DNA of 64,000 nucleotides from the NCBI GenBank assembly GCA_903854195.1, contig CAINVO010000021.1, positions 14,032 through 78,031 on the forward strand, in the 5' to 3' direction. A program made the position numbers and the translations under genes. Below the pieces are notes generated by a model. It searched no databases and had not been told where the DNA came from. It saw only the letters and a program-made list of their open reading frames with translations. Source of the stretch: an uncultured bacterium. GTDB lineage: Bacteria > Patescibacteriota > Minisyncoccia > Phycocordibacterales > CAINVO01. Of the stretch, positions 1 through 64,000 are shown in pieces. How positions within the stretch are numbered: position 1 is the stretch's first letter; every line of letters starts with the position of its first letter.

Positions 1-167
1 GGAAAAAAATCAGAATCTTTTGATTTTTTTGACATTACTGCCGTTGCTAATACAGCCGTGTTTCCCATTCTTACTGTGACTGATCCGTTAGCTTGATCTG
101 CTAAATCATTGAATTCCGCACTTAATATTGTTCCAGCAATTTCTATTGAATATGTTTTTTTATTCAT
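1..167 (-). CDS. pnp: Polynucleotide phosphorylase, N-terminal fragment; gene continues beyond the window start
   Basis: The minus-strand translation from the ATG at 167..165 reads MNKKTYSIEIAGTILSAEFNDLADQANGSVTVRMGNTAVLATAVMSKKSKDSDFF. This matches the PNPase N-terminus (ETG.LA.QA.GSV.V..G.T.VL.T.V...DFFP). The rpsO-pnp neighbourhood is conserved. Confidence 0.6.
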   Translation of the reverse strand, partial: MNKKTYSIEIAGTILSAEFNDLADQANGSVTVRMGNTAVLATAVMSKKSKDSDFF

Positions 168-240
168 CTTGGTTAGTCTTTTTCAAAATTATCTCCAAAA
201 TATTCTTAAATTAATAATAACTTAAAATAAAAATCAAAAT

Positions 241-882
241 TTACTCACTAAAATCTGTTGAATCTTCAGGAATATATGACCGTGGAGTGTTTGTGTTTGA
301 TGAAGAAGACTGTTCAGAGTTTGATCTACCAGCTTTTTGAGATTCAGAAGAACCCCTTTGCTTTTTTGCTCCGTGATAATTCATCAAATATTTACTTGGA
401 CTATCGCACATGTCGATAAAATCATCAGCCTTTTCTCTAAGGGATCCCGACGATGATTTTCCAAAAGAAATTACTTCTACCTGACACCCTTCATTAATTT
501 GCAAATATTCAACTAGTGGTACAAAGTCTCCGTCTCCAGACGCAATGATAATGGTATCAAGTTTTGGTGCAAGTTTAATTGCATCTACTGCTAACCCCAC
601 ATCCCAATCCCCCTTTTTTGCTCCACCCAAAAATATTTGAAGATTTTTGGTCTTAGTTTCAATTCCAAGTTTCTCTAGTGCTTCAAAAAAACTTTTTTCT
701 TCGCCACTTTCTGTTGTGATGACATACGCAACGGCACGAATAAGTGCCCTTCCTGCGATCGCCTCTTTCATTATAGCTCCAAAATTTACTCTGGCGTGGT
801 AAAGATTTTTTGCACTATGATATAGGTTTTGAGTATCGATAAATACGCCAACCCTCTGTTCTTTGTGTTTAATAACTGACAT
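241..882 (-). CDS. NYN/LabA-like domain protein (predicted RNA-binding or nuclease PIN-like fold) with a Ser/Glu-rich C-terminal tail
   Basis: N-terminus 'RVGVFIDTQNLYHSAKNLY...' and '...IIIASGDGDFVPLVEYLQ' are typical of the NYN (DUF88/LabA) family. The gene lies between rpsO and pnp. Confidence 0.55.
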   Translation of the reverse strand: MSVIKHKEQRVGVFIDTQNLYHSAKNLYHARVNFGAIMKEAIAGRALIRAVAYVITTESGEEKSFFEALEKLGIETKTKNLQIFLGGAKKGDWDVGLAVDAIKLAPKLDTIIIASGDGDFVPLVEYLQINEGCQVEVISFGKSSSGSLREKADDFIDMCDSPSKYLMNYHGAKKQRGSSESQKAGRSNSEQSSSSNTNTPRSYIPEDSTDFSE

Positions 883-1110
883 TTTGTTTATATAAAAAAT
901 TAACTAACAAATTATAAAAATATATCTATGGGCACGTCTATAAAATAGAAAAAGTACGCTAGATAAAATAAATACTAACAATCTCATGATACTACTTAAT
1001 ATGTAATTAATCTATAAAATTAATCAACAAAAGCAAAAGAATCACAAGCGTGACCTCAAGACTTAAATAGTTCTTATTTATTTAGATTAAACTTTAGGAA
1101 AAAAAGTATC

Positions 1111-1383
1111 TTACTTAGCTTTTTTAAGATCTAGTTTCTTAACTAGTACATCGTAACGCTTAGGGTTCTTCTTTAGAAGATATTTAAGATGAGTTTGACG
1201 ATCTGCTACAAGCTGAAGGAGGCCACGTCTTGAGTGGTTGTCTTTCTGGTGTTTCTTAAGGTGTTTTGCTAACTCCTCAATTCTTTTTGTGATAAGAGAA
1301 ACTTGGACCTCAGGTGAACCTGTGTCTGTGTCGTGAATTTTCACTTCTTTCATCACTTTCGCCTTTTTTACCTTTGTAAGCAT
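1111..1383 (-). CDS. rpsO: 30S ribosomal protein S15; start trimmed from the ORF-track call to the Met of 'MLTKVKKAKV'
   Basis: 'HDTDTGSPEVQVSLITKRIEELAKHLKKHQKDNHSRRGLLQLVADRQTHLKYL' is the canonical S15 core. The ORF-track N-terminal extension has no counterpart in S15. Confidence 0.85.
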   Translation of the reverse strand: MLTKVKKAKVMKEVKIHDTDTGSPEVQVSLITKRIEELAKHLKKHQKDNHSRRGLLQLVADRQTHLKYLLKKNPKRYDVLVKKLDLKKAK

Positions 1384-1441
1384 ATTGATAGATACAGTAG
1401 CATGAAAGGCTATTTTATGCAAGGCGTGATATACTATTTTC

Positions 1442-2497
1442 ATGTCGCACAATATAAATGATTTGAAGCGTCAATATCTAGAATACATTGAAATTGAAAG
1501 GGGTCGTAGCCTTAAAACCGTTGAAAACTATGATCGTTATCTCTCTCGTTTCATTAGTCATACCGGCATAAAATCACCACAAAATATAGATGAAGATTTG
1601 GTTCGTCAGTATAGACTATGGCTCAATCGCCAAGAGGTTCCAGGCTCAAAAAATCGCGGTTTTGCTGATCAAAGAGTTGAAACGCTTAAAAAACGTACTC
1701 AAAACTATTATTTAATCGCACTACGCTCGTTTTTGAAATACATGATTAAAAGAGGGGTTGAGACTATGCCACCAGATCGTATCGACCTTGCTAAGGTCGC
1801 TGAAAGGTCAATAGACACGATTACCAATGAGGAATTACAACGGTTACTAGCTATTCCTGGTAAATTATCAGCTTCTGAATTGTCAGGATCGGTGACTTTT
1901 AAATCAAACAAAACCACAAACACAAAAGACTTATCAAGTGTGGCCCAAAATAAGGCTATATTAAAATCTTTAAGAGACAAAGCAATTCTTGAGCTCTTAT
2001 TCTCAACAGGGCTTCGTGTTTCAGAGCTTTGTTCTTTGGGTAGAGATCTTGATTTAACAAGAGATGAATTTTCAATAAGAGGAAAAGGTGAAAAAGTGAG
2101 AGTGGTTTTCCTTTCCGATCAAGCAAAAGAAGCAATTAAAGGATATTTATCAAAAAGAGTTGATATGGACGAGGCCCTTTTTGTGCACCTTGCTGGAAAA
2201 GGTGAAAAAAATGAGGAAAAACTTAAGTCAAATCGCTCAAACAGACTTACTTCCCGCTCAGTTGAAAGGTTGGTTAAATTTTATGCTATTAAGGCTGGTA
2301 TTTCTAAAAAGGTTACACCTCACGGTTTAAGACATAGCTTCGCTACAGATTTGCTTTCAAATGGTGCCGATCTACGTTCGGTTCAGATGCTTCTTGGACA
2401 CAGTAATATAACAACCACCCAGATATACACCCACGTTACGGATGTTCACCTAAGGGATATCCATAAGAAATTTCATGACAAAAACAGGAAAAATTAA
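1442..2497 (+). CDS. Tyrosine site-specific recombinase, XerC/XerD-like, with a ~40-aa low-complexity insert
   Basis: The C-terminal catalytic region 'HGLRHSFATDLLSNGADLRSVQMLLGHSNITTTQIYTHV' carries the R...H..R...Y signature. The N-terminal SAM-like core-binding domain reads 'ENYDRYLSRF'. Confidence 0.8.
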   Translation: MSHNINDLKRQYLEYIEIERGRSLKTVENYDRYLSRFISHTGIKSPQNIDEDLVRQYRLWLNRQEVPGSKNRGFADQRVETLKKRTQNYYLIALRSFLKYMIKRGVETMPPDRIDLAKVAERSIDTITNEELQRLLAIPGKLSASELSGSVTFKSNKTTNTKDLSSVAQNKAILKSLRDKAILELLFSTGLRVSELCSLGRDLDLTRDEFSIRGKGEKVRVVFLSDQAKEAIKGYLSKRVDMDEALFVHLAGKGEKNEEKLKSNRSNRLTSRSVERLVKFYAIKAGISKKVTPHGLRHSFATDLLSNGADLRSVQMLLGHSNITTTQIYTHVTDVHLRDIHKKFHDKNRKN

Positions 2498-2515
2498 AAC
2501 TTAGGAATAAGAAAT

Positions 2516-3307
2516 ATGAATAAAATCATTAACAAAAAAATAAAATTAATATGCTGGAATGTTAACGGGATAAGAGCTTGGTATAAAAAGGGCTGTCTTG
2601 AAGAGATTTTGAAAGAATCACCTGATGTTTTTTGTTTACAGGAAACTAAAGCTCACCCTGAACAACTTCCTGCGGATCTTTTGAATCCAGAAGGTTATTA
2701 TAGTTATTTTGATCACTCTAAGGTAAAAAAAGGATACAGTGGTGTTGCAATATATACAAAAGAAAAACCAACAAAGGTTGAATACGGCCTAGGCGTTAAA
2801 GATTTGGATCAGGAAGGCCGTTTTTTGGCCTTATTTTATGAAAAATTAGTGATAATTAATACATATTTTCCAAATGGTGGAGGAGGACCAGATAGATTGG
2901 ATTTTAAAATGAAATTTTACGACGCCTTTCTGAAATATATTAAAAATCTTAAAGAAAAGGGATATTCTGTGGTCTTTTGTGGAGATGTTAACACTGCCCA
3001 CACCGAAATGGATATTGCCCGACCAAAGGAGAATGAAAAAAACACAGGATTTTTACCAATGGAGAGGGCCTGGCTAGATGAGGTAGTTTCTTCTGGGTTT
3101 GTGGATACATTTAGATATTTAAACCCAAAAAAAATACAATATAGTTGGTGGGACATGAAGACTTTTGCTAGAGACAGAAATGTTGGCTGGAGGATCGATT
3201 ATTTTTTTGTGAGTCATAATCTTTCTGTGAATGTAAAAGAAAGTAATATTAAGGACAATGTTTTTGGTTCAGACCATTGCCCTATTGAACTTACTCTAGT
3301 CCTTTAA
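2516..3307 (+). CDS. xth: Exodeoxyribonuclease III / AP endonuclease (EEP superfamily)
   Basis: Matches ExoIII motifs: 'KLICWNVNGIRAW', 'FCLQETK', 'GDVNTAH' and a C-terminal 'GSDHCPIEL'. Confidence 0.85.
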   Translation: MNKIINKKIKLICWNVNGIRAWYKKGCLEEILKESPDVFCLQETKAHPEQLPADLLNPEGYYSYFDHSKVKKGYSGVAIYTKEKPTKVEYGLGVKDLDQEGRFLALFYEKLVIINTYFPNGGGGPDRLDFKMKFYDAFLKYIKNLKEKGYSVVFCGDVNTAHTEMDIARPKENEKNTGFLPMERAWLDEVVSSGFVDTFRYLNPKKIQYSWWDMKTFARDRNVGWRIDYFFVSHNLSVNVKESNIKDNVFGSDHCPIELTLVL

Positions 3308-3754
3308 ATAAAGCCTGCTGTCGTTAAAATGCAAAACCTCCACAAAATAAAATTAAAAGGACAAAGGCAAATAATAAGTTATCCACAGTTGTCCTTTACA
3401 TGTCTTTTATAGATGCTATACTTTCTATCAGATAAGGTTTGCGTTCAGGTTTTGCAGACGACAGTTCGTTAAAAATTTAAAAGTTGCAATTAATAAAAGT
3501 CAGTATTTTTATTGAAGAATGATTTGATAATTTCGGCGAAGTTTTTCTCCAAATTTTTAAAGCTTCATTCTAGAGGCACTATTTTCTTGAGATATACTTC
3601 TTAAGATTTACCTCATCATTTCTTTAATCAGAGACTTGTTGCAATAGAAGGTCAGAGCAAAACCGCTTATCGCTTTTTTATCAATATCCGCGATTGGCGG
3701 TTTTTTTATTGGAGATTTTTTTACTATTCAGATAAGGTAAATAAACTTATTTAT

Positions 3755-5212
3755 TTAAATGAAATGCTCACGTCTTATTTTTTCGATTTCTTCTTTATCT
3801 TTTTCTTCTTGTTTCTTTTTCCCATTTTCAGCAAGTCCTATAAGGGTTTTTTCATCATAAGCTACTAGTTTTAGAACCTTGTTTTCTAGATATTTTTCAC
3901 TATTAAGTTCTGGTTTTTCTAGAACTTCCTCCATTAATGCGTTTAAAATGTATCCAACTTTTCGTCCTGGATCCATTTTTGTTATTTCCATTATTCTTTT
4001 ACCGTTAATTTTTAACATGGCAACTGATACAGGATCTCTCATCACTTCATCTATCATGGCCTTATATTTTCTAAATCTATAGGGGTTTTCTTTAGGGCGA
4101 CCTGTTCCAATACGGTCACACATTCTAATGTTCATTAGGTTCCAAATATTCTCTTTGCCGACATTCTGAATCATTCTACGAACAGCTGATGGTGTGATTT
4201 GTTCTGTATCTGAAAAGAACATGTGCCATCGCACAAGGGTGACCACCTGTTCAATTGTCTTTTTGGGAAAGCGAAGTCTTTCCAGTATAATTTGGGACAT
4301 TTTCGCCCCCACAACTTCGTGTCCGTAAAATGTCCACTCACCGTTTTGTCCTTTACGTCGGCTTCTAGGTTTTCCAATATCATGAAGTAACGCTGCAAGC
4401 CTAATCTCTAATCCCCAACCTTTATCTACCGCATGCTGCATGCTGCGAAGTAAATGTTCCCAAACTGTGTATGAATGGGCTTTGTTTTGATCAATCCCAA
4501 TAGACTCTTCAAGTTCAGGGATTATGTATTTAAGAACTCCCAGTTTTTGAGACATTATAATCCCAATCATGGGTTCGTTAGACATAATAATCTTGATAAA
4601 TTCATCACGAATCCTTTCAAAAGCTATCTTTTCTAGAAGTTTCACGTTAAACATTAGTGCTTCCGAGGTCTCATTGTTAATCGTGAAACCTAATTCAGAG
4701 CTAAATCTAACGGCTCTAAGTATTCTAAGCGCATCTTCCTTGAATCGTTCGTTTGCGTCCCCTACGGCTTTTATTGTTTTGGATGCAATGTCTTCTTGTC
4801 CTTTATATAGATCAATAATTTCGCCTTTCTCGGGATCTAGTGCTATGGCATTTATTGTGAAATCTCTTCTCTTAAGGTCATCTTCAATATGTTGGCTGTA
4901 ATGAACCTTATCTGGGTGTCTGTGGTCACTGTAGGTTGTTTCTAGCCTATATGGGGTTACTTCAATGATCCTTATTGATTCATCTTCTTCCTCTTCATTT
5001 ACAACTCCCACTGTCCCGAAGGTGTTCTCATAAAACGTTTTGGGAAAAAGGGATATTATTTGTTCGGGAGTAGCGTTTGTTGTAACATCCCAATCTTTAG
5101 GCTTTTTGTTTAAAATTAAATCTCTAACACATCCACCAACTAAAAAAGCTTCAAAACCTGAGTTTCTTAATGTTTTTGTTATTTGTGAAACACTATTTGG
5201 GACACTTAACAT
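3755..5212 (-). CDS. cca: CCA-adding tRNA nucleotidyltransferase / poly(A) polymerase family with an HD domain; start trimmed to 'MLSVPN...'
   Basis: 'LVGGCVRDLILNKKPKDWDVTT' is the Pol-beta nucleotidyltransferase head domain. 'LLHDIGKP' is the HD motif. The ORF-track N-terminal 46 aa are the antisense reading of tRNA-Arg (5275..5347), so the real start must lie downstream of it. Confidence 0.75.
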   Translation of the reverse strand: MLSVPNSVSQITKTLRNSGFEAFLVGGCVRDLILNKKPKDWDVTTNATPEQIISLFPKTFYENTFGTVGVVNEEEEDESIRIIEVTPYRLETTYSDHRHPDKVHYSQHIEDDLKRRDFTINAIALDPEKGEIIDLYKGQEDIASKTIKAVGDANERFKEDALRILRAVRFSSELGFTINNETSEALMFNVKLLEKIAFERIRDEFIKIIMSNEPMIGIIMSQKLGVLKYIIPELEESIGIDQNKAHSYTVWEHLLRSMQHAVDKGWGLEIRLAALLHDIGKPRSRRKGQNGEWTFYGHEVVGAKMSQIILERLRFPKKTIEQVVTLVRWHMFFSDTEQITPSAVRRMIQNVGKENIWNLMNIRMCDRIGTGRPKENPYRFRKYKAMIDEVMRDPVSVAMLKINGKRIMEITKMDPGRKVGYILNALMEEVLEKPELNSEKYLENKVLKLVAYDEKTLIGLAENGKKKQEEKDKEEIEKIRREHFI

Positions 5213-5274
5213 TTGCTTAATTCTAGTACATCTTTTGATATTTAGCCATTTTAATGTATTATTGGCAGATAAAT

Positions 5275-5347
5275 GCGCCTGTAGCTCAATGGATAGAGCA
5301 CTTGTCTTCGGAACAAGGGGTTGTGGGTTCGAGTCCTGCCAGGCGCA
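5275..5347 (+). tRNA. tRNA-Arg (anticodon TCG), 73 nt, no encoded CCA
   Basis: Cloverleaf by eye: acceptor gcgcctg/caggcgc; D-arm gctc-aatggata-gagc; anticodon stem cttgt/acaag with loop ctTCGga; T-arm gtggg-ttcgagt-cctgc; discriminator A. Confidence 0.8.
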
Positions 5348-5508
5348 CATTTGCGGGTATCCTTATGTTTGTTTGTTATTAATTGACGATCTGCTTGTAT
5401 TGGGTGTCCCATATGCGACCCTATTGTTGTGTAAAATAGAAAATTAGGTATAATTGCAAACGAAACTAATGAGTAAATAGATGACCAGATGGTCCGTTAG
5501 TCGGAATT

Positions 5509-5579
5509 GCGGGTATGGTTTAGTGGTAGAACACATCCTTGCCAAGGATGAGACGGGAGTTCGATTCTCCCTACCCGCA
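5509..5579 (+). tRNA. tRNA-Gly (anticodon GCC), 71 nt, no encoded CCA
   Basis: Acceptor gcgggta/tacccgc; anticodon stem catcc/ggatg with loop ttGCCaa; T-arm gggag-ttcgatt-ctccc. Confidence 0.8.
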
Positions 5580-6029
5580 CAAATAGGTTAAGAACCAATT
5601 TCCATTAAAGACATACTTTGTCAGTTATAAAACATGTGGCAAAAGATTGCTCTCATTTTTACTCATTTCTAATCAATATTTGTGTAATGTCAATAAGTTG
5701 TTTTGTAAAATAACTTGAATTTAGACATGCGAATCCCCTTCTTTTTAGCCGTAACTTTAACTTAGGGTTGACACTCAAACTGTGGATAACTAGGTGGATA
5801 TGTGTATAAAAGACAGTCTTTTTGTTTGAAAATATGGCCTATATGTTTTTGTCTATTAGTGTAGAAAACGCCTAATTTTAAGGGTTTTTTTGGAAAAAGA
5901 CATGGAAAAAATGATGAATTTATGTTGTAAAAAGAATATGTTTCACGTGAAACTAATATTGACATATTTGCGGTCTAATTATTAAGATTTTATCTATATT
6001 TTAGTTAAAATTAATAGCCTATATGTTAA

Positions 6030-6449
6030 ATGTTAATCATGAAACAAATAAAAAATAGTAAATATTGGGGATTGGTTTGTGAAGAGATCGCAACTAATTA
6101 TTTAAAGAGAAAGGGTTATTGCCTAGTCGAGAGGAACTATTTAAAGAAATGTGGTGAAATTGATATTATTGTAGAGAAGGATGGTTTAATACATTTTGTT
6201 GAAGTAAAAGGTGTTATTCATGAAACAAATCCTAATAATGTTAATCGTGTAACCACTAGAAGCTTTGACTGCCATAGGGTGGAGGATAACCTATCATCTA
6301 GGAAACTTAACAGGCTAAAAAGGACAATTGGTGTTTATTTGTCCGAAAAGGCTACAACAGAAAATTGGTGTTTAGATGCAATCTTGATATATCTAAATCC
6401 TAAAAATCGGTCTGCAAGAGCTGTTTTCATGCCAAACATATTGATTTAG
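6030..6449 (+). CDS. YraN/UPF0102-family endonuclease-like protein (Holliday-junction-resolvase fold) with a C-terminal extension; alternative start at 6039
   Basis: 'WGLVCEEIATNYLKRKGYCLVERNYLKKCGEIDIIVEKDGLIHFVEVKGV' matches the YraN signature (G..GE..A..YL...GY.IL.RN.R...GEIDLI......VFVEVK). Confidence 0.55.
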   Translation: MLIMKQIKNSKYWGLVCEEIATNYLKRKGYCLVERNYLKKCGEIDIIVEKDGLIHFVEVKGVIHETNPNNVNRVTTRSFDCHRVEDNLSSRKLNRLKRTIGVYLSEKATTENWCLDAILIYLNPKNRSARAVFMPNILI

Positions 6450-6587
6450 TATTTTTAAATAATATAAGATTTTTAGTTTTTTAAGATGAGAGTCTTTTGT
6501 GTTTTTTCCTTTGTATATTGTTAATGCTGTGTTATGCTTATCGAACATTAGTTGATAGGTGTCATACTTGATGTTGATAGTTTGTAT

Positions 6588-6660
6588 CGGGGCGTGGTGT
6601 AACGGCTAACATTCCTGTTTTGGGAACAGGCGACTCCGGGTTCGAATCCCGGCGCCCCGA
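6588..6660 (+). tRNA. tRNA-Pro (anticodon TGG), 73 nt, no encoded CCA
   Basis: Acceptor cggggcg/cgccccg; anticodon stem cctgt/acagg with loop ttTGGga; T-arm ccggg-ttcgaat-cccgg. Confidence 0.8.
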
Positions 6661-6703
6661 CATTTATATATTGTTAGTATTAGTTTTCGGTTGAATTATT
6701 AAA

Positions 6704-7024
6704 ATGAAAAAATTTCAAGCAAAAAAAGAGGATTTTACCTGTGAAAAATGTGGAGCCTTTGTTAAGGGGGATGGTTATACAAACCATTGTCCCGTTTGTC
6801 TTTGGAGTAAACATGTAGATGTTAATCCTGGTGATAGAAGTGCAACTTGTGGGGGATTAATGGAGCCTGTTGCTGTTGAGGGTGGGGTAGATGGGTCGCT
6901 TATCCATAAATGTCTCCTGTGCGAACACACTAAAAGAAATAGAATACAAAAAAGAGATGATTTTTCTATGGTAATTGTGTTGTCTGAAAAAATAGCAAAA
7001 AAACTATCAAATCAGGCCAAATAG
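6704..7024 (+). CDS. RNHCP-domain zinc-ribbon protein
   Basis: Contains the 'YTNHCPVC' motif plus C-x2-C pairs (CEKCGAF, CLLCEH), resembling the Pfam RNHCP domain. Recalled from memory, not searched. Confidence 0.45.
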   Translation: MKKFQAKKEDFTCEKCGAFVKGDGYTNHCPVCLWSKHVDVNPGDRSATCGGLMEPVAVEGGVDGSLIHKCLLCEHTKRNRIQKRDDFSMVIVLSEKIAKKLSNQAK

Positions 7025-7065
7025 CTTGAAACAATTAAGAAAGGAGAAGTTCTAGTTGTTGATAA

Positions 7066-8379
7066 CTATCGGGCACTACTCAACAATTTTACAAGATTGG
7101 GCTTTGTACTTAAAGAAAAATGATTCTGAGCAATTTGGTTAGATAAAAAAGTGTTTAAATTATTACCTGTTTCCGAGGTAATTTCGTTGTTTATTTGACC
7201 GATAGATAATCCTTGGATTGTGTATTTTGTGCTTATATTGCTAGATAAAATTGAAGTAACTATCCCAACAAAACCGGCATTGTTTGTTATAGGACTTCCA
7301 GACAAACCTATTTGTCCTATAGTAGAAGGTGAGGATATAAAGGTTCCAATATTAAAGGTACTTTGAATATTTAAATTTTCACTTTGTTGTCCTAGACCAT
7401 TTAGGACCTGTTGATAACTTTTTGACCCTGCTGGGTAACCAGTAATGTTTATCGAGGTTCCACTTTGTAGATTTTGATACTGTCCAGACCCAGGAAGTTT
7501 GTAGTATGTATTTCCAGTTTTTAGGTTTGAAATTGATAATATGGCAAAATCATTTTCACCAGTTTCTAGACATTTAGATGGATCATTTATACACTTGTAG
7601 TTGCTTTCTACCCAAGTTGGAGAAATGTAAATAAGGGTAGGGGAGTTTGAAATTGTTTGCGCGGTAGTCCCTGCCCGTATTGAGCATTTAAGATTTTGAC
7701 CGGATGTAGTACCTACTAATAGGAGGTATTCAGCAACGTGTGCGTTTGTTAGGATATTCCCTTGTTCTGTGATGATTGCTCCACTGCCTGATACCATGGA
7801 TTGGTTGTTTCCAACTTGGTTGGTACATATTATATTAACAGTACTATCAGAAATGTTGCTTGAGGGGTTGAGATTTTGCGTTATTGTTGGATTGGTTGAA
7901 TTACTCTGGGGCAAACTCGTATTGTCTGTTGGCGTGTTTGGCTCAACATTTTTGTAGACCTTGTTAATTAAGGCATCTAATTCTTTAAGGGGATTTGATG
8001 TTGTTGCAGTTGGTTGTGCTGGAATTTTTATTACCGTTTTGCCCTTGTCGGTCTTGTTTGTTGAAGATGAAATATTCTCATTTTGGTTTAAAATTAGTAT
8101 TTTGAAGATACTTGAGTCGTTGTTTTGACTTGGAGCTATTGATTTTTCCAATGCCGATTTTGAAGAAAAATCTGAGCCTAGTAGGGGAAATATAGCATTT
8201 ACTGAAAGATCCCCAAGACCACCCTTTGAAGAGTTTGGTGTGTTGTTTTTTTGGATTGAAGTATTGTCTGTTTGATTCAAATTTATACTAGAAAAGAAAC
8301 TTGCAAAAAAACCAATAGAAATTAGAATATGAATTATACCCTTGCCAATCATAGGTATAATTGTATGGATCGAAGTCAT
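7066..8379 (-). CDS. Membrane-anchored trypsin-like (S1 family) serine protease with long Asn/Ser/Thr-rich low-complexity linkers
   Basis: N-terminal TM 'IHILISIGFFASFF'. Catalytic His in 'GNILTNAHV', Asp in 'GENDFAIL', Ser in 'GLSGSPI' (GDSGGP-like). Confidence 0.6.
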   Translation of the reverse strand: MTSIHTIIPMIGKGIIHILISIGFFASFFSSINLNQTDNTSIQKNNTPNSSKGGLGDLSVNAIFPLLGSDFSSKSALEKSIAPSQNNDSSIFKILILNQNENISSSTNKTDKGKTVIKIPAQPTATTSNPLKELDALINKVYKNVEPNTPTDNTSLPQSNSTNPTITQNLNPSSNISDSTVNIICTNQVGNNQSMVSGSGAIITEQGNILTNAHVAEYLLLVGTTSGQNLKCSIRAGTTAQTISNSPTLIYISPTWVESNYKCINDPSKCLETGENDFAILSISNLKTGNTYYKLPGSGQYQNLQSGTSINITGYPAGSKSYQQVLNGLGQQSENLNIQSTFNIGTFISSPSTIGQIGLSGSPITNNAGFVGIVTSILSSNISTKYTIQGLSIGQINNEITSETGNNLNTFLSNQIAQNHFSLSTKPNLVKLLSSAR

Positions 8380-8423
8380 AGCCTCTAGTATATCAGATAA
8401 ATAAATGATAATATGTCACCACT

Positions 8424-8494
8424 GCGGGATTAGTTTAATGGTAGAATAACAGTTTTCCAAACTGTGGGTGGGAGTTCGATTCTCCCATCCCGCA
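8424..8494 (+). tRNA. tRNA-Gly (anticodon TCC), 71 nt, no encoded CCA
   Basis: Acceptor gcgggat/atcccgc; anticodon stem acagt/actgt with loop ttTCCaa; T-arm gggag-ttcgatt-ctccc. Confidence 0.75.
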
Positions 8495-8534
8495 CAACCA
8501 ACGTCGACGTAAAAGGTCACCCATAATAATTATT

Positions 8535-9386
8535 ATGACAAAATACCTCATAACAGGTGGAGAAGGGTTCATTGGAGGCAGAATTGTGAGAGAAACGGGA
8601 GGAGTATCCTACGATATAAAATCTGGTTCTGATATTCTTGATAAAAAAAGATTAGAAGAAGCAGTTAAGGATGCCTGTGGTATATTTCATTGTGCTGCGA
8701 GGATATCTGTTCCTGAAAGTGTTTCTAAACCTGATGAATATTATAAGACCAATGTAGAAGGGACACGATCAGTGTTTGATGTTGCCGAGTCAATCAAGCT
8801 AAAAATAGTTTTTTCAAGCAGCGCTGCTGTATACGGTGATACTACTGTCGCAGTTGGAGAAGAATCTGCAATTAATCCGAAGTCTCCGTATGCTCAAAAT
8901 AAAGTGGACGGGGAAAATATATTGAAAGACTCTTTGTTGCCACACATTGCGTTGCGTTATTTTAATATATACGGTCCAGGCCAATCGTCCCAGTATGCCG
9001 GAGTAATCACCTCTTTTATAGAAAATGCTCTACATGATAATGATTTGATTATCTATGGAGATGGGAGTCAAGTCAGGGATTTTGTTTTTGTGAGTGACAT
9101 CGCTAGAGCAAATGTGATGGCAATGGAGCGTAATAATGTTTCTTTTGAAGTATATAATATAGGGAGTGGAACAGAGACTTCCATAAAAGAATTGGCAGAA
9201 ATGATACTCCGACTAACAGGTTCGACAGCAAAGATCATATACAAACAACCTCGGTCTGGCGATATTATTTATTCTAAAGCAGACACTTCTAAGGCTGAGA
9301 GGGTGATGAAATGGAAAGCAGAAGTTTCTTTAGAGGAGGGTTTGTTGGAAACGATCTCATTTTATAAAGGTTTGATGAAAAAATAA
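8535..9386 (+). CDS. NAD-dependent epimerase/dehydratase (extended SDR), short form (283 aa)
   Basis: Rossmann 'ITGGEGFIGGRIV'; catalytic 'YAQNK' (YxxxK); epimerase-like C-terminus. Confidence 0.7.
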   Translation: MTKYLITGGEGFIGGRIVRETGGVSYDIKSGSDILDKKRLEEAVKDACGIFHCAARISVPESVSKPDEYYKTNVEGTRSVFDVAESIKLKIVFSSSAAVYGDTTVAVGEESAINPKSPYAQNKVDGENILKDSLLPHIALRYFNIYGPGQSSQYAGVITSFIENALHDNDLIIYGDGSQVRDFVFVSDIARANVMAMERNNVSFEVYNIGSGTETSIKELAEMILRLTGSTAKIIYKQPRSGDIIYSKADTSKAERVMKWKAEVSLEEGLLETISFYKGLMKK

Positions 9387-9445
9387 TTATAGGAGGGAGG
9401 CACTATGCATAATTATCTAGATTTATTTAACAAAAATATGTAAAC

Positions 9446-9477
9446 AAAAAACCCGCTCACATGAGCGGGTTTTTTGT
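9446..9477. terminator. Bidirectional rho-independent terminator between the epimerase gene (+) and hup (-)
   Basis: aaaaaa-CCCGCTCACATGAGCGGG-tttttt. Perfect 7-bp GC-rich stem, with A-run and T-run flanks. Confidence 0.65.
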
Positions 9478-9523
9478 AAGTGGATGAAGTGTCGATGGAC
9501 ACTCCGTGCTGAAATAAACTAAA

Positions 9524-9796
9524 TTATTTTACAGCGTCTTTCAATGCTTTAGCTGCGCGAAACTTTGGTACTCGCATTGCTGCAACTTTGATAGCTTCAC
9601 CTGTTCGAGGATTTCGAGCGGTGCGAGCAGCGCGCTGCTTTGCTGAAAAGATACCAAGGCCTGCGATTGAGACCTCATCTCCTTTCTTTAAGCTGCTAAC
9701 GATACTGTCGATAACAGTGTCCACAACCTGCTCAGCCTGCACTTTTGTGCCACCGAGTATGCCGTGTACTGATTCTACGATTCCTGCTTTGTTCAT
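9524..9796 (-). CDS. hup: HU family DNA-binding protein
   Basis: 'MNKAGIVESV...LKKGDEVSIAGLGIFSAKQRAARTARNPRTGEAIKVAAMRVPKFRAAKALKDAV' is the typical HU/IHF fold sequence. Confidence 0.85.
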   Translation of the reverse strand: MNKAGIVESVHGILGGTKVQAEQVVDTVIDSIVSSLKKGDEVSIAGLGIFSAKQRAARTARNPRTGEAIKVAAMRVPKFRAAKALKDAVK

Positions 9797-9961
9797 AGTG
9801 TTTTTTTTAAAACGATTAATTCGACCGCTACTGTCTTGGTACTAATTATATAATAAGCCATTTTTTGTGCAATAGGCACAAGGGTAAGTATTTGTGTGAT
9901 GACTTTGTGTCAATTTTGTGTTTATACGAGTTTTTTTATTTTATTTATTTGATATTTTTTA

Positions 9962-11515
9962 TTATCTTGCAAATTCTATTGCTCTATTTTCTCGGATAAC
10001 AGTTACTTTTATTTCACCTGGATATTTTAAATCATGCTCTATTTTTAGAGCAATTTCACGGGCTAAATCATGAGCTTGTAAATCAGAAATTTCACTGGGT
10101 CTGACAAATACCCTTATTTCTCGGCCTGCTTGGAGTGCATAAGATTTTTCAATACCTGGAAAACCGTTTGCGATTGCTTCAAGATCCCCAAGTCTTTTTA
10201 GATAGTTTTCAACGCTATCGCTACGAGCTCCAGGACGTCCTCCAGAAATAGCGTCAGCTGTTTGGACGATAATTGATTCAACTGTTTCGTATGGGTACTC
10301 TTCGTGATGTGCCTGCATAGCTTTTATGACTTCTTCACTCGTTCCAAATTTTTGCAGGATTCTTCGTCCGATTTCAACATGACTACCTTGAACTTCATGG
10401 TCTAGAGCCTTACCAATGTCGTGTAAAAGAGCGCCTGCTTTTGCTACAAGTACATTTGCGCCAAGCTCCTCAGCAATCATTCCAGCAAGGTGTGCCATTT
10501 CAACAGAGTGCTGGAGTACATTTTGTCCATAACTTGTTCTAAAATATAAACGTCCAAGAATAGATACAACTCTAGGGTCTAGATTAAGAACACCTGTTTC
10601 ATATACAGCTTGTTCTCCTTTCTCTTTTATTATTTTATTGATTTCATTTTTAGCATTTTCAACTTCCTTTTCTATTTTTGCAGGTTGAATACGTCCATCT
10701 GCAATTAAAGCTTCAAGTGCTACGCGTGCGACTTGTCTTCGTATCGGATCAAAAGATGAAATTGTGATTGATCCGGGTGTGTCATCTACAATAATCTCTA
10801 CCCCAGTTTCACGCTCAAATGCCTTAATGTTTCGGCCTTCTTTTCCAATAATTTTTCCTTTTATTTCATTTGACTCAATAACTATATGGGTTGTAAAAAC
10901 ATCCGCAGTAACTGCATTTGCAAGTCGCTGAATAGATGTAGCTAGAATTTCACGAGCTTTTGTTTCAAGCTTTTCCTCACCGTTCATTTCAAGTTTTTTT
11001 AAACGAATTAAGATATCTTCTTCGTTTTCTTTTTCAACCGTTCGTATAAGTTCATTTTTTGCTTCTTCTGTTGAAAGACCAGCTATTCGTGAAAGCTCCG
11101 TCTTTTTGTCTAACTCCAATTTATCAGCCCTCTCTTTTATTGCCTTTATTTCCTCTATGCGTTGCTTGATTAATTCAACCTCCTTATCTATGTCAGTTTG
11201 TCTATGATCCAAAAGCTCCTCTTTTTTTATAAGGCGGTCTTCTGTTTTCTTTATTTTTTCTTCCTTATCCTTTGATTCTTCTCTGACTGTTTTTAATATT
11301 TCTGCTGCCTGACCCTCGGCATCAAGTGTGATTTTCTTGGCCGTCTCTTTTGCTTCAACTTCCATTTGCTTAACCTCAAGCTCAATAGAACCCTTTTTGC
11401 CGAGCGCTATTATCCAACGAAGCATGTAACCACCGACTAGACCAATACTGCCAGTTAAGGCAATAGTGACTAGTAATATTGTTAATGAAAAAACCATGGC
11501 GATTTGTTCGCTCAA
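9962..11515 (-). CDS. rny: Ribonuclease Y
   Basis: N-terminal TM, a long coiled coil, a KH domain ('IIGKEGRNIKAFERETGVEIIVDD') and an HD domain ('LLHDIGKALDHE'). Confidence 0.85.
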   Translation of the reverse strand: MSEQIAMVFSLTILLVTIALTGSIGLVGGYMLRWIIALGKKGSIELEVKQMEVEAKETAKKITLDAEGQAAEILKTVREESKDKEEKIKKTEDRLIKKEELLDHRQTDIDKEVELIKQRIEEIKAIKERADKLELDKKTELSRIAGLSTEEAKNELIRTVEKENEEDILIRLKKLEMNGEEKLETKAREILATSIQRLANAVTADVFTTHIVIESNEIKGKIIGKEGRNIKAFERETGVEIIVDDTPGSITISSFDPIRRQVARVALEALIADGRIQPAKIEKEVENAKNEINKIIKEKGEQAVYETGVLNLDPRVVSILGRLYFRTSYGQNVLQHSVEMAHLAGMIAEELGANVLVAKAGALLHDIGKALDHEVQGSHVEIGRRILQKFGTSEEVIKAMQAHHEEYPYETVESIIVQTADAISGGRPGARSDSVENYLKRLGDLEAIANGFPGIEKSYALQAGREIRVFVRPSEISDLQAHDLAREIALKIEHDLKYPGEIKVTVIRENRAIEFAR

Positions 11516-11764
11516 TGGACAAAGCTAATTAGCTTGAAAAATTTTAAAAATTGAAACTTTTAGTAACATACTTAACTAAATTTTCTAATCTAACTAATCT
11601 AAGTCTCGCGCCCGACGGATTTTAGGATAAGGAAATCTTTGTTTGCTGTCTTGTAGGGAAAAACGGTATCAATCTTTGCGGTTTGTCTGAATGGGCAGAG
11701 CGGAATAATTAATAAATGATAATAATCCTATCTTACAAGAGATTTTTGATTTTGTAAAGTTAAT

Positions 11765-11803
11765 AAAAAACAGTGAAATGTTTAAAATTTCACTGTTTTT
11801 TGT
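11765..11803. terminator. Rho-independent terminator downstream of clpP (minus strand)
   Basis: aaaaaa-CAGTGAAAT-gtttaaa-ATTTCACTG-tttttt. Perfect 11-bp stem. Confidence 0.6.
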
Positions 11804-11820
11804 CTAATTTGATATGTTTT

Positions 11821-12390
11821 TTATAAAACCTTGTCTATAATTCCGTACTTCTTTGCCTCGTTAGCGTCCATGAAGAAGTTTCTATCAGCATCTTTCTCAA
11901 TCTTAGAAATAGGTTGACCTGTGTTTTTTGAAAGCATTTTATACAGAACTTCTCTTGTTTTTATGATGTGTTTAGCGCTGATTTCTATTTCTGTTGCTTG
12001 ACCCTCAGCTCCACCAAGTGGCTGGTGAATCATTATTTCTGAATTCTCAAGTGCGTATCTCTTTCCTTTTTTGCCTGAGGATAGAATCATTGCACCCATT
12101 GATGCTGCCATGCCTACACATATAGTAGAGACATCGTTTTTTATATGATTCATTGTGTCGATAATGGCCATCCCGGCTGTCACGTGACCGCCGGGGGAGT
12201 TGATATACAAAGAAATATCCTTCTTAGGATCTTCAGACTGTAAAAAAAGTAGCTGAGCAATAACAATGTTTGCTACATTTTCATCTATTGGGCCACCAAG
12301 GAAGATAATATTTTCTCTAAGTAGTCGGGAATAGATATCATAAGCTCGTTCGCCAAATTGTGATTTTTCTATAACGGTTGGAATTAACAT
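11821..12390 (-). CDS. clpP: ATP-dependent Clp protease proteolytic subunit
   Basis: '[55 protein letters not shown]' and '[11 protein letters not shown]' are canonical ClpP motifs. Confidence 0.9.
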
Positions 12391-12496
12391 ATATTTTAGC
12401 TCAAGGTTGATTAGGTATTAAAGGTATCCTTGATGTGGCCAGTATAGCAAAAATAGGAAATATGCAAAATTTCGCTCGGATGATACCATATGCGTT

Positions 12497-13249
12497 ATGA
12501 AGTTACACAGATTTTATGTTAAAGAAAAGATAAACAAAAATGATGAGCAGTCAGAGTCTTTTTTAGAGAATAGACCTATTTTAAAACTCAGTTCTCCTTG
12601 TTCGACAGACCTTATTCATCAGTGGAAGCACGTTTTTCGGTTTATGACAGGTGCTGAGGTTATATTGTTTGACAACTCTGGTTTTGAGTACCGAGCAGTG
12701 TTTCACAGTTTGAAAGCTAGCGAAGCAGCTCTAGAAATACTTGAGATTTCTGATAAAAGAGATGAAAATAAAAATATTTGGCTCTTTGCTTCTATTATTA
12801 AGAAAGATAATTTTGAATGGATCGTAGAAAAGGCAACAGAGCTCGGTATAAATGGAATAGTTCCAATACTTAGCGATAGAAGTGAAAAGAAATCTTTAAA
12901 TATTGATAGACTAAATAGAATAGTGGTTGAAGCGAGTGAACAGTCTGGAAGAGTGATTTTGCCAGAGCTTAAACCAATTATGAGTCTTGAAGAAGCTTTT
13001 GTTTTTTCTTCAGGTATAAATCTAAAAGAAATCGTATTTGAACCTAAAGGAAAAAATTTCAAAGAAGTTATAAATGAAAAAAATAAGGTAGACAACTTAG
13101 CAATATTTATTGGTCCAGAGGGTGGTTGGACGGAAAGGGAATTAGATTTTTTCCAAACAAAAAACACGCCAATCTTGAGTCTTGGTCAGCAAGTTTTGCG
13201 TGCTGAGACTGCAGTTGTGGCGTGTCTCTCGATAGCTATCTTCTCCTAG
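12497..13249 (+). CDS. rsmE: 16S rRNA (uracil1498-N3)-methyltransferase RsmE family
   Basis: C-terminal 'IFIGPEGGWTERELDFF' (GPEGG.S..E motif) and the N-terminal PUA-like region. Confidence 0.75.
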   Translation: MKLHRFYVKEKINKNDEQSESFLENRPILKLSSPCSTDLIHQWKHVFRFMTGAEVILFDNSGFEYRAVFHSLKASEAALEILEISDKRDENKNIWLFASIIKKDNFEWIVEKATELGINGIVPILSDRSEKKSLNIDRLNRIVVEASEQSGRVILPELKPIMSLEEAFVFSSGINLKEIVFEPKGKNFKEVINEKNKVDNLAIFIGPEGGWTERELDFFQTKNTPILSLGQQVLRAETAVVACLSIAIFS

Positions 13250-13288
13250 TTAATTTTTTGTATTTCAATCCAAATTAGAATCAGGCTT

Positions 13289-14395
13289 TTATTTTTGTGA
13301 TTCTAAAAACTGCCAAACCTTTTCGTTTGTAAGTACAGTTTCGATATATACTGAAGCTCTGAAAGGATCTGCATCTTTGTAGTATGAAAGAAGATGTGAT
13401 ACTTCATTCTTTATTTCCTCCTCAGATGCCTGAATTTTTTCGTTAATAGCAATCTGATTCATCACTAGTTGAATTTTGGCTCTTTTTTCGGCCTCATTTT
13501 TCCACTCAGCTCTTAAATCCTCGTCTGTTTTTTTAGTGTTCTGCATATAAAGTTCTGGGTCCATACCCATTTCTTTTATGTTTGTCTTGAATTGTGAAAC
13601 CATCCGGTCGGTTTCACTCTCAACCAAAATCTTAGGTAAAATAACTTTTGTCCCTTCGATAATTTTTTCAATCGTTAAAACACGTTTTTTATCTTTCTCT
13701 TTTGTATTTTTTTCGGCTGAAATGTTTTCCTTGATAGCTTTCTTAAAATCTTCAATGTTTTCAAACTCACCAAATTTTTTGATAAAAGCTTCGTCAACTT
13801 CAGGAAGAGGTAAGTCCCCATGGTCATGTTCCCCGTGTTCGTTGTTGTCGCCCCCTATTGCCTTTTTGTCGCCATTGTTTTCAGCGTTTTCATGATAATC
13901 ATGATGTGCTATACGTTTTCTAAGTTCTTCTATCGCGTCTTCAGGCTCTTTTTCTGAAACAGATGAAGTTTCATCAGAAGCGTCTGTTTTTTTAGAAATA
14001 ATTTCTTTGGCAATTTCTTTGTAATCTGGGAGTGAAACTTCAGGAACAACAGCAACTGTAATTGTGATTTCTAAAGGATTGTTTGCTGCCAACTTTGATA
14101 TTGAAACCTTTGGTGAACCGATAGGGTTAATTTTGGCTTCAGCTAGGATTGGTCCATATAAGTCTTTTAATGTAAGTTCAGCGGCTTCTTCAAGTAGTGC
14201 TATTTCTCCGATTTTTTCAATTAATATTTTTTCTGGAATGTGTCCTGGGCGAAAACCATCAATTTTAATTTGTTCACCAAGTATTTTTACTGCCTCAGGT
14301 CTATTTTTAGTAAGTTCTTCGGCAATAATTTCAACTTTTATTTCAACTTCTGATTCTGGGAGTACAACTGAGCTTATTATTTTGAATGATGACAT
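13289..14395 (-). CDS. tig: Trigger factor, short form that probably lacks a PPIase domain
   Basis: N-terminal ribosome-binding domain with 'IDGFRPGHIPEKILIEKIG' (the GFRxGxxP signature). Confidence 0.65.
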   Translation of the reverse strand: MSSFKIISSVVLPESEVEIKVEIIAEELTKNRPEAVKILGEQIKIDGFRPGHIPEKILIEKIGEIALLEEAAELTLKDLYGPILAEAKINPIGSPKVSISKLAANNPLEITITVAVVPEVSLPDYKEIAKEIISKKTDASDETSSVSEKEPEDAIEELRKRIAHHDYHENAENNGDKKAIGGDNNEHGEHDHGDLPLPEVDEAFIKKFGEFENIEDFKKAIKENISAEKNTKEKDKKRVLTIEKIIEGTKVILPKILVESETDRMVSQFKTNIKEMGMDPELYMQNTKKTDEDLRAEWKNEAEKRAKIQLVMNQIAINEKIQASEEEIKNEVSHLLSYYKDADPFRASVYIETVLTNEKVWQFLESQK

Positions 14396-14401
14396 GCTTT
14401 T

Positions 14402-14938
14402 TTATTTTGTATCGTTTCCGTATTTTTCTTGATAAAGTTTTACTGACTTTTCAAATGCCTTTTTTGCCGCCTCAGCTCCTTCAATGCTGTGAATGATTAC
14501 AATTTTGTTTTGAATTTTTTTGTATGTAAGGAAGAAGTGATCAATTTCTTTAATTGTGTGAGGATTTATGTCTCCTAAGTCATTTACATTATTCCAACGT
14601 GGATCTTCTACAGGAACAGCGATTATTTTTGCGTCTGATTCGCCGCTGTCTTCCATGTTAATGATTGCAACTGGACGGACGTGAACCATCACTCCTGGAA
14701 AGAGTGGGTAAGTTGTTAAGATTACAATATCAAGAGGATCACCATCATCCCACAATGTCTGTGGTACAAATCCATAATCAAAAGGATAGTCTTGTGCTGT
14801 ATGCATTGCTCTGTCTAATGCAATAAGGCCAGTTTTTTTGTCTACTTCATATTTATTTTTTGATCCTTTGTTTATTTCAACAATGGTTGTAATAACATCA
14901 GCATTTCCTGGTTCAATGTCACGCCAAATATTTGTCAT
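14402..14938 (-). CDS. ppa: Inorganic pyrophosphatase (family I)
   Basis: Matches 'DGDPLDIVILT' and 'AKIIAVPVEDPRW'. Confidence 0.85.
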   Translation of the reverse strand: MTNIWRDIEPGNADVITTIVEINKGSKNKYEVDKKTGLIALDRAMHTAQDYPFDYGFVPQTLWDDGDPLDIVILTTYPLFPGVMVHVRPVAIINMEDSGESDAKIIAVPVEDPRWNNVNDLGDINPHTIKEIDHFFLTYKKIQNKIVIIHSIEGAEAAKKAFEKSVKLYQEKYGNDTK

Positions 14939-14973
14939 ATTTTTCTATTTTAAATTTATAAATTAAGTAAGTC

Positions 14974-16149
14974 CTAATTTTCTGTTTGAGTATTTTCTTC
15001 TGTGTTAGTTGGAGCGGCAATACCACGGATGTCAATTTTCCAACCTGTTAGTTTTGCTGCAAGGCGAACATTCTGGCCACCTTTTCCAATGGCTAGTGAC
15101 TGTTGGTCTTCTGTAACTTCAACAACTGCTGTTTTGTCAGTTTCGTTTATTTTTACAGAGCTAATCTTTGCAGGTGAAAGAGCATCCTCGATAAATTTTG
15201 TAGGATCTTCTGACCATTCGATAATGTCAATTTTTTCACCTCCAAGCTCACTCATAACTGTAGAAACGCGTACTCCGCGTTGCCCAACCATTGATCCAAT
15301 TGGGTCAATGTGTGAATCAACAGAATGAACTGCAATTTTGGAGCGAGCCCCTGCTTCACGAGCAACGGCTTTAATTTCTACGGTTCCAGCTGCAATCTCA
15401 GGAACTTCAGTTTTAAACAACTGAGCTAAGAATTGTGGATGTGCACGGGAAAGTCTAAGAAAAATACCACGTGGTGTTTCTTCTACTCGAGCAAGGTACA
15501 TACGTAGAGTTTCACCTTGTCTGTAATGTTCACCAGGAATTTGCTCTTCAAATGGTAAAATTCCACTTGCGCGTCCCATATCTATGAAAACATTGCCTCT
15601 TTCTGTACGTTGAACACTTCCAGAAACAATATCTCCTTCACGTTTGCCATATTCGGCAAGAACAGAAACTTTCTCAGCTTCACGAATCTTCTGGATGATA
15701 ACTTGTTTAGCTGTTTGAGCAGCAATGCGTCCGTAATCAGCCTTACTTTCCAAGGGAAAAACAAGTTCTTCTCCAAGTTTTACGTCCTTTTTAATTTTTC
15801 TAGCATCTTCTATTAAAATATGATGTTCTGAGTTGAAATGTTCTTTCTCATCGCCTTCAGTAAATTGGTTTTTATTTGGCTCATTTGAATCTTTTTGGTC
15901 AATCTCACCTTCTGCTGGTTCATCCATGATTACGGTTGTTGGATCAACAACGACTTTAACCTGAAAAAGCTCTGCTCCACCTGAGTTTAGGTCAAATTTG
16001 GCACGAATAAATTGCCCACGTTTTCCGTACTCTTTTTTATAGGCAGTAGCTAGGGCCATCTCGATTGCTTCCAAAACTTTTTCACGAGGTATTCCTCTTT
16101 CGTCTTCGAGTTGATCTAGGACTGAATTTATCACTTTTAGGTCGAACAT
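14974..16149 (-). CDS. nusA: Transcription termination/antitermination factor NusA
   Basis: S1 domain plus tandem KH domains ('IGKGGQNVRLAAKLTGWKIDI'). Confidence 0.85.
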   Translation of the reverse strand: MFDLKVINSVLDQLEDERGIPREKVLEAIEMALATAYKKEYGKRGQFIRAKFDLNSGGAELFQVKVVVDPTTVIMDEPAEGEIDQKDSNEPNKNQFTEGDEKEHFNSEHHILIEDARKIKKDVKLGEELVFPLESKADYGRIAAQTAKQVIIQKIREAEKVSVLAEYGKREGDIVSGSVQRTERGNVFIDMGRASGILPFEEQIPGEHYRQGETLRMYLARVEETPRGIFLRLSRAHPQFLAQLFKTEVPEIAAGTVEIKAVAREAGARSKIAVHSVDSHIDPIGSMVGQRGVRVSTVMSELGGEKIDIIEWSEDPTKFIEDALSPAKISSVKINETDKTAVVEVTEDQQSLAIGKGGQNVRLAAKLTGWKIDIRGIAAPTNTEENTQTEN

Positions 16150-16374
16150 TTTTGTATTTTTGTTTGTTTTTGCCTGTTTTTTGATGATAAAAGCCTTAAT
16201 TTAAGGCCTTTATTCAAAAAAGGGCGGTTCTTATAAAAAAACGAGTCCGCCTTGCGGGCGAACAGGTAACTTACCAACATATTATATATGAAATGTGAGA
16301 AATGTCAAAAAAACATGTACCATATTATAGGTATAAAAGGGTAGTGTTTTTCCGTAAAATTTGATTTTTTACTA

Positions 16375-16412
16375 TTAAAAACCCCCGAGTGCCGCAAAAG
16401 GCATTCGGGGGT
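16375..16412 (-). terminator. Rho-independent terminator immediately after the stop of the 16423..17256 gene
   Basis: CCCCCGAGTGCC-gcaaaa-GGCATTCGGGGG (12-bp stem with one G.U pair), followed on the minus strand by a T-run. Confidence 0.55.
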
Positions 16413-16422
16413 TTGATCTTTT

Positions 16423-17256
16423 TCAAGATATTTGGGCTTGATTTAAAGCCATTTTCTTACCATTTTGTTTGAGAAGTAAGTTTCCGACTGTTCCAACAGC
16501 TTTTTTCCCTCCAATTATGGTAATGGGCAATTTTTTCTCGAATTTTAAACCATCTTCTCGAAAAAACCGCACATGACTTCTTTGTTCCTGTATTTTCCAT
16601 CCATCATTGCCGAAAACCTCTTTGAGGGCATTGGTATTTCTTGTTTCAGGGGATGGGGAACGTAACTTTTTTAAAAAACTTCTATTCAGGTAGAGGACTA
16701 CTCTATCTTTGTAGTGCCTAATTTTCCTATCAGCATGCACTTTTACATCACCAGTCCTTTGTAAATCAGGGAATTCTGCACTTGTAGCTAGGTGGTGCAT
16801 CAACTTTACATCAATAACATAAACATACTGCAGCTCTCGTGCAACAATAGTTCTCCTCCCTAATGTGTCTAGTTTGCGACTAGAAAGCTTGGAGGATGCA
16901 TGGTGCTTTTTGGTCTTACCGTTGATGGCTATATAAAATACTAGGCAATAAAAAGCATGTTTTGGGTCAACCACAAAACCAAAATCTTCTACATTCTTTT
17001 TTGTGGTCTCTATTTGTTTGGCTGTTGGCCTTGAAGCGTGTCTGCCGTTGCACATTTTAACTTGCAGGGCTAAATTCGAACCTTCAATGTAAACATCAGC
17101 AAAATCCCTATAATTTTCATCTTGAGATACAACCTCACCACCAAATAAATGGGCTGTGAGATCTTCTCCAAACATGTATACAGGAATAATTACTCTATCT
17201 GCCGCCGCACAAAAGTATCCACTTTTAGAGTTTTTTCCGGTTCTTTTGTTCATCAA
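16423..17256 (-). CDS. Hypothetical protein (277 aa), possibly a PD-(D/E)xK-fold nuclease
   Basis: Strong SD (AAGGAGG, 9 nt upstream) and its own terminator. Weak motif 'ADVYIEGSNLALQVK' preceded by 'GGEVV' resembles the Hjc-type D...(E/Q)VK arrangement. No confident family assignment. Confidence 0.4.
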   Translation of the reverse strand: MMNKRTGKNSKSGYFCAAADRVIIPVYMFGEDLTAHLFGGEVVSQDENYRDFADVYIEGSNLALQVKMCNGRHASRPTAKQIETTKKNVEDFGFVVDPKHAFYCLVFYIAINGKTKKHHASSKLSSRKLDTLGRRTIVARELQYVYVIDVKLMHHLATSAEFPDLQRTGDVKVHADRKIRHYKDRVVLYLNRSFLKKLRSPSPETRNTNALKEVFGNDGWKIQEQRSHVRFFREDGLKFEKKLPITIIGGKKAVGTVGNLLLKQNGKKMALNQAQIS

Positions 17257-17359
17257 AAAACACCTCCTTTTTATTTGAAAATTTCTTGCCGAAGTATATC
17301 CCTTAATTGTTTTATTGTCATTATAAATTTGCTACAATATAGTTAGTAATATTCTATTT

Positions 17360-19150
17360 ATGCACATCGAAGAAAAACAATTAAAAGATTTTATTTTTGA
17401 TTCAGGTTTAGTTAGTCGTGACGATTTAGATGCTGCTCAAGGTGAAGCTATGAAAAGGGGACATTCTTTGGCAGATATATTAGTAAGTTCTGGAAAAATG
17501 TCAGAGGACGATTTGAGACGTACCCAAGCATATCTTTTGGGTATTCCTTTTGTTGGCCTTAAAAATCAAAAACTTGATTTTGCTGTTTTGTCACTTATTC
17601 CTGAACCTATTGCGAGGACTCATAATATAGTTGCTTTTAAAAAGAACGATGATTCCTTGGAGGTTGCCATGTTGGACACTGAGGACTTGAGTGCTATTGA
17701 TTTTATAAAAAAGAAGACTGGCTTAAAGATTTTGGCCCGGCTAACTGACACTGATTCAATAAAATCTGCACTTCTCCATTATCAAAAAAGTTTAAAAGCT
17801 GACTTCGGAGATATTATTCAGAAGGAGTCGTCAGTAATAAAAACAGTTGGCAATATTTCTATTGAGGACACTACAAACCCTGATGATTTGAAAAGAATAG
17901 CTGAAGACTTACCTGTTGTTCGTATTGTAGATACTCTTTTAAAACACGCAGTTCTCCAGGAGGCTTCAGATATTCATATTGAACAGATGGAAAATGAGGT
18001 TATAGTTAGATATCGTATTGATGGCGTGCTTCGAGATGCCATGATTTTGCCTAAAGCAGCAGGTGCCGGAATTACTGCAAGATTAAAGGTACTTTCTAGT
18101 TTGAAACTTGATGAAAAACGATTACCTCAGGATGGAAGATTCAAGATTGGATTAAACGGTGAGAATATATCTTTTCGTGTATCAACAATGCCAACTTATT
18201 TTGGAGAAAAAACGGTGATGCGCCTCCTTCGTGAAAATGTTTCTGGTTTTACCTTAGAAGGTTTGGGTTTTCATGGTGAGGGGCTTGAAATTTTGCACAA
18301 AGCTTCAAAGCTTACAACGGGGATGATTCTGACAACTGGCCCAACAGGTTCAGGAAAGACAACAACGCTTTATACTGTTCTAGATATTTTAAATACCCCA
18401 GGTGTGAATATTTCGACTATAGAAGACCCTGTTGAGTACCAGATGAAACGAATAAATCAAACTCAGGTTAAACCCGAAATTGGTTTTACATTTTCTACAG
18501 GACTAAGATCTTTGGTTAGACAAGATCCAGATATCATTATGGTTGGGGAAATTCGAGACAATGAAACAGCATCACTGGCTATTAATGCTGCTCTTACAGG
18601 TCACCTTGTGCTATCAACTCTTCATACAAACTCAGCGGCTGGTGCAATTCCAAGACTTATTGATATGAAATGTGAACCTTTTCTGATCTGCTCTACTGTA
18701 AACGTTATTATTGCTCAGAGATTAGTTAGAAAACTTGTTGGAACAAAAGAAAAGTATTTTTTAAAGAAAGATGAGATTATTTCTTTGGGCAAAAAAGCTA
18801 ATCTAGATAGGGTTTTAAAATCCTTGAAAGATGAAAGTATTGTTGCCCCTGATGCGGATTGGTCAAATATTTCTTTTTATAAATACAAAAATAATAATTA
18901 TGGATCGTCTTCTCCAAGTACGAATTCACCAACTGGAATCGAGGATGGGTTTGCTGGCCGGGTAGGAATATATGAGGTGCTTAAAGTTTCACCAGCTATT
19001 AAAGATTTAATAATAAAAGGTTCAAGTTCTGATGAGATAGAAAAGCAGGCAAGATTGGAAGGAATGATGACAATTCTTGAAGATGGAATATTCCATTGTG
19101 TGAAGGGTGTAACAACAATCGAAGAGGTTTTGAGGGTTGTTTCAGAGTAG
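17360..19150 (+). CDS. pilB: Type IV pilus assembly ATPase PilB / GspE family
   Basis: Two N-terminal GSPII_E_N-like domains, Walker A 'GPTGSGKTTTLY', Asp box and His box. Confidence 0.85.
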   Translation: MHIEEKQLKDFIFDSGLVSRDDLDAAQGEAMKRGHSLADILVSSGKMSEDDLRRTQAYLLGIPFVGLKNQKLDFAVLSLIPEPIARTHNIVAFKKNDDSLEVAMLDTEDLSAIDFIKKKTGLKILARLTDTDSIKSALLHYQKSLKADFGDIIQKESSVIKTVGNISIEDTTNPDDLKRIAEDLPVVRIVDTLLKHAVLQEASDIHIEQMENEVIVRYRIDGVLRDAMILPKAAGAGITARLKVLSSLKLDEKRLPQDGRFKIGLNGENISFRVSTMPTYFGEKTVMRLLRENVSGFTLEGLGFHGEGLEILHKASKLTTGMILTTGPTGSGKTTTLYTVLDILNTPGVNISTIEDPVEYQMKRINQTQVKPEIGFTFSTGLRSLVRQDPDIIMVGEIRDNETASLAINAALTGHLVLSTLHTNSAAGAIPRLIDMKCEPFLICSTVNVIIAQRLVRKLVGTKEKYFLKKDEIISLGKKANLDRVLKSLKDESIVAPDADWSNISFYKYKNNNYGSSSPSTNSPTGIEDGFAGRVGIYEVLKVSPAIKDLIIKGSSSDEIEKQARLEGMMTILEDGIFHCVKGVTTIEEVLRVVSE

Positions 19151-19181
19151 AGTTGTATCATTTAAATTAAGCTAATATTTC

Positions 19182-20396
19182 ATGAATTTTAAATACACAG
19201 CCATTGGCGCAGATGGTAAAACAATAAAAGTTATAAAAGATGCTAAAAACAAGGCTGCTCTTTTTCATGAAATAAAGAAAAACGGTGAGACCCTCGTCTC
19301 TGTTGAAGAGGTGACAGAAAAAATTTCACACAGACAGATATCATTTAGTTTTTTGAATAGTATTAGTCAATACGAAAAGATAACATTTGCTAAAAATCTA
19401 GCAGGGATGCTTGAGGCTGGATTATCTTTGTCGAGGGCTCTTGCTGTAATGGAACGCCAGTCAAACAAAAAAGAACTAAGAAAAATTTTAAATGAGCTTA
19501 ATGTTTTGATTGCATCAGGTAAATCATTTAGTGAAGCTCTTGCTGAGATGCCAAAAACATTTAGCCCGTTGTTTGTTTCTATGGTTCGTGCAGGTGAGGA
19601 GAGTGGAAATGTTATCGGAGCCCTTCGTGAAGTAAGCCAGCAAATGGAGAAAAGTTATCTTTTAAAGAAAAAAGTTCATGGAGCAATGATCTATCCTTCA
19701 GTTGTATTAACCGTAATGTTGGTTATAGCTGTATTAATGTTAGTCTATGTGGTTCCAAGTTTAACCTCTACTTTTAAAGATGTTGGAGCAGATTTACCTT
19801 GGTCAACTCAATTTATTATATCTTCAAGTGATTTTATAAAAAATAATTTTATAGTTTTAATAATCGGAATGTTTATTTTAGGAATTATTTTTTATCTTTT
19901 ACTGCAAACAAGACCAGGAAAGAGATCTTGGGATTGGGTTTCGGTAAATTTGCCACTAATAGGTGAAATTGTTAAAGAAACCAATTCTGCTAGAACAACA
20001 AGAACTTTGTCCTCCCTTTTATTGTCAGGTGTTGATATGGTTATGGCTGTAAGAATAACAGGGGACATCCTCCAAAATTCATATTATAGAGATATTTTGA
20101 GAGAAACTGAAAAAGTAGTTGAAAAAGGTGAGCCAATGTCTACTGTTTTTTCGAAAAACACAAAGCTTTACCCAGTTTTTGTATCTGAAATGATGAATGT
20201 TGGAGAAGAAACTGGAAAACTTGCTCCAATGCTAGCTGGTGTTGCTACCTTTTATGAAAACGAAGTTGATCAGAAGACAAAAGATATGTCGACAATTATC
20301 GAGCCTTTTATGATGGTTGTTATAGGCGTGGCTGTTGGTTTTTTTGCAATTTCTATGATCTCTCCAATGTATTCTGTGATGAATAATATTCATTAA
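19182..20396 (+). CDS. pilC: Type IV pilus inner-membrane platform protein PilC / GspF family
   Basis: Two T2SSF repeats and three TM segments. Follows pilB. Confidence 0.8.
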   Translation: MNFKYTAIGADGKTIKVIKDAKNKAALFHEIKKNGETLVSVEEVTEKISHRQISFSFLNSISQYEKITFAKNLAGMLEAGLSLSRALAVMERQSNKKELRKILNELNVLIASGKSFSEALAEMPKTFSPLFVSMVRAGEESGNVIGALREVSQQMEKSYLLKKKVHGAMIYPSVVLTVMLVIAVLMLVYVVPSLTSTFKDVGADLPWSTQFIISSSDFIKNNFIVLIIGMFILGIIFYLLLQTRPGKRSWDWVSVNLPLIGEIVKETNSARTTRTLSSLLLSGVDMVMAVRITGDILQNSYYRDILRETEKVVEKGEPMSTVFSKNTKLYPVFVSEMMNVGEETGKLAPMLAGVATFYENEVDQKTKDMSTIIEPFMMVVIGVAVGFFAISMISPMYSVMNNIH

Positions 20397-20433
20397 TTTT
20401 GAAGTTTTGTTTTTTTGGTAAAATTTTATAAAA

Positions 20434-20880
20434 ATGAACTCACTAATTGAACTATTAATTGCTTTAGGTATAGGGATTTTATTGGTAGGAATTTCCTTCT
20501 TCTCATTTAGTGGTTTGGTAAACTATAACGCTCTAGATAAGGATTCTTCCACTGTGATATCCTATATTCAAAACGCACGAAATTTAACGCTTTCCTCAAA
20601 AAATTATAAAGAATATGGTGTGCATTTTGCTAGCTCAACTGTAACTGTGTTTCCAGGTACATCTTATTCAAACTCTTCAGAAAATTTGGTTTATACTTTG
20701 AATCCACGCGTTGTAATAAAATCTATCGATTTGGTTGGTGGCGGAAATGATTTTTATTTTAATAAGGTGACGGGGAAGCCAAGTGCATCAGGAGCAATCA
20801 CATTGTCACTCATTCCAAATAATTCTAATTCAAGTTCAACTCGCACGATAAGCATTTACGCTACGGGTTTGTCAGAGTAA
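20434..20880 (+). CDS. Pilin/pseudopilin-like protein with an atypical leader
   Basis: N-terminal 'MNSLIELLIALGIGILLV' is a prepilin-like hydrophobic helix with Glu near +5. It lacks the canonical Gly at -1. Confidence 0.45.
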   Translation: MNSLIELLIALGIGILLVGISFFSFSGLVNYNALDKDSSTVISYIQNARNLTLSSKNYKEYGVHFASSTVTVFPGTSYSNSSENLVYTLNPRVVIKSIDLVGGGNDFYFNKVTGKPSASGAITLSLIPNNSNSSSTRTISIYATGLSE

Positions 20881-20889
20881 AATACAATT

Positions 20890-21390
20890 ATGTTTTCTGA
20901 AAAAAATAAATCAGATTTTTCAAGGGGGGTTAGTCTCGTTGAAGTTTTGATTGGGGCATCAATAATCACTATAGCTCTTGTTGTTATAGTAAATATTTAC
21001 GCGTCACTTGTTTCAATTTCAATAAGAAACACACCTAGAATTCAGGCAACTCTTTTGGCAGAAGAAGGAATAGAAGCTGTAAAAATTATGAGGGATGGTG
21101 ATTGGACATCCAACATTGGAACACTGTCTAATTCAACGAACTACCATCTATATTGGAATGGCACCTCATGGATTTCGACAACCACATCGTTTTTAATTGA
21201 TGATGTTTTTGATAGAAATTTTACCATCTCTGATGTTTATAGGGATTCAAATTTTAACATTACAAATACTGGCGGGGGTACTTTTGATGCAGGAAGTAAG
21301 AAAGTTACAGTTACCGTCTCGTGGGCAAATTCAAATGGAACATCAACAACCTTTTTGTCTGGGTATGTTTTTAATACATTCAATAACTAA
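20890..21390 (+). CDS. Type IV prepilin-like protein (class III signal peptide)
   Basis: '...SRG|VSLVEVLIGASIITIALVVI' gives the canonical G|(F/V)xxxE cleavage/methylation motif. Confidence 0.6.
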   Translation: MFSEKNKSDFSRGVSLVEVLIGASIITIALVVIVNIYASLVSISIRNTPRIQATLLAEEGIEAVKIMRDGDWTSNIGTLSNSTNYHLYWNGTSWISTTTSFLIDDVFDRNFTISDVYRDSNFNITNTGGGTFDAGSKKVTVTVSWANSNGTSTTFLSGYVFNTFNN

Positions 21391-21402
21391 AGGTAATTTA
21401 AA

Positions 21403-21957
21403 ATGAAAAAATATTTTTATAAAATTAGAAAAATAGATTTAAAAAAGAATATTAAAGATAATATGGCTTTTTCATTAGTTGAAACTATCATTTATGTTGC
21501 ACTCCTAGCTATTATTTTAACAGTAATAATAGATTCAATTTTAGTGATGAGTAATGCTTATCGTTCAGTGACAGTTACTAGAAATATTGAAGATACCGCA
21601 CTGATTTCAATGGATAGGATGACTAGAGAAATTAGAAACGCTTCAAGTATCGATGAAACACAAACAGTATATAACAATGATCATGGGGCTATATTTTTAA
21701 ATTCAATTGATGCATCAAATACACCAACGTCTATAAAGTTTTATTTAAGTGGTCAAAGAATATTGATAGATGAGAATGGCACTTATCTTGGACCTATCAC
21801 TTCATCAAATGTCTTAGTTGATTCCTTGTACTTTAGGCCAATAGTTTCATCCTCATCTGTAGGTATAAAAATTGAAATGGTATTGGAATCTGGAACTGGT
21901 CAATATTTAAAAAAGGTAAATTTTTATGACACTGTTGTATTAAGAGGTTCGTATTAA
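21403..21957 (+). CDS. Type IV prepilin-like protein (Ala at -1)
   Basis: '...DNMA|FSLVETIIYVALLAIIL' has a prepilin motif with Ala instead of Gly at -1. Confidence 0.5.
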   Translation: MKKYFYKIRKIDLKKNIKDNMAFSLVETIIYVALLAIILTVIIDSILVMSNAYRSVTVTRNIEDTALISMDRMTREIRNASSIDETQTVYNNDHGAIFLNSIDASNTPTSIKFYLSGQRILIDENGTYLGPITSSNVLVDSLYFRPIVSSSSVGIKIEMVLESGTGQYLKKVNFYDTVVLRGSY

Positions 21958-21972
21958 AATATTAAATTAATA

Positions 21973-23298
21973 ATGAAAAAAGAGCACCAACTAAATATTC
22001 ATCAATCCGGGCAAGCGGTACTAACGGCGGTGATTTTCTTTCTCGTCATTTCTCTCCCTATCGTAATGGGTGTTTCAACTCCAGTAACTTTTCAAGCAAG
22101 AGCTGTGTCTGATTTTATTGCTTCAAAACAAGGTTATGTTTTAGCTGATTCACTAAATGATGATGTTTTGTATAGGTTGAATAATGGACAGACATTGCCT
22201 TCAACAATTGTTTTAGGCTTGAATAACGCAACGGCAACAGCCGGAGTTACTTCAAGTGGTGGTGTGGTAGATATTTTAACATCGGGACTAGTTGGAAATA
22301 ACATAACTCGTGTAGTTAGGGGAATATTTAGGCAGGGAGTTGGCATTTCACTAAACTACGCAATACAGGCAGGAGACGGTGGAATAAATTTTTCTAACGG
22401 ATCGGGTGTAAATGGGAGTGTCTATTCTGAAGGATCTGTTGTTGGGGATGATAACTCATATATTTCGGGATCTGCCACGGTTTCAAGTAGTACAGCTTCA
22501 ATTAATGGTAGTTACTCAGGTGCAATGTCTATAGGAAATGGGGTTTATGGGGATTCCTTCGCTAATGCAGTAATGAACACAAAGGTTTCTGGAAATTTAT
22601 ATTGTCAAACGGGTAGCGGTAATATTAATTGGACCTCAGCAAGTATTTATTGTAATACCTCAAGAGCAAATCCAATCTCTCTAAATTTTCCTATAACAGA
22701 TAATCAAATCCAAGCGTGGAAAGATAACGCTTCAAATGGAAGTGTAATCCATCCTACTGCCGGACAATACGTTTTGGATGGAACATCGACGGCTACCCTT
22801 GGACCAGCAAAAATTGTCGGCAATTTGGATATTAAAGATAGTGCCGTTGTCACTCTAGGTGGAAATTTGTGGGTTACTGGAAATATCACCATTGAAGATT
22901 ATGGAAAAATTCAATTAGCAAGCAGTTTTGATTCAAACAGCTCTGTTGTTTTGGCAGATAAAAAAGTACTAATAACAGGTGGAAGTCAGGTTGTGGGGAC
23001 TGGAGTTGATGGAAGTTATGTAATGGTTGTTGATACAAGTAACTGCCCAGAAGACGTTTCGTGTGGGTCACAGCCTGCAATATTAACCAACGGATGGACG
23101 GGATCAGCCCTTCTTGTGGCCCCAAATGGAAGCATTAATCTTGACGGTGGCACAACTACAGGTGCTATAATCGGTAAAAAAGTTTCTCTATTAGGGACTT
23201 CGACTGTTATGTATGGTGGGGGGTTAATAAAATTAAATTTTTATTCTAGTTCAACTGAGCCATGGAATGTTAAAACTTTGGAAGAAGTTGCTAATTGA
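21973..23298 (+). CDS. PilX-N-like minor pilin / pilus tip protein with a Gly/Ser/Asn/Thr-rich beta-helix-like C-terminal domain
   Basis: N-terminus 'HQSGQAVLTAVIFFLVISLPIV' resembles the PilX N-terminal domain. The C-terminal region has repetitive 'G.N..I.D....TLGGNLWVTGNITI'-type beta-helix repeats. Confidence 0.45.
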   Translation: MKKEHQLNIHQSGQAVLTAVIFFLVISLPIVMGVSTPVTFQARAVSDFIASKQGYVLADSLNDDVLYRLNNGQTLPSTIVLGLNNATATAGVTSSGGVVDILTSGLVGNNITRVVRGIFRQGVGISLNYAIQAGDGGINFSNGSGVNGSVYSEGSVVGDDNSYISGSATVSSSTASINGSYSGAMSIGNGVYGDSFANAVMNTKVSGNLYCQTGSGNINWTSASIYCNTSRANPISLNFPITDNQIQAWKDNASNGSVIHPTAGQYVLDGTSTATLGPAKIVGNLDIKDSAVVTLGGNLWVTGNITIEDYGKIQLASSFDSNSSVVLADKKVLITGGSQVVGTGVDGSYVMVVDTSNCPEDVSCGSQPAILTNGWTGSALLVAPNGSINLDGGTTTGAIIGKKVSLLGTSTVMYGGGLIKLNFYSSSTEPWNVKTLEEVAN

Positions 23299-23331
23299 TA
23301 TTGGTTTTATTGGGCATGATATAATGTTTTA

Positions 23332-24234
23332 ATGAAGAAAAAAGTAAAAAAAGTTTCAAAAAAGCTAATTAAAAGCAAAAAAACTCATAAAAAAGATATC
23401 AGTAAACCGTCTAAAAAAAATATTCAAAAGAAACAGGTCATAAGTCCAAAAATTTTAAGAAAGAAAAAAATAGTCATTGGTAATTGGAAAGAAAATCCAG
23501 CTACTTCTGAGGATGTGAAGAATATTATCTCTGGAGTAAAGTCTGTTGTTAAAGATCTCAAAAAAACAGATATTATTTTGTGTGCTCCGCACGCCTTTAT
23601 TTCACAAGTCTCGAGCTCATTTTCAAAAAATTTAAATAAAAATGTCAGTGTTGGTGCACAAGATTTATCTGTAAAGAAAGGTGGGTCATTCACTGGTGAA
23701 GTGTCGGGCACAATGATCCGAAGTGTTGGAGCAACTTATGTAATTATCGGGCACTCCGAAAGGCGAGCTGTTGGAGAAACAGATGAGATTGTTAATACAA
23801 AATTACTTCTAGCTCTTCAGTCCGATCTAAAACCAATTGTTTGTGTTGGCGAAAGTGTGCGTGACGATCAAGGTGAATATCTTTCATATATTAAAAATCA
23901 AATAAAATCTGCACTAAATGGAATGTCTCCAAAATATGCTGACAAAATAATTATCGCGTATGAACCTATTTGGGCAGTGGGTAGTAAAGAGATGCAAACT
24001 GTATCTCCGTATGAGATGCATCAAATGAGTATTTTTATTAAAAAGTATTTAATTGAAATACTGGGTTTAGCTCCAGCCACAATGGTGCCCGTAGTTTATG
24101 GAGGCTCTGTTACGGCAGAAAATGCAGCGGCTATCGTTGGTGAAGGGGAGGCTGATGGAGTTCTTGTGGGTAGAGAAAGTCTTGATTTGATAAAATTCAA
24201 ACAACTATTAAAAAATGTAGATTTAGTAAAATAA
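23332..24234 (+). CDS. tpiA: Triosephosphate isomerase with a ~45-aa Lys-rich N-terminal extension
   Basis: 'IVIGNWKEN', 'IIGHSERR', 'YEPIWAVGS' and 'GGSV' are TIM motifs. The preceding 'MKKKVKKVSKKLIKSKKTHKK...' has no TIM counterpart. Confidence 0.8.
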   Translation: MKKKVKKVSKKLIKSKKTHKKDISKPSKKNIQKKQVISPKILRKKKIVIGNWKENPATSEDVKNIISGVKSVVKDLKKTDIILCAPHAFISQVSSSFSKNLNKNVSVGAQDLSVKKGGSFTGEVSGTMIRSVGATYVIIGHSERRAVGETDEIVNTKLLLALQSDLKPIVCVGESVRDDQGEYLSYIKNQIKSALNGMSPKYADKIIIAYEPIWAVGSKEMQTVSPYEMHQMSIFIKKYLIEILGLAPATMVPVVYGGSVTAENAAAIVGEGEADGVLVGRESLDLIKFKQLLKNVDLVK

Positions 24235-24237
24235 AAA

Positions 24238-25434
24238 ATGACAGAAGAAAATATAAAATTACCTGTATCCGTTGTTGATTATGCAAAAAGTAATTCCATT
24301 AACGGAAAAACAATATTAGTGAGAGTTGATTTCAATGTACCTATTGAGAATGGGGTCGTCTCAGGGGATACTCGTATTAAAAGAAGTTTGGACACTATTA
24401 ATTTTCTTATTGATCAAAAAGCTAAAATTATTTTGATAAGCCACATTGAGGGTAAAGGGGGTGATTCATTAAGACCAGTGTACGATTTTATAAAAAATAC
24501 TTTTCCTGTAAGTTTTGTTGAAGATATTCTTGGAGAGGAGGGACAAACCGCAATTTCTAAATTAATTCCTGGAGAAGTTATTCTGGCCGAAAACATCAGA
24601 ATGTATCCTGAAGAAAAGAAAAATGATATAGATTTCTCCAAGAAACTAGCCAGTTTAGCCGACATTTACGTAAACGATGCGTTTTCTGTTTCTCATCGAT
24701 CCCATGCTTCAATTGTTGGGGTTCCTCAGTTTGTTCCGCATTTTGCAGGTCTACTTTTGATTGATGAAATTGTTCATCTGCAGAAAATTTTCCATCCAAA
24801 ACATCCATTTGTTTTTATCCTAGGTGGTGCAAAATTTGATACAAAATTACCACTAATTCAAAAATTCCTTTCAGTTGCGGATCATGTTTTTGTGGGCGGC
24901 GCGTTAGCAAATGATATTTTTAAAGCCAAAGGTTTTAATGTGGGAGCTTCTTTGGTGTCAGACATGTCTTCTGTTCAAAATATTTCTAATCAAATTTTCT
25001 CAATGAAAGATTTTATTGAAAATCCAAAACTTGTTACGCCAAGTGATGTTGTTGTCCAAAAAGAGGGAATTAAAGGTGTTGATGGTTGTGTGATAAAAAA
25101 AACCAATGAAGTGTTGGAAGATGAGGTGATCTTTGATTCAGGACCAGAGACAGTTGAATTTTTAAAAAAATTAGTAAGTGAATCGAAGTGTGTCTTGTGG
25201 AACGGGCCTCTAGGAAATTACGAAGAAGGATTTACAGGTCCAACAATTGAACTTGCAAAAATAATTGCAGAGACTGGGGTAGATGGTGCTGTTGGGGGAG
25301 GAGATACACTGGCCGCAATAAATACTCTTGGAGATACTGTGGAATCAAAAATAAATTTTATTTCAACAGGAGGGGGCGCAATGCTTCAATATCTTTTAGA
25401 TGAAACATTGGTTGGAATAGATGCTCTGAAATAA
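24238..25434 (+). CDS. pgk: Phosphoglycerate kinase
   Basis: 'KTILVRVDFNVP' N-terminal motif and C-terminal 'GGGA' nucleotide-binding region. Adjacent to tpiA. Confidence 0.9.
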   Translation: MTEENIKLPVSVVDYAKSNSINGKTILVRVDFNVPIENGVVSGDTRIKRSLDTINFLIDQKAKIILISHIEGKGGDSLRPVYDFIKNTFPVSFVEDILGEEGQTAISKLIPGEVILAENIRMYPEEKKNDIDFSKKLASLADIYVNDAFSVSHRSHASIVGVPQFVPHFAGLLLIDEIVHLQKIFHPKHPFVFILGGAKFDTKLPLIQKFLSVADHVFVGGALANDIFKAKGFNVGASLVSDMSSVQNISNQIFSMKDFIENPKLVTPSDVVVQKEGIKGVDGCVIKKTNEVLEDEVIFDSGPETVEFLKKLVSESKCVLWNGPLGNYEEGFTGPTIELAKIIAETGVDGAVGGGDTLAAINTLGDTVESKINFISTGGGAMLQYLLDETLVGIDALK

Positions 25435-25450
25435 ATGCTAAAATATTTAT

Positions 25451-25873
25451 TTAGATTATTTTCTCGCGAATCTTTTCAGCTACAAGTTCTGCTTCACCGT
25501 CGGCATATTTTTTATGAGAACCGAATACTAACCCGTCATCATTTTTTCTTGGAATGATGTGTGTATGGGAGTGAAAAATAACCTGGCCCGCTGCAGGTTC
25601 ATTATTCATGGATATGTTTATTCCATCTGCGTCTAGCGCATTTTTTATAGCTATAGATATTTTTTTAACTGTAAGAGCTATACGGCACAATGTTTCATCT
25701 GGTAAACCATAGATATTTTCAAAATGGTCTTTTGGTATTACCTGAGTATGTCCAATGCTGTTTGGGTTTATGTCTAAAAAAGCAAAAGTGTAGTCATCCT
25801 CGAATACTTTTGTTGTTGAAATTTCCCCTGATATTATTTTACAAAATAGGCAGTTTGGGTCAGATGTGTGCAT
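25451..25873 (-). CDS. HIT-family (histidine triad) nucleotide hydrolase
   Basis: 'HSHTHIIPR' is the HxHxHxx triad. Confidence 0.8.
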   Translation of the reverse strand: MHTSDPNCLFCKIISGEISTTKVFEDDYTFAFLDINPNSIGHTQVIPKDHFENIYGLPDETLCRIALTVKKISIAIKNALDADGINISMNNEPAAGQVIFHSHTHIIPRKNDDGLVFGSHKKYADGEAELVAEKIREKII

Positions 25874-25976
25874 GTATTTTTTATGATTTATATGTTTTTA
25901 TTATACACAATAAATAAAAAAATCACCCGCCAGACATAGTCCGACGGGTGAAAGTATTGGTTTCAGCGGTTAGTTT

Positions 25977-26666
25977 TTATCCGACCGTTTGAGCAATTGT
26001 TTTTTTAGCAGAAGCCACCTCTGCCTGAATTTTTTCTTGAGCTGATTTGAAATATTTGTCCCAAGAAATGTGGCCACGGATCAGTCCAAACTTCTTGGCA
26101 ATTTCAAATGCCCGACTGAACTGATTTCGGAGTTCAGTCGCTGTTTCTTGTTTACCTGATTTTTCGTGCTGAATGATTGTGTAGGCCCTTGATTCTAAAC
26201 AACCCTCCACTTTTTCAGGACTGATTTTTACCTGGAGGATGCTCCAGCAAAAACTCTCGTATAGTTCGAGAATGTCCTCGTAGTATTTTTCAAAGCTGCC
26301 GTACAAGGGGCCTTGAGTCTCAAATATAACGAAGAATCCAATCCTTATGATAAAGATCCCAAGAGTGAGTAGTCCGAGGTACAATCCGATAACAGTCCAC
26401 ATGCTAATGATTTTTGATGTGGAGTCGCCGGCCAATGTTCCTGTTGTGTGCATAATAATCGCGGTTGCGATTATTGGCACCAAGATGGAAATTATCCAGT
26501 AAATAAGGCCTTCAATCGAGAATTTCTCCTCGGTTTGATGTTTTTCCATAAAAGGATCAATTTCATTGTTGGCTTTTGCCCACTCATATCTTATTGTTTC
26601 CTCGACTTTGCCGTTGTAGTGTAAGTCTAGAACTGTTGCTATTTTAGCTGATTTCGTCATTTTCAA
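25977..26666 (-). CDS. Hypothetical membrane protein (2-3 TM helices)
   Basis: Hydrophobic segments 'LIYWIISILVPIIATAIIM' and 'VIGLYLGLLTLGIFIIRIGFFVIF'. No recognisable catalytic motif. Confidence 0.35.
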   Translation of the reverse strand: MKMTKSAKIATVLDLHYNGKVEETIRYEWAKANNEIDPFMEKHQTEEKFSIEGLIYWIISILVPIIATAIIMHTTGTLAGDSTSKIISMWTVIGLYLGLLTLGIFIIRIGFFVIFETQGPLYGSFEKYYEDILELYESFCWSILQVKISPEKVEGCLESRAYTIIQHEKSGKQETATELRNQFSRAFEIAKKFGLIRGHISWDKYFKSAQEKIQAEVASAKKTIAQTVG

Positions 26667-26883
26667 ATGCCATGATTTTAGGATTATGGGGCTTCAGGCC
26701 CAGTCATGGCAACTTCAGGTCGCCAATAACCACTTCATTTTCCTGAATAGTTTGGCGATCTATTCTATGCTAATAGTACAACATATTTATACTTTTTGCA
26801 ATACCCTTGGCTCAAATATTCCTATTTGTAGAGTGATTTGGAAAAACGCACTATATGTTTTTTGTTTGTGTTAAAATAGCCCA

Positions 26884-28755
26884 ATGTCAGTTTCCAAACT
26901 AAATTCTAGTCTATCTGAGTACCCTGAATTAATGCAATCTTTACTTATTAGTAAGGGAATAAAAACCAAAGAGGAGGCTGAAGATTTTTTAACTATTGAT
27001 TATTCAAAGGTCCATGACCCTATGCTTTTAAAGGATATGGATAAGGCTTTGGAACGTATTACTTTGGCTATAAAGCAATGCTTTGATGGTACTTTGAGAC
27101 CAAACCAAATTTTGATTTTTAGCGACTATGATCATGACGGCGTTCCAGGTGCTGTAATTTTTTATGATTTTTTTAAAAAAATTGGACTGGCCGGCGTGAC
27201 AGATTCATTAGGTAATATGTTACCTGAGAAAAACGTTAGGGTTTACATTCCGCATCGACACCATGAAGGCTTCGGTTTAAATCTTGAAGCAATAGATTCT
27301 TTTTCAAAGGAGGAGGTCAAGCTGATGATTACCATTGATTGTGGAATTACAGATGTCGAGGAGGTCGCACGCGCAAAAAAATTGGGTATAGACGTCATAA
27401 TCACAGACCATCATATGACCCCTGATGTTTTACCTGAGGCATTTGCAATAATAAATCCAAAACAAAAAGACTGTGCTTATCCAGAAAAAATGCTGTGTGG
27501 TTCGGGTGTGATTTATAAAGTTGTGCAGGCACTTCTTTTTTACAAGCCTCTTCGAGATCTACTTGAAACTAAGGATATAAAAATAACTGAAGGTTGGGAG
27601 AAGTGGCTTCTTGATATGGTGGGCATTGCCACTCTTTCTGATATGGTTCCGCTTGTGGGTGAAAATCGAATATTTGCACATTATGGTTTGAGGGTTTTAA
27701 GAAAGTCTCCACGGTTGGGGCTCGGTGCACTACTTAGAAAATTAAAAATTGATCAAAGGTATTTATCTGAGGATGATATTGGATTCATGATTTCTCCAAG
27801 AATAAATGCCGCCTCTAGAATGGGGATACCTTATGATGCATTTAGATTATTGTCTACGGAAAATGTCGTAGAGGCTGGAGCTCTAGCTGACCACCTGGAT
27901 AAAATAAATAGTGAACGGAAAGGAAAGGTTGCTGCTTTGTCCAAAGAAATTAAGAAAGTGTTAAATGAAAAATTTGGAATTGTTGAAGGTGGTCAAAGTT
28001 ACAATACAAAAAATAACAGTGAAGACGAAAGCAAAGATGAAAGTTCTAACATTCCAGATGTAATAGTTTTTGGTAATCCAAACTGGAGTCCTGCACTTCT
28101 TGGTTTAGTTGCAGGTAATATTGTTGAGCAATATGATCGACCAGTTTTTCTGTGGGGAAGAGACGGTGACGACATGACAGTTCTAAAAGGTTCGTGTCGT
28201 TCGAATGATCGAGCAAGTGTTGTTGAAATTATGAAAATGGCATCTGAAGAAAATATAGGAATGTTTAAAGATTTTGGAGGACACAGTGCTGCAGGAGGTT
28301 TTAGTATTTTTTCTGAAAAAATACATAATATTTCAGAAGCACTAAATAGTAGTTTTTTAAATATTGTGGATATTGAAAGTAAAAAAAATGATAAGGATAA
28401 ATCAGAAAATAACAAAGAGAATAAAAAATTTGATCGTGAAATATCTGTTGATGATGTGAATTGGCAAAATTATTCCATTGTAGAAAAGATGGCGCCATAC
28501 GGTACAGGAAATCCAAAGCCAGTTTTTTTGATAAGAGACATTTTTGCAGAAGAGATTAAATTGTTTGGAAAAGAAAAAAATCATTTAGAAATTTTAATGA
28601 AAAATACAGCTGGAAAAAAAGTTTCAGCAATCGGGTTTTTTATGGATATTGGAAACCTAAAAAAGGATACAAAAATTGATTTACTTTGTACCATGGAAAA
28701 GTCACACTTTCGTAATTTTCCAGAGCTTCGGTTGCGAATTGTCGGTATGATATAA
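26884..28755 (+). CDS. recJ: Single-stranded-DNA-specific exonuclease RecJ
   Basis: DHH motifs 'IFSDYDHDGV', 'ITIDCG' and 'IITDHHMTP'. DHHA1 'GGHSAAGG'. The OB-fold-bearing C-terminus contains a low-complexity insert. Confidence 0.8.
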   Translation: MSVSKLNSSLSEYPELMQSLLISKGIKTKEEAEDFLTIDYSKVHDPMLLKDMDKALERITLAIKQCFDGTLRPNQILIFSDYDHDGVPGAVIFYDFFKKIGLAGVTDSLGNMLPEKNVRVYIPHRHHEGFGLNLEAIDSFSKEEVKLMITIDCGITDVEEVARAKKLGIDVIITDHHMTPDVLPEAFAIINPKQKDCAYPEKMLCGSGVIYKVVQALLFYKPLRDLLETKDIKITEGWEKWLLDMVGIATLSDMVPLVGENRIFAHYGLRVLRKSPRLGLGALLRKLKIDQRYLSEDDIGFMISPRINAASRMGIPYDAFRLLSTENVVEAGALADHLDKINSERKGKVAALSKEIKKVLNEKFGIVEGGQSYNTKNNSEDESKDESSNIPDVIVFGNPNWSPALLGLVAGNIVEQYDRPVFLWGRDGDDMTVLKGSCRSNDRASVVEIMKMASEENIGMFKDFGGHSAAGGFSIFSEKIHNISEALNSSFLNIVDIESKKNDKDKSENNKENKKFDREISVDDVNWQNYSIVEKMAPYGTGNPKPVFLIRDIFAEEIKLFGKEKNHLEILMKNTAGKKVSAIGFFMDIGNLKKDTKIDLLCTMEKSHFRNFPELRLRIVGMI

Positions 28756-28763
28756 TCATCGAC

Positions 28764-29516
28764 ATGGCACAAATAGATTCTAAAAAAAATGAAATAATTA
28801 TTTTTACGGACGGTTCTTCTCGTGGTAATCCCGGTCCTGGTGGCTGGGGTGCTATCGTGGTTTCAGGTGAAAAAATTACAGAAATTGGAGGCTCAGAAGA
28901 AAGGACAACAAACAACCGTATGGAAATGGCGGCTGCAAGTGCAGCTCTGAAAAGTGAAAATTCTTTATCTTCTTGTTATATTGTGTATACAGATTCTTCA
29001 TATTTAATAAATGGAATAACTAAATGGGTAAATGGTTGGCAGAGAAATAATTGGAAGACAAAAGATGGTGGTATGGTTTTGAATAAAGATTTATGGCAGG
29101 AACTCATTTCTTCAGTTGGAGAAAAAAGAGTTGAATGGAAATATATTGGCGGACATAGTGGTATTCATGGTAATGAAAGATGTGATGTCATCGCTACCAC
29201 TTTTGCAGACAGTTTGTCTGGAGGTGAAAAACCTAATCTATTCGTAGGACAAATTTCTAAATACAAAGATGAAATTGGTGTTGATATTTTAAATTTAAAG
29301 CTTGACGAAAAAAAGTCAGAAAGTAAGGCGTCTACGCGCGCAAGGTCTTCAACTAGAGCGTATTCGTATGTTTCTATGGTCAATGGCGTTATCTCTCGAG
29401 ATCGTACATGGGCAGAATGTGAAGCTAAAGTAAAAGGTGTAAAAGGTGCACGATTTAAAAAATCTATAAGTCCAGAAGATGAGTCTTCTATTATAAAAGA
29501 GTGGCAGAATAAATAA
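28764..29516 (+). CDS. rnhA: Ribonuclease HI with a C-terminal hybrid-binding (HBD / Cauli_VI-like) domain
   Basis: N-terminal catalytic domain 'IIIFTDGSSRGNPGPGGWGAIV...TNNRMEMAAA'. C-terminal 'YSYVSMVNGVISRDRTWAECEAKVKGVKGARFKKSISPEDE' matches the HBD consensus (TW.EC...V.G..GA.FKKF.T.EDE). Confidence 0.8.
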   Translation: MAQIDSKKNEIIIFTDGSSRGNPGPGGWGAIVVSGEKITEIGGSEERTTNNRMEMAAASAALKSENSLSSCYIVYTDSSYLINGITKWVNGWQRNNWKTKDGGMVLNKDLWQELISSVGEKRVEWKYIGGHSGIHGNERCDVIATTFADSLSGGEKPNLFVGQISKYKDEIGVDILNLKLDEKKSESKASTRARSSTRAYSYVSMVNGVISRDRTWAECEAKVKGVKGARFKKSISPEDESSIIKEWQNK

Positions 29517-29937
29517 AAAATCAAAAATATCTAGGGTATAAAGGTGTTATTCAGTGTTTGTTGTATTAAAAATAGTCAAAGGGTTCTCGAAGGTATGTTG
29601 TTTTGCAATAATTGATTCACAAGAGAAAAACAGAAATTACTTTGTGAAACACCAAAGTGTCCTGGTTATCAGCACAGGGGATAGGGATTTTTTAATGTAA
29701 CAAGTCTATTCTCTGATAAAAATAAGTATGGTTGCTTTTGTAGAAGATAATGAAACAAAAGAATGTTATTCATGATGCAGTAAAACTAACCCAAATGAAT
29801 ATTAAAATTTTAGCGTGACTAAAAAGATATAGAGCATCTCAAAAAAATAATATTTAAAAATATTTTATAAATTCCTAGTAATGATTTGTTGATAAACTTT
29901 TGATTGAAATATGTCAGTTAAAGTTTAGTTTAAGTAG

Positions 29938-31671
29938 GTGAAATTAAAAATAATTTTCATAGTTAACTTTTTTAAAAAATCACTAATTTTCTATGGATGT
30001 ATCCTATCGTTTTGTTTAGGTATTTTAACTGCCGATATTTATAGAATTTTTTTACTTGAAAAAGTATGGGAAATATTTTTTTTAGGTTTGCTTACGTTAT
30101 TATCCTTTTGTATTTTGTTCTTAATCTTTGCAAAAAATTATTTATGGCGGCACTCAAATAATTTCTCTGGGCGGGTGATAATTATTGCGGTAATTTGGTT
30201 TTATATTTTTGGAGTTGTTGTGTTGCTTTTTAACTTAGACTCAAGGTCTCACTTAATGGATAATTATGTCGGTAAAAAAATAGTACTTACCGGTTGGGTT
30301 TCTGATGATCCAGAAATTAGAGCTCATGCACAGAGATTCCATTTTGAGGTCAGTAATGTAAAAAGTGTTGGAGGGGTTGAAGGTGTAAAATCTAATTCTC
30401 TAGAAAATATTTTTGTAACTGCCCCTTTGTTTCCAAAGGTATCATATAGAGAAAATCTACAGGTGTCTGGCTCTTTGACACGGCCGATGAATTTTTCAAC
30501 GCAAAGTCTTGGCCCAAGTAAAAGTGAAAAAGATAATGTTAAAACTTTTGATTATGTGGAATATCTTTCTGAAAAAGGGGTTGAGTATGTTGTAAGATCT
30601 GGAACGCTATTGGAGTCTACTTCAACTTCAAAAATCAGTTTGATTGCAAAATATTTTACACTCCCTGTTGTAGAAATGTTATTAAAAATTAAATATAATT
30701 TTTTATCAAAAATAAATCAGGTTTTACCAGAGCCGTATAGCTCACTGATGGGCGGATTAATCATTGCTGGTAAGAATTCTTTAGATGCAGATCTTCAGGA
30801 AAAATTTAAAAGAGTGGGAATTATTCACATAGTTGTTTTGTCGGGTCAAAACATAACGATTGTTGCAGATGCGATGATAGTAATTTTTTCTTTCCTGCCA
30901 GTTTTTTGGTCCGCATTTTTTGGAGGTGTCGGTGTAGTTTTATTTACCTTAATGGCAGGGGCTACGCCTACAGTTGTTAGAGCTTCAATTATGGCAATCA
31001 TTGCAGTTATCTCCCGAATGGTTTCTAGAAAATATAATGCAACAAGAGCTCTATATTTAGCAGCACTTATAATGCTAATTTTTAACCCGAGATTATTGTT
31101 GCATGATCCGTCTTTTCAACTTAGTTTTATTGCTACTGCAGGTCTTATACTTTTCTCACCTATTTTTGAGTGTCTATTTAGTTTTGTTCCTGAAAAATAT
31201 TTTTATAAAATTTTGAAAGAACTGTTGGTGGCAACATTTTCTACTCAAATTTTTACACTACCATTTCTTTTGTATAGCATGGGAGGTTTGTCTTTGATTG
31301 CCTTGCCTGTCAATCTCCTTGTTGTACCTCTAGTCCCAATTACAATGTTATTGGGTTTTTTAATGGGACTTTTTTGTTTCTTGAGTAATTATTTGGCAAT
31401 ACCTGTGATTTTTGTTTCATATCTACTTTTAGATCTTGAGCTTTGGATTGTGGATGTCGGTTCTTCGTTTTCTTGGGCATATACAACAATCCACCCATTT
31501 GGTGTTGGGTGGATTGTCCTAGCGTATCTCGTGCTGCTAATTTTTTGTTTGTTTTACTATCTTTATGATTTTTTAGGTTCAGAAACTTTTGCAAATCTCT
31601 CTTCAACAACATCCCCATTGATGTTTGAGAAAAAAGCCTCAAGATATTTTTTCTTTTCAGATGGCGGGTAA
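29938..31671 (+). CDS. comEC: ComEC/Rec2-family DNA-uptake channel protein (DUF4131 + competence domain), without an attached MBL nuclease domain
   Basis: Polytopic membrane protein with the ComEC competence-domain signature region 'RALYLAALIMLIFNPRLLLHDPSFQLSFIATAGLILFSPIF'. Confidence 0.7.
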   Translation: MKLKIIFIVNFFKKSLIFYGCILSFCLGILTADIYRIFLLEKVWEIFFLGLLTLLSFCILFLIFAKNYLWRHSNNFSGRVIIIAVIWFYIFGVVVLLFNLDSRSHLMDNYVGKKIVLTGWVSDDPEIRAHAQRFHFEVSNVKSVGGVEGVKSNSLENIFVTAPLFPKVSYRENLQVSGSLTRPMNFSTQSLGPSKSEKDNVKTFDYVEYLSEKGVEYVVRSGTLLESTSTSKISLIAKYFTLPVVEMLLKIKYNFLSKINQVLPEPYSSLMGGLIIAGKNSLDADLQEKFKRVGIIHIVVLSGQNITIVADAMIVIFSFLPVFWSAFFGGVGVVLFTLMAGATPTVVRASIMAIIAVISRMVSRKYNATRALYLAALIMLIFNPRLLLHDPSFQLSFIATAGLILFSPIFECLFSFVPEKYFYKILKELLVATFSTQIFTLPFLLYSMGGLSLIALPVNLLVVPLVPITMLLGFLMGLFCFLSNYLAIPVIFVSYLLLDLELWIVDVGSSFSWAYTTIHPFGVGWIVLAYLVLLIFCLFYYLYDFLGSETFANLSSTTSPLMFEKKASRYFFFSDGG

Positions 31672-32171
31672 TCTAGCATATATGAATGTTCCCACATGTC
31701 TAAAAGTAATATGGGTGTTAGCCCGGTTAGGTGTCCAAACTGCTGTTCGTCAACCCAAGCATTTAAAAGTGTATCCGTTTTTGAGTCATAATAAAGTATT
31801 GCCCAACCGACACCACGAGTCATTGCTAATGTGTTAAATTCCTTAAACCAAGTATCAAAATTTCCCCAGACCTGGGCAATTTTCTTCGACAAAGGACTTT
31901 CAAGATCAGCTTGTTTCGGTCCTCCTTCAAATTGATCAAAATAATATTCATGGTTTCTCATTCCGTCAAATTCAAAGCCAAAACGTCTGCGAAGTTCGCC
32001 AATTAGATAAACGTTTTTCTCTGTATCTGTACTAAACTCTCCGATTTTTTGGAGAATAAGGTTGCTGTGTTTCACATACCCCGTGTAAAGTTTTAAGTGT
32101 TCCTCTATGTTTTTTGCTGATATACCTTTTAGCTCAGGTATATTAAATTTTTTTTCAATATATGTATGCAT
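31563..32171 (-). CDS. Fe/Mn superoxide dismutase
   Basis: 'DMWEHSYMLDY' (DxWEHxYY-type) and the C-terminal '...NGDVVEERFAKV'. Overlaps the comEC 3' end convergently by ~109 bp. Confidence 0.8.
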   Translation of the reverse strand: MHTYIEKKFNIPELKGISAKNIEEHLKLYTGYVKHSNLILQKIGEFSTDTEKNVYLIGELRRRFGFEFDGMRNHEYYFDQFEGGPKQADLESPLSKKIAQVWGNFDTWFKEFNTLAMTRGVGWAILYYDSKTDTLLNAWVDEQQFGHLTGLTPILLLDMWEHSYMLDYPPSEKKKYLEAFFSNINGDVVEERFAKVSEPKKS

Positions 32172-32186
32172 ATTAATTATTGTTAG

Positions 32187-33110
32187 TTGCCTGATAAATT
32201 AATTTTAAAATTGATTATGGAAAGTATACCACGCACCTTTGATACATTATCATCTAGTAGATTATTTCCTATTGTCAAAAAATGCCTAATTTTATTGGTT
32301 ATTTTCTCATGTACATTTATTATCTATTTCTATTGGGCAGAAGGTCGTATTTCATTTTTAGGTATTTCTGCACGGAAACTTAAGATTTACCCAATTAATT
32401 TTGAAAAAACTAGGGCATTTGTAATATTAACTCCCGCTGGAAAAACTATACTTATAGACGCAGGTGGAGAAGATAGAAAAATCTTAACAAAACTTGGCTC
32501 AATTTTACCTTTTTATAAAAATAAAATAGATCTTTTGATAATTTCAAGTATGGATATTAATACAATCGGAGGGGTTCCGTATGTTCTAGAAAAATATAAT
32601 GTCAAAAACATTATGTTGCCTCTTGAAATGTCGATTGTAGATAGGTTGATTTCAGGTAAGGAACCAATAAAAGGTTATTCAAAAAGTTTCATAGTTGCTT
32701 TGAATGCCCTAGTCGTAGAAATAAGAAAACAAAAGACAAAGGTTGTGGTTGGTAAAAAGGGTATGAGGGTTTTAGTTGGAGTTTCTGTAGACGGTGAGAC
32801 ACAACAAATGCAAAATGTCAGTATTGATGTTTTGTTTCCAGATAGAACATTTTCCGAAATAAGAAGAGAAATCCATGATGGGGTACTTGTTTCTAAATTT
32901 ACATACGGAAAAACTGACTTTGTTTTTTCGGATGGTGTAAGTGGGCCTCTTGGACTATATGTCCAAGGTTTAATAAATTTCAAGGGTGTTGATATTTATA
33001 AAATTGACGATGTGAGAACTCTGAATCAAAGCGTCCTATTTTCAGATTTAGACAAAAATAAAAACCGTCAACTTTATGAAAGTGACGGCTCTATTATTAG
33101 GTTCTTTTAG
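32187..33110 (+). CDS. Membrane-anchored degenerate metallo-beta-lactamase-fold protein (ComEC C-terminal-domain-like, catalytic His motif lost)
   Basis: 'VILTPAGKTILIDAGG...IDLLIISSMDINTIGGVPYVL' aligns to the MBL 'ISHxHxDHxGG' box, but all three His and the Asp are substituted. N-terminal TM helix. Confidence 0.4.
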   Translation: MPDKLILKLIMESIPRTFDTLSSSRLFPIVKKCLILLVIFSCTFIIYFYWAEGRISFLGISARKLKIYPINFEKTRAFVILTPAGKTILIDAGGEDRKILTKLGSILPFYKNKIDLLIISSMDINTIGGVPYVLEKYNVKNIMLPLEMSIVDRLISGKEPIKGYSKSFIVALNALVVEIRKQKTKVVVGKKGMRVLVGVSVDGETQQMQNVSIDVLFPDRTFSEIRREIHDGVLVSKFTYGKTDFVFSDGVSGPLGLYVQGLINFKGVDIYKIDDVRTLNQSVLFSDLDKNKNRQLYESDGSIIRFF

Positions 33111-33117
33111 TTTTGGA

Positions 33118-33360
33118 CTAGATAAGGCCAGCTTTTCTTAGGGTAGCAAAAGCACCATTTTTTTGAATAGTCTTGATAGCTTTTGTTGAAATAGTAAGAG
33201 TGATTGATTTTTTGAGTTCAGGAATATAAATTTTCTTTTTCTGAAGATTTGGGTATTTTCGAACCATGCCAGTAGGGTTATACTGAGTAGCACGAGTACG
33301 GTTTGAGTAACCGCCCCCCATTCGAGATGTTTTTTGATTGATTGGACAAGCTTTTGCCAT
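33118..33360 (-). CDS. rpmB: 50S ribosomal protein L28
   Basis: 'MAKACPINQKTSRMGGGYSNRTRATQYNP' resembles the L28 N-terminus (MAK.C.ICGK....G.NVSHS.RRTKR...PNLQ). Confidence 0.65.
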   Translation of the reverse strand: MAKACPINQKTSRMGGGYSNRTRATQYNPTGMVRKYPNLQKKKIYIPELKKSITLTISTKAIKTIQKNGAFATLRKAGLI

Positions 33361-33487
33361 ATGTTTGGTGTGCTCGCTATGCTATCATAGAGGGGTCGTT
33401 TTGACAATACTTAGTTGATAAATGGCACATAAATGTTTTCAAATGTACATGCAGGTTGGTTTAAAAAATCTTAAAATTTAAATAAAA

Positions 33488-34132
33488 ATGACAATTGCCT
33501 TTATATTTTCTTTAGCGATATTAATTATGTCTGTGGTTGTGCATGAGGTTTCTCATGGTTTGGCTGCAGATGCTCAAGGAGACCCTACAGCTCGTTTGGC
33601 GGGTCGTTTAACCTTAAACCCTATAAAACACCTAGATCCAATAGGGTCTGTCCTCATACCTATTATATGTGCCCTGTTGCCTGGCACCTTTATGATTGGC
33701 TGGGCTAAGCCTGTTCCATTTAATCCATATAATCTAAGAAACCAAAGGTGGGGTGAGGCTATTGTTGCTATTGCCGGACCTCTTTCTAATATTGCCATTG
33801 CAACTATAGCTGGTGTTGTTATCCGGATTGCTCAAACGGGTTCATTTTTTGGGTTAGCTTTTTCTCTATCTCTACCAGCAATTAACTTTCTTTCCTTAAT
33901 TGTGATAACTAACATCGTACTTGCCTTGTTTAACCTCATGCCAATACCCCCTCTTGATGGTTCAAAAATCCTATTTTCTCTTATTCCTAGCCGTTATCCG
34001 GCATTTAGAGTTTTTTTTGAAAAATACTCCTTAGTTGTTTTGCTTCTATTTATTTTTGTCCTGTGGCCGATAGTTTTTAATGTCTTGCCATATATTTACT
34101 TTTTATTTACAGGTCAACCCTTGCATTTTTAG
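33488..34132 (+). CDS. Site-2 protease / peptidase M50 family membrane metalloprotease
   Basis: 'HEVSHGLAA' is the HExxH motif. 'NLMPIPPLDGSKIL' is the LDG motif. Multiple TM helices. Confidence 0.7.
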   Translation: MTIAFIFSLAILIMSVVVHEVSHGLAADAQGDPTARLAGRLTLNPIKHLDPIGSVLIPIICALLPGTFMIGWAKPVPFNPYNLRNQRWGEAIVAIAGPLSNIAIATIAGVVIRIAQTGSFFGLAFSLSLPAINFLSLIVITNIVLALFNLMPIPPLDGSKILFSLIPSRYPAFRVFFEKYSLVVLLLFIFVLWPIVFNVLPYIYFLFTGQPLHF

Positions 34133-34215
34133 CGACCTCATAGTAAAGTAGCCACTACGTAAATAAACACGTAGATGCATTTGTGCATCACGGAAAAAAT
34201 CGAAAAAATAACAAA

Positions 34216-34638
34216 ATGCCAACAGTAAATCAACTTTTAAAGCGCAAACGAACAAAAACACCTAGAAAGTCAAAAGCTATTGCCTTGACTCGTGGTTTTA
34301 ATGCACTTAAAAATCGCCCAACTTACTACCCAGCTCCATTTAAACGAGGTGTTTGTACAAAAGTTACAACAAAGACTCCCAAGAAGCCTAACTCAGCTAT
34401 TCGAAAGATTGCTCGAGTTCGTCTTACAAACGGTCTTGAAGTTACTGCTTACATTCCAGGTGAAGGACACAATCTACAGGAGCACTCAGTGGTAGTTCTA
34501 CGAGGTGGAAAAGTAAAGGATATTGGTGTACGTTATACTATTGTACGAGGTGTGCTTGATACTCAAGGAGTTGAGAAGCGCCGAAAGGTTCGCTCGATGT
34601 ATGGTACAAAGAAGCCTAAAAAAGCTGGTTCTAAATAA
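34216..34638 (+). CDS. rpsL: 30S ribosomal protein S12; start trimmed to 'MPTVNQL'
   Basis: '[14 protein letters not shown]...[10 protein letters not shown]' is canonical S12. Confidence 0.9.
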
Positions 34639-34665
34639 ATTTAATTAATACAATTTCTCAAAAAC

Positions 34666-35136
34666 ATGCGAAGAAAAGTTAAAAATCGAAATATCGTAAA
34701 ACCTGATCCTGTTTTTCAATCTGAAAAAATTGAGAAGTTTGTTAACTATGTCATGGAAAGAGGAAAGAAAAATGCTGCTAGATCTATTGTTTATGGAGCT
34801 TTTGATGCTATTAAAGAAAAGGAAAAGGTAGAAAACGCTTTAGAAATTTTTGATACTGCTCTTAAAAATACAGCCCCACAAATGGAAGTACGTTCAAGAC
34901 GTGTTGGAGGTGCCAACTATCAGGTTCCTCGCGAAGTTCGTGCTGAACGAAGAAGTTATCTTTCAATGAAATGGATCATTCTTGCAGCACGAGCAAAGAA
35001 AGGCCAACCTATGCATCTTAAACTTGCCGATGAAATTATTCTTGCTTCAAAAAATGAAGGAGAAGCTGTTAAAAAGCGTGAAAATACTCACAAGATGGCG
35101 GATGCAAACAAGGCTTTTGCTCACCTAGCCTGGTAA
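34666..35136 (+). CDS. rpsG: 30S ribosomal protein S7
   Basis: 'MRRKV...[20 protein letters not shown]' is the canonical S7 sequence. Confidence 0.9.
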
Positions 35137-35144
35137 TTAGTTAG

Positions 35145-35190
35145 AAAAAGACCCTCTTGGCAATTTCTCGCCAAGAGGGTCTTTTTTTGT
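35145..35190 (+). terminator. Rho-independent terminator after rpsG
   Basis: AAAGACCCTCTTGGC-aatttctcg-CCAAGAGGGTCTTTTTTT. Confidence 0.65.
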
Positions 35191-35260
35191 TGAAAGGTTT
35201 GTATTTTCTCTAGTATTGGTATATAAATCTAAATAGATTTTTGGAAAGGAGGTTGTAAAT

Positions 35261-35563
35261 ATGGGGATAAAATCTCACAAATTTAGCGTTAGGAAGGTAA
35301 AGAAAACAAAAAAACAAAAAAGAGCGGAAAAAAGGGTGCATAGAAATAAATATGAACATCTGGTCCCAGTAAGAATTTTTGACTATGATCCAATTGATAA
35401 AAAGTATAGAACCTTGCCGTTACCCTCAAAACCGGGGGAAGTTTATGGAAAAGGTTACATCGTGATCCACCATGGCCGAAGATATAGTCTTCGGTATGAA
35501 GTTACCATTCCGAAAAATGGGATTGCTAACGGGGATTTTATACTCGTCGGCAGTGTTAAATAG
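35261..35563 (+). CDS. Hypothetical small basic protein (100 aa) inserted between rpsG and fusA
   Basis: Strong SD (GGAAAGGAGG, 8 nt upstream). Terminators on both sides. Lys/Arg-rich N-terminus 'VRKVKKTKKQKRAEKRVHRNK'. No known family recognised. Confidence 0.45.
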   Translation: MGIKSHKFSVRKVKKTKKQKRAEKRVHRNKYEHLVPVRIFDYDPIDKKYRTLPLPSKPGEVYGKGYIVIHHGRRYSLRYEVTIPKNGIANGDFILVGSVK

Positions 35564-35587
35564 TATTAAAAAATAGATTTACTTTTT

Positions 35588-35631
35588 TAAAGCCAGACCA
35601 CTCAAAAAACATTTGAAGGGTCTGGCTTTTA
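35588..35631 (+). terminator. Rho-independent terminator after the small 35261..35563 gene
   Basis: AAAGCCAGACC-actcaaaaaacatttgaag-GGTCTGGCTTTT. Confidence 0.6.
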
Positions 35632-35722
35632 TTCTTAAATAATGCTATTTTACGAAGACGACTTTCAACTATTATACAAGTTGGTACTAGAGTCGGTTAT
35701 TTTATTTATAAAACAATATTTT

Positions 35723-37864
35723 ATGGAAAGAGATTATTCACTCGAAAAAACACGTAACTTCGGTATCATTGCGCACATCGATGCTGGTAAAACAACTACA
35801 TCTGAGCGTATTCTTTATTATACTGGTATGAGTCATAAGATTGGTGAGGTTCACGAGGGTGAAGCTACAACTGACTGGATGGAACAAGAAAAAGAGCGAG
35901 GTATTACTATTACTGCCGCTGCCATTACTTGTTTTTGGAACCCATCATATATGGGCAAGGATCAATCACTAAAACATCGTTTTAATATTATTGATACACC
36001 TGGGCACGTAGATTTTACTGTAGAGGTGGAACGATCTCTTAAGGTGCTTGATGGAGGAGTTGTTGTTTTTGACGGTGTGGCCGGAGTAGAACCACAATCA
36101 GAGACAGTTTGGAGACAGGCAGATAAATATAACGTACCACGTGTTTGTTTCATAAATAAATTAGACCGAACAGGAGGCTCATTTGAGCGTTCTTATCAAT
36201 CAATTTTGGATCGTTTAAATAAAAATGCTGTCCGCATGCAGATTCCAATTGGAGAAGAAGAAAAATTTGAGGCTGTTATTGATCTTATGAAGATGAAAGC
36301 ATATTACTTCGAAGGTGATATGGGAATTAACGTTCGTGAAGATGAAATTCCAGAAGCTTATTTGGCTGATGCAAAAAAATATCGTGCAGAGCTTGTAGAG
36401 CGTATTGTAGAAAATGATGACGGTCTTATGTCAGCATATCTTGAAGGTAAGGAAATTTCTATTTCTGCTCTAAAAGAAACTCTCCGAAAGGCAACTATTG
36501 CAAATAAAATTTTCCCAGTGTTTACAGGTTCTGCTTTGAAAAACAGAGGAGTCCAACTTGTGCTTGATGCCGTTGTTGATTATCTACCATCACCACTAGA
36601 TGTTCCTCCAGTAAAAGGAACTGATCCAGCGAATGGTGAAGAAATTTTGAGACATGCATCTGACACTGAACCTTTTTCTGCTCTTGCTTTCAAGCTTCAG
36701 TCAGATCCGTTTGTAGGTCAGCTTACTTTCTTCCGCGTTTATTCAGGTACAGTAGAAGCTGGTTCTTATCTTTACAACTCAACAACAGGAAATAAGGAGC
36801 GCCTTGGACGTATTGTTAGACTTCAAGCAGATAAACGTGAAGAAGTTAAAAAAGTTTACGCTGGAGAAATTGCAGCAGCTGTAGGTCTTAAAGAAGCAAA
36901 AACATCTCACACTTTTTGTGATGAAAATAATCCAATTGTTCTTGACCCTATTAAGTTCGCAGAGCCAGTTGTGTCATTGCGTATTGAACCAAAGACAAAG
37001 GCTGATCAAGAGAAGATGGGTATGGCTTTGAAAAAACTTGGAGATGAGGATCCAACTTTCCGTATTTCTACAAACCCTGAAACTATGGAGACTATTATTT
37101 CAGGAATGGGGGAGCTTCACCTAGAAATCATGGTTGATCGTATGAAACGTGAATTCGGAGTTGAGGCAAATGTTGGTAAGCCTCAGGTTGCATATCGAGA
37201 AACAATTCTCGGCACAGCAGAAGCTGAACATAAATATATTAAACAGTCTGGAGGTAAAGGTCAGTATGGTCACGTTAAGATTACTTTGAAGCCTATGGAA
37301 AAACTTGAAGAAGGCGCAAAGATTCCTAAAAATGTTAAGAGATACGATGACTTTGAATTTATCGATAGTATCAAAGGAGGTGTTATTCCTCAGGAATTTA
37401 TTCCTGCAGTTGAAAAGGGTGTACGTGAAGCTATGGAGCGAGGTATCGTTGCCGGTTTCAAACTTGTAAATGTGTCTTGTGAACTTACATTCGGTTCTTA
37501 TCACGATGTTGACTCATCCGAAATCGCATATAAGATCGCAGGTTCCCAAGCCTTCCAGGAAGGTGCTAAACGAGCAAAACCAGTTATTCTAGAACCTATT
37601 ATGAAAGTAGAAGTTGTAACACCTGAGCAGTTCATGGGAGACATCACTGGTTCTCTTTCTGCAAAACGCGCTCAAATCGAAGGTATGGAAGATCGCGGCA
37701 TGAACAAAGCTATTAAGGCTATGGTTCCATTGTCTGAAATGTTTGGTTATACAACAGCTCTTCGTTCCATGACAGCAGGACGTGGATCAGCAACTATGGA
37801 GTTTGATCACTACGAAGTTGTTCCTCCAAATGTTGAGAAGACTATTGTTGAAACACGTAAGTAA
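35723..37864 (+). CDS. fusA: Elongation factor G; start trimmed to '[25 protein letters not shown]'
   Basis: G-domain motifs ([21 protein letters not shown]) and EF-G domains II-V. Confidence 0.9.
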
Positions 37865-37977
37865 TAAAAATATAAAAACCCTTTCGGTGACACGCATAAA
37901 TCTTTACTAAGATTTTGCTATGCTCGGAGCCAAGCTCCTGTGCAATGTCACCGAAAGGGTTTTTATATTTTTATTAC
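37861..37977. repeat. 32-bp perfect inverted repeat with a 53-bp spacer, overlapping the fusA stop codon
   Basis: 37861-37892 'gtaataaaaatataaaaaccctttcggtgaca' is the exact reverse complement of 37946-37977. Pairing continues imperfectly into the last fusA codons, giving about 44 bp with 2 mismatches. Confidence 0.7.
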
Positions 37978-38014
37978 TTACACGTTTCCCCATTATTATT
38001 AAGATTGGAAATAG

Positions 38015-38056
38015 AAAAAATCGGTCACGCGCTCGCGCGTGACCGATTTTGTTTTT
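38015..38056. terminator. Bidirectional rho-independent terminator between fusA (+) and the 38082..38828 gene (-)
   Basis: aaaaaa-TCGGTCACGCGC-tc-GCGCGTGACCGA-ttttgttttt. Perfect 12-bp GC-rich stem. Confidence 0.7.
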
Positions 38057-38081
38057 GTTGTTTTTCAACAACTTACTTTTG

Positions 38082-38828
38082 TTATGACCCGCCAGCGATC
38101 GCAGCATTTTTATCATCAACAAGTCTGTTGTAAAGGCTACGAAGTTCCTCGAAGCTTTTGTAAGTACCTCCGCCCATTGAATACTCCATACAAGCATAGA
38201 CCCCTTCAGGACTTTCCAACGCATCGTTTCCGATGAATAGTTGAAACTTCTGATCCGGAAATCCGCCAGATGAGATTCTCGAACAAAGTTCAGAGAGTAT
38301 CCCGACATTCCATTCGTCGTTCCTGTGCTCTTCACCCATGATGGCCCCTTCAATCAAATTCAAGCACCCAGAAACAAAGTGATATTCTGTTGGAATATAT
38401 ATGATCCGTGGAACATGATTGATAAGAAGAGTCCCTTGTATCCTTCCGAAGTAGAACGCCTTCTTTGTCATTCTTGGGCCTTGGTCATCTGACCTCATTC
38501 TGACATTGTGTTTTTTTACACCCACCAATACGTACTGTCCTTGGTTTTCATCAATTGTTTTTTTCAATCCAATTAATGTTTCAACAATCTCCTCATGGAA
38601 ACCAAAGGAAGATATAACACTGTCAGTGAAATCTTCTCCAGTGGTAATCAATCCTTTGCGAAGTTCAGCTAAAAGTCTGGCTTCTTTTTCGGATTGTCGG
38701 CTTTGGATTTCTTCAATGGCAGAATTTGACTCCGCTCTGATTTTTGTAACTTCACTTTTTGAAGCAGCTTGTTCCTGCCAAAAAGTTTCGATGTCTTTAA
38801 ACCCTACGGGTTTCTCTTGTTCACTCAT
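38082..38828 (-). CDS. Hypothetical protein (248 aa) with an N-terminal coiled coil
   Basis: No confident family. The C-terminal 'MGGGTYKSFEEL' has a faint resemblance to the LOG/SLOG 'PGGxGTxEEL' motif, which is insufficient for assignment. Has its own terminator. Confidence 0.4.
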   Translation of the reverse strand: MSEQEKPVGFKDIETFWQEQAASKSEVTKIRAESNSAIEEIQSRQSEKEARLLAELRKGLITTGEDFTDSVISSFGFHEEIVETLIGLKKTIDENQGQYVLVGVKKHNVRMRSDDQGPRMTKKAFYFGRIQGTLLINHVPRIIYIPTEYHFVSGCLNLIEGAIMGEEHRNDEWNVGILSELCSRISSGGFPDQKFQLFIGNDALESPEGVYACMEYSMGGGTYKSFEELRSLYNRLVDDKNAAIAGGS

Positions 38829-38904
38829 TATGTGTATTTCTGTTCACAAATCTACTCTGAAAACAAAAGAAGTCAATATTTATAAAATATAAATATGATA
38901 AAAA

Positions 38905-38956
38905 TAAAAGAAAAGACCAGTCATACGTTTCCGTGCGACTGGTCCGTTTTTTTTTG
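38905..38956 (-). terminator. Rho-independent terminator after the 38987..39520 gene
   Basis: GACCAGTC-atacgtttccgtgc-GACTGGTC, followed on the + strand by tttttttt and preceded by aaaag (A-run). Confidence 0.55.
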
Positions 38957-38986
38957 GTAAAAACTTGTTAGGTTCAGTAAACTGAA

Positions 38987-39520
38987 TCATTCCTCTTCAG
39001 CGATGCGCCTGAAATGTTGATGCATTTTTTCTTTAAGTTTGCTGAATTCGTGGACGATCATTCCACCAGAATCATTGATGAAAAATTCAACCTGAAGATT
39101 AACTTTTGCACCCTCCTCTCCTGTCTGACGAAAGTCACTTCGATATGCAATAATAATTTTTCCGAGTGAATATGCATATCCAATTTCTGAAGCAGTGCCA
39201 CTGTCAACTTCCTGTCCATCAAGAAGTGCGAGAACGATTCTTGAACAACGTATTGCTTCGACGTTTCGTTCTCCAGTGATTTTGTTTGCCTCTTGAAATC
39301 TTCTGTCACGGATTTTTCCAAGTGGAAGTTTGAGTGCCTTTTCGAAAAGTTCGAGTGGCGCCTTTTCAAATGGATTGATTACTTCGTACCCAATTTTTTT
39401 GAGCACCGGAGTAATCTTTTTTTGAAGAAAAAATCTCCCTGCCTCTGAAAACCCAAAGGGGTTAGCAAGGTAAACTCCGGGTTTTTTATACCCGATTTCT
39501 GTTGTAGTGTTACTTTTCAT
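38987..39520 (-). CDS. Nucleoside 2-deoxyribosyltransferase-like protein (PF05014 family)
   Basis: 'PGVYLANPFGFSEAGR' and 'DSGTASEIGYAYSLGKIIIAY' match the NDT signature, including the catalytic Glu in the DxGTxxExGxA box. Confidence 0.6.
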   Translation of the reverse strand: MKSNTTTEIGYKKPGVYLANPFGFSEAGRFFLQKKITPVLKKIGYEVINPFEKAPLELFEKALKLPLGKIRDRRFQEANKITGERNVEAIRCSRIVLALLDGQEVDSGTASEIGYAYSLGKIIIAYRSDFRQTGEEGAKVNLQVEFFINDSGGMIVHEFSKLKEKMHQHFRRIAEEE

Positions 39521-39618
39521 TTTATATCAGTTCAATCTAGATTCCATATTAAGGAAAAAAGTAGAATAAGCAAGCTTATAGGGTCTTCACCCCGGTATTT
39601 TAATTTTTGCTTTTTAAA

Positions 39619-39671
39619 ATAAAAAACCATCAATTTAAGTTGTGAAGCTTAAATTGATGGTTTGTTTTTTT
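39619..39671. terminator. Bidirectional terminator after the 39723..41411 gene
   Basis: aaaaaa-CCATCAATTTAAG-ttgtgaag-CTTAAATTGATGG-tttgttttttt. Perfect 15-bp stem. Confidence 0.6.
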
Positions 39672-39722
39672 GAGTTTTTCTTTCGGGTCAGTGAAACTGT
39701 TTCGTAATCCCGACCTTTTTCA

Positions 39723-41411
39723 TTAGAGTTTGAACGATACCGAGACTCCTTCAATTTTGGAAACTTTCTTCAAAGCACTTTCCACTAAAGGGTGTTTTTT
39801 TGGTAATCCAAATCCAATTAAAAACTGTCGCCTCATTCCATGATGCCTAAAATGAAATGATGCCATATTCACTTCCATTTCCTTGAATATAGAAGAAATT
39901 TCATTTAGGAGGCCTCTACGGTCTGTTGATCTGTTGAAGCTGACAATGGCAACCCTTTCTGGATTACGTTCTTCCATAAGGGCTATGAGCTCATCAAAGA
40001 GGTTGTTTGATTCTTTAATGTATCGCGGCCCAACATATTTTGCAGCTTCGTCGAAGAAGTTGCCGAGAGGGGCATTGTCGCCGCTCTTTATACAATCTGC
40101 TATACAGTTGCGTACTCTGGTAGCAATCTCCAAGGACCGATCAATACTTCTTAGAGCATAGATGTTTTCTGTCATTATTCCAGGATAAACGGCACGATTT
40201 TTTAGCATTCGGCCATATTTGCACAATGAAATGTTGTAGAAACCTGTGGCTAATTTCATATACTCTCCAATAGGTATGCCAGACTCTTTTAAAGAAAGGC
40301 ACTCTATTAAATTGTAAAAATGTTCTTTACCTTGGATTTCACCCATTATTTCATCATGCCTCTCTGCGTTTATCCATACAGCCTTGGCTCCTGTCGAAAG
40401 AAGGAATTCCTCTACCCAGGCTTTTTTGCCATTTAACCTCCCGTTGCAGACGGCTATTGCTCGACCTTTCCAGCTCCTTGCGGATGGGGGAAAGGTTGGG
40501 TGAAACCCAATTACTTGAGCCTTTGTCGCAAGCATGGCTTCCATTGCTGGAGCTTTTACAGATGTGATGTCAAAGACTAGCTGGTCTTCCTTAAGATGCT
40601 TAGAAATCTTTGAAATAAGCCCTGGGGTCTCTTTTGTTGGGGTACAGAATACAACAACATCGGATCTCCTTATTATTCGCCATATTTTTGACGGATGGGT
40701 ATCTTCACTGATTGACTCAGTTTTGCAACCAAGTTCTTTGAACCTCCTTATAAATGCTAGTCCAAACTTACCCTTTCCTCCAAATACGGCTATATTTAAG
40801 GGTTCAACATAAGGATCGTGATAAAAAACACCGAAAGTGGTGCTATTTCGCGGACAATCCTGAATTTGTTCCTCTAGCACTTTTAATCCATATTTTTTTG
40901 CAATTTTCAGACTTCCTATTGCTGCGATTGTTCTGGATTCTATGCATGTGGCAGTTCTCCTTGCAGCTAAGGCTGTGGATTTTGAGGCTAAAAACCTCAA
41001 TTTCTTAAGGTGAGCATGTTTTTTTATGTTCCCTCTGCATTGATCGTAAGCCTCTCTTTTCGTACTTATAAGTGTTATTTCCTTTACGGATTTAATGCTT
41101 GGATGTACGAGCAAGTTGTGACTTATTTGAAGGGTGATTTTGTCAATTTGTCCAATGTTTGGATTGTTTTTAAGTAATTTTTTGCATACCCTTGTGACGC
41201 CCATAATTTCTCCACAAGTGGAATTATTTATGGGTAGAACTGCAAAAACTTCACTTTCTCTTAGTCTTTTTATTATTTCTCTGTGTGAGTCACACAAAGT
41301 TACAAAAAATTGACCATTTTTCCACTGATAATGCTTTGCAAAAGCAAAAGCTGCCACTTGGCCATTTGTTCCTGCTGGTCCTAGGGCCAGTATTTCTCTA
41401 ATTTCATTCAT
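39723..41411 (-). CDS. Fusion protein: prephenate dehydratase-like domain, prephenate/arogenate dehydrogenase-like NAD-binding domain, and a C-terminal ACT domain
   Basis: N-terminal 'ILALGPAGTNGQVAA', 'LPINNSTCGEI', 'ISTKREAYDQC' and 'AAIGSLKIAKKYGLKVLEEQIQDCPRNSTTF' are PDT-like. Middle 'IAVFGGKGKFGLAFIRR...VFDITSVKAPAMEAM...ERHDEIMGEI' is TyrA-like. C-terminal 'RVAIVSFNRSTDRRGLLNEISSIFKEMEVNMASF' is ACT-like. Confidence 0.6.
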   Translation of the reverse strand: MNEIREILALGPAGTNGQVAAFAFAKHYQWKNGQFFVTLCDSHREIIKRLRESEVFAVLPINNSTCGEIMGVTRVCKKLLKNNPNIGQIDKITLQISHNLLVHPSIKSVKEITLISTKREAYDQCRGNIKKHAHLKKLRFLASKSTALAARRTATCIESRTIAAIGSLKIAKKYGLKVLEEQIQDCPRNSTTFGVFYHDPYVEPLNIAVFGGKGKFGLAFIRRFKELGCKTESISEDTHPSKIWRIIRRSDVVVFCTPTKETPGLISKISKHLKEDQLVFDITSVKAPAMEAMLATKAQVIGFHPTFPPSARSWKGRAIAVCNGRLNGKKAWVEEFLLSTGAKAVWINAERHDEIMGEIQGKEHFYNLIECLSLKESGIPIGEYMKLATGFYNISLCKYGRMLKNRAVYPGIMTENIYALRSIDRSLEIATRVRNCIADCIKSGDNAPLGNFFDEAAKYVGPRYIKESNNLFDELIALMEERNPERVAIVSFNRSTDRRGLLNEISSIFKEMEVNMASFHFRHHGMRRQFLIGFGLPKKHPLVESALKKVSKIEGVSVSFKL

Positions 41412-41510
41412 AACTTACAATCTTTTCTCTCAATTTTTGTCAAAATTCTATTGAAAACTCTGAGGCGATACTACGCTACTCATGGATAAAGTCAAAACCG
41501 TAAAAATAAT

Positions 41511-41538
41511 TTGACTTTCCAAAGGTATTTGCTATGAT
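41511..41538 (+). promoter_or_regulatory. Candidate sigma-70-type promoter for tuf and the downstream S10 genes
   Basis: TTGACT-16 nt-TATGAT, ~200 nt upstream of the tuf ATG. A 9-bp perfect hairpin (aagtttaac/gttaaactt, 41688..41717) sits just before the tuf start. Confidence 0.4.
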
Positions 41539-41736
41539 GACCCGTATCGCGTTTTGCGCTTTTTTTGTCTACGCTGAGAAATTGTTTTCCAATTACTTAG
41601 CTGGTGCAGACCAAGTGGGGCAGAATCAAGATAAAAGTCATTTTATTATCATTCATCAATAATCATATAAGTGCTAGGTGGTAAAGTTTAACAAGTTCTC
41701 GCGCGTTAAACTTTGATACTTAGCCAAAAAAAACAT

Positions 41737-42927
41737 ATGGCAGAAATATTTGATCGATCAAAGCCACACGTTAACGTAGGTACCATTGGACACGTTGACC
41801 ACGGCAAAACAACTCTAACAGCAGCTATTTTGAATGTGCTTTTCCGCGCTGGAAAAGATGTAAAACTTAAAGCTGTTGACCAGATTGACTCAGCCCCAGA
41901 AGAAAAAGCTCGTGGAATCACAATTGCTCTTTCTCACAACGAGTACTCAACAGATGCTCGTCACTATGCTCACATTGATGCCCCAGGTCACGCCGACTAC
42001 ATCAAGAACATGATCACAGGTGCCGCTCAGATGGACGGTGCTATTCTAGTGGTTGCTGCTACAGACGGTGCTATGCCCCAAACTCGTGAGCACGTTCTTC
42101 TAGCAAAGCAGGTGGGTGTACCTAAAATTATCGTTTTCCTAAACAAGTGTGACATGGTTGATGATCCAGATATGATCGACCTTGTTGAAGCTGAGATCCG
42201 TGAACTTCTAGCAAAGCAGGGATTTGATGAGAACTGTCCAGTTATCCGTGGTTCTGCTCTTAAGGCTCTTGAAGCAAAAGACAACACAGATGAATGGTCA
42301 AAGAAGGTTCTAGAACTTGCTGACGCTCTTGATACATATATTCCTATGCCTATTCGTGAGACAGATAAGCCTTTCCTTATGCCTGTAGAAGATATCTTCT
42401 CAATTGAAGGACGAGGCACAGTGGTAACTGGACGTATTGAAAGAGGTATTTGTAAATTAGGTGATGAAATCGAAATTATCGGTATCAAAAACACAGTAAA
42501 GACAACTATCACTGGTATTGAAATGTTCAACAAACAGCTTACCGAAGGTATGGCTGGAGACAACGCAGGTATCCTAGTTCGAGGTCTTAAAAAAGAAGAC
42601 ATCACTCGAGGTCAGGTTCTTGCAAAACCAGGTTCAGTAACTCCTCACACAGATTTCGAATCAGAAGTTTACATTTTGAAGAAAGAGGAAGGTGGCCGTC
42701 ACACTCCATTCTTCACAGGTTACAAACCACAGTTCTATATCCGTACAACTGACGTTACAGGTGAAGTAACTTTGAAAGAAGGTGTTGAAATGGTTATGCC
42801 AGGAGATACAGTTACATTCAAGGTAAAACTAGTTTCACCAGTTGCCCTAGAAGAGAAACAGAGATTTGCTATCCGTGAAGGTGGTAAAACAGTAGGCGCC
42901 GGAGTTGTAACAAAAATCGTTGCCTAA
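41737..42927 (+). CDS. tuf: Elongation factor Tu; start trimmed to '[27 protein letters not shown]'
   Basis: Canonical EF-Tu throughout. Confidence 0.95.
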
Positions 42928-42955
42928 TAAAAACAATAATCATTAATAAAACATC

Positions 42956-43318
42956 ATGGCAACAAAAGAATCGACAAAGAAAAAGGAGGCAGCTCACAAA
43001 ACCGAAGATGGTTTTGGAAAGCTTCGCATTCGTGTCCGAGCATATGAATCAAAAATTCTTGATGCTTCGGTTAAGCAGATTATGGATACAGCTATCCGTT
43101 ATGATGCAAAGATTCTTGGTCCTATTCCCTTGCCAACTGAGATAAAAAAATATACAGTCAACCGATCGGCGTTCGTCTACAAAAATGCGCGAGAACAGTT
43201 TGAGATGCGCGTCCACAAGCGCTTGCTTGATATCGTCAACCCTTCACCAAAAATTATAGAAGCTTTGACAAACATGAGCTTGCCATCAGGTGTGACAATC
43301 GACGTTAAAATGATGTAA
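42956..43318 (+). CDS. rpsJ: 30S ribosomal protein S10 (with a short N-terminal extension)
   Basis: 'LRIRVRAYESKILDASVKQIMDTA...GPIPLPT' is the S10 core. Confidence 0.85.
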   Translation: MATKESTKKKEAAHKTEDGFGKLRIRVRAYESKILDASVKQIMDTAIRYDAKILGPIPLPTEIKKYTVNRSAFVYKNAREQFEMRVHKRLLDIVNPSPKIIEALTNMSLPSGVTIDVKMM

Positions 43319-43347
43319 TCCGACTTATTCAGAATTAAATAACCATT

Positions 43348-43950
43348 ATGAAATTTACACTGGGAACAAAACAAAATATGACACAAGTCTTCGATGAAGA
43401 AGGTAATGTGTATCCTGTTACTGTCATCAAGACTGGGCCTGTTGTTGTTACTCAGATAAAAACAAAGGAACGTGATGGTTATGAGGCGATACAGATTGGT
43501 TTTGGTACAAAAAGTTCAAAACGAATCAGTAAACCTATGAAAGGACATTTGAAAGATATGGGAAATTTCAGTACTCTAAAAGAAATTCAAATTTCTGCAG
43601 CTGATCTAAAGGTGGGTGATACCGTAGAAAACAATCTTGAATCTGGTGATAAAGTTGTTGTTTCTGCAATAACAAAAGCTAAAGGTTTTCAAGGTGTAGT
43701 TAAGCGTCATGGTTTTAAGGGTGGTCCACGATCTCACGGTCAAAAGCACTCAGAGCGCGAACCAGGTTCTATCGGTACAGCTGGTTACCAGCGAGTTTTC
43801 AAAGCTCGACGTATGGCCGGCCGTATGGGCGGGGACCGAGTTTCTGTTAAAAATCTACTCGTTGTAGATTTTGACAAGACAACAGGTGAAATACTTATCC
43901 GAGGTGCAGTACCAGGTCGCCGTGGCACACTAGTAGAAATCAACGGCTAG
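43348..43950 (+). CDS. rplC: 50S ribosomal protein L3
   Basis: '[23 protein letters not shown]' matches the L3 signature. Confidence 0.9.
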   Translation: [200 protein letters not shown]

Positions 43951-43987
43951 TTTAATTATATTAGTCCAAAACTGAACAAATAAAATC

Positions 43988-44704
43988 ATGGAAACAAAAA
44001 TTTACAGCCAAACAGGAAAAGAAAAAGGAAGTATTACTCTACCCGAGGATATCTTCGGTCTTTCTTGGAATGCCGATCTAGTTCACCAGGTTGTTCAGGG
44101 TATGCGCTCAAATGAACGTACACCAATTGCTCACACAAAAACTCGTGGAGAAGTTCGTGGTGGAGGTAAGAAGCCTTGGCAGCAGAAGGGTACAGGACGT
44201 GCTCGTCACGGTTCAACTCGATCACCTATATGGGTAGGTGGAGGTGTTGCTCACGGTCCAAGAAACGATAAAAATTACACTCGTAAGATTAACAAAAAGA
44301 TGAAAACAAAAGCTTTGTTTACTATTCTTTCTGCAAAACTTCGCGATGGTGAAATTCTTTTTATCGAATCAATCAACCTTCCAGCATCAAAAACAAAAGA
44401 AGCAAAGGAGTTTATTGGAAACATTGCTACAATCAAGGGTTTTGAAAAAATTGCAACAAAAAAGACAAACACAGCTTACGTTGCTATCCCTACAAAAGAT
44501 GATTCAGTTAAGCGCGGTTTTTCAAATTTTGGAAATATTGCTCTTGATGAAGTTCGCAACCTAAACCCATTAACTGCTCTTCAGTATAAATATTTGGTTA
44601 TTTCATCCCCTGAAGAAGCTCTTAAAGTTTTTTCTGCAAAACCAAAAGCTAAAGCAAAGATTGCTACAGCTAAAAAAGAAAAGGTTACTACAAAGACTAA
44701 ATAA
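43988..44704 (+). CDS. rplD: 50S ribosomal protein L4 (with a Lys/Ala-rich C-terminal tail)
   Basis: The L4 core 'KPWQQKGTGRARHGSTRSPIWVGGGVAHGP'. Confidence 0.85.
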   Translation: METKIYSQTGKEKGSITLPEDIFGLSWNADLVHQVVQGMRSNERTPIAHTKTRGEVRGGGKKPWQQKGTGRARHGSTRSPIWVGGGVAHGPRNDKNYTRKINKKMKTKALFTILSAKLRDGEILFIESINLPASKTKEAKEFIGNIATIKGFEKIATKKTNTAYVAIPTKDDSVKRGFSNFGNIALDEVRNLNPLTALQYKYLVISSPEEALKVFSAKPKAKAKIATAKKEKVTTKTK

Positions 44705-44709
44705 AATAT

Positions 44710-45009
44710 ATGGCAACAATTTCAACTAAAAAACACGTATCAGAAGTTATATCAAAACCTCACATCACAGAGAAGGCTAGTGTTCTTGCTGAAACAGGAA
44801 ATGTCTACACATTTCAGGTTACAAAAGAGGCTAATAAAAGAAGTGTAGCAAAAGCTATAAAGGAGATGTTTAAGGTAGATGCTGTAAAAGTTGCTATTGT
44901 GAACCTTCCTGCAAAGAAAGTTTTTACAAAAGGAAAGTCAGGATCAACAAAGGCAATTAAGAAGGCTTATATTTACCTTAAGAAAGGTGACAAGATTGAA
45001 TTGATATAG
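44710..45009 (+). CDS. rplW: 50S ribosomal protein L23
   Basis: 'ISKPHITEKA...YTFQVTKEANKRSVAKAIKEMFKVDAVKV' matches L23. Confidence 0.85.
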   Translation: MATISTKKHVSEVISKPHITEKASVLAETGNVYTFQVTKEANKRSVAKAIKEMFKVDAVKVAIVNLPAKKVFTKGKSGSTKAIKKAYIYLKKGDKIELI

Positions 45010-45051
45010 TAGAAATAACAGACCAGATAATATAGTAATAGATTTAAAAAC

Positions 45052-45891
45052 ATGAAATCCTATAAACCAACATCCCCATCACGTCGACAAATGAGTAATA
45101 TTTCTTATAGAGATGTTATCACTGCTACTACACCCCATAAAGCTCTTACAAAGGGTTTTAAGCGTTCTGTTGGTCGCAACAACCAAGGTGTTATTACTAC
45201 TCGCCATAAAGGTTCTGGTCACAAAAGAGTTTTCAGAGATATAGATTTTAAATACACAAAACTAGATATTCCTGCAACTATTTCAACTATTGAGTATGAT
45301 CCAAACCGATCAGCTTTTATTTCTCTTGTTACTTATAAGGATGGTGAGAAAAAATATTCTATTCTTCCAAAATCATTAAACGTTGGCGACACTTTTATTG
45401 TGTCAGAAAAGGCTGAAATTAAGGCTGGAAATCGTCTCCCACTTAAAAATATCCCAGTTGGTACATTTGTATACGGAGTAGAAGTCAAACCAAAAGGCGG
45501 TGCATCTATTGCGCGATCAGCTGGAAATTATGCTGAAGTTGTTGCCCATGACGAAGGATATGCTCAAATCAAAATGCCTTCATCAGAAGTTCGTAAGGTT
45601 AAGGATGAGTGTTGGGCATCAGTCGGAGAAGTTTCAAATGATGAAAATCGTCTGCAAAATTATGGAAAAGCAGGACGTAGTCGTTGGAAAGGTATCCGCC
45701 CTACAGTTAGAGGTACAGCACAGAACCCAGTAGACCACCCACATGGAGGAGGAGAAGGACGTCAGGGTCGTGGTCGCCGTCGCGCAATCTCAGTTTACGG
45801 CAAACCAACAGGAAAGGGACAGAAATCTCGACATCCTAAGAAATATTCAAATAAATTTATTGTAAAGCGAAGAAAAGTAGGAAAGAAATAA
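45052..45891 (+). CDS. rplB: 50S ribosomal protein L2
   Basis: 'GRNNQGVITTRHKGSGHKR' and 'VRGTAQNPVDHPHGGGEG' match L2. Confidence 0.9.
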   Translation: MKSYKPTSPSRRQMSNISYRDVITATTPHKALTKGFKRSVGRNNQGVITTRHKGSGHKRVFRDIDFKYTKLDIPATISTIEYDPNRSAFISLVTYKDGEKKYSILPKSLNVGDTFIVSEKAEIKAGNRLPLKNIPVGTFVYGVEVKPKGGASIARSAGNYAEVVAHDEGYAQIKMPSSEVRKVKDECWASVGEVSNDENRLQNYGKAGRSRWKGIRPTVRGTAQNPVDHPHGGGEGRQGRGRRRAISVYGKPTGKGQKSRHPKKYSNKFIVKRRKVGKK

Positions 45892-45925
45892 AAAAAAGAC
45901 CCTCAAATGAGGGTCTTTTTTTGTG
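45892..45925 (+). terminator. Rho-independent terminator immediately after rplB, in the position normally occupied by the rplB-rpsS junction
   Basis: aaaaaa-AGACCCTCA-aat-TGAGGGTCT-ttttttt. Confidence 0.65.
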
Positions 45926-45940
45926 CAGACGCACGTGTTT

Positions 45941-45996
45941 AAAATAAGAAAAACCCACCAGCTGTGACAGGTTTTCCTGTTTAAGGTGGTGGGTTT
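45941..45996 (-). terminator. Rho-independent terminator for the minus-strand 45999..46301 gene
   Basis: On the minus strand: ACCCACCA-...-TGGTGGGT followed by ttttcttatttt. An inner acagg/cctgt hairpin is also present. Confidence 0.5.
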
Positions 45997-45998
45997 GA

Positions 45999-46301
45999 TT
46001 AACTCAGAATGCCGCAACTTCCTTTGCTTGGGATCCAGAGTACTGCTTCTGGCCATTTTAATGGCGATAGGGTGATGTTTTGAGGGAATCTTGCCACAAT
46101 TCCGTCAGGGAAGCTTATGAGCTCAGTCACGACCCCTACTAATGTTTCCCAGTGGCCTAGGAATTTATATGGAATGATTAGTTGGCTGCCATCTAGGACA
46201 GCGCGAATTAATTGGTTTTCAGTAGGGATGTTTATTCTCTGAACACCAATGAATATACTTGCTGGGTTTAGTGGGTAACCATTTTCGTCAGTTACTTTCA
46301 T
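45999..46301 (-). CDS. Hypothetical protein (100 aa) inserted, antisense to the operon, between rplB and rpsS; locally elevated GC
   Basis: Strong SD (TAAGGAG, 6 nt upstream of the ATG). Own terminator. No recognisable family. Confidence 0.45.
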   Translation of the reverse strand: MKVTDENGYPLNPASIFIGVQRINIPTENQLIRAVLDGSQLIIPYKFLGHWETLVGVVTELISFPDGIVARFPQNITLSPLKWPEAVLWIPSKGSCGILS

Positions 46302-46450
46302 GTAATCTCCTTAGTTATCTGGACGGTTTATCCGGACAGATTGGTTTTTCAAGAAAGGGTTTTGCGTAATGTAAAACCATCACTTTCTGACTATACTTTA
46401 ATACAAAAAGTTCGCATTGTCAATACATAGAGTAAACTTGTTAAAATTTA

Positions 46451-46560
46451 AGCCACACATATAGCTCTTTTTGAGAACCTTGCGCAGGCTGACGGGCCGA
46501 GAAGAGCAAAATCCCAGCAGGGATTTATGTGTGTGATCAAAAAGAGCTATATGTGTGGCT
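46451..46560. repeat. 24-bp perfect inverted repeat with a 62-bp spacer (110-bp hairpin element) upstream of the rpsS promoter
   Basis: 46451-46474 'agccacacatatagctctttttga' is the exact reverse complement of 46537-46560. The spacer holds a 7-bp hairpin, aaatccc-agca-gggattt. Confidence 0.7.
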
Positions 46561-46566
46561 GATAAT

Positions 46567-46595
46567 TTGACATTAAATACATCCCTTGATAGTAT
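46567..46595 (+). promoter_or_regulatory. Candidate sigma-70 promoter re-initiating rpsS-rplV-rpsC...
   Basis: TTGACA-17 nt-TAGTAT, 42 nt upstream of the rpsS ATG. Confidence 0.5.
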
Positions 46596-46636
46596 GGGCA
46601 TCTAAGTCCAATACGGGCTTTTTATTTACACATCAA

Positions 46637-46978
46637 ATGACAAGATCACTCAAAAAAGGACCATACGTTGACGAAAAACTACTCAAAAAAATTGAGGGTA
46701 AAAAGCCGGTAGAAACTGGTGTTATTAAGACATGGGCACGAAGAAGCCAGATTTCACCAGAAATGGTTGGATTTATCTTCGGTGTGCACAATGGCAAGCA
46801 GCACCTAGAGGTTCTTGTATCAGAGGAGATGGTAGGACACAGACTCGGTGAATTTTCTCCTACAAAGAAATTTATCCGTCATGGAGGTAAAATGCAAAAG
46901 GAACAAGAAGCTGCTAAGAAAGATGCAGAGGTTGCAGCAGCAAAGGCGGCAAAATCAACAGTTGCAGTTAAAAAATAA
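46637..46978 (+). CDS. rpsS: 30S ribosomal protein S19 (start trimmed to '[12 protein letters not shown]'; Lys/Ala-rich C-terminal tail)
   Basis: '[16 protein letters not shown]...[25 protein letters not shown]' matches S19. Confidence 0.85.
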
Positions 46979-47053
46979 AATTGTAAATAAAAGCCAAATT
47001 AGAGACTACTTCAAAATCAAAATTTTCAATAAACTTCAAATAATTTAAAAAAC

Positions 47054-47524
47054 ATGAAAGCCGCATTACAAAACTATCGACAATCTCCTCGCAAAGTCCG
47101 TGTTGTGGCTGATGTTATTCGTGGAAAAAACGTAAACGATGCTCTTAAAGCTCTTTCTTTTGTTCCACGTCGAGCAGCTGAGCCCGTTTCAAAAGTACTT
47201 AAGAGTGCTATTGCGAACGCTGTAAATAATTTTCAGGTAGATGCTGACTCATTGTTTGTTAAAGAAGTTCAGGTTAATAAGGCTGTTACTTTAAAACGTA
47301 TCATGCCTCGCGCTCGTGGATCAGCTTCTCGTATAAACAAGCGATCAAGTCACATATCAATTATTTTAGAAGTAAAAGGTGAAAAGGTTACAGCTATTTC
47401 AGAAAAAGCAGTTTCAGTAAAAGCTGAAAAAACTACAAAGAAAGTTAAGGCTGAAAAAGTTGAAACTTCATCAGAAGCGAAAGTTATTAAAACAAAGAAA
47501 ACAGTAAAAACTAAGAATAAATAA
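47054..47524 (+). CDS. rplV: 50S ribosomal protein L22 (Lys-rich C-terminal extension)
   Basis: 'ALQNYRQSPRKVRVVADVIRGKNVNDALKALSFVPRRAAEPVSKVLKSAIANA' matches L22. Confidence 0.85.
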   Translation: MKAALQNYRQSPRKVRVVADVIRGKNVNDALKALSFVPRRAAEPVSKVLKSAIANAVNNFQVDADSLFVKEVQVNKAVTLKRIMPRARGSASRINKRSSHISIILEVKGEKVTAISEKAVSVKAEKTTKKVKAEKVETSSEAKVIKTKKTVKTKNK

Positions 47525-47528
47525 ATTT

Positions 47529-48185
47529 ATGTCACACACAGTTCACCCATATGCACATAGACTAGGTATCATCCGCGACTGGAAGTCACGATGGTTTGGC
47601 GTGAACGCTCAGTACAGAGATTTTCTAAAAGGGGACATTCTTATTCGTGAGTATTTGGAAAAGAAACTTCGTGGAATGTTTATTGGTGATATTGAAATGG
47701 AAAGAAGTGCAAAAGCTCTTCGTATTATTATCAAAACATCACGCCCTGGAGTTATTATTGGAAGAAGTGGTGAAGGTGCCACAAAACTGCGTGCTGATAT
47801 AGAAAAGAAACTTTTGAAAATTGGTGTCAAACACCAGCAGGAGCTTAAGATTGATATTGAGGAAATAAAAATTCCAGAATCAAGTTCAGCTATTGTTGCC
47901 CAGATGGTTGCAGAGGGTCTAGAAAAGCGTATGCCTTTCCGACGTGTCCTAAAACAAATGGTAGAAAAGTCTATGGCAAATCGTGAAGTAAAAGGTATTA
48001 AGATCTTGCTTTCGGGTCGCCTCGGTGGCGCCGATATGTCTCGAAAAGAAGAACTTAAAAAGGGTCGTATTCCTCTCCAAACTCTACGTGCTGATATAGA
48101 TTTCAAACGATATGAGGCCCATATGCCTTACGGTAATATTGGTATAAAAGTTTGGATCTACAAGGGTGAGATTTTCAATAAATAA
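47529..48185 (+). CDS. rpsC: 30S ribosomal protein S3
   Basis: 'HPYAHRLGIIRDWKSRWF' plus KH and S3-C domains. Confidence 0.9.
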   Translation: MSHTVHPYAHRLGIIRDWKSRWFGVNAQYRDFLKGDILIREYLEKKLRGMFIGDIEMERSAKALRIIIKTSRPGVIIGRSGEGATKLRADIEKKLLKIGVKHQQELKIDIEEIKIPESSSAIVAQMVAEGLEKRMPFRRVLKQMVEKSMANREVKGIKILLSGRLGGADMSRKEELKKGRIPLQTLRADIDFKRYEAHMPYGNIGIKVWIYKGEIFNK

Positions 48186-48207
48186 TTACTAAAATAATAA
48201 CACCAAC

Positions 48208-48633
48208 ATGCTTGTACCAAGAAAAGTAAAACATCGAAAATGGCAGACAGCTCGAAAAAATCCTAATAAGATGACGCCTGATACTCGTGGTATCACTCTT
48301 TCTTTTGGATCTTTTGGTATCAAAGCTACAACAGCTTTCCGTATTCGTTCTAACCAGCTTGAGTCAGCAAGAAAGGTTCTTGCTCGTTCAGCTTCAAAAA
48401 CAGGTCGTGTTTGGATTCGTATTTTTCCAGATCGTCCATATACACAGAAGGCTGCCGAGGTAGGAATGGGTAAGGGAAAGGGAGATCCTCAGGGTTATTG
48501 CTTTGAAGTTAAGCCAGGACGTGTTATCTTCGAGATTGATGGAGTTGAAGAATCCGTAGCACGTGAAGCTCTAAGAAAAGCTGGTACAAAACTTCCAGTA
48601 AAAACACGTATCATTTCACGAGACCAAGCATAG
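48208..48633 (+). CDS. rplP: 50S ribosomal protein L16
   Basis: 'MLVPRKVKHRK' and 'RMGKGKGDPQGY' match L16. Confidence 0.9.
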   Translation: MLVPRKVKHRKWQTARKNPNKMTPDTRGITLSFGSFGIKATTAFRIRSNQLESARKVLARSASKTGRVWIRIFPDRPYTQKAAEVGMGKGKGDPQGYCFEVKPGRVIFEIDGVEESVAREALRKAGTKLPVKTRIISRDQA

Positions 48634-48664
48634 TCAATAAGTTTCAATAGATAAAAATAAATAT

Positions 48665-48859
48665 ATGTCAGAATACAAAGATAAAAATCAAAAAGACCTT
48701 CTAAAATCTCTTAATGAAAAGCAGACTAAGCTTGGTGAGTTTCGTTTTGGAACAGCAGGAAGTAAATCAAAAAACATTCGAGAAGGTAGATCACTAAGAC
48801 GAGATATCGCTCGCATTAAAACAGAGCTTACTGTATTAGCTTCTAGCTCAACAAAATAA
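48665..48859 (+). CDS. rpmC: 50S ribosomal protein L29
   Basis: Short helical protein 'LKSLNEKQTKLGEFRFGTAGSKSKNIREGRSLRRDIARIKT', in the conserved operon position. Confidence 0.75.
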   Translation: MSEYKDKNQKDLLKSLNEKQTKLGEFRFGTAGSKSKNIREGRSLRRDIARIKTELTVLASSSTK

Positions 48860-48876
48860 TTTTATAAAATAAAAAC

Positions 48877-49161
48877 ATGACTGAGAAAAAAATAACAACT
48901 AAAAAGGTAGTAAAAGCAGACGCAAAAGTAGTTAGTAAAAAACACGTTCTTTCAGGTGTTGTTGTGTCTGATAAGATGAAGGACACTGTTGTTGTCTCAG
49001 TCACAAACTTTGTAAAAGCTCCAAAGTATGGTAAATACATAGAGCGTTCAAAGAAGTACAAGGCACATGATGCTGGAAATACAAAGAAAATAGGGGATAA
49101 AGTTCAAATTGTTGAGTGTCGTCCTATTTCAAAAGACAAGCATTTCACAATCGTGAAATAA
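48877..49161 (+). CDS. rpsQ: 30S ribosomal protein S17
   Basis: '[18 protein letters not shown]...[16 protein letters not shown]...[18 protein letters not shown]' matches S17. Confidence 0.85.
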
Positions 49162-49195
49162 AAATTTAAAATATTTATTAAACTAATTAACTACT

Positions 49196-49567
49196 ATGAT
49201 ACAGCCACGATCAATCGTTCAAATAGCAGACAACTCGGGAGCCAAAATAGGCCGTATATTCAAAGTGCTTGGTAGCTCAAAAAAGCGATATGCTGAGATC
49301 GGTGAGCTTGTAGTCCTTTCAGTACAAAAAGCAGAGCCTCGTAAACAAGTAAAGAAGAAGGATGTTTTACAGGCCGTTGTTGTACGTCAAAGAAAGGCTT
49401 TTCGTAGAAAAGACGGTTCTTATATCAGATTTGACGAAAATGCAGTAGTTATTGTGGACAAGGTAAAAGGTGAGCCAATCGCAGGACGTATCTTCGGTCC
49501 AATTCCAAGAGAAATTTCAGAAAAAGGTTATCAGAAAATTGCTTCACTTGCACCAGAAGTCGTTTAA
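49196..49567 (+). CDS. rplN: 50S ribosomal protein L14
   Basis: 'MIQPRSIVQIADNSGAK' matches L14. Confidence 0.9.
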   Translation: MIQPRSIVQIADNSGAKIGRIFKVLGSSKKRYAEIGELVVLSVQKAEPRKQVKKKDVLQAVVVRQRKAFRRKDGSYIRFDENAVVIVDKVKGEPIAGRIFGPIPREISEKGYQKIASLAPEVV

Positions 49568-49582
49568 TATAAAATTACTACC

Positions 49583-49798
49583 ATGAATATCAAAAAAGGA
49601 GATAGCGTTATCATCATAACAGGTAAATACAAAGGCAAATCAGGTAAGGTTGCAAAAGCTTTACCTAAGAAAAGTTCCGTCGTTGTTGAGGGTGCCAACC
49701 TTAGAAAGCGACACAAGAAGCCAACACGTGGGGGACAGAAAGGTCAGATTGTTGAATATGCAGCTCCTATTCATGTTTCAAATGTAAAGAAGGCATAA
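49583..49798 (+). CDS. rplX: 50S ribosomal protein L24 (short, 71 aa)
   Basis: KOW motif 'IKKGDSVIIITGKYKGKSGKV'. Confidence 0.8.
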   Translation: MNIKKGDSVIIITGKYKGKSGKVAKALPKKSSVVVEGANLRKRHKKPTRGGQKGQIVEYAAPIHVSNVKKA

Positions 49799-49805
49799 TA
49801 AAAAT

Positions 49806-50360
49806 ATGAAAACAACTACACCTACAATTAAAGAAAAAGAGAAAGGGCTATTCGATGCTCTTAAAGGCGATTTTGGTTTTACAAACAAACTACAGGCACC
49901 TCGTATAACAAAGGTTGTTCTTGGTGCTACAACTGGTTCTATTAAGGATCCAAAGAAGAAAGAACTAGTTGGTGACCGTTTGGTTAAGATTTCTGGTCAA
50001 AAGGTTTCTCCAAAAGCTGCTAAAAAATCAGTTGCCAGCTTTAAAATACGTCAAGGAGATCAAGTTGGTTACCAGGTAACATTGCGAGGCCTTAAAATGT
50101 ACAGTTTCCTTGATAAGCTTACAAATATTGCACTTCCTCGTACTCGAGACTTTCGTGGTCTAAATCCTGCAGCTATTGATGATATGGGTAATTTCACTAT
50201 TGGTATCAAAGAGCACACAGTTTTTCCTGAAACTTCAGATGAAGAACTAAAGGATGTCTTTGGATTTGCTGTTACAATAGTAACAACATCAAAAGATAAA
50301 AAATTAACTAGAATTATGTTAGAGAATCTAGGTTTTCCTTTCAAAAAAGAGGCAAAATAA
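49806..50360 (+). CDS. rplE: 50S ribosomal protein L5
   Basis: 'GATTGSIKDPKK' and 'DFRGLNPAAIDDMGNFTIGIKEHTVFPE' match L5. Confidence 0.85.
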   Translation: MKTTTPTIKEKEKGLFDALKGDFGFTNKLQAPRITKVVLGATTGSIKDPKKKELVGDRLVKISGQKVSPKAAKKSVASFKIRQGDQVGYQVTLRGLKMYSFLDKLTNIALPRTRDFRGLNPAAIDDMGNFTIGIKEHTVFPETSDEELKDVFGFAVTIVTTSKDKKLTRIMLENLGFPFKKEAK

Positions 50361-50370
50361 ATAAGAAATT

Positions 50371-50406
50371 AAAAACACCCCCTTCGCAAGATGGGGGTGT
50401 TTTTAA
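50371..50406 (+). terminator. Rho-independent terminator inside the spc operon, after rplE
   Basis: aaaaa-CACCCCC-ttcgcaagat-GGGGGTG-tttttaatt. Confidence 0.55.
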
Positions 50407-50454
50407 TTAAATTTGTTTGTAACACATAAAAAACACTTAAATGACCCTAAATAT

Positions 50455-50483
50455 TTGACTTTATATTGCTGTCCTGCTAGTAT
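50455..50483 (+). promoter_or_regulatory. Candidate sigma-70 promoter re-initiating rpsZ-rpsH-rplF...
   Basis: TTGACT-17 nt-TAGTAT, the same architecture as the promoter at 46567. Confidence 0.45.
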
Positions 50484-50520
50484 AAGCCGAAGCTCAATTG
50501 AGCTATTTTTTTAACCATCT

Positions 50521-50706
50521 ATGGCAAAAACATCTGTAAAAGTAAGAGCATTAAAGGAACCTAAATTTGCAAGTCGCGTAGTGCGACGTTGTTTCCGTTG
50601 CGCACGTAAGAATGGCTATATGCGTGATTTCGGTCTATGCCGTATTTGTTTCCGTGAAGCTGCTAATGAAGGCCGTCTTCCAGGTATCAAAAAGTCATCT
50701 TGGTAA
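50521..50706 (+). CDS. rpsZ: 30S ribosomal protein S14, zinc-binding Z-type (61 aa)
   Basis: 'CFRCARKNGYMRDFGLCRICFRE' is the C4 zinc-ribbon S14-Z. Confidence 0.85.
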   Translation: MAKTSVKVRALKEPKFASRVVRRCFRCARKNGYMRDFGLCRICFREAANEGRLPGIKKSSW

Positions 50707-50759
50707 TTTCAAAATTTTCAGAAATAGAAATCAAAAATTCCAAACAATAATTTAAAAAC

Positions 50760-51149
50760 ATGAGAGATCCAATCGCAGAACTTATAACAAAACTTAAAAA
50801 CGCAAACATTGCTGGCAAAGAGACAGTATCTTTTCCATATTCAAAAATGCGTGAGCAGGTACTTAACACTCTTGAGAAGCGTGGTTTTGTTAAGAATATC
50901 GCGAAGAAGGGTAAGAAGGTAAATAAAGCTCTTGAGGCTACTCTAGTGTATGAAGACGGAAAGTCTCGTATTCAGGGAGTACTTCTTGTTTCAAAATATT
51001 CAAAGCGTGTTTACTACAAAGTTGCTGATATTAAACCAGTAAGAAATGGTTTCGGAGCGCTTATCATTACAACCCCACAGGGTATTTTGACAGACTTCGA
51101 AGCTCGTAAGGCAAAGGTCGGCGGTGAACCATTGTTTAAAATCTGGTAA
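50760..51149 (+). CDS. rpsH: 30S ribosomal protein S8
   Basis: 'DPIAELITKLKNA' matches the S8 N-terminus. Confidence 0.9.
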   Translation: MRDPIAELITKLKNANIAGKETVSFPYSKMREQVLNTLEKRGFVKNIAKKGKKVNKALEATLVYEDGKSRIQGVLLVSKYSKRVYYKVADIKPVRNGFGALIITTPQGILTDFEARKAKVGGEPLFKIW

Positions 51150-51187
51150 TTAACTGCCAATCAAATAGAACTAATAATTTCAAATAT

Positions 51188-51721
51188 ATGTCACGAATCG
51201 GAAAACAAATCATCGCCATGTCAGCAGGAACAGAAGCTAACCTTGATGGAAACACTCTTACTATTAAGGGTCCAAAAGGTGAGATTTCTCGTACATTTCG
51301 TGACTCTATCGCAGTCGCAATAGAAGGTGGTAATATTTCTCTTTCAACAAAAAGAAATGATATTGCAACACGTTCACTTTGGGGCACATACTCTTCTCAC
51401 ATTGCAAACATGGTAGAAGGTGTTGAAAAACTTTTTGTAAAGAAGCTCATCATTGAAGGTATTGGTTACAGAGCTGAAGTTTCAGGAAATGATATCACTC
51501 TTATCATCGGTTTTTCTCACCCTGTAAAAATCGCTATTCCTGCAGGACTTAAGGTTATTGTTGAGAAAAGTGTAATTACAATTACAGGAGTAGACAAAGA
51601 AACTGTAGGCGCTTTTGCTGCAACACTTCGTTCATGGAAAAAACCAGAACCATACAAAGGTAAGGGTATTAGATACGAAGGTGAAGTTATTCGCCGCAAG
51701 CAGGGTAAAAAATCTGTATAA
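51188..51721 (+). CDS. rplF: 50S ribosomal protein L6
   Basis: 'MSRIGKQII' and two alpha/beta L6 repeats. Confidence 0.9.
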   Translation: MSRIGKQIIAMSAGTEANLDGNTLTIKGPKGEISRTFRDSIAVAIEGGNISLSTKRNDIATRSLWGTYSSHIANMVEGVEKLFVKKLIIEGIGYRAEVSGNDITLIIGFSHPVKIAIPAGLKVIVEKSVITITGVDKETVGAFAATLRSWKKPEPYKGKGIRYEGEVIRRKQGKKSV

Positions 51722-51753
51722 TCAATAAATAATATTCATTATTAAAAAAAGCC

Positions 51754-52101
51754 ATGATTACAAAAAGCAAATCACAACAGAGAGAAAGACGACGTAAGCG
51801 TATTCGCGCTAAGGTTGTTGGTACAGAAGCTCGTCCAAGACTTGCTATTTTTAAGTCAAATAAAGCTATTTACGCTCAAATCATCGATGATGACAAAGGT
51901 GTTACATTAGCTTCTGCGACTTCTCTTACTCTAAAAGGAAAGACTAAAACTGATCAATCAAAACAAGTTGGTATTGCTGTAGCAAAAGCAGCTATTGCAA
52001 AAGGTATCAAGAAGGCAGTATTTGATCGAGGTGGTTTTATTTACACAGGTCGTGTACAAGCTTTAGCGGAAGGTGCTAGAGAGGGGGGTCTTGAATTCTA
52101 A
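51754..52101 (+). CDS. rplR: 50S ribosomal protein L18
   Basis: '[35 protein letters not shown]' matches L18. Confidence 0.85.
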
Positions 52102-52124
52102 ATTTAAATAATTATTTTAACAGT

Positions 52125-52769
52125 ATGACTACAAACGACACACAAAACACAAATCCAGTATCTGCTCCAGTTGCTTCAACTGCTGCTGCTTTTCCTGCAC
52201 CTAATACAGGTTCTCCATATCGTGGAGGTGGCAGAGGAGGTCCTCAGAGAGGTGGAGATAGTCGTGGTGGTCCTCGTGGTCCTGGCCGTGGTGGTCCTAG
52301 AAGAGAGCCTCGCGCAAAGCCAGAGTTTGATCAGAAGATCATAAGTATTCGTCGCGTGACTCGTGTAGCATCAGGAGGACGCCGTTTCAGCTTCAGTGTT
52401 GCTATCGTTGCTGGAGACAAGAAGGGTCGTGTAGGAGTAGGTACGGGTAAAGCAGGCGATACATCTCTAGCTATTGAAAAAGCTCTAAAGAGTGCAAAGA
52501 AGCACATGATTACAATCAAGCATACAGCTGATATGTCTATCCCTCACGAAGTAGATGTAAAATACTCAAGTGCACGTGTACACATCATGCCAGCTAAAGG
52601 AAAAGGTTTGGTTGCTGGATCTGCTGTACGTATAGTACTTGAACTTGCTGGTATCAAAGACATCACAGCAAAGCTTCGTTCACCAAGTAAGAACCCTCTA
52701 AACATTGCTCAGGCAACTATCAAAGCACTTTCAACTTTGAAAGCTCGACCAGTAAAAGTTGCTAAATAA
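52125..52769 (+). CDS. rpsE: 30S ribosomal protein S5 with a ~60-aa Arg/Gly/Pro-rich N-terminal extension
   Basis: S5 core from 'EFDQKIISIRRVTRVASGGRRFSFSVAIVAGDKKGRVGVGTGKA'. Preceded by 'PYRGGGRGGPQRGGDSRGGPRGPGRGGPRRE'. Confidence 0.85.
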   Translation: MTTNDTQNTNPVSAPVASTAAAFPAPNTGSPYRGGGRGGPQRGGDSRGGPRGPGRGGPRREPRAKPEFDQKIISIRRVTRVASGGRRFSFSVAIVAGDKKGRVGVGTGKAGDTSLAIEKALKSAKKHMITIKHTADMSIPHEVDVKYSSARVHIMPAKGKGLVAGSAVRIVLELAGIKDITAKLRSPSKNPLNIAQATIKALSTLKARPVKVAK

Positions 52770-52786
52770 ATTCTAATTTTAAATAT

Positions 52787-53227
52787 ATGCAGATACACAA
52801 CATTAAGCGAAAAACAAAAAATAAGAAAAGCGTTTCAGTAGGACGTGGAGGTACTCGTGGTAAAACATCTGGCCGTGGTACAAAAGGACAGAATGCTCGA
52901 GCCGGACACAAAAAGCGTCCAGAACTTCGTGATATTATCAAGAAGATTCCAAAACTACGCGGACGAGGAAGAAACTCAAACCTATCTATAAACGATAAGC
53001 CTATTGTTGTTAATTTAAATGTTATCGAAAGAGATCTTAAAGATGGTGTTGTCATTACACCTTCACTCCTAGTTTCATCAGGTATTCTTTCAAAGTACAA
53101 AGGTAAGAATCCAGTAGTTAAAATTCTAGCATCTGGAGAGATTACAAAAAAAATCACTATCTCAGGATGTAAGGTGTCCGCAACTGCAAAAGAAAAGATC
53201 GAAAAGGCTGGCGGAAGCGTCAAATAA
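52787..53227 (+). CDS. rplO: 50S ribosomal protein L15; follows rpsE directly with no L30 gene between them
   Basis: 'GRGGTRGKTSGRGTKGQNARAGHKKRP' matches L15. Confidence 0.85.
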   Translation: MQIHNIKRKTKNKKSVSVGRGGTRGKTSGRGTKGQNARAGHKKRPELRDIIKKIPKLRGRGRNSNLSINDKPIVVNLNVIERDLKDGVVITPSLLVSSGILSKYKGKNPVVKILASGEITKKITISGCKVSATAKEKIEKAGGSVK

Positions 53228-53254
53228 TTAGCCGAAAGGTCAATAAATAAAACA

Positions 53255-54532
53255 ATGAACACTTTTTTCCAAAAACTTAAGCTGGTGTTCCAAGACAAGA
53301 GTCTTAGAAACCGTGTTATCTTCATGCTCGCTTCACTAGTAGTGTTTCGTTTATTGGCAGTTATTCCTATCCCTGGTGTTGATATTGGAAAGCTTCAGGC
53401 TTTTTTTAACAGCAACCAGTTTTTTGGTTTACTTAATATTTTTTCAGGAGGTGGACTGTCAACTCTGTCTATCGTAATGCTTGGAGTTGGTCCATATATC
53501 ACTGCATCTATTATTATGCAGCTTTTGACAATGATGTCTCCGTCTCTAAAAGCTATGTATCAAGAGGATGGGGAAGCTGGACGTAAAAAATTCAGTCAGT
53601 ACTCAAGACTTTTGACTGTGCCTCTAGCTTTGATCCAGGGCTTTGGTTTTATTATTTTGTTAGAGCGTCAAGGAGTTCTTGGAACACTTGGAGGTATGTC
53701 TTTGATTACAAGTGTTATCTCAATTGTAGCTGGATCAGTACTTCTAATGTGGTTAGGTGAACTTATGACAGAGTTTGGAATCGGAAATGGTGTGTCTATG
53801 ATTATTTTCTCAGGTATCGTTTCTCGTATTCCAACAGCTCTTAGTCAACTTGCTTACAGTTACACTCCAGCTCAAATTCCTTTGTATGTTGGAATCGTGA
53901 TTGTTGCCCTAGCTGTCATTTTCCTAGTAGTTGTCATTACAGAAGCAGAGAGACCAATTCCTGTTACATATGCAAAGCAGGTACGTGGAAACAAGGTGTA
54001 TGGAGGTGTTTCAACTTATCTTCCTTTACGTCTAAATCAGGCTGGAGTTATTCCAATAATCTTCGCTTTGTCTATTCTTCTCTTTCCTCAAATGATTTTT
54101 AATGTTTTGAGTCATGTTGGTAATGCTACTGTAAACGCAATTTCAAAAAATATTCTAGATATTATTGCTAATCAATGGGTATATGCTATTGCTTATTTTG
54201 TACTTGTTTTCTTGTTTACATATTTCTACACTGCAGTAACTTTTGATCCACATCAGATCTCAACAAACCTACAACGTGGAGGTGCTTTTATTCCAGGTAT
54301 TCGTCCAGGTGATTCTACTTCAGAGTATCTTTCAAAGGTTGTGACTCGTATCACACTTGTAGGTGCGGTATTTCTAGGAGCTATCGCTGTTCTTCCAGTT
54401 ATCCTTCCTTTGCTTTTCGTAGGTATTCCAAAGTCTATGGCGGTTGGAGGTACAGCCGTACTTATCGTGGTATCAGTAGTATTGGATCTTGTTAAAAAGA
54501 TTGACGCTCAGGTTTCGATGAGAGAGTATTAA
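53255..54532 (+). CDS. secY: Preprotein translocase subunit SecY
   Basis: Ten TM helices with 'LGVGPYITASIIMQLL' and 'GTGVSMIIFSGIVS'-type motifs. Confidence 0.9.
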   Translation: MNTFFQKLKLVFQDKSLRNRVIFMLASLVVFRLLAVIPIPGVDIGKLQAFFNSNQFFGLLNIFSGGGLSTLSIVMLGVGPYITASIIMQLLTMMSPSLKAMYQEDGEAGRKKFSQYSRLLTVPLALIQGFGFIILLERQGVLGTLGGMSLITSVISIVAGSVLLMWLGELMTEFGIGNGVSMIIFSGIVSRIPTALSQLAYSYTPAQIPLYVGIVIVALAVIFLVVVITEAERPIPVTYAKQVRGNKVYGGVSTYLPLRLNQAGVIPIIFALSILLFPQMIFNVLSHVGNATVNAISKNILDIIANQWVYAIAYFVLVFLFTYFYTAVTFDPHQISTNLQRGGAFIPGIRPGDSTSEYLSKVVTRITLVGAVFLGAIAVLPVILPLLFVGIPKSMAVGGTAVLIVVSVVLDLVKKIDAQVSMREY

Positions 54533-54541
54533 AACACAAAT

Positions 54542-54579
54542 AAAAAAACGCCGGAACAATTGTTCCGGCGTTTTTTTTA
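54542..54579. terminator. Bidirectional rho-independent terminator after secY
   Basis: aaaaaaa-CGCCGGAACAATTGTTCCGGCG-tttttttt. Perfect 11-bp palindrome. Confidence 0.7.
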
Positions 54580-54587
54580 TTTGAACA

Positions 54588-55376
54588 CTACTCAGTGGCT
54601 GTTTTCCAAGCCAAACCAAAAATCATTTTCATCATGCCGTGAATGATTTCATCTTCGATGATGACACCGATGACATTTTCCTTGCCTAGTTTTGTTATGG
54701 ACACTTTATTTTTTCCATAGATTGTGAGTTCTGCTTCATACGGAAAGATTTCTTTAGAAACAAATTTTATCACAGGCCATATGTTTTTGCTGGTACCAGC
54801 AAAAACCGCTTCGTTGTAACCTCGTGCAGCTTTTGTATCAGGTATAATTGCTCGAGTGGTGATGCCGATTCTCTCTTTGCCTTTAATAAACTCACGAAGT
54901 TTGCCAGTAGGGAGGTAGTTTTGAAATTTCTCAGCATTTGAAAAAGCAAGCATTTCATATTTTTCATTTCCAGAAATCATATCCATACAAATATCGTAGA
55001 CAGCATCAGGTCCTTCAAAGTAAAGCACACGTGGTTTGTTTGTTGTAAGATTAAATAACCCCTCAAGTTCTGGAATTAATTTCTTTGCTTTATCCATCTG
55101 ATCTTCGGCTATTCGGACTTTGTCTTTTGCATAACGCATCAGTTTTTCTGGCTTATCTACCTGATAGTAAAGCTTATTCTTCTTTTCAATCTCATTTACT
55201 AGGCCTTTTATTGTCAGATCCAGAAGCACTTTGTAGACAGTGGTCCTTTTGAGCTTGGTTATTTCAGCTATTTTAGAAGGGAAGGCACCGCCAAGCTCTA
55301 CCAAAGCAGCGTATATAAGTGCCTCTTTTTCTGAAAGACCAGCATTTTGGATTTGTTTAGATAGTTTGTTTTCCAT
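54588..55376 (-). CDS. TrmB-family transcriptional regulator
   Basis: N-terminal wHTH 'LSEKEALIYAALVELGGAFPSKIAEITKLKRTTVYKVLLDLTIKGLV' is typical of TrmB. Confidence 0.7.
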   Translation of the reverse strand: MENKLSKQIQNAGLSEKEALIYAALVELGGAFPSKIAEITKLKRTTVYKVLLDLTIKGLVNEIEKKNKLYYQVDKPEKLMRYAKDKVRIAEDQMDKAKKLIPELEGLFNLTTNKPRVLYFEGPDAVYDICMDMISGNEKYEMLAFSNAEKFQNYLPTGKLREFIKGKERIGITTRAIIPDTKAARGYNEAVFAGTSKNIWPVIKFVSKEIFPYEAELTIYGKNKVSITKLGKENVIGVIIEDEIIHGMMKMIFGLAWKTATE

Positions 55377-55571
55377 ATGTATGTGATTTATATAGCTAAA
55401 TTGTACTAAATACCATGGATATTGTCAATTTAAACGGACAAAATATTTAAAACTAGAAATAATGTCTTATTTAAAGGCATTATTGTGTAATATTTTGACA
55501 TATATAATGCACATATTTAAAATATGTTGTATAATATCGTTATAAATTAATTATTAAGATTTAGTAAAAAA

Positions 55572-56666
55572 ATGAATAAAATTACAAAAGCAATTTTGGC
55601 CATAGTAGCTATCGCGTTAATCGTTTGGGGTATAGTGGCTATAGTAGAAAAGCCGTCCACTTCATCAACAAAGGCAACTGTTAAGATTGGTCTAGTTCTG
55701 CCAATGACAGGAAATGCCGGTTTCTTGGGTGAGTCTGCACAAAATGCTGCAGAGCTCGCTCTCAAAGATGCCGGTGTTACAAAGAATGACTATAAGCTGG
55801 TATTCGAAGATGACTCCTTTGATCCAGTAAAAACAGTAACAGCTGTAAACAAAATGATCAGTGTTGATCATGTAAGTTCTATCGTTACTTTTGGATCAGG
55901 TACAAGTAACGCAGCTAGTCCCATTACTGAGGCAAATAAAATTCCTCACTTTGGTCTAGCTTCTGATCCAACATCAGCAAAAGGTGATTATAACTATATT
56001 CACTGGACACCTCCGTTTAAAGAAGGTCAGCTTCTAGCGCAGGAGCTGGTTCGCAGAGGATATAAGAGCGTATCTATTATAGGTACAAATCATCCTGGAA
56101 CTTTGGCAGTAACAGATTCTTTAAGGCAGGCTCTTCAGGGAACCGATGTGAAAATAGTTTCTTATGATTTAACAAATGTTGGTGATAAAGATTTCAAAAC
56201 TGTCATCAATAAAGTGAAAACTGCAAATCCAGACATCATCGTCTTGGAACAGTTTTCACCCGAAATTGAAATCACCGCAAAACAAATCAAAGAGCTTGGT
56301 ATTAAGACACCGGTTACTTCTGTAGAAACATTTGCATGGAGTAATCAGATAGGTTTATTTGAAGGGGATTGGTTTGTTGCAGATGCAAAAGTTTCACCGG
56401 CATTTGTTGCGGAGTACAAAGCTGCTTATGGTAAAAATCCAGCACCAGGTGCATCATATATATATGATTTAGTGACATTATTAGTGAATATACAGGAAAA
56501 GTCAGACAAACCAATTGCGGCAGCAGATATTCCTACAGTTCTAAATCAAATGGGCTCATACAACTCAGCACTATTTGGAAACGTGGCAATCGATAAAGAT
56601 GGATTTTTCATCACTGATGCTTCGGTACAGATCATTAAGGATGGTAAGGCAGAGATGGTGAACTAA
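55572..56666 (+). CDS. ABC-transporter substrate-binding protein, Leu/Ile/Val-binding (LivJ/K, Peripla_BP_6) family; membrane-anchored
   Basis: N-terminal anchor, then 'KIGLVLPMTGNAGFLGESAQNAAELALKDAG...YKLVFEDD' (LIVBP signature). Confidence 0.75.
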   Translation: MNKITKAILAIVAIALIVWGIVAIVEKPSTSSTKATVKIGLVLPMTGNAGFLGESAQNAAELALKDAGVTKNDYKLVFEDDSFDPVKTVTAVNKMISVDHVSSIVTFGSGTSNAASPITEANKIPHFGLASDPTSAKGDYNYIHWTPPFKEGQLLAQELVRRGYKSVSIIGTNHPGTLAVTDSLRQALQGTDVKIVSYDLTNVGDKDFKTVINKVKTANPDIIVLEQFSPEIEITAKQIKELGIKTPVTSVETFAWSNQIGLFEGDWFVADAKVSPAFVAEYKAAYGKNPAPGASYIYDLVTLLVNIQEKSDKPIAAADIPTVLNQMGSYNSALFGNVAIDKDGFFITDASVQIIKDGKAEMVN

Positions 56667-56726
56667 TTAAACAGTAGGCAAAAACAAAAAAGCATTAGCG
56701 AAATACTCGCTAATGCTTTTTTGTTT

Positions 56727-57461
56727 TTACAAACTCTCCCACAATATCTCAAATATAGATCTGAATACGTCTACCATTGGGGGGATAGCGATGACTACAC
56801 ATAGAGCATCTACTTCAGGGCCCACAATTACAATTTTATCGTTGTAAATATCGATAGTACTTTTGAACTTGTACTTTTCTGGCATGTATTTATATTCACG
56901 GAGGAGAGATGTGTCGTTTTGACCTTCTTCACCCATTGAGTCACCAGACAAAAGTAGTTTTACTCGAGTGCTATTTTCCGCTCGCTTTTTTCTGAAGTCT
57001 AGAAAGAAATCACGATCAGTGTTTAACCAAGTCGAAGCACTTCCAATAATGTAATATTCTTTATTTTTGTATTCACTTAGGATTTCATCATAGAAAAGTT
57101 TAAGTTCATCTTTTGATTTGATGAATCTCACACCGTAAATACTCTTGTCGGTTTTGGCTAAGCCCTCTAGATAGGGGATTATTTTATTAAAAGACTTAAT
57201 CTTTCTTTCAAAAAGAGTGCCTAGTTGTTGTGGTTTAACAGGATAAAAGAGTTTTTTACCTCCTTGTTCATAGACAGTGACTATTCCTTGGGAGATGAGT
57301 CTTTCGAGGATTGGATAGACCGTGGTCCTCTTTATATTTACTTCGCTAGCCAAAGATGTAGCGCTGCAGCCACCAGTTTTTAAAAGGCCTACATAAAGGT
57401 CTATTTCTTGCTCAGAAAGTCCCAAATCCTTCAATATATCTAGATAGTTATTAGTATTCAT
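56727..57461 (-). CDS. TrmB-family transcriptional regulator (second copy, paralog of 54588..55376)
   Basis: 'LSEQEIDLYVGLLKTGGCSATSLASEVNIKRTTVYPILERLISQGIV'. Confidence 0.7.
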   Translation of the reverse strand: MNTNNYLDILKDLGLSEQEIDLYVGLLKTGGCSATSLASEVNIKRTTVYPILERLISQGIVTVYEQGGKKLFYPVKPQQLGTLFERKIKSFNKIIPYLEGLAKTDKSIYGVRFIKSKDELKLFYDEILSEYKNKEYYIIGSASTWLNTDRDFFLDFRKKRAENSTRVKLLLSGDSMGEEGQNDTSLLREYKYMPEKYKFKSTIDIYNDKIVIVGPEVDALCVVIAIPPMVDVFRSIFEILWESL

Positions 57462-57547
57462 GTTGTTATTTTTTTACGACAGCTTACCTAAATATAGTAT
57501 ATCAGGCTAAAAATAAAGTCAATACCAGCTATACTTGTCTAAAATAG

Positions 57548-57576
57548 TTGACAATAGGCTAAGAATAGTATATAAT
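57548..57576 (+). promoter_or_regulatory. Consensus sigma-70 promoter for the second binding-protein gene
   Basis: TTGACA-17 nt-TATAAT, exact consensus, 41 nt upstream of the 57618 ATG. Confidence 0.55.
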
Positions 57577-57617
57577 GAACGTATTAAAATATTATAAATA
57601 AATCAAATAAGAAATTC

Positions 57618-58739
57618 ATGACTAAAACAAATAAAATAATCATATGGGTCATAGCCATTCTAGCTGTAGTTGCCATAGCATTTGTGTTGAGCACACATAA
57701 AGCTTCTGCAGATAAAGTAGAGATTGGGGCATTGTTCCCATTAACTGGAGGCCTAGCTTCATATGGAGAGCCTGCCCAGAAATCTGCACAATTAGCCGTT
57801 GATGAAATAAATGCAGCGGGTGGTATAAACGGGAAACATCTCGAAATCAATTTCCAAGATCATAAATGTGATCCAAAACTAGCAGTGACTGCATATCAGA
57901 GTTTGCATAGCCAAGGTGTTAAAACTTACCTTGAAGTGGCATGTAGTGGCGCAGTACTCAGTGTTGCTCCACAGCTTAATGACTCAGTCCTTCTAGTGTC
58001 AGCGGCTACATCTCCAAAGATTAGTAAGGTTTCTCCTTATGTCTTTAGAAACTATGCTTCAGATGATAACGAGTCGAAACTTTTTGCAGACCAAATCATC
58101 AAGAGTGGATATAAAAATGTTGGTGTAATATTTGAAGAAACAGATTATGCAAAAGGACTTGAAGTTGACCTAGAAAAATATTTAGCAGGATCTGGAGTAA
58201 ATGTTATCGCTGAAGGGTTTACAGCAAATTCTACAGATGTAAAGACACAAGTATCTAAAATCAAATCAGATAAGGTGGATGCGGTGTTTGTAAGTGTACA
58301 GACTGTCACAACAGGGGATGTAGTACTTGGAGAAATAGAAAAGCAGGGATACAAACCAGCAAATCTAATTGTGAATGAAAATATTCTAAAATCTTCGCAA
58401 CTTCTTTCAAAGTACTCAAACCTTCTTGAAGGTGCAACAAGTGCGGACTACATAACAAATGACAATCCGGCTCTTACAAAAATGCTCGATGCTTACAAAG
58501 CGAAATACGGTGTTGATTGTCCTCAGAAAAACATTTGTGCCACAGTGTACGACAACGTATATATCCTGGCTGAAGCTATAAAGACAAATGGATATGATGC
58601 AAATGCAATCAAAACATATCTAGCTAGCTCAACGTACAATGGTTCCAGCGGAACAATCGGCTTTGACCAAAACAATGACAGAAGCAATGCAAACTATACA
58701 TTGTTTAAAATAGAGGGATGGAAGGTGGTGGTGAAATAG
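57618..58739 (+). CDS. ABC-transporter substrate-binding protein, LivJ/K family (second paralog)
   Basis: 'EIGALFPLTGGLASYGEPAQKSAQLAVDEINAAGGINGKHLEINFQDHKCDP'. Confidence 0.75.
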   Translation: MTKTNKIIIWVIAILAVVAIAFVLSTHKASADKVEIGALFPLTGGLASYGEPAQKSAQLAVDEINAAGGINGKHLEINFQDHKCDPKLAVTAYQSLHSQGVKTYLEVACSGAVLSVAPQLNDSVLLVSAATSPKISKVSPYVFRNYASDDNESKLFADQIIKSGYKNVGVIFEETDYAKGLEVDLEKYLAGSGVNVIAEGFTANSTDVKTQVSKIKSDKVDAVFVSVQTVTTGDVVLGEIEKQGYKPANLIVNENILKSSQLLSKYSNLLEGATSADYITNDNPALTKMLDAYKAKYGVDCPQKNICATVYDNVYILAEAIKTNGYDANAIKTYLASSTYNGSSGTIGFDQNNDRSNANYTLFKIEGWKVVVK

Positions 58740-58825
58740 ATAATTAATTAATAAATTACCAAACAGAAAGCCCTAATCATAGGGCTTTTGTGTTAAAATA
58801 TTGCTAATATATTCAGAAATAATTT

Positions 58826-59692
58826 ATGGACATTATTCCTCAACTCGTTGCTAATAGTATTATTGCCGGAGCTTTTTATGCGCTTATTGCCCTTGGTTTC
58901 AATCTCATTTATGGCACTACAAAGTTTTTCAATTTAACTCATGGTGTCATTGCTGCAATTGGAGGGTATACCGTTTTCTTTTTAACTACAACTTTCGGCT
59001 GGAATATTTATGCATCAGCTGTTGTGGGAGTGTTCGTGGCAGGGCTTGTCGGATACCTTCTTGAGAAATCACTCTACAAACAACTACGAAAAAGAAAAGC
59101 ATCACAGATGGTCTTCTTGGTGGCTTCACTCGGGGCATTTACCGCACTGCAGGCGGTCATTGCCATTATTTTCTCTAGTCAGTTTCAGACTTTATCTATT
59201 GGCTCATGGGACTTGCAAACATTTAACATTTTTGGAGGCATTATCACGGTAGTACAGTTGGTGACTTTGGTTTCAGCTATCGTTATCATGATTGTTCTCG
59301 GAATTGTTATGAGATGGACAATGTTTGGTAAAGCGGTGGAGGCAATCAGCGATGAAGAAGAAGTGGCAAAGGTGGTAGGTATTCACACAAACAAAATAAT
59401 AGGTCGAGTATTTTTCATCGGGTCCGCGATTGCAGGCCTTGCTGGTATTTTGATCGGTCTTGATACAGGACTCGAGCCAACAATGGGAATGGGGCTTTTG
59501 CTCAAAGGGGTGATTGCTTCTATTATCGGAGGCATCGGAAATGTATATGGGGGAGTGCTCGGTGCATTCTTACTTGGGTTTATAGAAAACTTTGGTATTT
59601 GGAAAATATCAGGGGAGTGGAAGGATGCGATTGCTTTTGGTGTACTTATTATTTTTCTGCTATTTCGCCCACAAGGTATTTTAAGAAAATAG
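58826..59692 (+). CDS. livH: Branched-chain amino acid ABC transporter permease, LivH family
   Basis: Polytopic membrane protein with 'GYLLEKSLYKQLRKRK' and a C-terminal 'GVLLGALLLGFIEN'-type motif. Confidence 0.75.
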   Translation: MDIIPQLVANSIIAGAFYALIALGFNLIYGTTKFFNLTHGVIAAIGGYTVFFLTTTFGWNIYASAVVGVFVAGLVGYLLEKSLYKQLRKRKASQMVFLVASLGAFTALQAVIAIIFSSQFQTLSIGSWDLQTFNIFGGIITVVQLVTLVSAIVIMIVLGIVMRWTMFGKAVEAISDEEEVAKVVGIHTNKIIGRVFFIGSAIAGLAGILIGLDTGLEPTMGMGLLLKGVIASIIGGIGNVYGGVLGAFLLGFIENFGIWKISGEWKDAIAFGVLIIFLLFRPQGILRK

Positions 59693-59719
59693 AGATGAGG
59701 AATTTGCAATAATAAAAAC

Positions 59720-60586
59720 ATGGAATATTTAATACACTTAGGAATACTCTTTACAATCTACGCGGGACTTGCAGTGAGTCTCAATCTTATTGTGGGGTAC
59801 ACAGGGCTCTTGTCTGTTACCCAAGCAGCATTTTATGGAATCGGCGCATATACTACTGCGATATTGATGACAGATCACGGTGTGAACTTTTTCCTTTCCA
59901 TTTTGATCGGTATTTTGGTGTCGGGGCTAGTTTCACTTTTTATAGGTTGGATATTAAGCAGATTTAAAGATGACTATTATGCTCTGGTGTCGTTTGGTTT
60001 CAACATTATTGTTTATAGTATTTTTCTAAACTGGCAGAGCTTAACTCGTGGCCCGCTTGGTATTCCTGGTATCAACAAACCTGAACTTTTCGGAATAGAT
60101 TTTTCTCGAAATATTAATTTCTTGATTTTGACCGTGATAATAATGGCTGCAATCTATGGCGTGTGTGCTTTTATAGTGCACTCATCTTTTGGCCGAGTAC
60201 TTAAAGCTATTCGTGAAGATGAGAAAGCTATCAGCATCTTCGGATACAATACATCTACATATAAACTTGTGATTTTTGTAATCTCAGCAAGTATTGCTGC
60301 AGTTTGTGGATCACTTTTTGCAAGCTACATTACTTTTATTGACCCATCTACTTTTAGTTTGAACGAATCTATTTTTATACTCGCTATGATTATCCTTGGC
60401 GGTCTTGCGAACCTTCGCGGCTCATTACTTGGCGCTTTGTTTTTGATTTTGCTTCCAGAGATTTTACGTTTTGTAGGTTTTCCAACTGATGTTGCCGCAC
60501 AAATGCGAGAGTTGGTTTATGGATTGATCTTGGTTTTACTCATGTTGTATAGACCACAGGGGATATTGGGGGAGTATAAGTTATAA
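59720..60586 (+). CDS. livM: Branched-chain amino acid ABC transporter permease, LivM family
   Basis: 'GYTGLLSVTQAAFYGIGAYTTAIL' is typical of LivM. Confidence 0.75.
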   Translation: MEYLIHLGILFTIYAGLAVSLNLIVGYTGLLSVTQAAFYGIGAYTTAILMTDHGVNFFLSILIGILVSGLVSLFIGWILSRFKDDYYALVSFGFNIIVYSIFLNWQSLTRGPLGIPGINKPELFGIDFSRNINFLILTVIIMAAIYGVCAFIVHSSFGRVLKAIREDEKAISIFGYNTSTYKLVIFVISASIAAVCGSLFASYITFIDPSTFSLNESIFILAMIILGGLANLRGSLLGALFLILLPEILRFVGFPTDVAAQMRELVYGLILVLLMLYRPQGILGEYKL

Positions 60587-60593
60587 TAAAATT

Positions 60594-61346
60594 ATGCCTA
60601 TACTACAGACAAAAAAACTAACAAAGAAATTCGGAGGCATCAGTGCTTTGAATAATCTTTCTATAGAGTTTGAAGCTGGAAAAATTACTGGAGTGATTGG
60701 TCCTAATGGATCTGGTAAGTCTACCTTGGTAAATGTTTTGACCGGTCTTTTGCCGATAACTTCAGGCAGGATTATTATTGCAGACTCTACTAGTCTCAAA
60801 AAAATAGCAGCCCATGAAATGCCATCTTTTGGTATCACTAGGACTTTTCAGGAAGTACGACTTCTTGAGCAGATGACGGTGCTCGACAACATCTTGGTTG
60901 TAATTACAAAGAGAAATGTTATCGGTGCTTTGTTTGAAAAACATAAAACTCATTATCTTAAAATTGCAGAAAATGTTTTGGAAAGATTAGGTTTGTGGGC
61001 AAAGAGAGGCGAGCTCGCAGTCAACCTGTCATATGGACAAAGAAAACTTTTGGAAATTGCTCGAGTGCTTGCCATGACTGAGGCTGAGTCTACAGATGTA
61101 AAAATATTTTTCTTTGACGAGCCATTCGCAGGTCTTTTTCCTGAAATGGTAAAGCTCGTGGTGTCTGTGATGAAAGACTTGAAACAAAAAGGTAAGACCC
61201 TGGTGCTCATTGAACACAATATGGATTTGATCCGTGAACTTTCAGATAAGGTGATTGTGATGGATAGTGGAGAATTGCTAGCAGAAGGATTGCCTGAGGA
61301 GGTGCTATCCAGAAGAGATGTGATAGAGGCGTATTTGGGGGAGTAA
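60594..61346 (+). CDS. livG: ABC transporter ATP-binding protein, LivG family
   Basis: Walker A 'GPNGSGKST', signature 'LSYGQRKLLEIAR', Walker B 'FFDEP'. Confidence 0.8.
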   Translation: MPILQTKKLTKKFGGISALNNLSIEFEAGKITGVIGPNGSGKSTLVNVLTGLLPITSGRIIIADSTSLKKIAAHEMPSFGITRTFQEVRLLEQMTVLDNILVVITKRNVIGALFEKHKTHYLKIAENVLERLGLWAKRGELAVNLSYGQRKLLEIARVLAMTEAESTDVKIFFFDEPFAGLFPEMVKLVVSVMKDLKQKGKTLVLIEHNMDLIRELSDKVIVMDSGELLAEGLPEEVLSRRDVIEAYLGE

Positions 61347-61384
61347 ATAATTTTAAAAAACTTTTAAATAAAATAAATTATAAA

Positions 61385-62131
61385 ATGTCTACCGACCTCA
61401 ACAAACAAAAAGAAATAATGCTAGAGCTCAGAAATATTCACGTGCACTACGGTGGGGTCAAAGCTCTGGATGGATTTTCTGCACAAATAGATGAAGGGGA
61501 GATAGTGGCTTTTATGGGCCCAAACGGGGCAGGAAAGTCTACAGCTTTAAAAAGTATATTTGGTCTCGTACCTATGTCAGAAGGGGAAATTGTTTGGAGG
61601 GGTAACAAAATCAATAATCCAAAACCACATGAAATGGTTCCACTTGGTATATCTTTTGTGACACAAGGTAAGAGGGTTTTTAAACATCTCACCGTGAAAG
61701 AAAATTTGGAAATCGGAGGTTTCGGACTAAATAATAAATCTCTTTTAAAGGAAAGAATAAAGGAGGTACTTGAACTTTTTCCAGCTCTCGTGCCAAAGAT
61801 CAAACAAAAAGCTGGTCAGCTTTCGGGAGGACAACAGCAAATGGTAGCTATAGCTAGAGGGCTCATTACTGATCCTCGTTTACTTTTGCTTGATGAGCCG
61901 TCTCTTGGCCTAGCACCAAAAGTAGTCAAAGAAGTTTTTGAAAAAATTCAAGAAATAAATCAAAAAAGAAATACTGCAATCATTGTGGTGGAGCATAATC
62001 TCAAATCACTTTTACCTATTGTACATCGAGCCTATGTTTTGGATAAGGGAAAAATGGTCAAACATGGTGAGCCAGATGAACTAATGAAAACTAAGATTTT
62101 AGAAAAGGTGTTTTTAGGCGCACTTATCTAA
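61385..62131 (+). CDS. livF: ABC transporter ATP-binding protein, LivF family
   Basis: Walker A 'GPNGAGKST', signature 'LSGGQQQMVAIARGL', Walker B 'LLLDEPSLGL'. Confidence 0.8.
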   Translation: MSTDLNKQKEIMLELRNIHVHYGGVKALDGFSAQIDEGEIVAFMGPNGAGKSTALKSIFGLVPMSEGEIVWRGNKINNPKPHEMVPLGISFVTQGKRVFKHLTVKENLEIGGFGLNNKSLLKERIKEVLELFPALVPKIKQKAGQLSGGQQQMVAIARGLITDPRLLLLDEPSLGLAPKVVKEVFEKIQEINQKRNTAIIVVEHNLKSLLPIVHRAYVLDKGKMVKHGEPDELMKTKILEKVFLGALI

Positions 62132-62207
62132 TTTTCTGTCTTTACTAAAATAACTCGACTTAGCATTATCTAGTACCATTTTTTCGTGTTTTCTGTATAA
62201 TGGCCTC

Positions 62208-62927
62208 ATGAATTCGTCAACAGACAATATCTCCGCTGGTCAAAGCACCGGTTTCAAAAAGGAGCCGTTAACCTTTATTTTTATTGGTAGATCAGGATGT
62301 GGTAAGGGTACCCAGATTGATCTTCTGACTAAGTTTATAAAAAACGAAGAAATTAAATCTGCCAAAAATATAGAAGATGAAACTGGTTTTGCCCCAGAAC
62401 CAAGAGAAATTTTTGCTTTGGAAACAGGCGAGAGTTTTCGTCACTTTCTAGATAATACTGGAAAATATGGCAACACCCCTCAAACTGCCACCCAAAAAAT
62501 TGCTAGTGATGTATATAGTTCAGGTGCAAGACAGCCAGATTTTTTGGCAATATGGATGTGGGCAGATGCAATGGTGGAAAAATTTAACTTAGACAGTCAT
62601 TTGATTGTTGACGGAAGTCCTAGATCATTAGACGAAGCAAAAATTCTTGACACTGCTATAAAATTTTATAAAAGGGAAAATCCTTTTGTTGTGTATCTTA
62701 ATGTTTCGCAGGAATGGTCACGTAAACATTTACTTTCCCGAGGCCGTGAAGATGATATTGATATTGCTATGATTCAAAAACGTCTTGATTGGTACCAGAA
62801 AGATGTTATCCCTGCAGTTGATTTTTTTAAAGATAATGATGGGTATAATTTTTTGCAAATAAATGGTGAGCAGCCAATAGAAAAAGTTCACAGAGATTTA
62901 ATTAATGAGATTTTGGCTAGAGCTTAA
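62208..62927 (+). CDS. adk: Adenylate kinase-like nucleoside-monophosphate kinase (divergent, with a ~40-aa insert)
   Basis: P-loop 'GRSGCGKGTQ', 'VDGSPRSLDEA' (DGFPR-like), 'RGREDDIDIAMIQKRLDWYQK' (R..DD....KRL..Y). It sits in the secY-adk-map position. Confidence 0.6.
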   Translation: MNSSTDNISAGQSTGFKKEPLTFIFIGRSGCGKGTQIDLLTKFIKNEEIKSAKNIEDETGFAPEPREIFALETGESFRHFLDNTGKYGNTPQTATQKIASDVYSSGARQPDFLAIWMWADAMVEKFNLDSHLIVDGSPRSLDEAKILDTAIKFYKRENPFVVYLNVSQEWSRKHLLSRGREDDIDIAMIQKRLDWYQKDVIPAVDFFKDNDGYNFLQINGEQPIEKVHRDLINEILARA

Positions 62928-62956
62928 ATACTTAAATATTAGAATAAAATTTTAAA

Positions 62957-63766
62957 ATGATCACTATAAAAAAAGAGGAGGATATAGTTAGATTGAGAAA
63001 AGCAGGTAAAATTTTGGCTGCTATGCTTGTTGAGCTATCAAAAAAAACATTACCTGGCGTCAGCACTCTTGATATTGATAATTATACAAATGAGCTTTGT
63101 AAAAAATACGGAGTAGTTCCTGTTTTTTTAAATTATAAACCGTATGGAGCTTCTAGACCTTTTCCAGCAAGTATTTGTGTCTCAATAAATGATGAAATTG
63201 TTCACGGTATCCCAAATGAAACTCCACGTACTTTTAAGGAAGGGGATATCGTTTCATTGGATATGGGTGTTTCCTATGAAGGTATGATAGTTGATAGTGC
63301 CACCACAGTTGGTGTTGGTAAAATAGATGAGGCAGCTCAGAGATTACTTGATACAACACGCGGGTCGTTGAAGGCTGGCATAAAAGCTGCTGTTTCTGGA
63401 AGCCGCACAGGAGATATTGGTTTTGCTGTTGAAGATTTTGTAAATAATGAATCAAAAATTTTTGCAGAAAAAACTGGTTTAAAAAAGATTAAACCATTTG
63501 GTATTGCAGAAAATTTAGGTGGGCACGGAGTGGGGTATGAAGTACACGAAGATCCATTTGTACCAAATTTTGGAAAAAAGAATCAAGGGCCAATTTTAAA
63601 ACCTGGTATGGTGATTGCGATTGAACCAATGTTAAATGAAGGAACCGATCGGATTATGATTGGTCGTGATGGTTGGGTTTACCAAACACTCGACGGTAAA
63701 CGCAGTGCACATTTTGAACACACAGTTCTAATAACCGACAAAGGTCCTGAAATTCTTACCGCATAA
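62957..63766 (+). CDS. map: Methionine aminopeptidase type I
   Basis: Metal ligands occur in 'SLDMGVSYEGMIVDSATT', 'GHGVGYEVHEDP' and 'IAIEPML...FEHTVLIT'. Confidence 0.85.
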   Translation: MITIKKEEDIVRLRKAGKILAAMLVELSKKTLPGVSTLDIDNYTNELCKKYGVVPVFLNYKPYGASRPFPASICVSINDEIVHGIPNETPRTFKEGDIVSLDMGVSYEGMIVDSATTVGVGKIDEAAQRLLDTTRGSLKAGIKAAVSGSRTGDIGFAVEDFVNNESKIFAEKTGLKKIKPFGIAENLGGHGVGYEVHEDPFVPNFGKKNQGPILKPGMVIAIEPMLNEGTDRIMIGRDGWVYQTLDGKRSAHFEHTVLITDKGPEILTA

Positions 63767-63803
63767 ATATATTTTGTATTTTAATTTTGCTATACTGTAA
63801 GTA

Positions 63804-64000
63804 ATGGAATCTCGTTTTTTACCAGAAACTTCAGTGGATGCTTCTACTGTGAATAAAAAGTTTCAAACTCCAGAAGAGGAGTTGGTATATCTCCGTGGGC
63901 AAGTAGCTGAAAAAGAAAAAGCTTTGTTTGAACAAGGTATAGAAAATAAAAGAGAGGATGTTATTAAACATCAAATTTCTACATACAAAGATAATAGTCC
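63804..64000 (+). CDS. Hypothetical protein, 5' fragment (runs off the window end)
   Basis: Open frame from the ATG at 63804, 'MESRFLPETSVDASTVNKKFQTPEEELVYLRGQVAEKEKALFEQ...', with no stop before the window end. Not infA-like. Confidence 0.25.
   Translation, partial: MESRFLPETSVDASTVNKKFQTPEEELVYLRGQVAEKEKALFEQGIENKREDVIKHQISTYKDNS

Follow-up and report, generated by a model that had tools for sequence, protein, structure and literature searches.

A family of structured intergenic repeats with a conserved cap and variable palindromic stems in Patescibacteria

E1, a 110-bp palindromic element directly upstream of the rpsS promoter, is one copy of a family of structured repeats that is interspersed through the genomes of Patescibacteria. 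It was analysed within a 64-kb stretch of patescibacterial DNA, referred to here as the window, which carries a second copy, E2, at the end of fusA. The reading that we favour, and to which we give about an even chance of being right, is that the family is a non-autonomous, selfish or semi-domesticated repeat whose stem is templated by the element itself, in place. The family is apparently undescribed, with no match in Rfam 15 and no description in the literature that could be searched. The genomes of Patescibacteria are tiny and streamlined, and the group makes up a large share of bacterial diversity, yet its non-coding elements are nearly uncharted. A covarying repeat that spans the phylum and occurs in tens of copies per ~1-Mb genome would be a new entry among bacterial structured repeats.

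The 24-nt arms of E1 (left arm AGCCACACATATAGCTCTTTTTGA; Table 1) are exact reverse complements around a structured 62-nt spacer, as stated in the initial annotation of this DNA, and an arm match with three or fewer mismatches was reached in 0 of 100 dinucleotide shuffles of the window. The 24-mer arm has no other site in the 64-kb window. With mismatches allowed, the repeat grows to 36 nt per arm at 89% (46439-46474 and 46537-46572), and each strand has a far stronger predicted fold than shuffled sequence (z = -9.1 and -8.3). The hairpin that had been noticed within the spacer is likewise present, AAATCCC-AGCA-GGGATTT at 46509-46526, and reads AAAUCCC-UGCU-GGGAUUU in minus-strand RNA. E1 had also been placed correctly upstream of the rpsS promoter, its arm being 6 nt from the -35 box and 76 nt from the rpsS ATG at 46637. 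The left side of the decayed outer stem carries a degenerate mirror copy of this -35 box (TTAACA, minus strand). Two divergent promoters flank E1, which is upstream of each; the second is a promoter-like site that fires away from E1. In three independent metagenome assemblies of the window strain the E1 region is 100% identical and in the same orientation, and these assemblies therefore carry no information on turnover of the element. Minor orientation forms are hidden in consensus assemblies, and the orientation of E1 is the same in all three.

Table 1. Coordinates of the two elements and of the promoters beside E1 within the window
Feature	Position	Strand	Description
E2 5' arm, 36 nt perfect	37857..37892	+	overlaps the stop of fusA and the two sense codons before it
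E2 core, 53 nt	37893..37945	+	homologue of the E1 core; R1/R2 54.6 / 52.5 bits
E2 3' arm	37946..37981	+	imperfect continuation to 38000
Promoter-like site of the divergent 100-aa ORFan	46395..46423	-	TTGACA, 17 nt, TAAAGT; fires away from E1
E1 outer decayed stem, left	46439..46450	-	imperfect pairing with 46561-46572
E1 P1 arm, 24 nt	46451..46474	-	3' arm on the family-sense (minus) strand
E1 core, 62 nt	46475..46536	-	order: junction, P2, junction, P3, junction
E1 P3	46487..46498	-	short GC-rich hairpin GGCC-CGUC-AGCC, one C.A mismatch
E1 P2	46506..46530	-	inner hairpin plus short ACA/UGC extension, bulged U
E1 P1 arm, 24 nt	46537..46560	-	5' arm on the minus strand
E1 outer decayed stem, right	46561..46572	-	overlaps the rpsS -35 box TTGACA (46567-46572)
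rpsS promoter, sigma-70-like	46567..46595	+	TTGACA, 17 nt, TG-extended TAGTAT (46590-46595)

The inverted repeat after fusA had been reported at 32 bp. It is real but larger, with perfect arms of 36 bp that extend to 55 nt at 87% when mismatches are admitted, around a spacer of 53 nt. The fusA stop codon TAA (37862-37864) lies within the 5' arm of E2, and the imperfect extension runs back to 37838 inside the gene. As the left arm includes the 3' codons and the stop of fusA, the right arm is an inverted copy of coding sequence. A separate canonical terminator is found downstream of E2 at 38017-38057. The two elements are 8.6 kb apart and hence dispersed, not tandem.

Alignment of the two spacers revealed that the E1 core on the minus strand is homologous to the E2 core on the plus strand. 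The former reads CA-CAUAAAUC-CCUGCUGG-GAUUUUGCU-CUU-CUCGG-(hairpin)-CCUGCGCAA and the latter CG-CAUAAAUC-UUUACUAA-GAUUUUGCU-AUG-CUCGG-(hairpin)-CCUGUGCAA. Two double changes, CC/GG to UU/AA, separate the inner hairpins of E1 and E2 with pairing kept. Compensatory changes in relatives had been proposed as a check, and covariation across the family is strong. The long arms of E1 and E2 have nothing in common in sequence. Because the cores are homologous and the arms unrelated, the conserved unit is the loop and not the inverted repeat. The similarity between the two elements is found in the cores, in opposite orientation, and not in the termini, which had been proposed for alignment. That E1 and E2 form one class of structured, multi-copy repeats was borne out by core homology, copy number and covariation together.

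A 20-base pattern derived from the E1 and E2 cores was used to scan one genome per GTDB species. This returned at least 80 loci, and E1 is not a single-copy element. Among the matches listed, about 65 loci from 32 assemblies are true members of the family with the full flanking consensus present, and about 15 matches in other phyla are without the flanking consensus and correspond in number to chance expectation. Nearly all of the true loci are labelled Patescibacteria, Saccharibacteria, Paceibacterota, Parcubacteria, Nomurabacteria, Zambryskibacteria or Minisyncoccia, the labels being those of the deposited MAGs; the range beyond Patescibacteria was sampled through this single strict pattern, by which divergent members such as those of the closest relative (L085) are under-sampled. 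One GTDB genome has at least 13 copies and several have 5-6, counts that are lower bounds as they derive from one strict pattern with at least 80 loci listed. The element is also present on two contigs labelled Nitrospira, which may have been binned wrongly. Ribosomal protein L4 of the window has 78% identity to its counterpart in a 'Candidatus Pacebacteria' MAG.

A covariance model of the family, R1, found 84 copies in 521 kb of family loci, with up to 4 per 8 kb. The E1 core (46472-46539, minus strand) scored 81.2 bits with R1 and 73.5 bits with R2, a model built from other genomes only and containing no window sequence. When run on the 64-kb window with filters off, R2 recovered E1 (E = 4.5e-24, minus strand) and E2 (52.5 bits, E = 1.8e-16, plus strand). 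Besides these two, no further copies were found in the window by nhmmer or by the two covariance models with filters off, and a weak pattern match at 17560 was discarded as a plain hairpin at chance level. Viral contigs gave 0 matches to the strict or the wide core pattern, so that there is no sign of a phage vector. The Rfam comparison that had been suggested for both elements gave no family in either mode. At the gathering thresholds of Rfam 15 the window returned 4 tRNAs only and 17 loci with long or medium forms returned nothing, and in E-value mode E1 and one long form gave noise (E > 0.5) at scores far below gathering. Full-text searches of the literature found no description of the element.

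The fold of the family is a conserved three-way junction of ~55 nt that is closed by a long perfect stem, P1. P2 is a hairpin of 8-10 bp with a tetraloop, the apical three pairs of which covary across the family, and P3 is ~10 nt long in E1 and E2, a rod of ~50 nt in other copies, or 115-190 nt with a conserved sequence of its own. For the short core, 98.3% of the cells pair across 77 distinct sequences and double changes are seen in 14 of 14 pairs; 0 of 500 shuffles or slid registers came near the observed covariation. In the long form 98.2% of the cells pair and 13 of the 34 predicted pairs have double changes (0 of 500 shuffles). Taken by itself the short core is ambiguous as to strand, its G.U cells being about as numerous as its non-standard cells, which fall mostly at one pair (column 10/38, A.C in E1). 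The long form has 11 G.U cells on the core strand, with one U.G pair in 7 of the 10 sequences. As these pairs are mismatches on the opposite strand, the core strand is the folding strand, an assignment that derives mainly from the ten long-form sequences. One subtype, present in six assemblies, has a conserved asymmetric internal loop in P1, in which TTTCTC (5' strand) faces TCAAC (3' strand). The loop is a strand-specific feature, and the helices on either side of it vary in sequence. At its junctions E1 is similar in sequence to this subtype.

In the 54 distinct copies that were compared, the perfect part of P1 spanned 10-55 bp, with a median of 16.5 and an A+T content of 77%, and the arm sequences were different in nearly every copy. 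Some copies in one genome have partly common arms. In one such pair the related arms are set apart by three substitutions and one indel, each of them present in both arms. At the orthologous fusA site of L085 the palindrome mirrors that genome's own fusA end (TATTGTAGAAAATAGAA, against GAAACACGTAAGTAA in the window), and in a further relative, L086, the conserved -35 region of the rpsS promoter (TTTGACATTAAAT, identical in the window) itself forms the adjacent arm, with a perfect mirror on the far side. As the arms mirror adjacent DNA, be it the 3' codons of fusA or the rpsS -35 box, they must have been made in place, presumably through copying from arm to arm by template switching or gene conversion. 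Mismatches in the outer arms were A.C in 19 cases versus G.U in 3 on the core strand, an excess of A.C that is the opposite of what RNA-level selection on P1 predicts and that argues against such selection on this decaying outer part.

Processes that keep palindrome arms identical while lineages diverge are known from palindrome gene conversion, quasipalindrome template switching and the flip-flop hairpins of plastids, where hairpins at gene 3' ends can also invert their loops. The same process is invoked here for the P1 arms. These are general DNA processes, however, and not an element family, and none of them involves a conserved structured cap. The combination of a conserved cap with a changing stem that would be self-templated offers a natural setting in which to study how palindromes arise and stay perfect and how neighbouring non-coding DNA is overwritten, in this case by stems that replace their flanks with mirror copies of gene ends and promoter boxes.

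Copies of the family are intergenic. Both neighbours could be scored for 56 copies, and 52 of these adjoin the 3' end of one gene or more. By context, with genes taken from a simple ORF caller, 25 of these 56 are in sense between co-directional genes, 14 are convergent, 13 antisense and 4, including E1, divergent. Both orientations thus occur, with a sense bias of roughly 2:1 after the upstream gene, and copies antisense to both neighbours make up from 13 of 56 to about a third. The 5' arm often begins at the stop codon or overlaps with it, and nested, truncated and back-to-back copies exist. No consistent target-site duplication flush with the arm ends was found in 39 copies, the short matches observed being those expected by chance for 16 offsets. 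Given this and the lack of a partner gene near E1 and E2, it is from distribution alone that we infer mobility. The element is small, non-coding and multi-copy (2 in 64 kb, at least 13 in one genome, 84 in 521 kb) and to that extent has the traits of a MITE. The initial annotation had likened it to one, a comparison that was abandoned in its strict sense because the terminal repeats are not conserved between copies and no target-site duplication accompanies them.

Comparison with the relatives indicates that copies are gained and lost, occupancy differing from genome to genome. The rplB-rpsS gap of L085 is 81 bp long and contains neither an ORF nor E1. Three model matches are present in L085, after rpsG, upstream of tuf and after rplE, together with a long inverted repeat after fusA that is not matched by the model. 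Unlike L085, the window has no element upstream of tuf. L086 has a full copy upstream of tuf (one model match) and long palindromes unmatched by the model after fusA, after rplB and upstream of rpsS, of which those after fusA and rplB are shorter and have 27-nt spacers resembling P3-only versions of the core. Since the intergenic DNA of the relatives is too diverged (~70% identity in genes), exact insertion points at empty sites are not definable. Several of the elements in L085 and L086 lie on both sides of islands with gene content that differs between the genomes; the islands of the window have an element on one side only. The association with insertion junctions that had been proposed thus recurs in three genomes, but probably reflects the use of whatever intergenic gap is tolerated at the end of a gene (52 of 56). 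As island borders are the only sizeable non-coding gaps in the ribosomal cluster, a need for such gaps explains the link as well as a causal role would.

The rpsS promoter is not part of the element. It is kept in relatives without the element and is therefore older than the insertion. E1 itself is most likely a passenger without transcription, brought in by the insertion that this lineage carries between rplB and rpsS or added later, and its sole visible interaction with rpsS is the overlap of its decaying outer arm with the -35 box. The neighbours of E1 and E2 are fusA, an unknown 248-aa protein, rplB, a 100-aa ORFan and rpsS, and a domain scan of these five proteins found no transposase, reverse transcriptase, integrase or other partner gene. 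The 100-aa ORFan (45999-46301) matches no Pfam family and has a single homologue (62% identity) that sits in another context without the element, and a tie of this ORF to E1 was accordingly rejected. A 67-aa ORF across E1 (46398-46601, minus strand) was treated as spurious because its reading frame runs straight through the palindrome.

Under the favoured reading of a selfish or semi-domesticated repeat, the selected part would be the compact three-way-junction cap, consisting of P2, an expandable GC-rich P3 and the long closing P1. The sequence of P1 would not be inherited with the family and would instead be regenerated locally, one arm being copied from the other via intrastrand template switching or arm-to-arm gene conversion nucleated at the stable cap. 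Arm copying in place would leave P1 perfectly Watson-Crick paired, different in each copy and growing outward over its flanks. The family would settle at transcription-unit boundaries, mostly just past stop codons, as a non-autonomous selfish repeat. Co-transcribed copies, such as E2 in the 3' UTR of fusA, would give rise to a long double-stranded RNA rod with a conserved cap, and by analogy with Correia and ERIC elements such a rod would plausibly be a target of RNase III or of an RNA-binding protein, with an effect on transcript ends. An obligatory role as RNA is weakened by the roughly one third of copies that are antisense and by E1 being probably untranscribed. Conservation of the core over deep lineages, with covariation and the internal loop, could on the other hand reflect a host function instead of selfishness.

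A possible, if unlikely, alternative is that the family moves as DNA, its single-stranded three-way junction being recognised by a transposase or recombinase encoded elsewhere (HUH/RAYT or other) in a REPIN- or IS200/IS605-like manner, with the RNA fold incidental. Copies in both orientations relative to genes, nested, truncated and clustered copies, arms of perfect Watson-Crick pairs with G.U nearly absent, the location of E1 outside any predicted transcription unit and the differing occupancy of the same sites in relatives all speak for such movement, and G.T wobbles are possible in single-stranded DNA and so compatible with the strand asymmetry. It sits poorly with termini that are not conserved and with the lack of a target-site duplication, of a conserved target sequence flanking the arms outside one subtype and of a transposase gene near E1 or E2. 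P2 and P3 are moreover dissimilar, unlike the paired end hairpins of IS200/IS605, and covarying P3 expansions of 100-190 nt are more typical of a functional RNA domain. A bolder form of the selfish repeat, which we rate as unlikely, is a self-propagating element of a new kind. Its structured cap, whether RNA or single-stranded DNA, would make a perfect stem for itself from the adjoining DNA by fold-back or template-switch copying, without terminal repeats or a target duplication, perhaps with a dedicated Patescibacteria protein that binds the cap and the TTTCTC/TCAAC loop. Such an element could both mark and mediate the exchange of islands at hot spots such as those between fusA and tuf and between rplB and rpsS.

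A host-functional RNA appears doubtful. The family would in that case be a non-coding RNA acting in trans or in cis and bound by a dedicated Patescibacteria protein, with P1 as a processing stem, as in the RNase III-cut precursors of rRNA, and with copies kept by selection. Copy number and positions vary between related genomes, however, many copies are antisense or, like E1, outside transcription units, no promoter accompanies the copies, and degenerate, truncated and P3-only versions exist. These observations were weighed against conservation of the core with covariation across classes of the phylum, the conserved asymmetric loop in P1 of one subtype, G.U pairs of the long form on one strand only, the ~2:1 sense bias after the upstream gene and the presence of a separate canonical terminator in only 3 of 54 copies.

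It is improbable that the hairpins are recombination or cassette-boundary sites that mark and mediate the insertion or exchange of gene islands in a loosely attC-like way. Integron attC sites are 57-141 nt long, lie 3' of genes and fold on one strand, with a variable terminal structure that is sometimes branched; the base of their stem is conserved (R and L boxes, extrahelical bases) and the tip varies. The family likewise lies just 3' of genes, has a strand-specific fold and keeps structure more than sequence, its stems being variable, and several L085 and L086 elements flank both sides of variable islands in the ribosomal cluster. In contrast to attC, it is the tip that is conserved and the stem that is variable, cassette arrays are not seen and the five neighbouring proteins that were scanned include no integrase. 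Most of the 56 scored copies are at ordinary gene ends not known as islands, and window islands have the element on one side only. As r-protein operons are nearly devoid of other intergenic space, an association with islands is expected for any element that needs a gap.

An rpsS leader or rpsS-specific cis-regulator, an ordinary terminator and a chance palindrome are essentially excluded, and an invertible promoter switch is very unlikely, even though E1 lies 6 nt from the rpsS -35 box and the arms of E2 resemble a bidirectional terminator (A-run, GC-rich stem, T-run). The cis-regulatory role for rpsS that had been raised earlier fails because E1 is upstream of the -35 box with its family-sense strand antisense to rpsS, and the same core recurs after fusA and in dozens of unrelated contexts. 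As for an intrinsic terminator, E1 is absent from terminator-like sites and no U-tract follows the arms in E1 or in the family, the 8 nt after the 3' arm containing 2.85 T family-wide versus a background of 2.45. The order of A-run and T-run in the arms is mixed, and E2 has its separate terminator. A canonical terminator within 120 nt downstream is present in 3 of 54 copies, and the element is hence usually the sole hairpin at the gene end. If E1 were an inverton, the invertible segment would be 62 bp only; its core is without a plausible promoter, and the three consensus assemblies, in which minor forms would be hidden, have the same orientation. A promoter in the core was rejected since the distance from the -35-like TTGCGC to AGCAAAAT is very different in the short and long forms (the presumed spacing varies by >100 nt). 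Chance is excluded by the dinucleotide shuffles, of which 0 of 100 match.

Several known repeat classes resemble the family in part. Correia elements (NEMIS) of Neisseria and ERIC elements (IRU) of enterobacteria are non-coding, multi-copy intergenic palindromes of ~100-150 bp that occur in either orientation and are often co-transcribed. Their transcripts form long hairpins that RNase III or RNase E cleaves, and -35 or -10 boxes of neighbouring genes can come from their ends. The family is likewise a multi-copy intergenic palindrome found in both orientations, and the -35 box of rpsS overlaps with the outer arm in E1. Correia and ERIC elements are, however, conserved over their full length, including terminal repeats of 26 bp, and have a TA target duplication, whereas here only the cap is conserved and shows covariation of the RNA type, the stems are copied from the flanks and there is no target duplication. 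REP, BIME and REPIN sequences are mobilised by RAYT and are thought to be stabilisers of mRNA 3' ends or selfish elements. As in this family they are extragenic, form hairpins at gene ends and occur in many copies per genome and in both orientations. The inverted arms of a REPIN are the conserved REP sequence and its loop is variable; assignment to REP/REPIN was rejected as the arrangement here is reversed, with a conserved cap and variable arms, and neither a GTAG-type foot nor a RAYT gene near E1 or E2 was identified.

Retron non-coding RNAs share with the family a closing duplex (a1/a2), formed by flanking inverted repeats, and two hairpins, one small and conserved, the other very variable in length. 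Retrons are single-copy and adjoin their own reverse transcriptase. A retron was rejected here as no reverse transcriptase is found among the neighbours of E1 and E2 and the element is present in tens of copies per genome. By inspection, the consensus does not contain the CUGAUGA...GAAA core of a hammerhead ribozyme, and no match to the Rfam models of ribozyme classes or tRNA was obtained, so that ribozyme and tRNA-like assignments were likewise dropped.

[quoted passage not shown] TIGR units form tandem arrays beside a Tas gene, and their loops are box C/D motifs around variable spacers (PMC12045711). The family has the variable palindromic stems and conserved short motifs in common with these units. 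It was not assigned to TIGR-Tas arrays since its copies are dispersed, its loop is conserved and its consensus lacks a RUGAUGA/CUGA pair. The covariance model of the family is usable as a marker for Patescibacteria contigs, in which assemblies are likely to break at the long perfect palindromes.

The fusA-tuf and rplB-rpsS junctions of the ribosomal gene cluster are foreign-gene hot spots in the lineage of the window organism. Comparison of both regions with the closest relative (L085) and two further relatives (L086 and L087) showed that the gene content of these islands varied from genome to genome. In the window these islands code for an unknown protein of 248 aa along with a nucleoside deoxyribosyltransferase and a PDT/PDH fusion; in L085 they contain a 234-aa ORF and PDT/PDH, in L086 three unknown ORFs and in L087 two PG_binding proteins. 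Both tuf and rpsS retained their own conserved promoter. In the window, the rpsS 5' leader contains a short hairpin with a T-run after it, AAGTCCAATACGGGCTT-TTTATTTACACA, which was terminator-like by terminator scan; a comparable hairpin and T-run lies 3' of the rpsS promoter in all three relatives. This hairpin may act in attenuation within the leader or serve as a site of r-protein autoregulation.

The 100-aa ORF adjoining E1, the 110-bp palindrome upstream of rpsS, is an ORFan whose sole homologue (62% identity) was found on a 678-bp metagenome contig, L084, in a genomic context that differs from that of the window. The L084 copy has a strong promoter resembling the one in the window and a 5' leader that is likewise long and resembles the window's, with AAGGAGATTA at its end.

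Ordinary gene-end hairpins in the window genome are also long: an A-run and a T-run lengthen the pairing, which brings each arm to 14–29 nt. Those of the window look like bidirectional terminators. The three-way-junction core that defines the repeat family of E1 was absent from all seven such hairpins listed for the window. Across the 64 kb, only four tRNA genes reached the gathering score of an Rfam family, and no Rfam matches of any kind were obtained in the 17 scanned loci of relatives (126 kb).

Coordinates of features in the window and in loci from other genomes
Feature	Location	Coordinates	Remark
Ordinary gene-end hairpins	window	11756-11810, 38017-38057, 39616-39671, 45891-45922, 50367-50408, 54542-54577, 56673-56735
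tRNA genes	window	5275-8495	Arg-TCG, Gly-GCC, Pro-TGG, Gly-TCC (Rfam)
Junction regions	window	37865-41712, 45892-46636
rpsS leader hairpin and T-run	window	46596-46636
	L085	11945-11995
	L086	13838-13870
	L087	12108-12140
100-aa ORF	window	45999-46301	minus strand
Homologue of 100-aa ORF	L084	352-657
CACACATA	window	46454-46461	E1 arm
	window	46526-46533	5' junction of E1 core
Long perfect palindromes without covariance-model match	L085	4456-4572
	L086	2159-2255, 11930-12028, 13690-13819
Nested or neighbouring family copies	L069	4615-4895
	L078	2400-2660

The E1 arm and the 5' junction of the E1 core have an 8-mer, CACACATA, in common (shuffle p ~0.03), and repeats D2 and I3 from the window repeat search represent this same arm-core similarity. 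The 8-mer in the arm might be the vestige of an older, overwritten copy, or might be due to chance. Across 54 family copies (loci L004-L082 and the window), core-strand mismatches at the decaying outer arm ends comprised 19 A.C, 3 G.U and 29 others.

The palindromes in L085 and L086 that the covariance model of the core did not match have arms of 20–36 bp and short spacers. Two of the spacers, CGCTCCGGGCCGCTAGGCCGAGTCCTA and CGCTCCGGGGCGCTTGCCCGAGTCTTA, both of 27 nt, are mutually homologous with one compensatory change, and since their reverse complements resemble the CUCGG-P3 portion of the core, the palindromes carrying them may be P3-only miniatures of the family. Two nested palindromes were observed at one of the unmatched sites.

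Apart from L033 and L074, two contigs of one MAG labelled Nitrospira sp. SF2_9 (JBEBJM01) with copies of the long form, in which P3 is expanded, the family is restricted to Patescibacteria. These contigs may be mis-binned. The study behind JBEBJM01 also includes a Parcubacteria MAG, JBEBJP01, in which the family is present. In one Parcubacteria genome a family element sits inside the P2 hairpin of a second copy, with a third copy in opposite orientation beside the nested pair, and at another locus two copies lie back to back, separated by a gap of ~25 nt.

Follow-up and report, generated by a model that had tools for sequence, protein, structure and literature searches.

Introduction

In the Escherichia coli LIV-I system (livJ, livK-HMGF), two paralogous Peripla_BP_6 substrate-binding proteins (SBPs) are encoded alongside a single LivH/LivM/LivG/LivF set, the first from a monocistronic gene and the second from the leading gene of the permease operon. 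The system is under the global regulator Lrp, with no dedicated regulator for each SBP. In the trehalose/maltose (TM) ABC transporter operon of Thermococcus litoralis and Pyrococcus furiosus, malE, which encodes the binding protein, is repressed by the archetype TrmB acting on a promoter palindrome (PMC4158304), and the DNA-recognition tyrosine of TrmB is Y50 (PMC4158304, Table 1). A related protein, TrmBL2 (TK0471/PF0496), is an archaeal chromatin protein and global repressor; it is abundant on the chromosome, binds coding and intergenic DNA broadly (PMC3031468, PMC4158304), and is described as lacking an effector-binding domain (PMC4158304).

The locus described here shares features with each of these systems. 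Like TrmB/TM, it encodes regulators with the PF01978 domain together with an ABC importer, repression of the SBP gene is proposed to act through a promoter palindrome, and the regulators have the conserved recognition tyrosine and a PLD-like fold after the coiled coil (PMC4158304). It differs in having a bacterial host (Patescibacteria) and sigma-70-type promoters, regulators of 244-262 aa without a sugar-binding C-terminal subdomain (TrmB has 338 aa), TTGTC-N10-GACAA as predicted operator in place of TACTN3AGTA, a partner SBP of the Liv type (cluster B) instead of the MalE type, and a separate regulator for each SBP, in cassettes that occur in arrays. With TrmBL2 the regulators share the length class and a two-domain architecture lacking the sugar-binding subdomain, but sequence identity is only ∼18%, and their predicted sites are specific ones at promoters, linked to a single neighbouring gene. 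As in LIV-I, there are two paralogous Peripla_BP_6 SBPs and one LivHMGF set, with one SBP gene monocistronic and the other leading the permease genes; the dedicated TrmB-like regulator for each SBP sets the locus apart. We found no paper describing such a regulator/SBP cassette, and full-text searches for TrmB with Patescibacteria or candidate phyla radiation likewise returned none.

The locus and its importer

The window, by which we mean the whole stretch analysed, comprises 64,000 nt from an uncultured bacterium with a tiny genome (GCA_903854195.1 CAINVO010000021.1:14032-78031), a member of the Patescibacteria, and the island studied lies at 54542-62207. ORF calling with Pfam and NCBIfam profile scans gives the following layout:

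53255-54532, plus strand: secY, left border (PF00344, 345.8 bits; TIGR00967, 384 bits, above cut-off)
54588-55376, minus strand: TrmB-like regulator 1, 262 aa, class 1 (PF01978, 54.5 bits)
55572-56666, plus strand: SBP1 (PF13458, Peripla_BP_6, 142 bits)
56727-57461, minus strand: TrmB-like regulator 2, 244 aa, class 2 (PF01978, 56.4 bits)
57618-58739, plus strand: SBP2 (PF13458, Peripla_BP_6, 177 bits)
58826-59692, plus strand: livH-like permease (PF02653, 134 bits)
59720-60586, plus strand: livM-like permease (PF02653, 161 bits)
60594-61346, plus strand: livG-like ATPase (ABC_tran and BCA_ABC_TP_C)
61385-62131, plus strand: livF-like ATPase (ABC_tran)
62208-62927, plus strand: adk, right border (Pfam/NCBIfam)
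62957-63766, plus strand: map, right border (Pfam/NCBIfam)

The first-pass annotation is right about where the ten genes, the two bidirectional terminators and the one exact-consensus promoter lie, and its Liv-type binding proteins, served by one LivHMGF set, agree with the profile matches. The parts of a HAAT/LIV-I importer are complete, namely a Peripla_BP_6 SBP, two BPD_transp_2 proteins and two ATPases (one with BCA_ABC_TP_C), all above Pfam cut-offs, from which we infer an importer of the amino-acid type (HAAT/Liv family). The SBPs score 70 and 122 bits against the LivJ/LivK equivalog NF011933 (cut-off 477), the best NCBIfam matches of the ATPases are LivG/UrtD for the livG-like and UrtE/LivF for the livF-like protein, and urea (Urt) models score comparably for permeases and ATPases. 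Because all window proteins of the system fall below equivalog cut-offs and the Urt models are similar, the substrates of LIV-I cannot be transferred to it.

The two SBPs are 26% identical. SBP2, whose relatives in the PDB include 4gnr, 4n0q, 3ipc and 2liv (E 1e-20 to 1e-25), keeps the LivJ residues Y18, S79, A100-A101-T102, Y150 and E226, among them the alpha-amino/carboxylate contacts S79, T102 and E226, and in SBP1 the ligand-contact positions have diverged (D at 102, G at 150), the mapping in both cases being alignment-dependent. SBP1 is Liv-type with an N-terminal membrane anchor and no lipobox cysteine, and has more than 60 Patescibacteria homologs at 50-65% identity. The livM product is 67-75% identical to those of genes adjoining cassette arrays at three other loci (L082, L088 and L113).

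Regulator/SBP pairs as cassettes

The one-to-one pairing of TrmB-like and SBP genes, noticed in the first pass within this window alone, is a conserved functional unit. Window pair 2 corresponds to pair d of locus L082 (TrmB 66%, SBP 73% identity) and pair 1 to pair e of the same locus (TrmB 49%, SBP 57%), and 31 of the 35 Liv-type SBP ORFs in all retrieved loci are divergent from a TrmB-like gene. Across 23 non-redundant pairs, regulator and SBP similarities co-vary (Mantel r 0.93; 0/5000 permutations). Arrays of such cassettes in related uncultured bacteria reach 5-6 pairs; most loci were found through TrmB2 homologs, and the only two bacterial contigs sampled from the SBP side carry 4 and 6 pairs. 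Liv-type permease and ATPase genes lie beside SBP genes in the window and at L088, L113, L167 and L169, and at L169 an SBP gene also adjoins a Ser/Thr kinase gene.

Within the window the two TrmB-like proteins are alignable only over the N-terminal 100 aa, where they are 36% identical. To judge from this and from the SBP identity, the two modules are old paralogues rather than products of a recent duplication, and the regulator and SBP appear to duplicate and diverge as one unit in Patescibacteria.

Structure and affinities of the regulators

The TrmB N-terminal winged helix is matched by all 35 regulator family members (both window proteins lie well above the PF01978 cut-off of 25.6 bits), and the DNA-recognition tyrosine is invariant, as Y49 in alignment A1 and Y48 in alignment A3, both within a KRTTVY motif. 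The Pfam model of the effector-binding domain, Regulator_TrmB (PF11495), has matches in none of the 35. TrmB-like 1 is homologous over its full length to the TrmB2 family (hhalign probability 99.9, 248 columns). TrmB-like 2 has more than 150 full-length homologs, and the regulator family comprises 381 representative clusters at E≤1e-30; with so large a family in Patescibacteria, TrmB-like regulators are not exotic in the host lineage.

In the AF2 model of TrmB-like 2 (pLDDT 88), the best Foldseek match is TrmBL2 (E 5e-12), with TrmB and PLD-like nucleases also matched, and there is no domain beyond the PLD-like one, the regulators ending at 244 and 262 aa. As modelled, they are a short, TrmBL2-like two-domain form consisting of a winged helix, a coiled coil and a non-catalytic PLD-like domain. 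Membership of the sugar-sensing TrmB/TrmBL1 group was rejected, as the sugar-binding subdomain (the last ∼70-90 residues of those 338-341-aa proteins) is absent; NCBIfam TrmB/TrmBL1 equivalogs give 21-35 bits, at the N-terminus only, against cut-offs of 600-650. The label "sugar-responsive", given in the first-pass annotation for classical archaeal TrmB regulators, therefore does not transfer. Membership of the TrmBL2 chromatin type was also rejected (NF041141 gives 17 bits, its cut-off being 530), the predicted sites being specific (0.019 vs 3.46/kb; see below). The TrmBL2-like form, the missing sugar subdomain and the lack of PF11495 matches leave ligand sensing unsupported.

The C-terminal domains are strongly conserved inside each class and barely alignable across classes. 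Distant TrmB2-family members face a SufS-like/methyltransferase/radical-SAM operon in place of an SBP gene, and share their C-terminal invariant residues and operator layout with the SBP-facing members, which argues against a signal matched to the SBP ligand. Taken from sequence, the regulators are most likely autoregulated local repressors.

Promoters and predicted operators

Each divergent intergenic region contains two predicted promoters and two operator-like sites, as follows:

55400-55428, minus strand: predicted TrmB1 promoter, TTGACA-17-TACAAT (consensus match only, 11/12)
55422-55441, no strand assigned: predicted operator, TTGTCAATTTAAACGGACAA, perfectly palindromic; it overlaps the TrmB1 promoter -35
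55495-55514, no strand assigned: weak operator-like site (7/10), 73 bp from the preceding operator
55495-55523, plus strand: predicted SBP1 promoter, TTGACA-17-TAAAAT (consensus match, 11/12)
57463-57482, no strand assigned: predicted operator O2 (8/10), CTGTCGTAAAAAAATAACAA on the TrmB2 strand, just 5' of the TrmB2 ATG and 3' of its -10
57494-57522, minus strand: predicted TrmB2 promoter, TTGACT-17-TACTAT, between O1 and O2
57535-57554, no strand assigned: predicted operator O1, TTGTCTAAAATAGTTGACAA, perfectly palindromic; it overlaps the SBP2 promoter -35 and lies exactly 72 bp from O2
57548-57576, plus strand: predicted SBP2 promoter, exact consensus TTGACA-17-TATAAT

The SBP2 promoter is the sole exact match to TTGACA-17-TATAAT in the 64 kb (0.02 expected), and the TTGACT and TAyrAT blocks of the TrmB2 promoter are kept in orthologous intergenic regions. 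The TTGACAA/TTGTCAA symmetry that had been half seen in the first-pass annotation is real: it corresponds to TTGTC-N10-GACAA, a predicted operator common to both divergent intergenic regions. Perfect copies occur twice in 64 kb (0.12 expected), one in each of these regions and each over a -35 box. The 55422-55441 block is kept in the class-1 intergenic regions of L082 and L168. Its weak companion is one of 267 such 7/10 sites in the 64-kb window and is not significant alone; it matters only because the 72-73 bp spacing recurs in the L082e and L168 orthologs. O2-type sites are found at -21 to -27 in many TrmB2-family loci and O1-type sites at about -93 in orthologs. Counted from the predicted SBP2 start, O1 itself is centred at ∼-39 and runs from about -48 to -29.

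Operator density is 3.46/kb upstream of TrmB2-family genes and 0.019/kb in 1.29 Mb of related DNA, an enrichment of ∼180-fold upstream of regulator genes in related loci, where there are typically two sites 72 bp apart (this spacing is seen in 15 of 26 site pairs). The motif, its placement and its enrichment are direct observations, and the operator function is predicted. A predicted palindromic operator, conserved in orthologs, is placed at the binding-protein promoter, as for a TrmB-type local repressor of an ABC importer. Since both intergenic regions carry one operator core, the modules may not be insulated, and cross-regulation between them is possible where the first-pass annotation had suggested ligand-specific control.

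Transcription units

Three hairpins divide the locus:

54542-54577, both strands: bidirectional intrinsic terminator of secY (plus) and TrmB-like 1 (minus), 18+18 nt palindrome
56680-56728, both strands: bidirectional terminator of SBP1 (plus) and TrmB-like 2 (minus), 29-nt arms, 90% complementary (dG -28.7, z -9.4)
58762-58794, plus strand: weaker hairpin with U-rich tail in the SBP2/livH gap, a possible partial terminator (dG -15.8, z -2.9)

The hairpin at which secY was said to end is indeed a perfect palindrome, with 100% complementary arms (dG -27.4, z -9.1), and because A and T runs flank it on either side, the convergent TrmB1 gene should terminate there too. No promoter-like site was called between the 58762-58794 hairpin and livH, and livHMGF is probably transcribed by read-through from the SBP2 promoter, in which case the two modules would not be equivalent. 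No terminator was found past livF (folding z 0.24). For the proposal that adk restarts from its own promoter the sequence offers only a -10-like TATAAT box upstream, and no promoter-like site was called there; read-through from the liv genes and an own promoter are equally possible.

Genomic setting

Of 80 Paceibacteria relatives (SecY 63-72% identical), none has any island gene in the 10 kb around secY, and adk in most of them starts 16-1300 bp past secY. This agrees with the earlier view of a conserved secY-adk-map tail that the island interrupts, and points to a lineage-specific insertion. In other relatives the secY-adk junction carries unrelated cargo.

The first-pass annotation had held that occurrence of the island at unrelated loci in relatives would count against it, and orthologous cassettes do occupy unrelated loci in other Patescibacteria. 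This removes the significance of the location, which appears to be incidental, and leaves the module itself standing. A mobile genomic island was considered and rejected: no integrase or transposase was found among the island ORFs (ORF and Pfam scan), no direct or inverted repeats were found flanking it, and no G+C break was seen. Recombinase genes flank the cassette arrays at L167 and L168.

Discussion

We consider it probable that the locus encodes an amino-acid-type importer with two alternative, membrane-anchored SBPs, each under its own divergent, autoregulated TrmB-like repressor, and that its insertion here is incidental. In this mechanism the regulator would bind the 20-bp TTGTC-N10-GACAA as a dimer or a dimer of dimers, with one operator covering the -35 and the second, 72 bp (about seven helical turns) away, on the opposite promoter of the divergent pair. 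Looping between the two sites could shut off both the SBP and the regulator genes. The repressor would come off on a signal received by its PLD-like C-terminal domain, allowing expression of SBP2 from the consensus-strength promoter and of livHMGF by read-through of the weak hairpin, and SBP1 would be a separately switched, monocistronic accessory SBP docking on the same permease.

We infer repression rather than activation because the SBP2 promoter already matches the consensus perfectly and because archetypal TrmB represses malE from a promoter palindrome (PMC4158304). Activators or dual regulators, which from a site at ∼-39 would bring RNA polymerase to the SBP promoters and repress their own genes, are improbable: the O1 span is typical of class II activators, and the TrmB family includes repressors, activators and proteins that are both (PMC4158304), but neither the exact SBP2 promoter nor the 11/12 SBP1 promoter needs activation, and the predicted operator covers the -35 hexamer itself. 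It is also unlikely, if a little less so, that the regulators work independently of a ligand, as architectural or autoregulated repressors of the TrmBL2 kind, setting a fixed low expression or following a global cue, with the pairing a matter of co-duplication only. TrmBL2 as best structural match, the absent sugar-binding subdomain and PF11495, the same family and operator layout at a non-transport operon, and the operator core common to both window modules all fit such a role; yet the C-terminal domains are conserved by class, the regulator classes co-vary tightly with SBP classes whose pocket residues differ, which is the pattern of matched specificities, and the predicted operators are specific, not genome-wide.

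A bolder version of the repressor mechanism, which we hold only tentatively, is that the cassettes form an expandable repertoire in which each PLD-domain regulator has co-evolved to sense its partner SBP's metabolite or an intracellular proxy of it, with two to at least six cassettes sharing one permease and an operator grammar of TGTC...GACA palindromes, class-specific spacing and two sites 72 bp apart. That the anchored SBPs instead serve an episymbiont mainly for surface sensing or host contact, with the arrays as switchable surface variants, seems very unlikely. Up to six SBP paralogues per array, far above the permease sets present, their membrane-anchored and extracellular character (from sequence), and the kinase gene neighbour at L169 would suit it; the recurrent adjacency to permease and ATPase genes at five loci and the amino-acid contact residues kept in SBP2 oppose it. 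Only the general reminder that neighbouring genes need not be linked in function speaks for a coincidental adjacency without functional link, which is scarcely credible given the orthologous pairs kept across contigs, the Mantel correlation and the predicted operator over the promoters.

Patescibacteria (CPR) account for a large share of bacterial diversity and do not make most amino acids, and to our knowledge almost nothing is known of their gene regulation. If the bolder version is true, it would represent an undescribed, lineage-wide way for ultra-small auxotrophic symbionts to select the host-derived nutrient they import, and the first ligand-sensing role for a PLD-like domain alone in a TrmB protein. 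With this locus the TrmB paradigm, a regulator with an ABC SBP, reaches beyond sugar uptake in archaea to amino-acid-type uptake in bacteria, and to a form of the protein that lacks the known sensor subdomain. It suggests an entire family of local regulators for which an operator is predicted, the two-site geometry is fixed and the target class is nutrient-binding proteins; this may offer a handle for reading nutrient preferences from the genomes of uncultured organisms.

Organization of the island

The gene layout claimed in the first-pass annotation was reproduced exactly by an ORF map combined with Pfam and NCBIfam scans. The 7.6-kb island holds two divergent pairs, each made up of a TrmB-like regulator and a Liv-type substrate-binding protein (SBP), and a single livHMGF set:

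53255-54532, secY, left border
54588-55376, minus strand, TrmB-domain gene 1 (TrmB-like 1)
55572-56666, plus strand, SBP1 (Peripla_BP_6), facing TrmB-like 1
56727-57461, minus strand, TrmB-domain gene 2 (TrmB-like 2)
57618-58739, plus strand, SBP2 (Peripla_BP_6), facing TrmB-like 2
58826-62131, livH, livM, livG and livF, after SBP2
from 62208 and from 62957, adk and map, right border

The palindromic terminator described after secY is indeed perfect (18+18 nt, with A and T runs on either flank) and folds well (dG -27.4, z -9.1), and on these features we predict that it serves both secY and the convergent TrmB-like 1. A second predicted bidirectional terminator lies at the boundary of SBP1 and TrmB-like 2 (dG -28.7, z -9.4), and SBP1 is monocistronic. 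The exact-consensus promoter reported for SBP2 was likewise recovered, at 57548-57576, and is the sole exact TTGACA-17-TATAAT match in 64 kb (0.02 expected). SBP2 and livH are separated by a weak hairpin (dG -15.8, z -2.9), with no promoter-like site called in between, so that livHMGF is probably transcribed by read-through from the SBP2 promoter. Folding gave no hairpin downstream of livF (z 0.24). As to the proposal that adk restarts from its own promoter, the region upstream of adk has a -10-like TATAAT alone and no promoter-like site was called there; transcription reaching adk from the liv genes is just as possible. RNA-based control by a T-box or riboswitch was considered, and Rfam gave no match in the island.

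The flanking genes have some features of their own. At 52125-53227, the S5 gene immediately adjoins L15, and an L30 gene is missing between the two; loss of L30 is a known trait of the CPR. The S5 protein has an N-terminal extension of ~60 residues rich in Gly, Arg and Pro. The adenylate kinase (62208-62927) is long (239 aa), with a ~55-residue insertion past the P-loop, and its Pfam ADK match covers residues 93-210 only; it is 24-50% identical to the adk products of relatives whose SecY is 63-72% identical.

The regulators

The AlphaFold model of TrmB-like 2 (pLDDT 88) consists of a winged helix, a long helix and a compact alpha/beta domain, and its best Foldseek match is TrmBL2 (E 5e-12, full length), followed by TrmB. 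The PLD catalytic histidine is missing; in alignment A1, the motif reads K-F-K-S-T-I-D. No family member matches Pfam Regulator_TrmB (PF11495), even at a permissive E<=1, and the NCBIfam equivalogs for TrmB, TrmBL1 and TrmBL2 score 17-35 bits vs cut-offs of 530-650. The initial assignment of these proteins to the TrmB regulators, classically sugar-responsive, therefore holds for the superfamily, to which the DNA-binding domain and fold assign them, but the sugar response does not carry over, since the 70-90-residue sugar-binding subdomain of the 338-aa TrmB proteins is missing. By model and profile, then, the window regulators are TrmB superfamily members and not sugar-sensing TrmBs. TrmBL2 likewise does without this subdomain (PMC4158304; PMC3031468), but the window regulators differ from it in having specific, promoter-located predicted sites. 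The archetype TrmB represses malE, a binding-protein gene, via a palindrome at the malE promoter (PMC4158304), and the functional analogy with TrmB as a repressor of a binding-protein gene is still fair. [quoted passage not shown]

Some relatives of the regulators are much longer (510-1079 aa; protein matches P0253, P0256, P0263, P0264 and others). They have one N-terminal winged helix, then 3-7 tandem copies of a PLD-like C-terminal domain of ~135 aa, with an F..LWxQ motif at the end of every copy, which indicates that the domain is an autonomous, repeatable module.

In the TrmB2 family (homologs of TrmB-like 2), the more distant members (43-55% identity) are divergent not from an SBP but from another conserved operon, which lies upstream of the TrmB match and has genes for a SufS-like class-V PLP enzyme, for a SAM methyltransferase and for a radical-SAM enzyme that binds B12 (loci L101, L112, L115, L119, L124, L127, L134, L140, L143, L144, L149, L153 and L162). 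These members keep the same invariant residues, with TTGTC-N10-GACAA sites in the same two-site layout. Sensing of cysteine or Fe-S status by TrmB-like 2, which the SufS-like neighbor would suggest, is weakened as a candidate because the operon continues with the methyltransferase and the B12-radical-SAM enzyme and not with suf genes.

A predicted operator

A shared palindromic operator had been sought in the two divergent intergenic regions (region 1, 55377-55571; region 2, 57462-57617), and each of them contains one perfect TTGTC-N10-GACAA site. There are exactly two such sites in 64 kb vs 0.12 expected, and allowing one mismatch adds just one more. The predicted sites of the window are:

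55422-55441, intergenic region 1, perfect, covering the -35 of the predicted TrmB1 promoter
57535-57554, intergenic region 2, perfect (O1), covering the -35 of the consensus SBP2 promoter
57463-57482, intergenic region 2, 8/10 (O2), between the TrmB-like 2 -10 and ATG, exactly 72 bp from O1

The predicted TrmB-like 2 promoter sits between O1 and O2. In region 1, a 7/10 site over the SBP1 -35, 73 bp from the perfect site, is insignificant alone; in the orthologous regions on two related contigs (L082 and L168), both positions are occupied by sites scoring 8/10 to 10/10, with a spacing of 72 bp.

Orthologous intergenic regions of the pair-2 type align in four conserved blocks. The first comprises the -10 and -35 boxes of the SBP promoter, and the second is a 20-bp inverted repeat, TTGTCAA-N6-TTrACAA, into which the SBP -35 falls. 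The third is the promoter of the regulator itself (TTGACT/TAyrAT), and the fourth, another inverted repeat (cTGTCGTAAA..A.TrACAA), abuts the regulator start codon. In 77 TrmB2-family upstream regions, the density of sites scoring 9/10 or better is 3.46 per kb, vs 0.019 per kb in 1.29 Mb of related Paceibacteria DNA. These sites cluster at -21..-27 and about -93, and the spacing is exactly 72 bp in 15 of the 26 site pairs. Other cassette classes have related TGTC...GACA palindromes with N7 or N9 spacing, which suggests that operator divergence accompanied paralogue divergence. The N10 core is common to both window modules, so cross-talk between them is possible.

Two further symmetries were set aside as operators. 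The AGTATA...TATACT symmetry noticed at the outset corresponds to -10-like elements of the divergent promoters and is no conserved palindrome, and a perfect palindrome of 17 bp that overlies the SBP1 -10 (ACATATTTAAAATATGT, 55511-55527), a candidate second operator type, is unconserved in orthologous intergenic regions. Separately, a block CTTTAAATAAG(G)C is conserved between the two promoters of class-1 intergenic regions (window instance 55455-55480, + strand, ...aataatgtcttatttaaaggcatt...; matching positions in L082, L168 and L167), and similar AAATAAGG strings are present in other cassette classes. An UP element and a second factor's site are both possibilities for this block.

The regulator/SBP pair in related genomes

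The two window regulators are 36% identical over the first 100 residues only, and SBP1 and SBP2 are 26% identical; these values rule out a recent duplication of the two modules, which is also contradicted by the closer orthologs that each pair has elsewhere. Profile comparison extends the homology of the regulators to the whole protein (hhalign prob 99.9, 248 columns). To judge by these comparisons, the modules are old paralogues, each a conserved unit.

TrmB-like 2 has >150 full-length homologs of ~245 aa across many candidate phyla, and a regulator profile search of 1.84 billion representatives gave 381 matches at E<=1e-30 and 7,894 at E<=1e-10. On L082, a 354-kb metagenomic scaffold, five divergent SBP/TrmB pairs stand in tandem, adjoining livM. 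Window pair 2 is orthologous to pair d of this array (regulator 66%, SBP 73%) and pair 1 to pair e (regulator 49%, SBP 57%), in the same relative order. Across all fetched loci, 31 of the 35 Liv-type SBP ORFs are divergent from a TrmB-like gene with a gap of <400 bp. Regulator and SBP similarities are strongly correlated in 23 non-redundant pairs (Mantel r = 0.93, 0/5000 permutations), and the large clusters of the two proteins coincide exactly. As the loci behind this count and test were found via the regulator, sampling from the SBP side was added: on L167, a contig of 522 kb, livH-livM is surrounded by six SBP genes, four of them paired with TrmB genes, and a 25-kb contig (L168) has six pairs in tandem. 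Orthology, co-variation and these contigs together argue that the cassette is a Patescibacteria-wide evolutionary unit, with an SBP-first sample that is small (two contigs).

At 1031-5128 of L168, a seventh TrmB-like gene is divergent from a different ABC importer, made up of an NMT1/OpuAC-type binding protein, an ATPase and a BPD_transp_1 permease, and the regulator family is thus not restricted to Liv-type systems. The permease set beside the arrays is sometimes incomplete or rearranged: in L082 (10926-11696), livM is followed by a 256-aa protein without a Pfam match, and in locus L088 (2964-4683), livM-livG-livF has no recognisable livH, the gap holding a response-regulator-domain gene. A contig of a DPANN MAG labelled Woesearchaeota archaeon (L169, GCA_019323575.1) has four SBP genes and livHMGF at 1-9343, adjoining an RFC-like AAA gene, and one of these SBPs is an SBP1 homolog (43% identical). 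The L169 SBPs have no TrmB-like partner; a 308-aa gene divergent from an SBP, considered as a cryptic TrmB, has no match to the TrmB profile and an AbrB-like N-terminus. This cluster could have arisen by transporter exchange between the CPR and DPANN lineages, or be a product of mis-binning.

The secY-adk junction

A SecY-based scan with one genome per species gave 80 loci (SecY 63-72% identical), all from the Paceibacteria group of Patescibacteria (Zambryskibacteria, Nomurabacteria, Taylorbacteria and others). In tblastn searches with all island proteins, none of the 80 relatives has any of them within 10 kb of secY, and in most of them adk starts 16-1300 bp past secY. The view that the island interrupts a conserved spc-operon tail is upheld by this comparison, which makes the 7.6-kb block a lineage-specific insertion.

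Unrelated genes are inserted at the secY-adk or adk-map junctions in a few relatives (L056 11282-12400; L053 11346-13759; L018 11903-12466; L036 5970-9501; L052; L079; L019 12338-13651). Among them are genes for a reverse transcriptase, for a bestrophin-like protein (accompanied by another copy of adk), for a Gmad2-domain protein, for ~580-aa proteins that come in pairs and match no Pfam family, and for a DUF4015 glycosyl hydrolase. The secY-adk junction is therefore permissive, the position of the island has no evident functional meaning, and in related Paceibacteria the spc-operon tail looks like a hot spot for insertions. Insertion of the island by a mobile element was rejected, as the window shows no recombinase, flanking repeats or G+C shift. 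At the edges of other arrays there is a large serine recombinase (L167, 6420-7706) and a tyrosine integrase (L168, 6701-7747), which hints at movement of arrays in island form in some genomes; the window has no comparable recombinase.

Transporter and ligand class

The permease and ATPase genes encode ordinary HAAT/Liv-type components; all of those in the window fall below NCBIfam equivalog cut-offs, and urea-transporter models score similarly. SBP1 and SBP2 have an N-terminal hydrophobic anchor and no lipobox cysteine. The nearest solved relatives of SBP2 are amino-acid binders (4gnr, 4n0q, Atu2422 and E. coli LivJ; E 1e-20 to 1e-25). Residue mapping onto LivJ shows that SBP2 and its orthologs keep LivJ Y18, C78, S79, A100-A101-T102, D121, Y150 and E226; the residues that touch the alpha-amino and carboxylate groups are among these. 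These residues, together with the amino-acid-binding relatives, make an alpha-amino acid the likely ligand class of SBP2. The SBP1 class departs at several of the LivJ positions (L18, G78, D102, G150, F202), and other classes differ again; this fits ligand diversification among the SBP classes, a reading that hinges on aligning sequences about 25% identical.

Proposed regulation

The best-supported reading of these sequences is a pair of autoregulated local repressors. Each regulator would bind two phased palindromes that straddle its divergent promoter pair, and one amino-acid-type importer would be served by two alternative binding proteins, each under its own repressor. Activation from about -39 is possible; repression is favored, given target promoters that match or nearly match the consensus and an operator that lies over the -35 box. 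The repressors may be released by a ligand. In favor of this, their C-terminal domains are specific to each class and vary together with the class of SBP. Against such release, the known sensor subdomain is missing, and the distant members keep the invariant residues and two-site layout yet face the SufS-like/methyltransferase/radical-SAM operon.

It is common for a local regulator to be divergent from transporter genes, and TrmB with an ABC importer is the founding example of its family. Full-text searches found no literature linking TrmB to Patescibacteria or the candidate phyla radiation, and none on such cassette arrays. What appears to be new is a bacterial short-form TrmB family that is largely dedicated to Liv-type binding proteins, with one regulator per binding protein, a defined predicted operator of 72-bp two-site geometry, and arrays of 2 to 6 cassette pairs with one common permease.
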